Assembly (NCBI GenBank): GCA_964035545.1
Contig: OZ037767.1
Location: 13,315,801-13,379,800 of the forward strand
Direction: 5' to 3'
Length of the DNA stretch: 64,000 bases
Source: Bugula neritina
Taxonomy: Eukaryota; Animalia; Bryozoa
This document shows positions 1-64,000 of the stretch, one piece after another; within the stretch, counting starts at the first letter, position 1, and the number at the start of each line of letters is the position of its first letter. Both the position numbers and the translations under genes were made by a program. The notes under the pieces were generated by a model that was not told the origin of the DNA, ran no database searches, and saw only the letters and a list, made by a program, of their open reading frames with translations.

Positions 1-778
1 ACAACTACAACCGCAGCCCCAACAACTACAACCGTAGCCCCAACAACTACAACCGCAGCCCCAACAACTACAACTGCATCACCAACAACTACAACCTCAG
101 CCCCAACAACTGTAGCACCAACAACCTCAGCACCAACAACTACAACCTCAGCCCCAACAACTGTAGCACCAACAACTACAACTGCAGTCCCAACAACTAC
201 AACCGTAGCCCCAACAACTACAACTGCAGTCCCAACAACTACAACCTCAGCCCCAACAACTGTAGCACCAACATCCTCAGCACCAACAACTACAACCTCA
301 GCCCCAACAACTGTAGCACCAACAACTACAACTGCAGTCCCAACAACTACAACCACAGCACCAACAACTACAACCGCAGCCCCAACAACTACAACCGTAG
401 CCTCAACAACTACAACTGCAGACCCAACAACTACAATCGCAGCCCCAACAACTACAACCGCAGCCCCAACAACTACAACCGTAGCCCCAACAACTACAAC
501 TGCAGCCCCAACAACTACAACCTCAGCACCAACAACTACAACTGCAGCCCCAACAACTACAACCGTAGCCCCAACAACTACAACCGCAGCCCCAACAACT
601 ACAACCGCATCACCAACAACTACAACCTCAGCCCCAACAACTGTAGCACCAACAACCTCAGCACCAACAACTACAACCTCAGCCCCAACAACTGTAGCAC
701 CAACAACCTCAGCACCAACAACTACAACCTCAGCCCCAACAACTGTAGCACCAACAACTGCAGCAGCCACTACTGCAG
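1..778 (+). repeat. Coding ~18-21 bp tandem repeat (mucin PTS domain)
   Basis: acaactacaaccgcagcccca-type units, open in frame 1, encoding TTTT(A/V/S)AP. Confidence 0.9.
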
Positions 779-1611
779 GTAATATTTTATTCATTTTTCA
801 TCTGCTTGCATTCCCATTTTCTACAAATGCCACATTTTGAGCTCAACCAATAGACTTGCGTGTGTTTATTGAAAAACTTTCCTTTCTTTTATAATTTGAA
901 CTTGCTGCATTAAGCGAAACATTACCAAAGTACTATTAAGCAATCTTTGACAGTTATAGCAGTGATATTGTTATATTATCTAACAAATGATTATAAAACT
1001 TATAAGGTAGCTTCATTTGAATTTTATTTTTTGCAATGGCATATGGTGTTAAGTGTTAGCTCTCACCTCAAAACACAAACACTACATTATGTTAATATCA
1101 AGTGAGACATTGCGGTGTCGATGCATGCCTTTCAAGCTTCTCCCACAACTATAACTGTAAAAGTGAAGCAATAGAGAAGACAATGAAGGGCAACAAGAGC
1201 TCTTACTTCTGAAATATATATATAGGTTTTTGCTTATAAAAGCTCTGGGTATGGTTGGAGTTTAATCTGTAAGGAAAATAGGACAGGGTAGCAGGACGTG
1301 ACATGAAACTAAGGGCTGCTTACTCAAAGTTTCAAATTTGACTGTTTTTATTTTGTCTTTTTTTAAAATTTATTGCAATACAAATTTATATTTGTGCTAC
1401 AGTTTCATTAAATCAAGTGTCTGTAACATGAAATAGAGTTTATCTTGAGGCTGGTTGTTGACCACTTTTTTACTTTTCTAAACATAAAGGAAATGATACA
1501 TGTTGCTAGGGAAGACAACTCTAATTGAAACTTGAGTAACATGGTAATAAATACAGAGAACACACTCATTGCACATGCAACATATTGCAACTTAATTTTT
1601 GAAGCTTTTGT

Positions 1612-1642
<31 letters not shown>

Positions 1643-4600
1643 TTATAAAAGAAAAAACAAAAACAGAATTTAGTTTGGCATTTCAGCTTTTTGCAAATAT
1701 AAAGTTTAAGCAAAATAAATTCCTTTGGCATCAACTTTGGCAATAATTGAAAACACTACCAGTTTTGCATCAATTTATCTTTTATTTCCACTAAATAATA
1801 GAAAAGGACTGAAATTTAACCCAATTACATTGATCATACATTTCTGGTTAAATTTTCCATTCTCTTAGAATAGGCTCTTGCCATCTTTATATTTTTAGGT
1901 GCTGCTATCTATAATTGCTATAGCATTTGAGCATCGCTTTTCTTCTCATCAAAAATCAATATTTCTAATTGTTTTATTTTGATTATTTATCATTATTGTA
2001 TTCGACTGTAGCGACTTCATTCAATAAACAATGTGATAATTGCTTGGAAAATGAAGCGTGTAACCAGATCCTTGAAGTATGTGAATGTGACAGCAACTAC
2101 ATTAGAGAAGCATCGACTAACGACTGTGTTGGTGAGTTTGTTATAAAGTAGCAGAATGATATTAGGTGTTTAAAAGATCTACCAACTTCAATGGGAAATG
2201 AGTTTTTGAATTGATTACGCTGCATTTAAAATGACACAGACTCAGTTGTCTACTTCAAAAATAATCATATTTGTTTGCAACTTCTTGTTTACTTTAGAGA
2301 AGGATACAGCCGTTGCAGAGAACACAGTTCAGATTAGCACACAAATCATCTACACATTTCCAAGTGGCTGTAACACTGACATTGAAGATCCAACAACAGT
2401 AGCATATGCTGAGATGAGACTGGCTGTGATTATTCAAGTGAGAAGAATACATAGACTATAATATAAAAATATTAGCTTTATTTTTTTATTCGAAATTACT
2501 TTACTATTTATTTAAAGGTGGTATTTCATCTCCTTTTTTGACATAAAAATGAGGACAATCTACAAAGACAGCCATCATGTGCTGTGAATGGCGCAGTGGA
2601 AACTTTATTTAATTTTAAAATTGTAATTTACACTACAGCTGCAACTGCATACAATGTCTTGGTATTAGATGTCATGTATTGGCTTTGATGTCTATAGTTA
2701 ATTTGTTAATTTGTTAATTTGTTAGTTTGTTCTTACAGATTTACCGAGGTTTCGAATCAGAGGCTTCAACTACTTTTGTTGGAGTTCTAAGCATAACTTT
2801 TTCGTAAGTTTTCAAGGAGTTCATCTTCATAAAAGTGAATAGAAATTAGAACAATTCCAATTATTTCACAGAGTTTTTTGAAAAATTAAGTGCATATAGG
2901 TTCTAGCTAATAGAAACCTAAATTTTTTCTATCCATAAACGTTTTAGATGCGAAGCGCAAAGTAGAAGGAAACGCGCAGTTGATCCAAATGCAAATGTGG
3001 TAGCAAATTTTGATATTGCCATGGATCCACTAGCTGGTGAAGAAGAGCTCAATGTAACAAGCTTAGAAAACATTGTGTCAGAAGCGGTTACCCAGACAGC
3101 TTTAGTTAATATTCAAGTTGGAAACGAAACATCTACAGCAGCTTCAGGAGGGCAGATAGTCATTGTACCAGCTAGTACAACTACCACAGTATCTCCTATG
3201 ACTACCACAGCAGGTATTTGCTAATTAATTCACATTTCTCTAAAGTTAACAGAGCTTTAATCAATGTCTCTCAAGTTTGTTGTGTATAGTTTTCATGTGT
3301 TTCTATTACCCTAATTCTATATTCATCTCACAAAGAAATAATCTGTTGATAGTTTAACAGCCAGATTATGAGACATATGTTTTACTGTAAATAGAAGTTA
3401 TATAACTGTTTTCTTGAAAAACAATATTTCTTTTAAGATTAAAAAATGCAGCTAAAGATTAAAACTATACTATACAATAAAGTCTGTAATAAATTTGGTC
3501 AAATTAGTGTGGAGTTTACCCAGTACAATTACTAGAGAAGGTAATTGTTGACTGATTCATATTTTTTGTATATTTCTTATGTAAATAGAAAGGTTTTTTT
3601 TTGTATGTTATAGTTCATCTATTAGGAATATAATTTTGAGTAAGTTGGTGAACTTGTATGAATGACAAATTGATTTTGTAAAATACCTATAAGACATGCC
3701 ACATTTACTTTCTATTAAAAATTCTTAGTCTTAACAGAAGCAATTGCTCAATTAATTTGGTAGGAAAAACTATTTTCTGCAATCATGGCTCATAAAGAAC
3801 AAAAATACTGTATTGAATCAATGCAATGTTATTTGAATCAAAAAAATTATCTAGATACAATTGAAAATGAAATAGAACTGCTTGAAAATTATTGCTTCAA
3901 TCCTGTGTAGTTATGTTTAACAAAGTTTTAAGCATTTTTAAAATTACTGTTCTTTACAAACAATTCCCCAATATACTGTTTTATTAGGCATTTACTATGA
4001 AAACTTCTTTTTTTAAAAAAGCTATTTATTTTCCATGAAAATTGCTTGGCACTAAATCGAATTTGCAGTAGTAAAGGTTTTACATCAGTAGGATTCCATC
4101 ATAATTTTTTTGAAGAACAAACTAGAGCAGCTGTGTGGCTGGCACCTGTGATATCTGGAACTGTAGCAGGAGTGATACTCTTAGGAGTCATGGGGGTGTT
4201 GCTGGCAGTATGTGTAAGTAACTTACTAACTGTAATAGTAAGTATTATGTGTAAGTAACTTACTAACTGTAATAGTAAGTATATGTGTAAGTAACTTACT
4301 AACTGTAATAGTAAGTATCATGTGTAAGTAACTTACTAACTGTAATAGTAAGTAGTGTGTGTAAGTAACTTACTAACTGTAATAGTAAGTATTATGTGTA
4401 AGTAACTTACTAACTGTAATAGTAAGTATTATGTGTAAGTAACTTACTAACTGTAATAATAAGTATCATGTGTAAGTAACTTACTAACTGTAATAGTAAG
4501 TATTATGTGTAGGGATAAGTCTATTATGCTCTATGCTATCTACTATATAACCAAGAGTAGTAGCATGCAGTATGTACATTATGAATGAATATTTTATTCT

Positions 4601-5417
4601 GTTAAAATTTAAATATATTTTTCCAATTTGCTTTAGCGTTTACCTTTTCGAGAAATCTTTATTTTCATGTAGACAGCCCTTGTATGAATCATTTAAACAA
4701 CTGATAAAAGTTTCTTGTTAGATAAATAAAGATACATAATTGGAATGAGCTTCACTGCTAAAGCCATAGATAGCTATTACTTAGCCAATTATAGTTAAGT
4801 TTTAGAACTATGAATGTTTTAGTGTAACCAACATTTTACTTGTAGATAAGTATGTAACTTGGTATAAGTTTTACCGCTAAAGCTCTGTAGTCAAACTGTT
4901 AAACTAGAAGACCTTTGCAAGTTTTAGAATTATGATATCAAAAAATGGTTTAGTGTAACTGAGCATTCACTTGTAGATACGAAAGACAAACAAACCAAGT
5001 GTTCACAGACAAAGCTCCGTGCTTAATCTACATCCTGCATTAAGATTTAAAGCAAGTAACTACAACACTGGAATGGCCAGATTCCCAGAAAGCTTTGCAG
5101 GATCAGATGGTTCCAGTTCAGAAGACAGCTTTCCTTACAGAAAAAGAAACCCCATGTGGCCAGGTGGAGCTAGCAGAAAGTGAGTGTGTAAAAGTTATAC
5201 AACCACATTTGCAAACGTAAAGATATCAGCGCTAAAAGCAGAAACAATATACTTTTTATATAGATGTTTACAAAAAAAAATCAGTTTTTGACAATGTAGT
5301 AGCTCACATAGATATATACTATAAACCATCAGCATTAGATGTATTCAATTTATATATTACTGTAGGTATCAGCCAGAACCCAGCCACAAAGTTTGGAGAA
5401 ATGACTTCTTAGCCTAA
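1..5417 (+). CDS. Transmembrane mucin-like protein, 5'-partial (Thr/Pro/Ala repeats, EGF-like, SEA-like domain, TM helix, cytoplasmic tail)
   Basis: Phase-consistent GT-AG exons: 1-778 (TTTTAAP repeats), 2012-2131 (CDNC...C...CEC...C, EGF-like), 2298-2437, 2739-2803, 2948-3213 (SEA-like with SRRKR), 4116-4213 (TM WLAPVISGTVAGVILLGVMGVLLAVC), 4977-5179, 5366-5417 (ends NDFLA-TAA). Confidence 0.85.
4214..4510 (+). repeat. Intronic 37-bp minisatellite, about 8 copies, starting at the splice donor
   Basis: Unit gtaagtaacttactaactgtaatagtaagtattatgt. Confidence 0.95.
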
Positions 5418-6761
5418 CGTAGCCTCAAGAAAGATTTAGTATTGGTCAACTATAAAGTAGTGTGTTTGTTCAAACTAACCATGCTTTAACATGACTATTC
5501 TAAGGCTTTACTCAAGTTTGCTGTTGCATCATATATCCCTGTATCCTTCAAACATCTCACAATTTTGAGTTTTAAAGTATGCCATGAAATAACAGTATTT
5601 CTAAAAAATTTTGTAAAAGATTAATATTTTTTATAAAGCTGTATAAATCAACTTTTTACTTTTTCTATAAATTTTTGATAAGACCCATAAAACTATATTT
5701 TGTGTATAGTATCATATTTAAAGGTTTTATATTATAAATTATTTAAACAATGTTTTATAATCATTGCAAATCCAGTTATACATTACAAATTTTAATATTC
5801 AAGGCTCATTTTTGTCAAATAAAAATTCTATACCTTAAGCATGTTGTTTGTCGGAGGTTTATTTTGTTGGAACAATTACAGAGAAACGAACTTTCACAAG
5901 CACACTACTATTTGTTCGAAAAGCAGCAAAAGAAGTGATCTAGAAAATAATGCATATGAAAGCTACAAAACTCTATACAATTCGAGCTATAAAAATATGA
6001 AAAGCTAGCTGAGAAAATTCTGATTCATCAACAGACAAAACCTTAGCAGCTATTTCTTCTAACACTCTCAAAATAAACCAGAGCTAGTTTGACTTTTACA
6101 CCCTATACATATTACATAGAGGTACCTATAGCAGGTAGAATCTTGAGTAGGATATCTGCTTAAAACAAGAAGTACCTACAACATAGTGACCAAAACAGCA
6201 TGGTTTCATAACACACATTTATTTCAACAGGGTGAAATAATTCCACATATTCAACTTGTATTGGCTAAATACAATATATAGTTTTAGAGGTCTGACATAT
6301 TATGTTTGATAAACATATAATGTTTGGTTTGATTGGTGTCTGAGTTATTTGGGCGTTGTCACATGACTCATGAACATTAACATGTACACTGGATCAGCTG
6401 CACCTAATAGAGTGGTGTTCCTTTGTTCAAGTGCAAGCATAACGTAGACATTGGTGTTAAGTATCACTGTATAGCCACAGAAGCACAATAGTCACTGGAT
6501 ACAGTATCATGATAATACAGCTTTTTACTAATAGCTGACCTGGTAAATCCAGAAAGTACTGAACACAACCCCTATCCAAGTTCCTTTGCAGCAAAATTGA
6601 CATCTAAATATATCTCATGATAATAACAATCAGTGGAGAAATGTAATTTCTCAAATTGTAATATATTGCAAACATTGAGACTCAAGATGAATGCATCAGT
6701 GGCTCTATTATAATACACTTCACTGAGCATTCTTTACAGCACATTTTACTCATGAAATCAT

Positions 6762-6947
6762 GCGTATATGTCTATGTATATGTCTATGTATATGTATATG
6801 TATATGTGTATGTATATGTCTATGTATATGTCTATGTATATGTCTATGTATGTGTATATGTATATGTCTATGTATATGTCTATGTATATGTCTATGTATA
6901 TGTATACGTCTATGTATATGTCTATGTATACGTCTATGTATATGTCT
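6762..6947. repeat. Degenerate (TATGTC/TATGTA)n microsatellite
   Basis: Seen directly; explains the spurious HIHR/VYVY ORFs. Confidence 0.95.
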
Positions 6948-9822
6948 GAATTTAAGCACTTAACTTCAGTTTGTTATGAATTCTGCCATGTTTTTAAAAT
7001 CCTAGCTAAATTCGGTCTTCCTAATATGTAACAGCTATTACTCCTTTCTTCTGGTTTTTAAGTTGCACTTCACACAAAAATATGCCTGAATTTTTTTCTC
7101 ACCTCTAATTGCTAAGAATTTGCTAGAGTTGACTCGAAATTCTTGGTTTGAACCGTTGACAGCTATTCTATTTTTACTTATCATAGCATGTCTTGGTCTC
7201 TCCCTTAAAGCGGTTTCTTGATAAGTCACAGAAAAAAGCTAATAAAATATGAATGAGCCGTTACAATGGCATACAAATCACATTTAAGAACAGCTTTCAG
7301 TTTTGGAAGTTCCTCCGTTTCATCAGAAATAACAGCATTTTAAGCAGGCAAAGTTGTGAAACACAGCGGTCTGTGGTCGATTTATTTTTAAATAGCATTC
7401 ATAAGAGCACCTAATACATATTATATATTCTTATGATTCATATATGTAGTATAAGATTGAGTTCAACATTTGAAGTAGGTGTTATAGGGGCTTACCAGAA
7501 TCAGACTCTATATAAGGGTCTAAAAGGATGTTGTGAATTCAATGGAATTGAAAGCAGTAATCCAAATGTTGTGTGTTATACTTATCACAAATTGACTAGT
7601 TACATAAGCAATGCTTTATGAATTTGGTGGAAAAACTATTATTGCCATCAACTAGGCTTCATCCATACTTTCTGTTGTGATAGCAATAATTTTGCCTGAA
7701 ATTAGATAGAAATGACTTTTATAATGGCAATACATAGGGAGGGGGGGGGGTAGCTTGTTGCTCGAAGACATTAGTCTGTCCACAACCTGCATGCTCAGAC
7801 TTAGAGTAGCACCTGCAGCGTTTCATGTTTCAATTTCAGTCCATCAGTCTAGAACACCTTGTTCTAGTTTTTAGCAATTTAAAAGTTGGTTGGTTTTGCG
7901 AAAAATAGAAGTACGTGCCAATGATCTTGGAATAAGGCACCGCCAGATCTATTTTTCTAATGATAGACTTAAGCTTAGTTACATTATATATTTTAAATGA
8001 TGGAAAAGTTTATGGGTATTCCCTTTGTAAATTTACGTAAGATACTGTGCTAAATTAAATTTGTCTGCGTAAATTGAATGTTAATGTAATAAAAAAAGCA
8101 TTCATTTAACCAAGAGCTTTGCTTTATAAACATTGCTTATATTTAATATATAGCTAAATTTTGATTTATTGGTGAAGCTCAATCGTACAACTTTATTTAA
8201 ACTTTTCTCAAAGGCCCAGAAAAATCTGTCATGTTGCTATTAACACTTTTTGTGAAAATAGCCATGATATGTAAAATGATAAAAACAATTATAATCAGAC
8301 ATAGATTCACATATATTAATAGTATTTACGGCTGATGCAAGAATGATATACATCACCTGAAAATATCCAGGGCTTGTTCTTTTTCCATGTTTTACTTTCT
8401 TCAAAATACCTAATTTCACATAACATCACAAAAGTTAAATCCAAAAAAGTGAATAAACGGAGTTATGAGTATCAGCAGACAGTTTTCCTTATATACAACA
8501 GAAAAAAGCAATAATTATTCAGGATAATTAACTGATTTAGACATAACTTGGGGGAAGACAACTACCAAATGGTCAAGAAGGTTGGAGGAAGTTTTGTGGC
8601 TAGCTGGGTGAACAGAACATGCAGTCAAAAGCTGTCACAAATTGAATAGAATCCTAAAACTCTCTATTTTTAAAAAAGCAGTGTGGCCCATCCTGCAAGT
8701 GTGATGAGTGAAAGATAAATGGAGGGCATTTCTAGACTAAAATACAAAATACATTTATGTATCTAGCTGTTAGTGAATATGCTTTTGGCTTTAAACAGAT
8801 ACATTTTTAACAAATAGAGCTAAATACTTAAAAAAAGTTTTTAATTTCCAGCCCTTTCCAGATGTCTTATTGAAGCTTAAGTCGAAAAGCATAAGTTTGT
8901 GTGACAAGTTCTGCATCACTGTTAGCAGATTGGAGTTAGCACTTAAAGGATAAGGGGTAAAGTTTTAATAAAGGCAGCAAAATTTTACACTTCATAGAAA
9001 ATCAACAGTTTTTTTGGAAAAAAAATTCCAACATGTGTTGCGGGAATCAAAGAACACTCTCTATGAGAAAAAATTCCAGAGCAAGGAAAAGGTACCTAGC
9101 ACAAATAATACATTCATTAGAATGCAGCTGAAATTCACAGAAAAAATAAACAGTACAAAAGATCTAACTGGAATTAAATGAGTTGTAATTTTAGTTTTTA
9201 GGGTTGGGAAGGGCCAAGTTAGCAGCTCTGAGAACAAAGTAAGCAGGTTGAGATGATTAACAAAATCTATGCTTTATAGAATGAAGCAATTCGAAGTGAT
9301 GACTCACATACTACAGCAGATGGTACTGACACTAGTACTACAACAAACAATGAACAAATGTCAACTGAGCATATTTGTAGCAAGTGTAACTACCACACCC
9401 ACCACTACCACACAGCAGCACACATTGCAGCAGTAATTCATATATATATGTGTGTGTGTGTGTGCGTGTGGGGTTTGGGGTTGTGTGTGTGTGTACAATA
9501 ATATCCCACTTTAGTAGTGCATAAAACTACAACAGATGTATGACAGAACTACTTTAGACTCAAGTCTTAAATTATACTAAACATGTTAATAGCGAAAGCC
9601 CACAATAATATCCTAATTATCTCTTGATTTATGAATCATTAGATTCCATCACTTTGTTGTAAGATGAATATTGAAACACAACATAGAATGTAAAAAGATC
9701 GTATCCATCATAAATTAACATGGTTCATTATGTGTGGGCGTTAAGCACATGATTGGATTCCTTAGTCACGAGAATATGCATGGACCATTGCACTATAACT
9801 ATCATGTTTTAGTTCATTGGTA

Positions 9823-9826
<4 letters not shown>

Positions 9827-9872
<46 letters not shown>
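9827..9872. repeat. (TA)n microsatellite
   Basis: Seen directly. Confidence 0.95.
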
Positions 9873-9873
<1 letters not shown>

Positions 9874-10695
9874 CATTTGATTGATGACTTGTCTACTCTC
9901 TAACTTATACAGACAACTCCAAAAACAATGACTTCCTTTTTTTATTGGACAAATTCGAAGTACAATATACAATATTTACTGACCCTTTGGCAAAGTGCGT
10001 AAACCTGCATATGATAAAGGAATGCATTTAATTAAGAAATACTGTAGACAGTTTAAAGCATCTACGAACTATCCAACTACTCTACTAACATAATGTCATT
10101 CAACTACAATATTATTAAGATTATTCTTGCATTCTTGTTGCTTCAACATATCAGGTATACCAGACCACAGACTTGCTAGTGATAAAATGGAATCACTATT
10201 CTGTATTCAATTCATTAGTAGTCCACAGGCAGTAAATGCAATTATAGGGTAACTTATTAAAACTTTATTGCAGTAAAAATAGAATATTCAGCGAAATAAT
10301 ATCTAGATTCCACATAATATATTTGTACAATATATACAGCCACATACTACTACAATAAATTCAGTAATTGTATAGGTGGATTTATTACAAATACTTTATT
10401 CTAAGTCCCACTATGATTCTCAACAATCCCTGTGCCATACCAAAACAGATTAGCTTTCAGTTTGCTAATAAGTTAGGTAATAGTTGTTGGTTACTTTTTA
10501 CACAAGAATAAGTTCTATTTTCTAAAAAATGAATATTTACAGAAGGATTTGCAGACCTATTTTCTATCACACTTTGTCATTGAAGTGTTATTGATGAGAT
10601 GCTATTGAGTATACAGCTACTAAAAGAGCACATAGCAACGTCCAGATACAACAAACAGGAAGTGAGTGGTGTTGGTTACATCTAAGCCCATGGTC

Positions 10696-16479
<5,784 letters not shown>

Positions 16480-17123
16480 TGTTGTATGTTGCCACTGCTT
16501 TAAAAGTAGAGAGACTTCAAACTCGTAAGCCTAAAGAATATAGCATTTCAAATTCACATTTACTTAAATAATGGCGAGAATATGATGGCTAGGTTATTGG
16601 CAGGAGAGAATATTCAATAGCACATCATTCCCAATGGTATTAAACACATCAGCTCCTATGTATCAACAGAGTGAATTTCAGTTTTTTATAAGGCTAAGAA
16701 TCAACATGATTGGTACGCACCCCATGAGTGAGAGGATGACTTCTAGCTCTTAACAATATTAACAAGCTCGGTACACATAATAAATATTTATATTTAAAAC
16801 ATCCTTTAGTGATGGAACACATAAATAGTAGTCAAAACTCACGATGATTGTGCTCAAATACCAAAATGTAATTCATAACAATTAAAACTGCAACTATAAT
16901 GTTTTATAGTATGAAATTTTAATTTTTTTTGGTATATTAGGCCTGTATGACAAATATGTTACCAAAGAACATAGCATGATGTGCTCAAATTGTATGTATT
17001 TGAATTTCATAATATCGAAATTTGAAACAAAGCAAATAGAATTATCTTGAGTTAGCCTATAAACAGTAAATATGTACTAGGGTTAAATTTACTGCAGAAG
17101 AAACTAACCAAGTCAAGAGCAAA

Positions 17124-17480
<357 letters not shown>

Positions 17481-17508
17481 AAGAAAAGAGCAATTTAATT
17501 AGATGTTT

Positions 17509-17559
17509 TATTGCGCTACCAATAGTTTCATGCCTCTTCGGCACTCCTCAGGCACAATA
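17509..17559 (-). ncRNA. Minimal type I hammerhead ribozyme (left PLE arm)
   Basis: Minus strand: stem I tattgtgc, CUGAGGA, stem II gtgc/gcat, GAAAC, short stem III, GUA, then gcgcaata closing stem I. Confidence 0.85.
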
Positions 17560-17680
17560 TTGGTGGATTTAAATTTTTACATTAAGAAAATCAACATGCT
17601 AAACATAACGTAGAACATAACGCAAACATAGCATTGGCTTCGTTGTTATATAGGTTTGTAAGTGTAATTAAATATAATAT

Positions 17681-18101
17681 GGGTCATTTTACTTAATTTA
17701 GTACACACTCGAAATCTCCAGTTTTTAGCTATTTTTTACAATTTAGTTGCTAATTTATATGAGTTTTTGCCTATAACTAATAGCATATCAATAAATACAA
17801 TTAAATAGTCAAGGTTATTTTTAATTTTCCTTAATTTCCCATATTTTTCTTAATTGTGTAGCTAATTTGGGTTTGCAGACCGTTATGGTTTTTTCGTAAC
17901 GGTAGCTCATATATAATATTAAGTGCATATGACAATGACGCGCAGTTTAATGGTGAGGAATCCCCTCCCAGCCTTTTATTTTATGCATAATTAGAACTAG
18001 CACATAAAACTATCACATATAGTAGATTTCAATGGATTTTGAGCAAACTTTAATGTTAGGTCATAATTTGCTGGTGTGCACTAAATGAAGTAAACTAACT
18101 C
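17681..18101 (+). mobile_element. Non-autonomous DNA transposon (Sola2-like MITE) inserted in the left PLE arm
   Basis: Imperfect TIRs GGGTCATTTTACTTAATTTAGT / ACTAAATGAAGTAAACTAACTC and 4-bp TSD ATAT, confirmed by the empty site in the right arm. GRG...CYC termini with a 4-bp TSD fit Sola2. Confidence 0.85.
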
Positions 18102-19409
18102 ATATAAAATAAACACATAATGTAAAAACACAATTTATAGCAGATGCATGAAGTTGTTGTTGGGTGATTATACTTTATAAGTATTTGGATATTATAAACT
18201 ATAGTACAAAAAATATAAATAGGCTGCAGAGTTTCTAGGTTTTGTGGTTGCACAGTAAGAATTTTTTTGAGCGTCGGCAGGTTTGACAAGAGTTCGTTTC
18301 GCTTGTTTAAAGTGCACATGCTGGGTTTGTATAAAATAAAGAAACATTCCCATAGGCATAAATTACACCTTTTGGTAATTGTGTTGTATGGTTTCGCTTT
18401 CCTTAATATTTTCCAACTTAAATTATGTTTAATGTTTTTGCTAGATAGTTGCCAAATGTATTTTCTAAGTTCAGTTTGGTTTGCTTTTTCCTTGTTTTTG
18501 AATGATGATTTATGGTTTGCGTATCTTAGTTTGAACGGTCCTTCACTTAGGCCAATGTATGTTGCAGGTTCGTTTTCGGTGGTTTCTACAGTTGCTTGGT
18601 ATATTACTCTGCTCTCCTGACAGTTTCCTTTCAGTGGGCAACTTTCTTTTTCTCTGCAGTTGCATTTTTTTCTGGGGGGAATTGTTTTGTTGCTTCTGTT
18701 TCTCTAAAATTCCGATATTGTGGGCATTTATGGTCTGTTTTATGTTTGGCATGCAGCTGTAACTAACTTTTATATTGTTTTTGTTGATTATTTTATAGAG
18801 TGGGTGTTGATTCGGAAATTCCTCATTCATGATTTTAAAGAAGTTTTTTGCAATTTTTGTGGTTACGTGTTGGCTGTATGGTGAATTGTACCAAACAACT
18901 TTTCTTTTTCAGTTTCGGGATTTCTGTTGTGTTTTGTCTGTTTGTGTTCTTGGTAGGAATTGTAGTTGGTGTTTATAGCCACTTTGGTTTAGGAGGTTTT
19001 GGTGGTTGTAGGTGGATTGTGTGAAAGTTTTCTAATTAGATGATATTGACGACAGTCGTTTGTAAACAGACAAGGGTAGGTTGGAGATTATGCATGGTGG
19101 GTGGTTGGATTTTCTATGAATATATTTAGTAGAACTGTTTGGCTTAGTGTATGGTGTGTAAGTTGTGTTGTTTAGGTTGAGCGTGGTGTCTAAGAAGTTG
19201 AGAATTTTTTTATTTGCTTCGATTGTTATTCTTAATCCATTTTCAGAAAATATTTTGCAGATATCCTTTTTTATGTTCGCAATTTCTTTTGGTGTTTTGT
19301 CGGAGACTCCTAAGCCATCATCCCTGTACAGGCCGAAGCTTTTGCCATGCTTTTGTGTTATTAGGTTTAAAATGTACGCCCCAATCGATGCAAATAAAAA
19401 AACCTACCC

Positions 19410-20255
19410 TTGTCTGTTAACAAACGACTGTCGTCAAAATCATCTAATGAGAAAATTTTCACACAATCCACCTACAACCACCAAAACCTAAACCAAAGTG
19501 GCTATGAACACCAACTACAATTCCAACCAAGAACACAAACAGACAACACACAACAGAAATCCCGAAACCGAAAAAGAAAAGTTGTTTGGTACAATCCACC
19601 ATACAGCCAACACGTAACCACAAAAATTGCAACAAACTTCTTTAAAATCATGATTGAGGAATTTCCGAAACAACACCCACTCTATAAAATAATCAACAAA
19701 AACAATATAAAAGTTAGCTACAGCTGCATGCCAAACATAAAACAGACCATAAATGCCCACAATAACAGAATTTTAGAGAAACAGAAGCAACAAAACAAAA
19801 CCCCCAGAAAAAACTGCAAATGCAGAGAAAAAGAAAGTTGCCCACTGAAAGGAAACTGTCAGGAGAGCAGAGTAATGTACCAAGCAACTGTAGAAACCAC
19901 CGAAAACGAACCTGCAACACACATTGGCCTAAGTGAAGGACCGTTCAAACTAAGATACGCAAACCACAAATCATCATTCAAAAACAAGGAAAAAGCAAAT
20001 CAAACAGAACTTAGCAAATACATTTGGCAATTAACTAGCAAAAACATTAAACATAATTTAAGTTGGAAAATATTAAGGAAAGCAAAACCATACAACACAA
20101 TTACCAAAAGGTGTAATTTATGCCTCTGGGAATGTTTCTTTATTTTATACAAACCCAGCATGTGTACTTTGAACGAGCGAAACGAACTCTTGTCAAACCT
20201 GCCGACGCTCAAAAAAATTCTTACTGTGCAACCACAAAACTTAGAAACTCTGTAG
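19410..20255 (+). pseudogene. Penelope-like RT thumb plus GIY-YIG endonuclease ORF (5'-truncated)
   Basis: 281-aa ORF with VMYQAT...HIG GIY-YIG-like motif, a Cys cluster, and a frameshift near the C-terminus. Confidence 0.88.
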
Positions 20256-20494
20256 ACTATTTATATTTTATGTACTATAGTAAATAATATCCAAATACCT
20301 ATAAAGTATAATCACCCAACAACAACTTCATGCATCTGCTATAAATTGTGTTTTTACATTATGTGTTTATTTTATATTATATTTAATTACACTTACAAAC
20401 CTATATAACAACGAAGCCACTGCTATGTTTGCGTTATGTTCTACGTTATGTTTAGCATGTTGATTTTCTTAATGTAAAAATTTAAATCCACCAA

Positions 20495-20545
20495 TATTGT
20501 GCCTGAGGAGTGCCGAAGAAGCATGAAACTATTAGTAGCGCAATA
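20495..20545 (+). ncRNA. Minimal type I hammerhead ribozyme (right PLE arm)
   Basis: tattgtgc CTGAGGA gtgc cgaagaa gcat GAAAC tatta GTA gcgcaata: complete catalytic core with paired stems I and II. Confidence 0.87.
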
Positions 20546-20674
20546 AAACATCTAATTAAATTGCTCCTTTCTTCAATAATATAACTGCTCATTATTATAC
20601 ACATTATAATTTGAACACTTTTTCATCTGCTGTTTTTTTAAAAAACTCACGCTACGACTATTATATATATATAT

Positions 20675-22007
20675 GTAGGGGCAACGGGGGGGGCACAACG
20701 GGTCGAATTTTGCATTTTTTGCTCCCATTCGTCTGTTTTTCAAGTTACTAGTTCAATAATCTCTAGTCTTAATGCTGCATCTGTTGTCTATTACAGGTAT
20801 CAGTTTGTTGTTTCTATCTCTTTCACAACTATCAGAATAATGAAATTTTCATGACGAAAAAATCGGCTCATTGTGCCCCGGTAGCGGGGTACAATGGGCC
20901 ACTGGGTGGGACACAACAAATATATTGAAACTTTGCTGATTTTGTTGCATCTGATCTTTATTTATTTAATAGTACAAATAAATAAAAATATTCTTTCAGA
21001 TCTAAAGCAAAATTCATGTTTTAGCTGTACAGTTTGTGCCACCACGGATAGCAGAGGAAGGCAAAATCAAACGCACATCACTTGGTTTTACAGTGCCATT
21101 ATCACTACTGTTTAGAACTAAAAATGCTTTTCAATTACACTTCAGAGGAACTTTTATCAGAAAAAAAACTTTAGTAACATATGCTACAAAATTTTGAGTG
21201 GACTTTTTTCTATGAACTGTAGCTAAGGTGCATAGCTTCGGTTTGTGGCTGGAGTACGGAAGGGAGAGGGGGGGGAGCGAATGAGCTAATCACAATTTAT
21301 TTTAGTCAAATACATGTATATTCCCTCAATGATATAATATATAATGAATATCATGACTATTTACTAGTAGCAACAGCAGAGTTTTGTGTAATATTATGTA
21401 TAAAATAGCATAGCTTTAACCTCACCAGATGTATATATTAGGGGAGCTTCACCTTGTAGTTTTGTAGTCTTACCATGACGTCTTTGATATTTTACAAAAA
21501 GATCAGAAATGGCTATATCTATAGATTTTAGTAACATTTCAACCAACTTTTTGGGCAAACAAACTAATAACAGTGATCAGGGTACAATAATGAGGTGGCC
21601 TATTGTGCCCCGGTCAGCATGGCCCTTTGTGCCCCGGATGACCAAATTGAACATAAATGTGCCTCAAGGAAAATTTATTTTAGAGTTTGCTGTTATACTA
21701 GTTAAGCAATGGAGAGACAAGCAATGGCAACAATATCAGTAAAATCTAGGCTTGTTGCCTTTGAGTGTAAAAAGTTATAAAGCTTTAACGACATCTTAAA
21801 AATTTTACAAAACGTAGGTAAAAACAGTTTTTCACTCGCCTTTTCAACACGTATGTTTTGCAAGTGTTGAAACTACAATGGCAGAATATTTATGTCAATA
21901 CCTTTTTATGAAAAAAAAAATCACAACTCTAAACTTGCCAATAAGTTCTCTCACAACTTGGCCGGCTTTTTGTACCCCTATGACCGTTGTGCCCCTGTCA
22001 CCCCTCT
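20675..22007. mobile_element. Non-autonomous Tc1/mariner (pogo-like) element
   Basis: Ends aggggcaacgggg..gcacaacgg / ccgttgtgcccctgtcacccct in TA context; internal repeats of ttgtgccccgg at ~20871 and ~21603-21637; no ORF. Confidence 0.7.
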
Positions 22008-24219
22008 ATATACATACATACATACGTACATACGCACGCGCGTACATACATACAGACTCGCGCGCGCACGTTTAAATTATTATTCAAACGTAAAATTAAT
22101 CATGAAGTTATACTTATACTTATAGTAATGGTATTATTATTGCTATTAGAGATTAATATAGCCTCACTATAGCTATAACTATACATAGTCTGGCAGAACC
22201 AGGGGTTAAGTTCGCAATCCCGGATAAAGTTTTTTCTCTTCTGATTATTCAAATATAGGGTCTAGGTAAATGTTTCCAGGTGGGTGTGGACTTCTTACCC
22301 TTGAGCATTTCGAGAAATTCAAGATGGCCGCCAGGCACCAGACGATTTTTTATAATTCAAATGTATCTACCCACCGAGGCTAAATTTAAGGTTCTAATGC
22401 TTTGAAATCTTTAGAAATTAATATAATAAAGATGCATGTGCCTTTATCATGTGTATTATTGAGTAATATGCAAATGATACCCAAGGGTAATTAAGCTAAG
22501 CCTTAATCATTCATTTTTTAAGTTTAACCTAGCCTTGCCGTGTTTATAATTTCCTTGCATCTCTGCATCAGTTTGTTCTAAGTTCATAAACATTTACTAT
22601 ATGGGGTGACTTTATATGCTGATTACAAATATGTCTAACAAATAAAGCTGAAAGGGGTTCTGCAAAATTGAAATGCAACGCCATTGTCATATGAGCTAAA
22701 TAGCAATTTATTTTAAACTAGCATGCCTATCAAAAAGGTTTGTTGAGCTGCCAATTTAATAGTTATTTTTAGTTTTAAAATTTAGCTATGTTTTTCAAAG
22801 TTAGAAAAAAGGGTCAACAACTTTGATAACACAACACCATGGCTTCTTAACATAATTTAATTGCTTTATTGTGGACACATCATTTATCTAAATATTGACA
22901 TGTTTGCTTTCGAAAACTACTTCTATTAACACATTTGACTTTTTCTCTAAAAGCATTTGTAAACAGTTTTTTTATGAATGAGAATCTATTTTATGCTGGG
23001 GGAAGTAATATATCTATTAGAACAGTGGTTCTCGACCTTTTTTATACCAATTCCCTTTCATTAACGTTTACTATTAATTTCTCCCTTTTTAATGACCCAT
23101 GTTGGGTGCACTGGAACACTAATGGCTGAAACTGATTTGGTAGAAGTAGTTAATTCTACTTTTGGTGGTTTCCCTAAAATGCTAAACAGAAAAAGTTTCC
23201 CCAGAATGTACAGGGCCTGAGAATATTGGTGAGAGAGCTGTCGAAGCCAGTCTTTGATAAAAGTGTAATCACTAGCATGGAGGACCTTGACAAGATGTTG
23301 ACTAAGTTTTCAGAGAGCTCATGAACAGCAAAACCATGGGTCATGTGCTTTATTAGACCAATTTTTACCATCAACACCCACATCATAGCTGATAGAGAAG
23401 GAGACTGGGCCTTACACCTTGCAATGGAAGAGGAAATGTACTTATATCCGTGTAGCATGGAGGCCGTGCTACAAGATGTAAGGATTGAATTCACGGCTGG
23501 TAACCACACAATGCATCACAAACGCGGCGAGCTCGACAGCATCTGGTCAGACATGACCATTGAGGTGACCTTCGTGAGATTTGGTCACAGCAAGGGAGAA
23601 TCATTGGCATCACCAATAAAACTAAAATTGTCAAGGTGTGGGTGTACAGCACTTCTGCATGCAACAAGATGCAGTAAGGCCTCAGTGACATCAGAGATGA
23701 GTGTGAAATAAATGCTTCCACTACTCATAAGGAAGAGATGCAATCAAGAATCCAATTTGATTTAAAGGACAGGGAGTCTGTCAAAAGGAAGATTGAACTC
23801 TGCAACTACAATGTCCCACTGAAAGAAGGATGCCACCCAGTTGCTCTTGTCAATATTGAAACAGAGAAAGTCATCAGTTATTCGGCAATTATTATTGACA
23901 ATATTTTTGTTATAGGTAAAGCATCTATACAAGAATTTAAAGTGAATTAGTCGGAGGGGTTAAATAAATCCTTGTCATCTAAAGTGAAGACAATGGTATC
24001 ATATCAAAAGCATATTAAGGTTTCTAATACCACTGTGTATGATTCTGAAGTCATATATGCCCAGGCCATTGCACTCAAGCAGACCAAGAATTTGGACGCG
24101 GACTCTTTAATAGCTCATAAACTTGCAGCATTGCCACTTTCTACATTCAAGGAAGCAGGAAAAATGAGAGAAGCTAAGACCAAGTCAATTCTCAAAAAAT
24201 ATGTGAAAAGTAAGTTTTC

Positions 24220-24560
24220 AGAACAGTTTGCGACAAGAAGATGAGAAAATTTCCACCAAGCTGGAGGTTCTGTAATACAAGATGGCAATAAAAACTACAC
24301 TGATGTATGAATATCAGACATGGCCACTGACTCAAAGACAAAAGGACAAGATAAGTGCAACTGAGATGAGGATGCTTTGACACATTTACAATATAGAGTG
24401 GGAAGACCATGTAACAAATGATAATATAAGGGAGGAGGCCAAAATTAAAGCCATCGCAATAGGCATGAGGAAGAGACCTCTTAATGGTATGGACATGTGC
24501 GCAGAAGAGATAGGGAAGAAGATATTATAATGGTGGCTGAGATGATGCAGTGAAGGATGA
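24220..24560 (+). mobile_element. RTE-type LINE fragment nested in the TIR element
   Basis: Degenerate LMYEYQTWPLT...ISATEMRML...HVTNDNIREEA...WYGHVRRRD, typical of the RTE ORF C-terminus. Confidence 0.75.
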
Positions 24561-25161
24561 CATACTGAAATGTGGCCTCTCAAATAAAGATGTTGACGAC
24601 AGAATCACATGACAATCTCTGATAGCACTTGGTGCCCTGCAAAACCGCCACCCATTTTAGACCACAGCGTACTAGGTGAGAAAGTTCGAGAAAAATCCCT
24701 ATAATGGACAATCTGTTGCCGTCCCATGGCCTCTCAGGCTGTGATACAGTGGCAACAATGTAAAATATTGGAAAGGGAGTCACACTAAATGTATTGGTAG
24801 AAGGAAAGTGTGATTTAGTGACACCAGGGCTTCTTTTCAGGATGAATATTCATACGAGCTACCAGGTTTATGCTATGTTGCTACTCTCATGCAAAGTGCT
24901 CCTCCATGACATCTACAAGACAAAAGACTTAAAAACCAAGGTCCGCAGTGCTATTTGCGATGTGCTTTTAACTTATGTACTTTGCCTCCTACAGATGAAG
25001 CTATTGGACAATGTCACCAGAGCACAATTCCAGGTAGCCATATGAAACTGCGGCATTAAACTCACTAGAACATTGGTAGGTGAAAAGGGATCTAATAGAA
25101 TCTCTTTTCCCGGAAGGAGTAGGAAATGATGTTGTGCTTACACCAGACAGTATTATGAAGT

Positions 25162-25572
25162 GGATCATTTTACTCAATTTGGTGTACACTCGATGACTCT
25201 AGTTTTTGGCGATTTTTTACAATTTAGCTGCTATTGTAAATAGATTGTTGCCTTAAACTATTAAAATTTTAACAAATAAAACTGAATAATCAAGGCTTTT
25301 CCAATTATGCATGATTTTTTATGTTTTTTCCAAATTTATTAGTACATTGAAATATTATATGGACCGTGATGGTTCACAAATATATATTTAGCTCGTATGA
25401 CATGACGCCACGTTTAAATGTTGCAGGACATCTTCCCAGTTTTGTTTTGCTATGCATAGTTAGAATCAGTAAATTCTATTACTCTATATAGTAAGTTTTC
25501 ATGAATTTTAAGCAAACTTTAAAATTTTTGATCATAATCTGCTGATGTGTGCTAAATGAAGTAAAATGGCCC
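25162..25572 (+). mobile_element. Older Sola-like MITE copy interrupting the CXC ORF
   Basis: ggatcattttactcaatttgg...ctaaatgaagtaaaatggccc with near-TSD aagt/aaat; removing it rejoins PDSIMK to FIKCSCG. Confidence 0.78.
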
Positions 25573-28461
25573 AAATTCATTAAATGCTCCTGTGGAAGCC
25601 AACAATCATGCAAAACGAGATATGGCTGTTCTAATACATCTATCCCATGCACAGAGCTCTGTTCTTGTGAAGCAGTAACAGGATTGTGCTGCAATGAACT
25701 AACATTTCTAACAAATGCTAATGATAGAAAAAAATGAGAAAGGTGTTTAATATGAACATGAGCGAAAGTTTGTCACATCTTTATAATTATATATATGTTC
25801 CATTTTAACTTTAGCTGAGCAATATGCCTCTGTATCTTTTTCACTTTCTATTCACTGGCAATAAGCAATTTTTCTTCTTTATATATCTGTCCAAACAATT
25901 ATTCAAAAACCTTGCATCATTTTTCCGCACCATATGTGATGTTTTATTGAAGCAATTCCGATTTTTGAGCTGAGCAACATGTCTCTTCGCTCTTTACTTT
26001 GATTTTTTTGCACTGGCATGGCACATATTCATTCCAAAAATGCACATCTATTTGAATCATCAAAAAAATTTTGCTTTTGCAACATAATATAGACTTTATG
26101 CCTATTAGATTACGATTTTTTCATAATTGGCGGCCATCTTGGATTTCTCGAAATGCTCAAGGGTGGCAGGTCCACACCCACCTGGAAACATTTACCTGTA
26201 CCCTCAAGATAAATATTCAAGAGAGAAAAAAACTTTATCCGAGATTGCGAACCTAACCCCTAGTTCTGCCAAACTATATATAGTTATAGCTATAGTGAGG
26301 CTATATTAATCTCTAATAGTAATAATAATACCATTACTAAAGTATAAGTATAACGACATGATTAATTTTACGTTTAAATTATAATTATGAAGTACAATGT
26401 GTGTATTATAAATTATTATATAACATTAATTATAAGAATAAGTAGCATAACTATGCCGGCTATTGTAATTCTAGTTATTTACAATGATGTTAATTCGAAG
26501 TTCAGTATAACTTATTATCAATATTATATAAACTTTAGTACTACTAAATTATAAAAGTAAATAACTAATAATATTAGTATTACTAATACTAATAGTTATA
26601 GTAATAATAGTAAATGAAATGCTAATACTAACAGTAATAGTTATACTTACAGTTAGATTTACAGCTACCTATATAGTTATAACTTATAATACATTTCCAA
26701 GAGTAAGTCTAACATAAACAATTAAGTCAATAACTTAGTAAGTGTAACTAACTTACTAAGTTGAAGTTATACTAATACTAATAATAATGGTAATACTAAT
26801 AGTAATACTAATACTCTAATACTAATAGTAATAGTTATAGCAATACCCATAGTGATAGAGCAAATCAAAATGAAAATGTAATAGTAATACTTTTTACTTT
26901 TTGTAATACTAATAGACAGTAACAGTAATACTACTAGTAATAGTTAATAAGTTATAGTAATACTAATAGTAATAGTAATACTAATAGTAATACTATTAGT
27001 ATTACTATAGACATACTGATACTATAGTATAACTATAACTTATACTTATACTTATAGTTATAGTATAAGTATACTAATACTGATAGTAATACTAATCAAA
27101 TTTAAAAAGTCCAAGTCTACAGAACTAAAATAACGATTGTTGGATGATTAAAAATACTCTTTGCAGAGCTCTAAATCTATGCAACTACTGTCCAACTCAA
27201 CTATTATAAAATACCATGAAAGTGCAAAATTAATAATTATCATCAGTATTTTCATTTTTAATTTGCTCGTTAATTCATTAACATCAACTTCAAGTGTAAC
27301 GGAAATTGGCGTTTCAAGACAGTATACGGTCACAACGGGTTTTTAAACAAAATCTAACTTTCAAAATAATTAACGTAAAATTTGAAAAAAATTTACAACT
27401 TTTTTATTTAATGCAGATAATTTATTATTCCAATAAGAAATTTATATAATTTTAAATTGCAATAATAGAGAAAGAATTTTGTTTAAAATATTGGAATTTC
27501 CCAAACAAATCGAAACTGGCAAATTGTAGCTTTGGGGACAGTTCTGGCATCTTAGTTACCACCGACACAAAATAATACTATGTTTGTTAGCTACTTAAGA
27601 CTATTGTTATTAAACTCAGCAGATGACAAATAGGCTCACATTAGGTGATTAACTTGGCTCACGTAAGTCTAACTACTACTACTTTACCAAGTCTATAAAT
27701 AATTAATAATTTTTCCGGGTTGGTGTACATTAATAACAGTGTATGACGATTTGCTAGAAAATGTTATTATTCTAGTAAGTGACATTTTTTTATTACACAA
27801 CGTTATTAACATCAAATTACACAACTAATTGAGACAATGAAAGCCATAACGCATGTTACTTATTAAAATATTATTTCACTATGGGTGACCACTGACTGTT
27901 GCTGCTTTGACACCAATTTTAGTCATTATCTCCCCTCCATGAATAAAATTAATTTCACCGTATTTGTAGCCATTTGAGGCAGCTATGGTTAGTGAAATAA
28001 CTGCTAGTGCAATTCCTATCACATTTCACTACAATTTTACTTTTGATATTTTAAACTGCTGAAAACAAAGAAAATAAACATAGGTAGTCATAATAAAAAT
28101 GTAATAATGTAGTGAGTCACGCAAAGTACAAATACGGGAATCGCCCTCTCTCCGTTCTGGGAATACTAAGGCCCCTATGTAGCAACCAATTAGCAGCACC
28201 GGAAGATATGCTTCCGACTCACGTGACACTTCCCGGGCGATTGACATTTGATCACGTTGTTGTAAGCGGAGGCTTGAAGTAGAAACATGTGTTAGTAGTT
28301 GACTGATGTATAGGATAATTTGATGTAATGTTTGCTTTGTGTTTTATTGTGGATAATAAATATAATTACTCGACAGCTACCCTAGTAATTGCTAGTAGAA
28401 TAGCCAACTAAGTATACGCAAGTAGATAACTCACGCACAGTAATTGCACAAATTACTACAG

Positions 28462-28479
28462 TGGCAGCAGCGGTGGGAT
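28462..28479 (+). promoter_or_regulatory. Primer binding site, probably tRNA-Leu
   Basis: TGGCAGCAGCGGTGGGAT 1 nt after the 5' LTR; matches the complement of the tRNA-Leu(AAG/TAG)-type 3' end (TGGTGGCAGCGGTGGGAT) with 2 mismatches. Confidence 0.75.
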
Positions 28480-28495
28480 CTTGCGTATAACAGTC

Positions 28496-29380
28496 ATGGC
28501 AGAAGACGGCACGGAGCTACCCACTCCACTGAATGAAGGTGAGAGAGATAATGTTGATATACCTGTGGAACCAGTAGTGTTAGAAGAAGTGAGAATTCCT
28601 AGAGAGCCTGGTGAAGACAGATACCGGCTGAAGGCGCCCACCTTCACAGGCGAGGAGGCAGTAGAGCAGTTTATCCAGGAATTCCAAGATGTGATGGAAG
28701 TTGCACAGTGGCCACCAAGGGTGGCGTTGCTCAAGCTCAGGATGGCGCTGACGGACAAGGCTAAGCCATACGGAGCGGGACCTGACATAGACGGAATCTT
28801 TGCTTCTCTGCGGGCCCGTTTTGGCATCTCCCCCATAGATGCGCGGGCCCGTCTTCAAAGGCTGCGGCGTGATCCTCACACGTCGCTACAGGAGCACGCT
28901 GCCACGGTATATCCACTGGCGCAGATCGCGTTCCGCGATCTGCCTCAAGTACACCGTGAGAGGTATACTTATGATGCCTTCGTGCAGTCCATCAACGACT
29001 TGGGGCTCCACCATCAGTTCCAAGCGAGGGGAGTCACCACGGTCGAGGATGCACTTGCGGTGGGAGAAGCCTACCTCATGGCAACTCATATGCACCGCAA
29101 CCGCGTGGCCTCCCGCCAGGTGGCCACGGAGCACACTACTGCTCATACTGAACCAAATGCGGAACCCTCCGCGGTGGCTAATGTGAACCAGATGTCACTA
29201 GCATCAAAAGTCGCACAGATGACTGACATGCTAGATAAACTGGTCGCCGCATTAGCTCCCCCAAGCCAGGTAGATACCGCCCGTGAGCCTTGCGGGCCGC
29301 AGGTACAATCACCAGGCATGGGGCATAACTTCTGCTGGGACATTTCCAGAAGAACTGCCCTCAACTCCAACAAGGGTTAA
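28496..29380 (+). CDS. gag: Gag (capsid-like; zinc knuckle disrupted)
   Basis: LKAPTFTGEEAVEQFIQEFQDV...W...LRARFG capsid-like motifs; knuckle remnants CW and GHFQKNC lie in different frames. Confidence 0.85.
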   Translation: MAEDGTELPTPLNEGERDNVDIPVEPVVLEEVRIPREPGEDRYRLKAPTFTGEEAVEQFIQEFQDVMEVAQWPPRVALLKLRMALTDKAKPYGAGPDIDGIFASLRARFGISPIDARARLQRLRRDPHTSLQEHAATVYPLAQIAFRDLPQVHRERYTYDAFVQSINDLGLHHQFQARGVTTVEDALAVGEAYLMATHMHRNRVASRQVATEHTTAHTEPNAEPSAVANVNQMSLASKVAQMTDMLDKLVAALAPPSQVDTAREPCGPQVQSPGMGHNFCWDISRRTALNSNKG

Positions 29381-31397
29381 ACTACCACGGCCCGCAGATG
29401 TTCCCACCTCCTGCGGGCCGCCTGTAAATCACCCAGGGAGGACCGCGCGTCTGCCGCCCCGCTGGGCGCCGCGCGGAGATGCTGTGAAGTGGCGACCCCC
29501 GCGGCAAGTAGGCTCAAGCCACTTGCCGCCTGGGTCCTCTACGCCACTCCAACACCAACACGGATCCGGCAGACGGTTGATCTCAGAGCCTGCGAGGGAA
29601 ACGGTACAGGCGCCGCAAGGCGTACCGCCCCAACCTCGGCAGCTGGTCAATAGTCGTCGCCAACCGTGGACCCCTCGACCCACAGCGAGGGAGGTGCAAC
29701 CACGGCACACACAGCTGCAGCCACACGGAAGTAGCTACTTTCTGCCAGGAAAGCTAGCCGGCAAGCCTGCCAACTTCCTTCTGGACTCGGGCTGCACCAC
29801 CAACCTCCTTAGCCGTCAATTCTTTGACATCCTCAGCCCTAAGGTCAAGGACGGGTTGGCGCCGCATGAGGGGGATCATGGCACCCTGGCAGACGGGTCG
29901 TGCATTCCCTTCTACGGCATTATTGAGCTGACTGGTTACATCCGTAACCAGGCCATCCAAGAGACGTTCATCGTCGGGCAGCTCAACGAGGACGCTATCC
30001 TCGGGATGCCATTCTTACAACGACACGGATGTCGCATCGATTTCAGTAAATCTGCGATGATCATGGGCGACAGGGAGCTCGCTTGTGTCGATAAGTTTGG
30101 TCGTCCTCTAGCGGGAGCAGTGCAGGTAGTACGGAGCTGTACGATGCCAGGCCACTCCCGGGCTACCGTCCGCTGCAAAGTGGACGGTGGCCAAACCTCT
30201 AAGTTGGGAGTTGTCGAAAGTACGCACTCAAGAATCCAACTTGCCCATAGCTTTAGCCGGCTTACGGGACAAGGAGAGATCTCAGTGCAGTGCGTCAACC
30301 CCTCCTCAGAGACGGTAGACCTACCCCCCAGGTCCATGCTGGGCCGCTTCCATCCTGTCCAGGAGGAAGCCATTGGGCCGTTGTCGGGAGCTACGACGGA
30401 AGGTCCTCAGCAGAGCCCGTCTCAAGGGCGGAGGACCGTCCCAACCCACGCCTCCTCTCCTCCAGGGACGCGTGATGACACAGGCAACAGAAAGCGCCAG
30501 GCTATGGCTATGTTGTCACACGGGTACAGTGAGGCACCCCGCCACACAGACCACGACGCCCGCCTAAATAGAGCAGGCCGTCGTGAGGTACCACGGGCGG
30601 CGAAGACCGCCCCTGCTCAGCAACTCCAACAGAGGGCTGACACGCCCCCGGAGGCTGTCCAGAGCCTCCGCGCCAAACCTGTATGGGCTGGTAACGTTAG
30701 GGAGCTGCCGAAGCTCCAGGAAAGCCTTCCTGGGGTGGTAGCCGACGTGTACCGAGCGAAACAGGAAGGGCGACGACCCAGTAGTAGACAACGGCGACAG
30801 GGATGCGCCGAGTTACGGCTGTACTGTCAACGTTGGAACTCTCTGCGGGTCGGGCCAGATGGTCTGCTGACCATGACCTTGGCCGCCAACAACAGACAAC
30901 CAGCCAGGAAGAGGATCGTCTGCCCAGCTGCCATCCGCCGGGAGTTGATACAAGACACCCACGAAAAGACTCACGGAGGAGTCCAGGGGGTGGTCACCAA
31001 GCTACAACTCCGGTGGTACTGGCCCAACATGGAGCGGGATATCCGGCGCAGAGTGAGACGGTGCGAAGTCTGCCAGGCCAACAAGCATAGCCGTCTCCCT
31101 GGTGAAGCGGGGCGGCAGACGCATTGTGTGAGAAGGTCTTGGCAAGCGGAGACTGTCGTCCTGGCCGGAAACACCTCCATGACACCTCAGGAAGACTTGG
31201 CAAGGCGAGAAAGGCCACTTCCGTCCTTGAAAGTGCGCCCACCGCCCCCCAACGTCAAGCCTGCCATCACCACCACTTCCGGAACCAGAAACGGGTCCGG
31301 AAGTGCAAAAACCCCCCGTGGGAGGGGCTCCGCAAGGAGATACCAACGTAGGAACAACCGTCACAAACAGGCTGGAAAAACCACCCGTGAGACATAA
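29375..31397 (+). CDS. pol: Internally deleted Pol: aspartic protease plus integrase zinc-binding domain
   Basis: Within the 704-codon open frame: FLLDSGCTTNLL and DAILGMPFL (retropepsin), then THEKTHGG...WYWPNM...CEVC (HHCC). No YxDD, RNase H or DDE motifs. Confidence 0.88.
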
Positions 31398-31745
31398 CAA
31401 TCCACGGGTGAGCACACCGCCTCCCACAGTGACGACGCCTCCAGGACCACACACTAGGCAACCCCCAGCGTGTCTCGGAGACTTTGTACGTGACCGCGGT
31501 ACAAGCGGCAGTTACGAAGGTCTAGCGAGGTCTCGCATGGGAAAACAGGCAAAGAGACGTGGGAGTTGTGAACACCACGGAAATCTCAACTTTTGCCTCG
31601 GCGGAATCTCACACGAGATTCATCCGCTGGAAGTGAAAAGCCCTAGTCACGCTTCACAACCACGCTGTCCGGTCTTTTCCTACGTTGATGCAGTCAAGAG
31701 TAGACGTGCCACTAAACAGTAATCATTTACCGCTCTCATTCCAAA

Positions 31746-32801
31746 ATGTCTTACTATTCTGGATCGAAGGGTGAGTTAATTATGTTTTTGGTACGGGAAC
31801 TAGACTGCATCAGTCAGCTTTAGCTACACCAGTAGCAAGCTGGAGATTCGATAATGAAAAACAGTGGTGGAAACACACGTCGACTTTGATTTTAAATAAT
31901 CTGCCATAGCGAGTGTGTTCTCCATCAACTATTCATTAGCCTGAATCTCAGGAATGTAACTGAACAGAGTACCTGTCAGGCTGTACACGCCGGCGATACC
32001 TCAGTGTATAATCTTTAACACTGCTACTCTTTCAGATCACACTCGAGTGACCACCTCCCGGTCACGGGACCAGCCAACCCCTCTACCTATGGAAGAAAAA
32101 CCTGTAATGGAGAATGGCTTACCCGTGGTGCTTCGTCGATGACACCGCTGGGTGTCACCCACGACGGAAAGGAGAATTGAGGAAGCCTGGGGACCCAGCG
32201 GACCCCACCGGACCTGCCAGGTCTGCTTCGAGGAGTGCCCGTCACACCGCTCCCTGCGTCTGCATGTAGACGCCCATTTTCTACTCCATTTCTGCCCATG
32301 CGGGTTCCACGATGTATACCCGTATCCTGTGATCGTCCACAAGTTGAGCTGCTTCGCCGGAGAGGGCCATATTGTTGATGAGGACAGTTTCCCCCAGTAC
32401 CTAGACACCATCAAGCCAGTCATCAAGAAGGCTATCACCCTGGCCGCACTAGCGTCAGGATTCCAAGTACTGCTGTTATCCGCCCGCCATAAGTCCCTAT
32501 GGTTCAGGGCCCGTCTCCTACCCCCGTCAACCCTAGCAACACCCCCAAGTTAGAAGGAACAACAATACCCCCAATAACAGAGACTACTACAACCCCACCA
32601 AGGCCTAGCCGACTGGCTAATGTAGAAGAGTGGCTTGTAAAACTACAAGCCGAGTTTACGCAACTGGCCCCTGACCTGCTGGATACGACGACAGGTCTAT
32701 ACCAGCTGAAGGACTCAGTGGGGCGACTGAAGAGGCGGCTACGTGCCCGACTGGCTCGACACAGAGCACGCTCGCTACAAGAGTCAGAGTCCACCCAATG
32801 A
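31746..32801 (+). pseudogene. Spliced accessory ORF of the LTR element: C2H2 zinc finger(s) plus basic coiled coil
   Basis: ATG 31746, donor G|GTGAGT at 31771, acceptor tctttcag| at 32035, in phase with CQVCFEECPSHRSLRLHVDAH. One in-frame TGA (32140) and one frameshift (~32497) lead into the 32499-32801 frame. Confidence 0.65.
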
Positions 32802-33369
32802 GTATGCCTGGGGTAGGCACCTTTCGTTGAGCTGTATTTTCGTCTGGAAAGTGACGAGTGCTTTGACATTGGCCCGCGTGCTGGTAAGCACCCTCTCTCT
32901 TTATAGCTGACTAGATGTGTGTGTTCGATCACCCTGTTTACTTCTGTATATAAATGTTGTCGTACTCAACTATTTCTTCCTTTTTGTGTGGGTTTACTTA
33001 TGTATGAGTCACGCAAAGTACAAATACGGGAATCGCCCTCTCTCCGTTCTGGGAATACTAAGGCCCCTATGTAGCAACCAATTAGCAGCACCGGAAGATA
33101 TGCTTCCGACTCACGTGACACTTCCCGGGCGATTGACATTTGATCACGTTGTTGTAAGCGGAGGCTTGAAGGAGAAACATGTGTTAGTAGTTGACTGATG
33201 TATAGGATAATTTGATGTAATGTTTGCTTTGTGTTTTATTGTGGATAATAAATATAATTACTCGACAGCTACCCTAGTAATTGCTAGTAGAATAGCCAAC
33301 TAAGTATACGCAAGTAGATAACTCACGCACAGTAATTGCACAAATTACTACAATAATATAATAAGATAC

Positions 33370-33732
33370 TGTGATAGATTTTGAAAGCTATCTTTCTTTT
33401 ACATACACATTTGCGTAAAACCTTTTTATTTGGGAGTTATCTTTTTTGTGCTTGCGCATTTGAAAGCTCTTATTTTATTGTTTTGTAAATCCGAATTCGG
33501 ACACCCGAATTTCGGGGTGTCCAAATTCTAGAGTATAAAAGGGCGAGCTTGCTAGCATAATTTCAGTCTAGTGCTGGAGCTCAGAGGTAGCAAAACTTGT
33601 ACACATATACTTATACTTTTATTGGAAACTATTTAATAAAGACACCGTCTAACCGGAATTGCCTTCTCTTTTCTCTCACCAATTAAGAGTTATGTTCACT
33701 AGTTGAGTTCTTGCACACCACAAATTATCACA
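33370..33732 (+). mobile_element. Solo LTR (family 2)
   Basis: TGTGATA...TATCACA ends, TSD ATAC on both sides, TATAAAA at ~33534, AATAAA at ~33635. Confidence 0.85.
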
Positions 33733-33767
33733 ATACAACATAGGTGTGACACTCCCTAGAGTCATAT

Positions 33768-34343
33768 TGTAATGGATTTTCACCCTCTATTAGTTTTGAA
33801 GTAACTGTGTGAGTCAGTATTATAACTACTGTTGCGTATCGTTTTGAATGCTGTAATTGTAGCTAAGTTGGGCTAGCTTTCTAATGCCTTATTATTTGTG
33901 ATTGTTGTTAAAGCTTTCCGTATAATGTAATTTTCATGAAATACGCATTTCCAGAGTTATTTTCTCTTTTTGCTATTTTATCAGTTTTGCATTAATACTG
34001 ATACTGGAAAGTTGTGTGGCTTTTATGAATGCCTTCAATAGGTTGTTATTATAGCTAAATTCTTGGCCTATTGAATTATTTGTTCTCCTTTGTCTACTTT
34101 CTTTTGTTTCTGTCAAGCTTAACTTTCTTTTGTCTGTTGGAACATTCTAGATTGTGAATTCTTGTGTATAAAAGCCAGCGAGTTCCAGTATAGATTCAGA
34201 CTACTACTGGAGCTCGCTGGTAGTAGGGCCCTAAGCTGTATCTGATACAATAAAAGTTATCTTTCATTCGTACTCAAATACTTGGCTTATTCTTTCTAAA
34301 GCATGTAGGCACTAGTTGCATTCAGAACCCACAGTTTACTACA
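33768..34343 (+). mobile_element. Solo LTR (family 3)
   Basis: TGTAA...CTACA ends, TSD ATAT on both sides, TATAAAA at ~34167, AATAAA at ~34249. Confidence 0.82.
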
Positions 34344-34551
34344 ATATTTCCGTTTTTACATAAATGTTTTTCAAATTGCTGAGACTAATTTTAGTAACTA
34401 AATTTTATTTATGTATCATTACAGCCATTATAATAAATGGGTTGTAATGATCATTGTAAAAGTTCTGCGTATTGACTGTCAGCTGGTTACTTGCAGTGTT
34501 AATAATGATTAATACAGAATACATAGCAGTACTAACTTAATGTAGGTTGTA

Positions 34552-37500
34552 ATGGAACAAACTCCCTCCAAACCTGTTTTGAAGATAAGCTGTGGTTTCT
34601 GTTTCGGTAAAGACTCCGAACTGGAAACACCAAAACGTCTTCCTTGTGGTCACATATATTGCCTTCGCTGCTTAACTCTAGATAAGAAATATAGAGGAGC
34701 AATCAAATGTCCCCTATGCAGGTATTGATTATTATTACTGTGCCAATTTAGATGTGAGTGTATATAAACTTTTTTCTCCAAAATAGCATTTATGCACTAG
34801 AAAGTAAAATGTTAGTAATAATAGTTATGCAAAAACATAATAAAAACTTGCGCAAGTTTATATATGCCGTCCCTGTGAGAAAGCTACTGAATAGAAGGTT
34901 TTTTTGTTAAATTGGGCTAAGGACTTACTCAGATGGTGCACAGGAGCAATTATGACTGGATGCTTTTCCTAACATCACCAATGGTCTTGACTGGGGTTTG
35001 AACCCATGACTTTGCATTTACTAGGTAAACGCTCTAACCCCTAGACTACAGCTGCTCCCTTATATAAAAACTTAATAGTTAACTTTTAATACTGAGTAAA
35101 TGTTTTATATCACCATTATGTTGGATTATGAACATTCTAGAAAGGACTACAATGGCTCTCTGGAGAGCTTACCCTTGGCTTTTCATAGAGATGATGAATC
35201 TTTGCTATGTGAGGAATGTAAGAAAAAGCATTCAGAAGGCACTGTATTGGACTCTTTTTGCTTTAAATGCTCAAAATTGAGTTATGCTCAATATGAAAAG
35301 GTTTGTTTGTAATATTTGGTTTTTAGTATAAATATGATATATTTGTGTTATTTATAACCGAAATTTTGTTAAAAATGCGGCAATTATAAAGCATTATGTG
35401 TTTTTGAAGGAGAAGAAGCATAAGGAAAGGAATGCTCCCAAGCTCTGTGAACATCACGGTCTACCGTGTCTTGATGGCTGCAGTGCCTGTTACGTTCTAC
35501 TGTGTGAAGAATGCATTAAGTGCGCGGGACTATGCTGTGATGGTACGTGTTCATCAGTGGAGCATTTGCTTTGAAATCTCCACCACATTTTTATATCACT
35601 GGAAAGCAAAAAGCTCACATATGAGCCAGGGTGTCTGATAAAAATGGCACAGGTAAAAACGACACAAATGGAAAGGTACGTAAAAGTGGCACATTTTCGA
35701 TATTGAGTTTTGGGATGTAGGTTTAGGTTGCGGTTTAGAAGTTCGAGTTTGGAAAATCTAACATCAATGTGCTATTTTTACTTACTTTTCTATTTAAGCC
35801 ATTACTACCTGTGTAATTTTTACCATGCCATATATACCTAAACTCATTAATGAGGGCAAAAAAAGTTATAATAGCAGAAGTGTGCTATTCGAAATTAAAC
35901 GTATCTTTTTGACATTTTTTGTATTACTCTGTTGAATATAAGTTTTCAAACAGTTAATTAGTTGAACTCAAACACCTGATACCTGATAACAGTGTTAAGT
36001 GCCTAGAGATCAGAGTTAGAGAGCAGCCTTGATTGAGTGTTTTAGTTTATTATTTGAACTTCTTCATCTGTTATGGGTCATTTTACTTAATTTAGTACAC
36101 ACTGGATATCTTCAGTTTTTGGCTATTTTTCACAATTTAGCTAGTAATGAACATGATTTTTTGGCAAAAACTAGTAAAACATCAATAAATACACCTAAAT
36201 AATCAAAGTTCTTTTTAATTTTGCTTCATTTCCCATGTTTTTCCCTAATTATTCAGCTAGTTTTAGTTACGGATTGTTACGGTTTTTTCGTAACAGTCCG
36301 CACATATAGAATATTAAATGCATATGACAATGACCTGTGCTTTAATGTTGGAGAATCCCCTACCAGCCTTTTCTGTTATGCGTAGTTAAAACCAGCACAT
36401 AAAAATAGCATGTATAGTAAATTTCAATTGATTTTGAGCAAACTTTAATGTTAGATCATAAGTTGCTGGTCTTTACTAAATGAAGTAAACTGACTCTTAT
36501 ACAAACAAGTTGAGCTCTAACTGCTACCTAAAGTAAGTGGCATCGTTGGTCAAGTATATTTCTATATATTAAACACAGGCTAGCCTATATGAGATTTATT
36601 GTAACTGAGCATAGTGGTACCTATAAATATAATTTCTTTTGTATTTTATGTCTTTGCTTGATATGGTGTCTGTTTTATTTTAGTTTAAATTATATAACTA
36701 AATAGATGTTGTTGTCATCTAACCTTACACTGAGGTCTGAGAGGCTGATTATAGACTTAGCTTTTTCTGAGTGAGCCAATTGAAAGCAAAAGGCTAAAAT
36801 ATCCAAACTAGCTATTTTATACTACAGTTTCAACGATTAATTAGGAACACAAATTATTGATATTTCTAGAAAATCTACATTGTTTATTTTTAAGTCACGC
36901 AAGTTTATAGTTGATATCCTTGTGAGAAACTCCTGATAGAAAAGGTTTCCTGTTGAATTAGGGCAAGAACTTATTCAGATGGGGCACAGAAGTAATTATG
37001 ACTGGATACTCTTCTTAACATCACCAATGGCCTATTGGTTCGAAACCATGATTTCGTGTTTACTAAGCAAACGCTCTAACCCCTAGACCACGGCTGCTCC
37101 CTTGTTTATTTTCATGCGTATCATTATTGTGTACTAATTTAAATTGTATTTTGCTAGTAAAATTAATGATGCTTGAGGTGCAACCTATTATGTGAAGTGA
37201 AAATAAGCCTTCAGATTACTCCTATGTTATAGGTCATGGCTAGGGTATTTCTATTAAGCACAATCTCACTTCAAAGTGGTTTTAAACACTTATACTTTTT
37301 TCTGGTATTTTGAAGCTAAGTGTAAAGAAAGTTAAAAAAACCAATCAAGAGAACGACAACTAATGACTATATAAAATTGTATAGCTAATAAATTGTTGTA
37401 TTTCAACTTTTGCAGTATGTTGTGCTTAAATATTTATGATTTTCTGCTTAGGATCCGCACATCAAATAACACAAATGAATGACTTGGCTGACATTGTTAA

Positions 37501-40500
37501 AGAGTTCTATGAACAATTGGATTGTAAAGTGAGAAAGCTTACGGATCTATACATAGAAATATTCAGGGAACTAGAAGACTGCCCTGATATAGCTGAACTA
37601 AACAAAGATGAGGTAAATCTTAGCGTTGCCTATCCATGAAATTACTTCGAGTTCTAAAGTTTATATGGTTGGGTTTCATCTATAAATATTCATCAACAGG
37701 GACAGGAATTGAAACTATGCTAGTAAATACTTTGACTTGACATAAATTGGTGTGAATAATATGCATTGATTATAATATGTATAGGGCATTTTTACCACAG
37801 TCCGTCTATAGGGGATAATATTGTATATTGTCATTTCAATGTCTCAACTTTTTTTGTTATATCAGTTTTTTGTGAAAAGTAACTGTTCTCATAGGTCATA
37901 AGTAGTGAGTAAAACTCATCATGTTGGTTTTGGGGTGGGAGTATGAATGTAGGGGTTTGGAATTTGGGTTTGGGAAAATTTAAGATCAGTGTGCCATTTT
38001 TACCTATTTTTCCATTTGTGCCATTTTTACCTGTGTCATTTTTACTGGACACCGCTGTGAGTATATAAATTACATTACAGGCTTGGGCTAGTTTTCATAT
38101 ATATTTTTGCTTAGCTAAAGAGAGTCATCGTCATAAAATGTCATCAGCATTTTCTCAAATTCCCAAACTGTCAAAAAGAATTACTCTTGAAGATGAGTTA
38201 AATTTCAGCGATTCCTGAAAATGAACTATCTTTAAAATCTACTGTATTAAAATAAATATTTTTGTAATTTTAGCTTATAGTCAAGTATTTATTTACAAAT
38301 ATTTTAGTTGGATAGACTGCAACACTTTTACGATAGACTCCAGAAAGACTTTCTGATAAATATAAAGAGTGCTAAACAGAGGATTTACAGATTCTCAGAA
38401 GAGAATGTATTTGCCAAATTATCTGAGGTTTGGTCTGTGAGAATGAGGCTGGAAGCCGTTATTAAGTACGGCCATAAACCTGGACTGCTCACTCACTACG
38501 CCATGATAAAAGATCATGTGCAGAACATTCTGGAAGAAGAAATACCACCATTTAATATCGAAGGTGTGTTTTTTGAATTTCCTCATCAAACTTAGTTAAC
38601 TTAACTTTATAAGCCAGTTCTAGCCTTCAACGTTGGTGAAATTGATGTTCAAAATAATCACTCGTCAGCAGTGTATTCTGTAAATTTGGGAACTGTTTGC
38701 GGCTGCTCCTGTTTGTAGATTTTATGGCATACTTATGTTTATTATCAGAGTTGATTTTTATTGAACCAGTAAAAAGCAGAATTTAAAAAAGTACATACCA
38801 AGGCTGGCACTGCTAATTTTTTGAAACTTTGTGGTTAAAAATGTGCTTTCATCCCACTCCCAAAGCTGTTGAACAATCAAGGCTAATCACTAGAGCCGCA
38901 AACACTATGGCATTAAATGACAAAAAGTCAAAGCACAAATGACTTAGGCCTTAGTGCATACATATACAGTGAAAGTTTAAGAATTGGTGTATTGAGATAA
39001 TATTGCTAAAGAAATAGTAAATTATGTTCAGTTAGCTATATTTAACATGAATTTTGTTACAGGTGTTTGAAGCCACATATTAAGTAGTCTATTTTTATTT
39101 TCTTATTAGATTTTTATACAGAAGAATCTAGTTCCTTGGCCACTTCAACTGAAGGACTATCAAACTCATTTTCCGAAGCAGATGCGCAGAGCATAGACTC
39201 AGAAAAGATTTCTGGCATTTCACAGTGCGTTGACCCATGTTTTCTTGTTACACAGCTATCCTAGATTATTATTCAACGGTTTATGTACAAATATTGCTAC
39301 TGTGCAAATATTGCACTGTAGCAATATTTGTTGCAATTATGCATAGGGTAGGAAAGTGCATAAGCTTTTTCTAGAAGTGCCTTTGTTAAAGCTTTGCAGC
39401 TCAAATATTATTTTAATCGCAATGTAACTGCAAAGTTTAAAGAAAAATAAGTTTCGAAAATATGATGTCGTAGTACTGAATGTTTCAGATTGTTGATAGA
39501 CAACTCAGTTGAGTGTCCAGAGATGCTGTATGATCCAGACAACTCAAACAGAATAATGATTCTTGGTAAAAATGCAGGGAATATTCCATCAGAAAGTCTG
39601 GATCAGTTCAATATTGTTTCTAAGGAGATCGAGTCACCTATTCACACAGTACAATGCCCAATACATTTCCCAAAACAAAAGTCAAATGCTACATCTACTA
39701 TTTCTGATTCTGAAAATTCAGATTTCTTGCAAATTGACTATCTGCCACATTCTGAGGAAATGACAAAGCCAGCCATTGAGCACTCTATCAAACAGAGCCT
39801 AACAAGCTCGGTAGAGCCTTTAGTAAACAATGTATCATTAGCCCAGGAGCCATTCTCAATATTCTGTACTGAGCATGACCACTCTTTGACCCAGTTGGAG
39901 TGTGCCGAGTGTTACAACCATATGTGCAGTCAATACCTCATTGACTCAACACAATCCCAGTATGGTGAGTGCCATGTCTATTTTTACCTGAAATTCTCTA
40001 AGTAGATATAAAAGAGCAGCTGGGGTTAGAGCGTTGGCTTAGTAAGCACGAAGTCAAACCTGACAAAGGCCATTGGTGATGTTAGGGAGAGCATTCATTC
40101 AGTCATAATTGCTCCTGTGCCACATCTGAATAAGTCTTTAACAAAAACTCCTTTCCATCAGGGGTTTTTTCACAGGGATAGTGACAATGAACTTGCATGA
40201 GTTTTTTTTCTCTAAGTGAATATGTAAATATTTTTAATGATCGGTTTGTTTAACAAGGCATGCATTGCTCCAGTAATTCATTTGATTAGCTTAAACATTC
40301 CAATTAATTTACTGCTAGAACAAACATGAAATCACTCAATTTAATTTGCGCAACAAGTGTTCATGGCTTCCATTTGATCTAAATTAGCTCTGAAAATGAT
40401 ATTGTTGTAGTTTTGCACACTACTAGTTGTGGGTCTTATTGCTGTTACTGTTATATTATTATGTGTCTTGTTTATCACTAATTACGGACTAGCGAGATGC

Positions 40501-43500
40501 TACGTTATAATGTCATGTGCATTTGTTTATTAAAATACATATTGGGTCAAGGACGAACGAGAGACTACGAAAAAAAAGATGTCAGCCTACAGTAGATAAA
40601 CACGCCGATAGACTTTGTGATAAATAATTATAAATCAGTATTATACTTTTGGTCCTTGTATTTCCCCTGGCCGGCCAGACCCCAGTTTATTGTTCTTTCG
40701 ATACTTCAATGTCATGCCTACATACTTTGAGTAACTCTCAGGTAATTATATACTCACTATACTTAATGTTTCAGTTACTAATTACTGCATCTTGCTGTGA
40801 GGTTATGTAAGGAACCGAACAAGTAGATCAGAAATGTGAGAATATATTTTAGGAAATAATACACAAGTTAAAAAAGACTGTACATAAGTCGATAAAGGAG
40901 ATAAACAAGAGTCACAATAGTTACATGAGTTAGCCTACTAGCTGCTAGTACAGTCCTTGTGTGTCAGTGGGCAGGTGCAGTTTACATGTATGAGGTCGGC
41001 TTTGATTGGTTGACCTAGATTTCACTTTTTATTGTCTATATCAATTGGCGGGGTATTTACATCACGCCATCCTGCCCACCGCATGGAAAACGGCATGACT
41101 AGCTTGGAAACGGGATGATTGTCCATAATTTATAACATAATGTTTAGCAGGGGACAGAGAGGGTTACACTTCCGCTAACCATTACAATATTATATTTTTT
41201 TACATTAATCAAAATAAATTGCCATAGGGAATGAGGGAAAAGAGTTAATTGGCAATCAGTTAGTAGATGAAAAGTATGACTGTAAAAAAAGTAAGAATCA
41301 ACATTTCTATTTTCTTTCAGATTTTGAAGCACATCTGAAAAACATTCAAGATCAACTCATGAAGAAAGAAAATTTATGGATGCTGGCATACAAAGAACTC
41401 ACTGAAAAGCTTATGGAATTTGATATGCAAAATTGGAAATGCATCAAAGAGTTACGCCAAGAAGCTAAAATCAAGGTTTAACGCTTGCCACTGGGCATGC
41501 TTATAAAATTGTAGCATAAACTTTGCCGAAATACGCTAGTGTTTTATATCTATTATTGAAATCAGTAAGAGCTGAATTTTGGAGCAGAATTTTAGTTTAC
41601 TGTTACAGTTACTTGATTATAAAATAAATTTTCCTTCACTGGGATTCGAGCAGGCGCATTAGCCATTACATCATGGGAACACTAGATGAACTCATTGCTA
41701 CATTGATTATATTTTGCTTTTAAATTACTTGTTAACTATAAGGTCAGGCAATCGCAATTAATTACTAAAAATCAGTTTTCAAGTGTTTTCTATTTATCTA
41801 CCATTCAGAGCTCCATGATATACATATTATTATAGTTCAAATAACGATGCTGCTAGAGATTAGGAGACATTCAAAGCAGTCGCTTTAAGGAAAAATTTAT
41901 TGAATGTCTTCTGTTCGATCAACTTATGCGATATTCTTCCTCTAAGAATGCAAACAAATTTTGATTAACACAGTTATTTCGGTACATAGCAATTTCTGTT
42001 CGTGCTTGCAGCATTATAATTTGTGAAAAAAACTTGTCTTATTTGGAAATTTTCGTTATTATAAATCATTCTGTTCTACAACTAGCAGTGATACCGCTGA
42101 CTATTAATTTCAATTTCACAAATTATATTGTACTTTGCATATTGAATTTGTTATAAACTAATTATTTGCTGTCAATAATTAAGAATCAGGTTACCAACTG
42201 TGAACTTTCATTGCAGACAGATGTTCGACCAACCATAATGAATGGAGTGATTATTGCATTTAACATCGTCAAATGACTTTTAGGAAATCTTGATTTTACC
42301 ATTAAACCTCTTGTGTGGTCTAACTAATAATTTTGAACCTAATCTCAAATACCTGAGAGTAATGTTTAGAATTTAAGAAAAAATACTTAGCTGGCAATCT
42401 TTTTATGGTGGCATCTGCTTAGATCAAAACTTTTAATAAACATCTTTTTTAGAGCCAAACGATTGATGAAAAGTACAAGAAAATGAAAGAATGCAGGATT
42501 GCCAAGTTTGGTGCTGCCAAAGAGTTATTTGCTCGAAATGTTGTTGGAAAAAAGTTGTTTGATTCTTTTGCGATTTATAAAAAACTCAAGGCTAGAATAG
42601 AATATGGTTCAAAGGTTCGTATAAATTTGTGATAATCTCTTTTGTACTAATAAAACAAGCAAATCAATGTAACATGCACACAAGAAGCTGTTTTTTGTTA
42701 CTAGCACTAGTTCATTATTTGCTATTGGTGTATTTGTTTAAACTATAAATGATTACAGTATATATACATTTTATAACTATTATTAATTAGAATGGCCAAG
42801 GTTTTCACTTTATAAGCAAATATATTTGAGAAAATTTCACTACCGACCATCTGATTTGGTAATTAAGTTATTAGCTTGTACAATGGTTGTAATATTTTGT
42901 CCACAGTTATATTTATATTTCAATCATAATTATGTTATAATGTAAAAATTCAGGAAATTAATTCTCTGCCATAAACTCATAAACCATGCAATATATATGT
43001 TACAGGCCGAGGTTATTGAGATGTTTGCTAAAGTTAGAGGTGATGTGGACACTGCACTCAGTGAGAAGCTACCTGAATTTATACCGGAGGGTATGTTATC
43101 TTTTTCCCCATGCCCAAACTCACTAAGAAAAGTTAGGTACCAAATCATAATGTCTCATACAAGGTTTAATTGGTAAATTGTTATTTTAAATGTTTAAGCT
43201 GTGAACACTTGGGCAGGTTTTCCGTGTTTTGACTATCATACTACCTTATCTCTGGGCTTAACTGCTAGCAAATAAGTTGTTTTTTTTGGTTTAATTTTCA
43301 ATTTGACTGCTTCCACTTTCTCTCTCTTTATCTCTAAGTTTTCTCCAGTCTCTCCTATAACTATTATAAGCATCTGATGAGAAAGAAAAGAATGGGCTTT
43401 CCAGTTTTTACTGGCCGTTATTAAATTTTTTATTATAATAAAAAACAGCAGGCTGAGTGATGACTCTTGGTTTACACTAACCTTTATTCAGACTTAGTAG

Positions 43501-45998
43501 GTTTTTTGGCATTCGCCCTGATAGTAGTGGTATTGTTCTTATACATATCTTTAATGAGTTTAAATGATATTAGTTCAATCAGTTCCGTACACAGACCCAT
43601 GTTAGCTCTTACAGTATCATAGGCTTTTTTGACCTTCTACTTGTTGTCGTTTTCCTGTATTCTTTATTTTTTCCATACAATATTTGTCTGCTAACTATTA
43701 ACTATATATTAACTCTATTAACTGTTGATTGTATCTTTTCATTCTACTATCACAGCTTTGTCGTTAAGTATTTAACCACCATTGATTCTCCCAAAATTTC
43801 TTTAGCTACATTAATAACCATCCGATAAGTTTCTGCCCGCTGAAGTCTCTCCTCGGGTAAATTCATCTCTTTTCTCATTCAGATTTTCTATCAGTTCTTC
43901 CCTTCATGTTTCTTGAGCTTTTACCAGCTCGTTTTCTCCTATTCTAGGCCTTTTCTTTTTGTTGCTGTAATTTTAACTACCAGTAGTATACACTTGACCT
44001 GAAAATCTATCCTATCTTCATGCTACAACTTTTTTGTCAAGTTTTAGTATTGTCTTTATACTATGTGTTCCCTTAGAATTTAGCATTAATGAAACAAAGT
44101 CCTCAAACAGCTCAAGCGAAGAAAAAGCAAGTGACCTTACTGAATCAGAAAGCAAAAGTTCAGACGATATTCCTGATTTTTCTGAGTATGTTTATGTACC
44201 TTTTCATATCTTTATTGAGTATTGTCTCACTTAAACCTAACTCATTTCTCTTTCCATTTATATAATCCTTGTTAAAAGTGTTATCACAGTCTTATTCTTT
44301 TTAATTGAGATTAATTAATATTGATTGTAGTTTATTGGAAAAGCATGCTGTTGAAAGCCCTGAAATCGCCTATGACCCTGATGACAGGAACACCATACTG
44401 ATTCTTGGTAAAAATGCTGGAAGCAAACTGCAGGAGGATCTTGATGCCCTATCTAAGGGGACCAAATTTACATTAATTGCCAGAGAAGCACAGTCTTCAA
44501 CTCATACAACTTCCATGAGTAATTCACTCCAGATAACAAAACAAATCCGAGAAGCTAACGACTGGAAAACGGCAGTGGTTGCATCATGTGAATTACTTCT
44601 GCATGCTGTTTGTCGTAACAAAGAAAATAATGAAGAAACGAAAGAAATGGGATATTTTGTTGGGCCAGCACATATGGTTTTAGGTAAGCTACAACGAACG
44701 GAGTTTGCAAGTGTTGACAAGAGTTTAGAGGCCCGAAAAGAAGTTGAGAAGAAAACTACTGAAACAAGATTTGTTGTTGAACAGTCTCCAGGAAGTCATG
44801 TAGATCTCAATCATCCACCATTGATGTCTTACAAATACTGGTGTTCGGGAAGACCTCGAGGTGGAAAGCAAGCAGATGAACAGTGTGATTGTTTAAACTT
44901 GACATGTCAAAATTATCTACCAACATGTCCTTTGTGCGAGATGCCAAGTGAATGTGAAAGCTGTAAAAAATTTGATGATAAATTTGCTAATATCAAAGGT
45001 GGTTTATTGAATACTGCTGATTTTTTTAAGGCGTTTCATAAAAAGAAAATGTTTGATGACATACCAATCTGTGGGCACATGATACTTAGTGACATGCTCT
45101 TTTTAACTGTTGATCTACAGAAGGCCTTAGAATTATACATTCAGCTCAAAAACTCAACCAAACGGTACCGTCCAATCAGAACCGTAGGTGAGCTGAGGAG
45201 ATATGCCAGTAGTGAACAGACAGTCAAGATAGGTGAACACGACGGCCAATTAACAGAATTACCCACGACCTATGAACGTGTTCAAACAGCTCGTAATGGA
45301 AGACATCATTATTTTTTTGGATTACACTTGGTGTTCAAACTCATTGCAAAAACAGAGCATGGACCAATACTGTAAGTTTGATTATTGAATCTATATGCGT
45401 GAACACGCACAGGCACACACATATAATGCTCTCAATCTATGCTTAGAAATTGGTGCTTCTATGATTGAGCACTTGAACAAAGGCCACAACTTTAAGCTAT
45501 TATTTAGCATTATGCAAAGTCATTAAATCTTACTTAGGCACACTGGTTTGAATTTACACACTTTTCAAATACTAGTTTCTTTCATTTCTAAGGTGTGAGC
45601 CATGGTACTCTGTTCTGTCCTCAAGAGGGGACAAACCCTCAAACAGCCGCTGTACAAAAATTAAGTTGTTTGTGCTCGCTAGTAAAGTTGGGTTTATGTA
45701 ATCATTGAGCTCACTAAATACAGCATTTTTTGGCTTACATAAGCTATTATTTTTTAGAAAATTAAAAGAAGGAGATTGTGGGAAGATCCTCTATGAAAAA
45801 AAGGACAACAAGGATCCTTTGCCTATTGGAATGTTCATTGGGGAAGTTGAGAACATACCTAACTTATATAGGGCCGTTCTACTCCAGCATTCAATCAAGG
45901 AAATAGAACATATTTACCCGCACTACCTGGGTAACACTGAGCTAATTCGAGACAAGTATGCTCGAGAAAACAGCTATACTAGACAGGGGCCATGCTAA
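34552..45998 (+). CDS. TRIM/RBCC-type protein (RING, B-boxes, coiled coil, duplicated module) with a C-terminal trypsin/chymotrypsin-fold protease-like domain, ~1087 aa
   Basis: 13 phase-consistent exons: 34552-34721 (C3HC4 RING CGFC...LPCGHIYCLRC...CPLC), 35141-35300 (B-box1-like), 35410-35542 (B-box2-like), 37452-37612, 38308-38563, 39110-39224, 39489-39964, 41321-41475, 42453-42614, 43006-43090, 44077-44185, 44331-45371, 45758-45998. Total 3264 nt, open frame. Confidence 0.82.
34845..35059 (-). mobile_element. tRNA-headed SINE
   Basis: Reverse complement of the family at 48666 and 63314; A-box and B-box (GGTTCAAACC) in the head. Confidence 0.85.
35630..35845 (+). mobile_element. MITE-like element with repeated GGTAAAAATGGCAC subterminal motifs
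   Basis: The same end sequence occurs inverted at 37990-38053; TSD not resolved. Confidence 0.65.
36075..36496 (+). mobile_element. Sola-like MITE, full length
   Basis: Same TIRs as 17681-18101; 4-bp TSD TTAT. Confidence 0.87.
36895..37101 (-). mobile_element. tRNA-headed SINE
   Basis: Homologous to the other copies in the window. Confidence 0.85.
37782..38053 (-). mobile_element. Second copy of the GGTAAAAATGGCAC MITE-like family
   Basis: Ends ...gtgtcatttttactggacacc, the reverse complement of the 35630 end. Confidence 0.62.
40013..40203 (+). mobile_element. tRNA-headed SINE (degenerate)
   Basis: Shares the ggccattggtgatgttagg...cagtcataattgctcctgtgcc core. Confidence 0.8.
43290..44010 (-). 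mobile_element. Highly decayed RTE-type LINE RT fragment (intronic)
   Basis: Minus-strand remnants VAKEILGES, KAYDTV, KLIKDMYKNNTTTIR, QESSLSLLFFIII. Confidence 0.6.
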
Positions 45999-48514
45999 AC
46001 TCGTTCTGATCCTTCAACCCTCCTACCCAGTGCTTCTGATCCTCATTAATCCTGTCAGTTTATTCTTACCGCAGCCTCCCACACAACAGCTTATGTGCAT
46101 AAATGCCATTATTGTCTTAATTGGGCTTCTAGTATTTAAGTTTAGTCATACAGCTTTGATCGAAACTGTTATACTTGATGGTTGAGTAATTTCCTTTGCT
46201 ACAAATATTTCCCAGAACATTAAGCACAGGCTGATTTTTGTTTACCTATTTTCTCTCCCACCACTCTCCAAGTGCCTTTCTTATTTTTCACAAATTATTT
46301 TTTTCTGGTTTGAAATATAGTTACTTCATTTTAATACTGTGGGCAGACCAAATATGTAGTTTTTTGGTGAACAATTTAACCATGAAAATCATAATACTGT
46401 TTTATCTACTGATGGTGAATTTATTATTGTTATAGAAAGTAGGCTCTCATCAATATCCAATTGAATATTGAATAAAAAAAATATCCATATACTAATATAT
46501 TCATATTCATATACAAAATATACTAAACATTTTGGAGTGGTTTATTATTATATCCCAGTTTTTGACTTATTAGTTGTAGCAGAGGTGACATTTTTAATTT
46601 TCTTTCAACTTATACAAGTTTTACCTTAGGCAGTAGATTTTTATATTTTTGCAATTTTATACTCAAAATGTTGGTGGTTTCCATTAAATCATGATTAGCC
46701 TTTAATATTAAAATTTACACAATTTTGATGGATTTTAATTCTTTATCAACCTAACCTGTGATTGCGAATGATTTTTTGAAAATTTTATTTAATATTTTTC
46801 CTCTAATTTAAATATACAATCTACTTAATTACTAATCTTTATAATTTTGATCTGCTGTAAATTGAGAAATACATCTAGTTTTTGCTAGGTGTTTATTGAG
46901 CTATTTTCAGCTACTTCAGAAGAAAGCATGCTACTGTGCTATTGACTTTATAACAGAATATATCAGTTTATACAGCTTACACTTCGGCTATAATATATAT
47001 ATAAACATATCCAATATAAACAAAATAAGACAGAGTGAGCCAGTTGCATTTTTGTCCAAGATAACATTTCTTTACACTTCAAAATTTAATGTTGGATAAT
47101 TAAAGTTATAACGAATAGAAAATTTAGGTCAATGCAAGAAGCATTTATTCACTTTTCTGAATGATGCTGCAAATTTAATAATCAGACCTTTTGCGCACAA
47201 ACAAGAAAATGCTGGCATTGCAGTTTGGTTGAGCATCACAAAACATGGTGAACTTCTTTACTTCTTTTAAAAGTTTTTACTCCTGGAAGAATGGCAGTAA
47301 TCCTTTACTAAACTTCAATATGTGCATAGTATTAGATACTGGCCAAAAAACTTTCCACAAATACGCAGGAGATTACACAAGATGTGGCATAAGGTCCACT
47401 CTGGAGAAGATATCAGAGCATGTTATTACATCAACTATATTACAGTATAAGGAGTATTACGGTATAGTCATAAAAGTGTTCATAAAGTCATTGCAAAGCA
47501 ATATTCACTTGTCATGAAACAGAACATGTTTAATAAAAAAAACTCATGTGAAAAATTATGACAATATGATAAAATGTAAAGTATAGCAATATATAATAAT
47601 GAGTATAATCTATTCTATACTAATATACTATATTGTATTATATGCTATTAAATTGTGTTATATATCAGTATATTTCGTGTATACCAGTATATAATACAGC
47701 ATAATACACTAGCATATAGCACAATATAATATACTAGTATACAATACAGTATACTAAACTAACATATGACACAGTACTATAATACTCGTAGATTACAATA
47801 ACAGTAACTGCATGCTCTCAAGTATAGCTTCTTTGACGGTAGAAAAAAGGAAGACGGGACAGATTTAGCTCAGTTATTGGGCTGACAGACTGTGATATGC
47901 TGACTTAACCTATAAAAAAATGTACAACAGAAATTATTGTTGGAATATACTTCATTATTTTCAAATTATTTGCCCAAAAATAACACTTTTCTGTCCATCT
48001 CTGCTCAACACTGAAAGAAAGTCAGATGCTAAAGATGCAACCAATAGGAGTGGCTACACATGTTTACCACTTATGGGTAAACTATGTTACCTAGCAACAC
48101 ACATGACGTTGCTAGGTAACATACAGGACGTTGCTTAGCAGCTAACGAAAGCTGGCAAAGCCTTTTGAATTGCAACACAGTTGTAAAGATATATTATCTA
48201 TTGGCCATTAAACATTAAATGAGTGGCAAATATTGAAAAGTTGACTTTTATGCATGCTGCCATAAAAATACGAGGTCAAATTCTAAAACAGCACACCAAA
48301 ATGGTCTTAAAATAAAGTATTGTTTACTTTAGGAAAATATTGATTATAGGTGTAACAATTTTAGTGTGCACAAAATTTTATAAACAAAATAATTGCAGCT
48401 GACATTAGTTAATTTAACAGAATTAGGGAAGAACCATTCAGCTACAATTTTACAGCCAAGCTAAAGCATGTTACAGCTTAAAGTTAATAAACAGGTAGTT
48501 GCCTCACCATTGAG

Positions 48515-51500
48515 CTAGTCAATTGGTTTGTAGAGTAGAGTTGTGACACATTTCTTCCTGAATCTGCTCGTATCGCTTAACACCATCACCCCATCCTACA
48601 GAGTGAAGTGAAACTGTACAGTACTGAGTAATATAATACACATGGAATAGTATATAGATTCACTAGAGAGCAGTCGTGGTCCAGTGGTTAAAGTGTTGGC
48701 TTAGTAAACACAAAGCCATGGGTTCGACCCCCAGTCAAGACCATTGGTGATGTTAGGAAGAGCATTCAGTCATAATTGCTCTTGTGATGCATCTGAATAA
48801 GTCCTTAGCCCATTTTGACAAAAAACCTTCCAACAGGGGTTCTCGCAGGGAGAGTGACTATAAACTTGCGTGAGTATATTGATTCACTGCGGCACTGCAA
48901 CTGTCCTTTGACGATATAACCCAGATGAAACAACTTTAATAGAACAGTCTGGAAGAAAAGCTGAGCAATGAGATCACTGCTTGTGAAGCAATATAGTATT
49001 ATTTCAGGCTCCATTCCAAATGAGTTAAAAGGGACTGTGATATAAGTAGATAAAGGGTTAGCAACAATGAAAACTAGAAGACAGGATCATAGATTGTACA
49101 TAAAAATTAACTTTTGGTATCAGATTTTAAAAGTACAAGGCAGATCTGTTCACGACAAGTAGAGAGCTGGAATAGCATCATAATATGTCTATATCAGATG
49201 CCTATATCATATGTCTATATCACATGCTTGTAAACTCATACAAGTTTATAGTCACTATCACTATAAGAACACCTAATGGAAAGGTTTTTTAAAAGCTTTT
49301 TCAACAATGGCCTGTACTGGGGTTCGAACCCATGACTTCATGTTTACTAAGCCAAACCCCAAACCCCTAGACCACGGCTCATCTCTATATCATAATATGC
49401 TTACATAGTTATTATACCTATATTAAAAGTTGAGAAATAATTTTCATACCAATATAACTAAACAATAATCATTTTTTGTATTAACTTGAATCGTATTACT
49501 AAATACAGTTTTCAGCTTACAGACTCGCGTCTGCTGAAGAAGACATGGGTTAGTTTACGTACCTTGATGGAGAGAGCGTAGAGATGGTTCACCATAACGT
49601 GATTGGGCTCCGGCAATAGCCCGGGTTCTAACTACAAAGACAAAACTCAGTAAGATACGTGAAGAGGGCAACACAACAATACTATTTGTAGTACATAACG
49701 CAAGGAAATGTCTAAGGGAAAACTCACAAAAAGTGTCTAGTTTCTTCTTCAAGTAGCCACTTAGCATTTTGAATTATCAATTATTACGAATGAGAGGTGA
49801 AAACTCCCAAAAATCAAAACTATCAAAACTTTGGGTAATTATACAGAATTGTAGGTGTTAAACCGACCTAAGTACTACATGCAGGTGATCTACATATTGT
49901 GTATAGGTGATCTATATGTAATATATAGATGAACCTATATATTAAACACAGTTGACCTATATACTAGACACACATGACCTATATACTAGACACACATGAC
50001 CTATATACTAGACACACATGACCTATATACTAGACACACATGACCTATATACTAGACACACATGACCTATATACTAGATAAAACTGACCTATACACTAGA
50101 CACACATGACCTATATACTAGACACATATGACCTATATACTAGATATACATGACCTATACACTAGACACACATGACCTATATTCTAGACACACATGACCT
50201 ATATACTAGACACACATGACCTATATACCAGACACACATGACCTATATACTAGACACACATGACCTATATACGTACATGAGGGGAGATGTCTTTGTTTAG
50301 TATAACTTGTAGCAGATGTTGAGGTAAGACAGGCGGTCCGACATTTCGATCTGACAACTTCCTGGTTGGTATTTCCTGTCCATATTCCGTCTGTGGATAA
50401 TCTACGAAATTATATAACTCGGGTTATAGAGTAAGTGTAGTGTAAGTATAGTGTATATTAGTGTAAGTACAATGTAAGTATAGTGTATATTTGTGTAAGT
50501 ACAGTGTATACTCATATAAGTATAGTGTATGTTAGTGTAAGTATAGTGCAAGTACAGTGTAAGTATAGTGTATATTAGTGTGAGTACAGTGCAAGTACAG
50601 TGTAAGTATAGTGTATATTAGTGTGAGTACAGTGTAAGTATAGTGTAATTATAGTGTAAGTACAATGTAATTACAATGTAAGTACATCATACGAGTTGAA
50701 CAGACCAGGGGAGATGTGGGAACCATCGGATTTAGGTAGGACAGAATTGCCGTCAGTTTCCAGAGCGTCAATTATCTCAAAATCTGATTTCTTTACTCTG
50801 ACGACGTTGTTGAGATTACCGTGACTATCTGTGACTGTCGGCTGGAACAGACAGACAAGATATCCCGTTACTTCATAATAATATACAGAACTATCTCATA
50901 ATATACAGAACTATCTCATAATATACAGAACTATCTCATAATATACAGAACTCTCTCATAATATACAGAACTATCTCATAATATACAGGACTATCCCATA
51001 ATATACAGAACTCTCTCATAATATACAGAACTATTTCATAATAATATACAGAACTATCTCATAATATACAGGACTATCCCATAATATAATATATTATTAT
51101 ACACACCTCATTGGGGTGAATCACCCACTGCCTGTCAACATAGTACTTATAATGATGCTCTCCTTCTGGGAGTTCTACTATAGTGTAGAAGTTTTCTGTG
51201 CTGTAAGCAGAATGTGGAAACAACTTCAAGTATATTGTCTACAGAGGGAATGCTAGACACCACCATGTAACCAGGTGTCTAATACTTTATTTCAATTATC
51301 TTACTGCAACCGTAATAATATATGTTGATATGGAGGCAGAAATGGTCTAATAGTGTAAGCAATTATTCAGGACAAAACAAATTTAGATAACATCTAAATT
51401 TAAAGTTTCAATTTAAATTAAATGTTAAATTTGAAGAGTTGAAAAGTAGTGGACTGCATGCCAGGAGTGTAATTAGACTGTGGACTAAGGAATAAAAAGT

Positions 51501-54500
51501 GGAAAAAGCATATATACTATATATTATGTGAGAGATACAACTGTTTCTAAAGCTAAAATGAGCATATTTGAACGAGTTATATTTGGACGTTGAGAACACA
51601 ACTTCTAAATTTTGCAAATTCAATTACACCCTATAAAGGTTTAAAGCACACCATACTGAAATGCAACTTGGTGAGAGAAACATTGAAATATAACATTTTA
51701 ATTCAGTGGGGAGAAATAACAACGATGTGTAATAAAATACTTGCAAGAAAAGTACATCAAAAGCAGTAAATAAACCTCTCGCAAGTTGAAACACTCAATT
51801 AGCCAATCATTTTAAAGCACAGGAAAAACAGCAAAACATTGGTAGGGTGAAACGACTACATCCTGGTAAGTCACATGATCAGAACCACAGCTGGAGTCCC
51901 ATTTGCCTTCCTGACATCATGCCTTCATGACATCATGCCTTCATGACAACACATACACATGGTATTCACCCTATACCACAAGCTTGCACTCACTTTGCAT
52001 CATGTTCTAAGCTGAGTGCAGCAAAAGTGTTACTTGATTGAAAAGCGCTTTCACCATCATGACACACTTGAAGCAATTCAGCAGGCAGCTTAGTAAGCTG
52101 AAATCTAACTAAATTCCAAACTGATGGCATCATCATCATAAATAAAATGGCTTTTTAGAAAAAAAATGTTATTGGTATATCATAAGTACATTAGTCAGTG
52201 AGCGACGTCCTTTATATATGTGAACATACAACTTGCAATGGGCAGACAACTACACATTTAGAGTTACCAGTATGTAGTCTCTTTATAACTATGAGAAGAC
52301 AACTAACAAACTGACAGTCAAAAATGTAGTCTGGAGATTGAACACAAATTTCGTATTAATAAATTTTGTATAAGCTATGCTTCTTGTAACTTCCTTCGCA
52401 ATTGAGCTAATATAATATATAATAATATAATGCTTGAGCTGATAATATAATTATTAATTACAGTGATCCGTCCGTACCTCAGGGTTCCATTTCTCACAGA
52501 ATTTCATAGGTCACGAGAAGGTTGGACCCCCGTTTTGTGGCTTACATATGTGTGTAGAGACAACATGACCAAATTTAATGGATCCATGAGTTAAATCTGG
52601 TATTCTACTACGTCATAAATTGAGGTTTCGGTACTCATAGCTTAGTGAGATACGAAGGGAGAACTGTATTTTTATGAAAACTAATTTAAACAGTAGATAA
52701 TAGAATTTTGATGAGCAATGTTTGACAACATAATTAATCTCCAGAAGTTGAAAGTGAGGCTATGCAAATGTGTTCCTGCAGCAGTCAAAAGTGAAAACAA
52801 CTTCATAACAAGCTGGGAGAATAACAGGATGTGGAAGTAGATGATAAATAGTGAAATAAGTGCACGGCCTATAAACAGATAAGAGCTGCATCCAGTTGTA
52901 GCCTTTTAGTGGAGTTTATCATGTAAACAAGTGATACTGCTGTATATATAGCACATGGTGTGGGTCTAAGTGTGAAAAACAAGTAGATATTTGACATTAT
53001 CTGTGTTGGGCTAAAAACAATATACTTAGTAGTAATGAGGCAAGACAAATAGCCTAATGTAGACTTATTATAGATTTGATACAGTGGATATTTAGTAATG
53101 AAGTGAACTAGCAGCGAGTTAGTGTAGAGTTAGTGTAGAGTTAGTGTAGAGTTAGTATAGAATTAGTATAGAGATAGTATAGAGTTAGTGTAGAGTTAGT
53201 GTAGAGATAGTATAGAGATAGTATAGAGAATCACAACTCACCTTTTGACTAGAGGTAACTTCTTGTCCCACTTGTTAAAGGTACCAGAGATGGCCACACT
53301 AGTCCCGCCCTTGTCCCACTTGATGACAGCCGGGATGGTGCTGTTCACCGGGTGCCGGTTATATGATAGCTCAGGTTCTACAGACACGGAGTTAGCTCTA
53401 AGTCTAGTAATGTACTGCCCAGGGGATATGAAGTCCATGCTGTTGTCCACACTACCGCATGTGCCTGCATTCTGCAACGAGATGAGTAACCAGGGAGTCA
53501 TTCAGGATATGATACTGTTCTAGACTATTCTAGTGGAAATTCCAGACTGGACAGCATATGTTTTGAGATGGGAAAATAATCAGTAACGTGTGCTCTGCAC
53601 ATATTCACAGTTGTAGGTCTTTTTGCCTCACTACTGTAGACTACACACACAAAATACACATGCAGAATACACACATGCAGACTATACACGCAGACTATAC
53701 ACGCAGACTACACTCACAGACTACACACGCAGACTATACATGCAGACTATACATGCAGACTACACATGCAGACTATACATGCGGACTATACATGCAGAAT
53801 ACACATGCAGAATACACACACAGAATACACATGCAGACTATACATGCAGAATACACATGCAGACTATACATGCAGAATACACACACAGAATACACATGCA
53901 GACTATACACGCAGACTATACACGCAAAGATATACCTTGGATGCCATATGCGCTGATAGACCACTAATCCCGGACAACGAAGAACTCAGCTCCTGCTCAA
54001 AGGACTCGGACCTGTGATGGTTAGGGGTGGGTATGACAACGCCCGAACTGGCGGGTAATGAAAGAGTAGCTGCAGCTGAGTGTGTGGTATGGGTATGTAC
54101 AGCCGGTGTGTGCAGTGCAGAGCTAGCTGGTGGCGGGACAGCATGCGTGGGAGAGGGGAGTGGTGATCCGAAGTTATCCACCCCATTCTGACCTATATAC
54201 AAGTAAATATATAGGTCATGCTAGCCTATATAATGATAGACTTAAACTCTATCTTATCTTGTCTACCCCATTTTAATATATAAGCAAAATTGGAGATAAT
54301 ACCTATATTAAGGTCATGCTAGCCAATATAACAAACTTAAATGAAAACATTGACAGATATAATGGCACACAGATGCATAGTAACAAGCTAATCTTCAAGG
54401 TCATCAACCAACTATAAAAGCACAGCTGGTAGGATACAGTATGAAAATATAACTAACAAACAACTATTGAGACATTTGAGCCACTAGTCATCAGTAAAAA

Positions 54501-56032
54501 GAAACTGGTTACATGAAACATTAATTATATGCATATTATATGAATATCGTGGCACAATACAAATATCTACCTAAATATTATATAGCTTTACCGATTCACA
54601 TTAGACTTTCATAGAATGATAACATATAGGATGTCATATCCAAAATTTTGTTTAGAAGGATGCAAGGTAGGGCAGTGATATTCATATTTCAATTCACAAA
54701 ATTCATTGATTTTGGCAGTTGCATGGAGCCATGCTTTGAGTTGTTGAGAAACTAGAGAAATTAAAAATAATGCTTTAAATAGGATCTGAAATATGTAGTT
54801 GGGTGTAGTCAGGCTGTATCTTTTATTAGTTATCTATCATAATAGCTATAACTATATAACCGGCCAATAATATGCTCTAGAGAATAATATTGATTGTGAC
54901 TGACATGTGCATTTTATCAGCAAAGTTGAATTCAAGTCGCTTTGACTCAAAAAGCTGCTGACTTATGTATTTAAGCATTTTTAGTTGAAGTTGACCCAAC
55001 CCACTAAAGTATTGAACTAACGTGAGATACTTCAACATCTGTGTGACTTGCAAATCTAAAACTCAAACATTAATTTGCATTCTAACAACTTGACTTGCAT
55101 TTAGTATACCTTCGGTCATATTCGATATCTATACCCAATTCAAATTCAAAATTAACTGTTATTTTCATGAGAAATGTTAAAAAGTAAATAAAACAGTTAC
55201 ATTTTTTAGTTTTACTGTTGGTGAGTGATGGAATTTTTCACATAAATAGAACTTGTAATTTCTTCTTTACAAACATTAAACTGAAATATTTTATTTAGTT
55301 TAAAAAATATCATTAAATTTATTTTTTGGTAATTTCAAACCCCCCATTTAATATGTGTTGCATAGTTTGGTTTCTTAAATTAAATATAAATAATAGTAGT
55401 GAAACATTAGCTTACAGAATTAACATTCACCATATCTCCACACATGATTGCTTAAACTTGTTTTTATAAGTCATATCTGGAATCGATTATTTTTATCAAG
55501 TGCAGCCTTGATAGTTCTAAATACAAATCTGATATTTACGTGAGTGTATTCACTTGATAAGATTTTGAAAATAAGTATCAAGACAAAACACCATTAATTA
55601 CTAATGGAAAACAACTTGCAGTTTACTTGAATACTGTGAAGCAATCACACAATAAACTGAAAATCACAATAAAAAGAAATGGCGCATTTGTTTCAGTGTT
55701 TTACAAACACCAACTAGTCCTATGGCTAAATCAAAGCTAGATTGAAAATTAAATATAAGTCCAACCAAACCAGCTTTCTTCTGACATAAACTTTTAACAA
55801 AATATTTGTAAAAACATGAAACAAAGGTGTGAAGTTCTTTGTATGATTAGTGCACTTCTAAACTTTTGCAATTAGTGACTCTGCTAAATAGTTCATCACA
55901 ACAAACTATCAGGTTATAAAGAATGAGAAGAACTGTAAAAAATTGCATCTGAACTTTTCAGAACACAAATTTTAATTGCGTTTTATGAAAGGCAGAGAGA
56001 GGTAAATACTAACCTGCTTGCGAATTTCCCAT
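48515..56032 (-). CDS. PRKAB: 5'-AMP-activated protein kinase beta subunit (PRKAB1/2 homologue)
   Basis: Exons 56032-56014 (MGNSQA, myristoylation-type start), 54192-53936, 53471-53242 (ISGTFNKWDKKLPLVK), 51200-51107 (LPEGEHHYKYYVD), 50841-~50710 (NNVVRVKKSDFE; donor uncertain), 50401-50277 (PPVLPQHLLQVILNKD), 49631-49563 (LLPEPNHVMVNHLYALSIK), 48595-48515 (DGVMVLS...VTTLLYKPID-TAG). Confidence 0.95.
48666..48874 (+). mobile_element. tRNA-headed SINE
   Basis: A-box TGGTCCAGTGG, B-box GGTTCGACCCC, then the family body. Confidence 0.88.
49255..49380 (-). mobile_element. Partial tRNA-headed SINE
   Basis: Head with gggttcgaaccc; internally deleted body. Confidence 0.7.
49955..50270. repeat. 22-bp intronic minisatellite
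   Basis: Unit tgacctatatactagacacaca, abutting the donor at 50276. Confidence 0.95.
50430..50685. repeat. ~11-bp degenerate intronic repeat
   Basis: Unit agtgtaagtat and variants. Confidence 0.88.
50872..51085. repeat. 20-bp intronic minisatellite
   Basis: Unit atatacagaactatctcata. Confidence 0.95.
52461..52666. mobile_element. Tc1/mariner-type MITE
   Basis: TA|CAGTGATCCGTCCGTACCTCA ... TGAGATACGAAGGGAGAACTG|TA. Confidence 0.65.
53117..53228. repeat. 11-bp intronic repeat
   Basis: Unit agttagtgtag, near the donor at 53241. Confidence 0.9.
53635..53926. repeat. 13-bp intronic minisatellite
   Basis: Unit gcagactatacat, near the donor at 53935. Confidence 0.92.
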
Positions 56033-58122
56033 AATACAGCCAACTGTAAGCTTCACCTACAAAATTAGAAAACACAGAGAAGTTAGCCAAAATATAAATT
56101 AAAAGAAAATCTGTGGGCTAGTGAAATGAAAAATAAATATTTTGATTTTTGTGCTGACAGAACATATAAAAACCAGAATGTTATTGTTTAAGTAAGTAAA
56201 TTATGATCAGTCATAAAAAGTTAGAGTTATGCAATAAACATAAAATTATATTGATCAATTATTTTATCATAACAGGACTCTTAGCAATCACTAGCTTAAT
56301 CACAGTGTATTTAAAGCAAAATAACCAATCGTTTTATTTTGTAGTAAACTTGTAAAACCAGAATCTAATGATAAATATAATCATCAGTATGATAATTCCA
56401 TTAGCGATAATAAATAATGATACATGCTTTTAGTAATAATTAATAAAAACTCGGGCTGTGTGACTAAAACTAAGAATACAAGTTAAGTGTAGAGTAGTAA
56501 AACTCAAAATAAGAGTAAACTATATAGCATCACATGGCTGATGGCACATGACGAATCAGTGGCGTTTACCATAAGGCTTGGAAACCGCAATGATATTGAC
56601 TTTAAGTGATAGTCATTGTGAGTATGGAATTGGGTATTGTATGCTTATACTTATGCGCATAGATTGTCTTGATTTTATCACATATACGGCGGCGATAAAC
56701 TGATATTTAAAATTCTATCAAGAATATATATTATTAGTACAACTATAAGTATTACATTTAGTTTTACACCAACCCTAAACTCTGAAGAAAAAGTCTAACT
56801 CTAACTGCTTAGCATAAAGTGAGTCATCATCAAATTGAATAATTATAACAGTAACTCACCACATTCAATCATCATCATGATTATGATATTTATATTGATT
56901 CGCTGATTGTAATTTCAATTTGTAAAGATATTTAGAAATTAATTCAGATTGAAATGAGGTTACGACTATGATCACGATGATAATTATCATAATGATAATG
57001 ATATTATTAATAATCATTATGGTTGCCTAACTTGAACTTAATTAAATTAGAATGATAAAATATGACACTCAAAACAATCATAATCATAATGATAATCATA
57101 ATGCCTAAACTAAAACTTAAAGTAAAACTGAAAGTGAAACTCTAACTCTAAGAGTAAGTCTAAGACTTTAGAGTTTAGACTAAATTAAAACAATAGAATT
57201 GACAACTTTCACAACATTTTTTTAAAAAATTAGTATAGAATTAGATTTTATCTCTATTTCTGGGAAAAACTTTCTTTTTTGTTGTTGAGTGTAGCAATAG
57301 TTACTGTCAGCCAATACGAGTATACTACGACTATGAGCATCAGTATAGATATAGAATCAGAATGTAACCTTTTGCTAACATGAATTGTAGCAAGGTAAAT
57401 CTAGAGAAATGAAAATACTGGAATACTTTAATAAACTAATAGTAGTTGTGTGGGTATAGCTTAGAATCTTGAAATTCAAAGCGGAAACCTGAGTGGCTGA
57501 TTGAAGTGGAAGCGCTAAAATAGTGTTTGTAACTTGAACTTTAATTTGTTAGACAGCAGCATGGTAATGAGTCATAGATGACTCCGGAGAATACTCGCTC
57601 TAAGGTTTTTATTATTTTTTTTATAAACCCTTAAACTGAATCTCAAAGTCCAAATCAATATGAATGTGAATATTAGTATGTTGTTGTTAGATTATTAGTG
57701 TCAGTATAACATTAACTGTAAAGGTTAGTATTATTATTAGTATCACATTCAGGGATTCACATTTACTTTTACTTTTACTCAGTTTAAGTTTTAGTTTTAG
57801 TAAACTAAGTGAAGTTTAATACTAAGTCTAATAGTAATAGTAATAGTTATACTTAGTCTTATAGTAATAGTAATACTGATGTTGCGTTTATACCTCTGAT
57901 GAAAAAAAGTTCCGAGTTTTACAATGCAATGCACCTTGGAGAAATTTCAACTCGGCCAAATTGAAATTGCATTTCTGACTGAAAATCGTGAAGGTATAAA
58001 CGCATCTCGATCTTGATGCTAATAGTAATACTAATACTTATACTAATAGTAATACTAATACTGATAGTAATAGTAACAGTTATATTAAAACTAATTAACA
58101 AAACATTAACTAAATTAACACC

Positions 58123-59022
58123 CAGATTTATGCTGCTGTGAATAGCAATGAGGACAAGCAGCTTTTTCAGACAAATATAGATGCTCTACACAAGTGGTCC
58201 ATGAAATGGAAAATGCCTTTTAACACAGAAAAGTGTGAGGTAATCGTCTTTAGCAAAGCCCCAAAGGCATATCCAGTGTTTGACCCCAGCTATGCACTTG
58301 GTGGAACTCCGCTCAAATGCAGACAGGAGATCAAATATCTTGGTATAATTCTGCAGTCCAACTTAAAATTTGAGCAACATATTACATCTAAGATCAAAAG
58401 TGCCTCCAAGGTCTTAGGTTGCATAAAATACTCGCTTTATGAAGCCCCTGCCAATAGCAAACTACTCGCATACACCAGTCTCTGCCGACCAATTCTAGAA
58501 TACGGCGATACTCTTTGGGACCCAGCGGATTCAGCTAATATTGATGCCTTAGAGCGTGTACAGTCTCAAGCAATCAGGTTCATTAACAATATCAAAGGAA
58601 GACAGGGCATCTCAGAAGCTCGAAATAAACTCGAACTACAACTTCTCAAAGACCGAAGAAAAACACATAGGTTGTCACTGTTAATGAGAATCCTCTCAGA
58701 TGAATCTAAACACCAAACCTTAGCCTCAGCTTATGATGAACTGACTAAAAATAAAAACAAGTACACTATGTATACGCGAGCTGCACAGAGAGGTGAGCCA
58801 ACATTTATCTATGCTGCGAGCAAGGTCTATTTTAACAGTTTTCTCCCACGCAGTGTGAGAGATCTGAAGCTAAGGTCAACTAACACACAACAATAAACAG
58901 CTATATGCTGCTATACTAACTCATACTGACATTTATCACTAACCAAAGAGGCGCTCCACGTTTGCACCATAACGGTGACATTGAGTGTTCTATCGTCTAC
59001 GAGGTGAGTTACGAGGTGAGGT
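58123..59022 (+). mobile_element. 5'-truncated LINE (CR1/L2-group-like), RT C-terminus plus 3' UTR
   Basis: ORF 58138-58896: W.MPFNTEKC, KYLGIIL, RPILEYGDTLWDP, LERVQSQAIRF, SFLPRSVRD; gaggt-repeat tail. Confidence 0.88.
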
Positions 59023-59549
59023 GATAGTGAATGTGATACTAATAGTAGTACTAATAGTAATACTAATTGAGTAATACTAATACTAAAAGTATTACTGTAA
59101 TAGTAAAACTAATAGTAATACTAATAGTAAATGTAATACCATGTCCATTGGCATTAGTGATTAGTTAATAACTTAATTACTCAATTAGTGATTAGTCTTA
59201 ACTTACAGTTACTCTTACTCTTCAAGTTGGTAATACTAGTAGTGCGAGTATCTCACTATCTCAATCCCAAAGTCAATCTGTATAACATTTCCTACAAGTA
59301 TAACTGTTACCTGTCTGTTAGTTTCCACTACTACTAGTTATACTAATAGACATAGTAATGCTAGCACTAATTATCTAATACTGATAGTAATACTAATAAT
59401 ACATTTATTGGATTAAGTATTGCTATTAGTATTACTATTAGTATTAAAATACATTTAGTTTTACAATTATCATTAGACTTTGTAATACTAATAGTAATCG
59501 TATTAATAATTATTCGAACTTACTTGAAGTCAATTGATCATCACACTGG

Positions 59550-60440
59550 ACCGCCATAGAGAGAGAAAGGAGTGTGCCGCATATGGGTAATGTGTTGGAC
59601 AGTCATTGGTGAACATTCATTCAGTTAGTACTTGTTGGGCTGTCTTGACTGAACAGGAACGTAATCTTGTCTATGTGGAAATCTCTGAATTATTGCTTTG
59701 ATTGTGACCAATTTTCAGATCCTGGATAGTCCTATTCAAATACTTGGTACTGTTAGCACCCAATGATCGAGGCTGTCCCCTTGCTTGGGAGCGAGTCTGC
59801 ATAGTGCTGTTGGTTGGTTTGTTCAGCAGGTCATCATAGGCTGAGCTGAGACCCAGATGTTGTTCTTTTGCCAGAATCTTCATATGGATATTAATACGTC
59901 TAGTTCTCCTTTGTTCAAGGGGCTGTAGGCAGAGTTTTTTCATGGCGCTTTCGCCACCTTCATAGTCTTTATTCTTTAATATTGGCTGTGAATCTCACTG
60001 CATCCACTTGTATCTTTTCTAAGCCAGAAATATCCTTCTTGCAGGCTGGGTCCCTAGCTGCGCTATCGAATCCGCGACATTTCGAAAATGACAATTAGAA
60101 AATAAACAATTGGAAAACAGGCATTTGGAAAATAAAGAATATTCAAAAAGTTTTTTGTAAATGTGAACAATTTTAAATTAGAACTACTCGGTAACTAATT
60201 CTACTTCCATGATAGCCTAACTGATTCGGCCAGTATATTTATTTTTAACAGCCATTTTGGAATTGACCAGATGCCGGACAACCCCTCAAAACTAGACCAT
60301 GTTGAATATTTTTCATTTTCCAATTGTCCATTTCCCAAATAGGTGTTTTCCAATTATCATTTTCGAAATGTCGTGTCACCGCGCTGTCATACTCAAGGTG
60401 TGGTAGACACAAGAGTTTGTATGCAATCAATCGTGCTCGC
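59550..60440 (-). mobile_element. Decayed LINE 3' fragment related to the 58123 copy, split by a MITE
   Basis: AYKLLCLPHLEY / DPACKKDISGLEKIQ / LSSAYDDLL...TRSQARGQP. Confidence 0.8.
60068..60380. mobile_element. MITE with ~8-bp TSD (Mutator-like by TSD length)
   Basis: Inverted ends cgacatttcgaaaatga / tcattttcgaaatgtcg; flanks gcgctatc / gcgctgtc. Confidence 0.72.
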
Positions 60441-61906
60441 TTGTTTGTCTAATTATTATGAATATAATGATAAATTGATAATGATGGTAATACTGATAGT
60501 TATATTATTGATATTACTTTTAGTATTAATATTTATATTGCTAATATGCTATTACTATTAATATTACTATTGCTGTTGGTATATTAGTTATTACTGTTAA
60601 TGTATTAATATTAGTTATACCAAGTCCATTGGCAATAGTAAATGTAGTAATATTAGATTACTATTACTAGTAGTAATGGTGATAGTATTGGTATCACAGC
60701 TATCAGTATCACTAGCAGTAATATTAATACACCAATATAAATAGTATTTTAGTAATAATAAGTCTAATAGTATTAATAGTAATTGTATACTACTAGTATT
60801 AGTAATACTAATAGTATTACAGTATTACTGTTACTATTAGTAATACTAATACTAATGGTAATACAGTAATAGTATAGGTAAAGTAGTACAATAGTCATTT
60901 AGTCAAATAAAATTTAGCATAACATTATTTGTAAATTATAAATAATAATTTTATTATGAAATATACTTTTAATAAACTGCTTATAAGTTATCAGTTTTAC
61001 ATTTAGTTTTACATTAGACTTACTCTTAGTATATTTCGTAGTTGTATCGCTTATAAATAATATTAAAAAAATCAAATGTTCATAATAGTTATGATTTTTC
61101 ACACGATCACAGTTAATTCACTCATCTGCACCAGTTCCTGCATCCAGTATGAATATGAGTGCCAGTTAACTCATGAAACTCAAACTGAGCAATTATATTG
61201 TTTATTTAGTTTCACTGATAGTTGTAATGTTACCATGCCAACCAGTACTACCAAGTCTTTGGTTGTGCTCTAACCCACAAGATCACTATACTTTACAATG
61301 ATTTCAATAGCTAACAATTTTGCTATTATTAGGCTTATCATTGAAACTTGAAATTATTTAAAAGTAACCTATTCATTATTGAGCATTTGCACAGTCACAG
61401 TGTTATTAAGTAGCAAAGTGAGTTACAAAAACTTGAAATATAGTTCTTTAAATGGAATTGTTTCTCAAAGAAAGTTGGTCGCCTAATTTAATGTTTCTAA
61501 ACAAAATTGTATATGACTACTCAGAGCTGAGTGGAAGGCAATTGTCAAGTCATGGTTTCGACTCGAGACAAAATATGTCGCATTCATGTTTTGTTAATTT
61601 ATTACCTGAGACTAGCCATGTCAATTTGATTTGCTTAGTAAATATATATTGAAATCAATAATATATAGCAGGGTAAATTAATTTACAACATTACTCTTTG
61701 CTTGTATTTATGTTGACCCACATTATATGATAAATAACATTCTTAAACTTTACATTTATGCAATATTATTTTACTGTTGATTATTAACTCAAAAACTATT
61801 TATAAATCCCCGATCTTCTATGCAGTACCTCTATTATTATCGATCTTTAAATGTGATTCGTATGGAGAGAAATTGCTGTCACTACAGCTTGTTTACTGTG
61901 TTTTAG

Positions 61907-63689
61907 ATGGAAAGGTCACGTTCAAGGCCAACTCGACCTCCACCTCCAAATTATGTTGCTAGGCAACAGCTACCAAGTGATCTCGAACGCTTCCAGGAGC
62001 TTTATCATCAAGCTGTTTTGTACGAAGGTTATATTTGAACTGTTGTAGCACATAGTTTAATACATACAATTGAGAAAGTAACTCTTAAATAGATCGAACA
62101 GTGTTTATTGAAAATAATTGGTATTTAGTAATACAGAGGATTCAATCTCCTAGAATTTATTTAGAACCTGTTTTTGGTTTATTGTTTTTGGTAAAAAGTT
62201 GAGCATAGCCAATTTTTTAAACATGTCGACATTTTTTCTCAAACAGAAAAAAATTTTAAGCTCTAACATTACACTATATCTGGTACAGGTGACCAGTATG
62301 CTGTTTCGTCTTCGTTCAATCTTGTATTGTATACAGTATGTAATGTTTACAGAGAAGTAAATAAAGCCCTAGATTGTGACGAGAACGGACAAACTACTGA
62401 GGCGTTAGTTAGTTATAAGAAAGGGGTGGAGTTGATCACAGGAGCCCTGGCTATACAGCTGTTGGCATCTGCTAATAGTGAAGTCAACTCCAAACGAGAT
62501 AAACTTAAAACTGCACTGGATAATGCTAAGTCAAGAATAGCGGAGTTGGAGCCACCCTTAGATCATGGTGAGTTCTAAGACCTCAGGCTACATTTTACTT
62601 TGTGCCATTAGTTTTTAAATGAGAATTTAATATAATTATAATTAATAAAGTTAAATAATGTATTATATAATTATAGGCAATGTGTTACAGTCTTCTAATA
62701 TATAGAAATTTTTTCTACATCAGCAGAAAACTTGAAGCTAACTATGTTCGGTTTATCTTTTGATCAATTTAAGCCTAGAATGTTGGCATGTTGTGTAGTA
62801 AATGTATTATTATGATTGTAAAAATGGTCTCTTGATGATATCTGTTTAGATAGCAAGGTGCACACAACTCTACATTACATAGATTGAGTAAACGTCAAGT
62901 TTTCTTGTGTCGGAGGTTAAAAAACCTCTTTTGCAGTTATCTGTATTTAATTTGGCATAACTTTTAACTGAAATGAAGCATTGCTCATTAGTAACTAAGG
63001 CTAATTATGGCCAAGTACCTCAGGCTATTATCCGATCTGACTACAGGCAGCGTGCGGGTGAGGTCCAGACAGACAGCGTTGCCTAGTTACGAAGAAGCTA
63101 CTTCGCCTTCACCTGATAGTCAGCTGTCCCGGTGCTTTGATGCCGATGTGCTGCTCACTGTTGCTAGTGTTCAGGTAGATTTACCTGTGTTTACCTGCAT
63201 TACCTTATTCTCTGTTGTTACTCTACTCAGTAAAATGTGTATGTCTACCTGTATTCCACATATGCTTACCTGTCTTGCACTAATTGCAACATAGTATAGT
63301 AGATGTTAAGGAAGGGAGCAGCCGTGGTCTAGGGGCTAGAGTGTTTGCTTAGTAAATACCAGGTTATGGGTTGGAACCCAGTAAAGGCCATTGGTGATGT
63401 TAGGAAGAGCATCCAGTCATGTTTGCTCTTGTGCCACATAAGAATAAGTCCTTAGCCCGGTTTAAAAAAAAACTTTTCCATCAGGGGTTTTCTCACAGGG
63501 ATGGTGACTATAAACTTGTGTGAGTTATATGTTATGTAATATAGTTATGTTGATGTGATGATTTTTAGGTGTACTTCATAACAGGAAATGGTCACATCAG
63601 CACAAACTCTGTTCCCCAAACTTTGTACGTCTGCAAATTTAAGTCACCTTCTGCGATACCTGGAGCTCCACAGCACTTCCTCATGATTG
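61907..63689 (+). CDS. SPART: Spartin (SPG20), 3'-partial: MIT domain, LPSY motif, start of central domain
   Basis: Exons 61907-62019, 62353-62567 (VNKALDCDE...ALVSYKKGVEL...AKSRIAEL, MIT), 63047-63174 (LPSYEEA...VQ), 63569-63689 (VYFITGNGHIS...P..FL). Domain order and motifs match spartin. Confidence 0.85.
63314..63527 (+). mobile_element. tRNA-headed SINE
   Basis: Full-length family member in a spartin intron. Confidence 0.87.
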
Positions 63690-64000
63690 GTTGGTACCTC
63701 TTATTACTGCTGCATTATATAATACACGTTAGATAACGCATGTCATGTTTAGTTGCACTTTTCATCAATTGTTTCAATATTTTAGTCTAAATATTATTGC
63801 TTATCGATTTTGCATTTGTTAAAACTTATCACTATTCTCAAAACACTTTCAGTCCAGTGAATCAGTGGAATTTTTATTATTTTATATCAATTTATAAGTA
63901 GTTATAAATTATATAATAACTAGCTGGTGCTTATTCACCTCTTATTGAAAGTACAAGAGCCAACGTAGCCAAAGATACTTGATTGAAACGAGACAAATAT

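Follow-up and report, generated by a model that had tools for sequence, protein, structure and literature searches.

A 13-exon gene of the bryozoan Bugula neritina that probably joins a RING finger to a predicted NAL1-like protease module with a cysteine nucleophile

A gene of the bryozoan (moss-animal) Bugula neritina, lying in a 64,000-nucleotide stretch of genomic DNA (hereafter the window), comprises 13 exons running from an ATG at 34552 to a stop at 45998. We consider it probable that this is a single gene encoding a 1087-residue intracellular protein in which a RING finger and helical regions precede a NAL1-like protease, with a regulated role in defence or signalling as the likeliest function. 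The putative domain order is RING, B-box-like region, helical region, a small domain resembling the ATP-binding domain (ABD) of NAL1, a second B-box-like cluster with further helical sequence and, at the C-terminus, a NAL1-like module. This module would consist of a second ABD-like domain and a chymotrypsin-fold protease carrying His775, Asp915 and Cys1015.

All introns of the 13-exon chain are bounded by GT-AG and, with phases checked exon by exon, 1087 codons remain open. On the forward strand, exon 1 (34552..34721; donor GT at 34722) holds the start codon and the RING finger (residues about 13–57), exon 2 (35141..35300) is Cys-rich and B-box-like at a sub-threshold level, with a fitting phase, and exon 3 (35410..35542) is Cys/His-rich and B-box-like by pattern alone. 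Exon 4 (37452..37612), presumed helical or coiled-coil, has an open frame and fitting phases, exon 5 (38308..38563) is presumed helical and lies within the B. neritina protein model P0004, and exon 6 (39110..39224; donor GTGCGT, phase fitting) is a Ser/Glu-rich linker that also matches P0004. In exon 7 (39489..39964) a linker connects the first of the two small ABD-like domains to the second B-box-like Cys/His cluster. The helical exons 8 (41321..41475; contig joints 39966>41330 and 41473>42451, refined to GT-AG) and 9 (42453..42614; joints in X1 and X2, GT-AG) are followed by exon 10 (43006..43090; joints in X1, X3 and X7, GT-AG) and by the acidic, Ser-rich linker of exon 11 (44077..44185; contig joints 43089>44076 and 44185>44331). 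Exon 12 (44331..45371) encodes the second ABD-like domain (from 44332), the first predicted beta-barrel and part of the second, with the codons for His775 (44671–44673) and Asp915 (45091–45093) and a Cys-rich insert at 44881–44964. Exon 13 (45758..45998; contig joint 45363/45370>45758 in X3 and X7) supplies the remainder of the second barrel, the G-D-C-G motif (Cys1015 codon 45777–45779), PIGMFIG, a C-terminal helix and the stop. The four motifs in which the earlier note had recognised a protease are thus confirmed in place, GYFVGPAHMV and LSDMLFL in the ORF at 44305–45375 and KEGDCGKIL and PIGMFIG in that at 45705–45998. Its statement that an intron splits GDCG was mistaken: the acceptor AG is at 45756–45757, the motif lies 16 bases inside exon 13, and what the intron divides is the domain.

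Within the N-terminal part, the RING of exon 1 is the one domain that passes Pfam thresholds (zf-RING_UBOX, E 2e-9, above the cut-off; zf-RING_2, E 1.5e-7). Exon 2 reached 15.1 bits against zf-B_box (E 0.027), under the cut-off of 24.1, whilst a Pfam search with exon 3 returned no match, leaving for it, as for the tail of exon 7, the Cys/His pattern alone. The proposed label of a TRIM/RBCC protein holds for the RING, with the B-box a sub-threshold candidate. The gene resembles the TRIM/RBCC proteins in its N-terminal RING, the Cys/His-rich clusters that follow, the long presumed helical regions and a variable C-terminal domain, but differs in that the B-box is sub-threshold in Pfam and the C-terminal domain is a predicted protease. 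The C-terminal domain of TRIM proteins normally serves for recognition, and our literature search found no report of a TRIM or RING ligase with a protease domain of its own. Searches of about 10–12 kb upstream of 16 paralogues for RING and B-box patterns, and by tblastn with the N-terminal exons of the window gene, gave no match, and amongst the 150 of 456 candidates scored in a genome-wide RING scan none adjoins a family member except the window gene.

The ABD-like domain is the sole proven internal duplication, the first 54 residues of exon 7 and the start of exon 12 being 43% identical over 60 aligned columns (E 8e-14); similarity was not significant between exons 5 and 9, nor between exon 3 and the exon 7 tail. 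Judged from these sequences, a unit of B-box-like, helical and ABD-like parts may occur twice. Such a repeat is what a tandem duplication would leave, and it would suit a reading, in our estimation quite improbable, in which exons 1–6 form a RING/helical gene and a separate B-box/helical/protease gene lies downstream, the fusion being an artefact of the gene model. Against this, exon 7 alone carries both an ABD-like copy and the second B-box-like cluster and is spliced to exon 8, and the phases of the 13 exons give a single open frame.

Transcript evidence bears on the same question. Public runs that are labelled RNA-Seq or bear no label yield spliced contigs, about 90–95% identical to the window, in which exons 7 through 13 are joined, and the exon 7–exon 8 joint is present in those of X1, X2 and X3; exons 7–13 are thus transcribed and spliced in close relatives. 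The joints of exons 1–6, which are not among these RNA joints, lie outside the positions spanned by the read search (39900–45899 alone), and would be compatible with two genes. Two contigs, however, carry about 1.3–1.4 kb of extra sequence 5′ of exon 8, which could reach exon 1 if upstream exon lengths match those of the window. P0004 begins at a Met inside exon 5, as a separate downstream gene might, but it joins exons 5-6-7 onwards to 12, and its shortness comes from the end of its contig. Since the B. neritina contig L026 has an unrelated GC-rich end just 5′ of exon 5, it is uninformative on the RING, and a word search with P0004 found no longer transcript-derived protein joining a RING to the remainder. 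In a second contig of Bugula-like sequence, L043, the 13 exons are all present in the same order and phases and no splice site is lost, with identities of 79% (all Cys/His kept), 92% and 77% for exons 1–3 and 75%, 92% and 86% for exons 4–6, and an overall dN/dS of 0.35. Because this second lineage preserves the exon structure in full, phases and splice sites included, the RING is likely linked to the protease exons. The 13-exon mRNA previously proposed is accordingly borne out by RNA for the exon 7–13 joints, including that of exons 12 and 13, and made likely by frame and L043 conservation for exons 1–6. The proposed ligase-protease fusion is supported for its protease half, by the fold, the conserved His, Asp and nucleophile and the 12–13 splice, with the RING link likely.

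The family to which exons 12 and 13 belong numbers about 26 loci in the Bugula genome and 188 public proteins. Ten of these 188, together with P0004, are the named members that were looked up; all are bryozoan and uncharacterised, and a word search with exon 12 returned four Bugula-type proteins alone; the family is previously undescribed and is expanded in bryozoans. Other proteins carry the same protease module on LRRs, on ankyrin repeats or on a GTPase of the GBP type. The catalytic His and Asp are invariant in 71 of 71 family sequences and both glycines of G-x-S/C-G in 11 of 11 full-length sequences, and so the motif set goes beyond chance. Scoring Cys against Ser in the homologues, as the earlier note had proposed, gave Cys1015 in the window gene and a mixed family, all members seen having either Cys or Ser as the nucleophile. 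Paralogues carry GDCG, GHCG, GDSG, GHSG or GQSG, and Ser occupies the position in 8 of the 11 distinct public members of full length and in four or more loci of the Bugula genome. The two residues alternate even between the close paralogues P0138 and P0135, and the nucleophile has changed between Cys and Ser at least two to three times.

Pfam, PDB-sequence and profile searches with exon 12, exon 13, 15 paralogues and 11 full-length members identified no protease family, and it is the predicted structure that points to one. The AlphaFold model of a full-length Watersipora homologue (P0021:70-445) had a pLDDT of 89.3 and a pTM of 0.89. At Z ≥ 8 it matched 107 solved chains; the ones listed are proteases of the chymotrypsin fold, with Z up to 12 apart from NAL1. 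This agrees with the chymotrypsin-like fold suggested earlier and places a Cys at the nucleophile position. In the P0021 model, His121, Asp205 and Cys301 occupy the usual secondary-structure positions, with a spacing near that of H234/D291/S385 in NAL1. The model thus predicts a clan PA (chymotrypsin) fold of two six-stranded beta-barrels, and the window sequence has the clan PA order of His, Asp and a nucleophile within G-x-S/C-G (His775, Asp915 and Cys1015). For the window gene itself, a model of exon 12 only (pLDDT 82) had chymotrypsin-fold proteases as its best matches at Z 5–6.7, under the noise mark of 8. A two-copy complex prediction of the protease module scored 0.00, which is evidence neither way.

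The nearest solved relative is rice NARROW LEAF 1 (NAL1; PDB 7Y77, 8PMG, 8PN2 and 8HAU; Pfam Nal1_C, PF25819), which has an ATP-binding domain at 89–172 and a serine protease domain at 184–458 with the triad H234/D291/S385 (PMC12012508). In the VIA comparison, residues 1–371 of the P0021 model aligned with NAL1 107–461 at Z 15 over 270 residues, three units over any other protease (the rest 12 or less), and NAL1 was also the top Foldseek match (E 7e-7). In the P0021 model as in NAL1, a small alpha/beta (ABD-like) domain directly precedes the chymotrypsin-fold protease, and the bryozoan protein and NAL1 are both intracellular, with neither a signal peptide nor an activation peptide. They differ in the nucleophile, Cys in the Bugula gene and Ser in NAL1 as in sister genes of the Bugula gene, in a long insert between His and Asp in the bryozoan module (Cys-rich in the window gene) and in the fusion of that module to a RING and helical regions. 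PF25819 gave no match at E ≤ 10 in the Bugula genome, nor did it in control genomes; 15 paralogues and 10 public members had no Pfam hit, a profile against the PDB gave nothing, and even with profiles no sequence-level match to Nal1_C or to NAL1 chains emerged. As the two-domain architecture is shared (Z 15) without a sequence-level match, common descent with NAL1 is not established.

GxCG is a hallmark of 3C proteases, and the protease domain might accordingly be of viral origin, a 3C-like cysteine protease captured from an endogenised picorna-like element and placed on a host RING gene, although we regard this as highly improbable. Picornavirus 3C and potyvirus NIa (clan PA, cysteine type) share the chymotrypsin fold, His-Asp-Cys and G-x-C-G with the module, and Foldseek matched senecavirus 3C (E 1.7e-4) and many picorna-like polyproteins (E 1e-6 to 1e-3). 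These are, however, viral polyprotein enzymes with a weaker structural match than that of NAL1, which uniquely covers the preceding small domain (Z 15 versus ≤ 12), whereas the bryozoan family is cellular, with conserved introns, about 26 paralogues and the Ser-type sisters counted above; a change of nucleophile between paralogues as close as P0138 and P0135 also speaks against capture. The nearest Atlas clusters by language-model features were Nal1_C, Peptidase_S64 and Trypsin, from molluscs, fungi and bacteria. Because the homologue model matches NAL1 at Z 15 including its ATP-binding domain, and chymotrypsin-fold chains at Z 8–12, the module is, on this modelling, cellular and NAL1-like rather than a captured 3C protease. 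The analogy with 3C-type enzymes drawn in the earlier note is therefore not sustained as to origin, the nearest structure being a plant protein and many sister genes being of the Ser type. Among other cellular proteases, the protease domain of vertebrate FAM111A matches the P0021 model at Z 11.5, and fungal Ssy5 belongs to peptidase S64, clusters of which were amongst the nearest by language-model features. FAM111A and Ssy5 act in the cytosol or the nucleus, as proteases of signalling or restriction; they differ from the bryozoan module in having a Ser nucleophile and neither a RING nor an ABD-like domain, and no sequence similarity to them was detected.

The chymotrypsin fold often yields protease-like binding domains, haptoglobin and HGF being among the structural matches, and recognition is the usual task at a TRIM C-terminus. 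Hence the domain could be a non-catalytic binder, a protease-shaped substitute for PRY/SPRY that picks targets for the RING without cutting them. We think this unlikely: catalytic residues are usually lost in dead protease homologues, whereas here His, Asp and both glycines of the oxyanion motif are invariant, the nucleophile is always Cys or Ser, and purifying selection on exon 13 is strong (dN/dS 0.14–0.15; 0.15 against L043). Under the reading we prefer, of a RING/helical protein bearing a NAL1-like protease, the protease domain would be an active thiol endopeptidase, and the RING and helical part would bring ubiquitin-ligase activity and self-association. By analogy with NAL1, for which ATP-dependent trimers and hexamers are characteristic, assembly would set the catalytic loop, so that cleavage and ubiquitination might be coupled, with either a single target or the protein itself as substrate. 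The protein might, as the earlier note suggested, act as an oligomerisation-activated immune effector. With the GBP, LRR and ankyrin fusions and the expansion of the family taken into account, the likeliest role, by such comparisons, is that of a regulated protease serving defence or signalling inside the cell. More tentatively, a NAL1-like protease gated by assembly may serve bryozoans in intracellular defence, as a plug-in effector on RING, GBP, LRR or ankyrin carriers that is of the thiol type in most Bugula copies; we hold this to be possible rather than probable.

To our knowledge of MEROPS, cysteine-type chymotrypsin-fold proteases are known from RNA viruses alone, the cellular enzymes of this fold having serine in that position. 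Catalytic types are mixed in no known peptidase family, as Rawlings et al. state (2011; PMC3207474), and the Ser/Cys flips in a cellular animal family, even between close paralogues, would thus offer a natural system for the changes that accompany a nucleophile swap. If the plug-in reading is true, the window gene would provide the first case of an E3 ligase that has a chymotrypsin-fold cysteine protease built in, and a target could be both cleaved and ubiquitinated once the ligase-protease oligomerises on it. Proteases of the NAL1 type, hitherto investigated for their part in regulating plant development, may have distant animal kin. Taken with the fusions to GBP, LRR and ankyrin partners, the RING-protease architecture points to a form of intracellular defence or signalling in invertebrates that relies on proteases and is as yet unexplored.

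The gene was reconstructed from splice signals, the B. neritina model and spliced contigs as a chain of 13 exons, and exon-by-exon phase arithmetic gave GT-AG boundaries for all introns, compatible phases and an open frame of 1087 codons. Exons 1 to 13 lie at 34552-34721, 35141-35300, 35410-35542, 37452-37612, 38308-38563, 39110-39224, 39489-39964, 41321-41475, 42453-42614, 43006-43090, 44077-44185, 44331-45371 and 45758-45998 respectively. The RING exon placed at 34552 by the earlier note was recovered (Pfam zf-RING_UBOX, E 2e-9), as were its four C-terminal motifs, GYFVGPAHMV and LSDMLFL in the ORF at 44305-45375 and KEGDCGKIL and PIGMFIG in the ORF at 45705-45998, with His775 (44671), Asp915 (45091) and Cys1015 (45777) as candidate catalytic residues. 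The assertion that an intron splits the GDCG motif was wrong: GDCG sits 16 bases into exon 13, and what the intron between exons 12 and 13 separates is the two halves of the protease domain. The window is G000:C3:13315801-13379800 in an animal genome of 216 Mb. The named public protein closest to this gene is P0004, annotated as hypothetical, from the bryozoan Bugula neritina (exon 12 84% identical), whilst the further family members checked come from another bryozoan, Watersipora subatra, and are entered in RefSeq as ‘uncharacterized’.

For window 39900-45899, four public runs yielded spliced contigs; two of these runs are filed as RNA-Seq of a ‘symbiont metagenome’, whilst the other two share their organism label with the source. 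Being ~90-95% identical to the window, the contigs derive from close relatives or other types. Their joints (39966>41330, 41473>42451, 42612>43004, 43089>44076, 44185>44331 and 45363/45370>45758) correspond to exons 7 to 13 once shifted 1-2 bases to GT-AG. Two contigs carry 1.3-1.4 kb of extra sequence upstream of exon 8, which would be enough to reach exon 1 if the window lengths hold upstream (exons 2-7 amount to 1301 nt). The possibility that the RING and the protease belong to two separate genes is very unlikely given these joints, and also because the ‘first unit’ ends and the ‘second unit’ begins within the single exon 7, which precludes a clean division into two genes. A second Bugula-like contig of 19.7 kb from a metagenome (L043) also argues against such a division, since in it the 13 exons are all present and follow one another as in the window gene, with 75-96% amino-acid identity and each acceptor and donor kept. 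Overall dS between the two was 0.205 and dN/dS 0.35 (RING exon 0.53, exon 13 0.15), and this conservation is independent support for a single gene.

The divergence of L043 is even (dS about 0.2), unlike that of B. neritina contig VXIV02001118.1 (L026; assembly GCA_010799875.2), which is a mosaic relative to window 38308-45998, with dS of 0.15-0.28 in exons 12-13 and 0.6-1.25 in exons 5b-9. This mosaic suggests that old haplotypes or cryptic species have exchanged sequence by recombination or gene conversion, or else that the N-terminal half of the gene in that assembly is a paralogue. L026 enters unrelated GC-rich sequence shortly before exon 5; in the window, the RING exon is immediately preceded by a GC-rich block (28000-33900, 54-57% vs ~34% elsewhere). 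Four distinct versions of exon 12 (the window and public proteins P0001, P0002 and P0003) share only 79-86% mutual identity. A 430-bp stretch of intron 3 (window 36071-36500) is 93.7% identical to L026 10660-11089, which in B. neritina belongs to a different intron of the gene (between exons 10 and 12); the stretch is probably a young mobile element. Copies of a ~145 bp repeat, 72-79% alike, occur in introns 1, 3 and 7 (34839-34988 and 36892-37033, both on the minus strand, and 40041-40220) and twice downstream of the gene (48737-48875 and 63383-63526). Contigs from RNA-type runs stack on this repeat at very high depth, and since their loose ends resemble a tRNA-derived box (GGGTTCGAACCC), the repeat appears to be an abundant SINE of tRNA origin.

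For the C-terminal module, Pfam and PDB sequence searches, profiles included, returned no match. The same two-exon module was found at ~26 loci in this genome, and 188 proteins were matched when 1.84 billion representatives were searched in full with HMMER. The structural model is of the Watersipora member P0021 (residues 70-445), a full-length family member rather than the window protein, and was built from a 68-sequence alignment (pLDDT 89.3, pTM 0.89). Foldseek against the PDB ranked the rice protease NAL1 top (E 7e-7), followed by the complement factor B protease domain, senecavirus 3C and thrombin. A Foldseek-independent aligner matched NAL1 at Z 15 over 270 residues (model 1-371 vs NAL1 107-461), with L5 protease, HtrA3, FAM111A, DegS and many others next at Z 10-12, and 107 chains reaching Z ≥8. 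A captured 3C protease was rejected as the origin of the module, as NAL1 ranks first by structure and the viral models gave weaker matches. In the P0021 model His121 lies where a short helix begins after a strand, Asp205 at a strand start and Cys301 just before a strand, all at canonical places and at distances to the chain ends that equal those of NAL1 within a few residues. Exon 12 of the window folded alone (pLDDT 82) had chymotrypsin-fold proteases and NAL1 as top matches at only Z 5-6.7, a drop in line with the absence of the domain's last strands. ESM-Atlas neighbours were unnamed mollusc clusters and clusters with Nal1_C, Peptidase_S64 or Trypsin.

In NAL1 an N-terminal domain is followed by one that binds ATP (89-172) and by a serine protease domain (184-458), whose triad is H234/D291/S385, and hexamer assembly brings the His loop into active shape (PMC12012508). 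The match to the family model includes the small domain corresponding to this ATP-binding domain (ABD-like), whereas the nucleophile is Ser (S385) in NAL1 and Cys1015 in the window gene. The Pfam Nal1_C model gave no match in this genome, and judged by sequence the module is not a recognised NAL1-family member; the structural model indicates that it is built like NAL1 and would work like it.

When homologues were scored for Cys versus Ser at GDxG, both residues were found. His and Asp were invariant in 15 own-genome paralogues and likewise in sets of 68 and 71 sequences, and both glycines of G-x-S/C-G in 11/11 full-length spliced members. The nucleophile was Cys at 11 of the own-genome loci read and Ser at at least four, and among distinct full-length public members Ser in eight and Cys in three. 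On a maximum-likelihood tree made without the nucleophile columns its state changes at least 2-3 times, and the Watersipora proteins P0138 (GDCG) and P0135 (GDSG) are sisters (support 100/99). According to Rawlings et al. (PMC3207474), no known peptidase family mixes catalytic types.

As for the remainder of the protein, its proposed TRIM/RBCC identity stands for the RING, the only domain to pass Pfam, whilst the B-box is sub-threshold (15.1 bits vs 24.1) and the remaining Cys/His clusters are a pattern match only. The ABD-like domain is present twice (E 8e-14), exons 7 and 12 each beginning with a copy; the B-box-like and helical flanks of the two copies showed no significant mutual similarity. 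A short frame in intron 3 (window 35958-36011, LIPDNSVKCLEI) resembles the start of this domain (LLIDNSVECPEM) at only E 3; it is a third copy in decay or a chance resemblance. Between the His and Asp lies a Cys-rich insert (residues 845-872, window 44881-44964, 8 Cys in 28 residues), which is low-confidence in the exon-12 model, and many paralogues carry a C..C..CxH cluster directly before the catalytic Asp (window 45067-45078) that, in the paralogue alignment, is conserved in one subfamily and missing in the Ser-type clade. This is a possible structural zinc site, by analogy with those of the rhinovirus 2A and HCV NS3 proteases.

A genome-wide scan placed near-identical RING exons in very large tandem arrays, with dozens of equal-score matches 10-50 kb apart (G000:C8:6.6-7.2 Mb, 9.3-9.4 Mb and 0.1-0.9 Mb; C3:15.6-16.3 Mb), which are large RING-gene expansions. 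Sixteen other paralogues of the module showed no RING in the ~10-12 kb upstream. Elsewhere in the family the same module is fused to a GBP-type GTPase (P0057), LRR arrays (P0138, P0135) and ankyrin repeats (P0105). In a literature search NAL1 appeared exclusively as a protease of plants, and no TRIM or RING protein was found to carry a trypsin-fold domain.

The gene is conserved, spliced and under selection, and encodes a RING followed, at the C-terminus, by a chymotrypsin fold that has His, Asp and Cys at the expected positions. The C-terminal domain may be an active thiol endopeptidase, with the RING and helical part providing E3 activity and self-association, and a NAL1-like assembly would gate the active site such that ubiquitination and cleavage are coupled. 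Expansion of the family, together with its sensor-type fusions, points to a putative role in intracellular defence or signalling.
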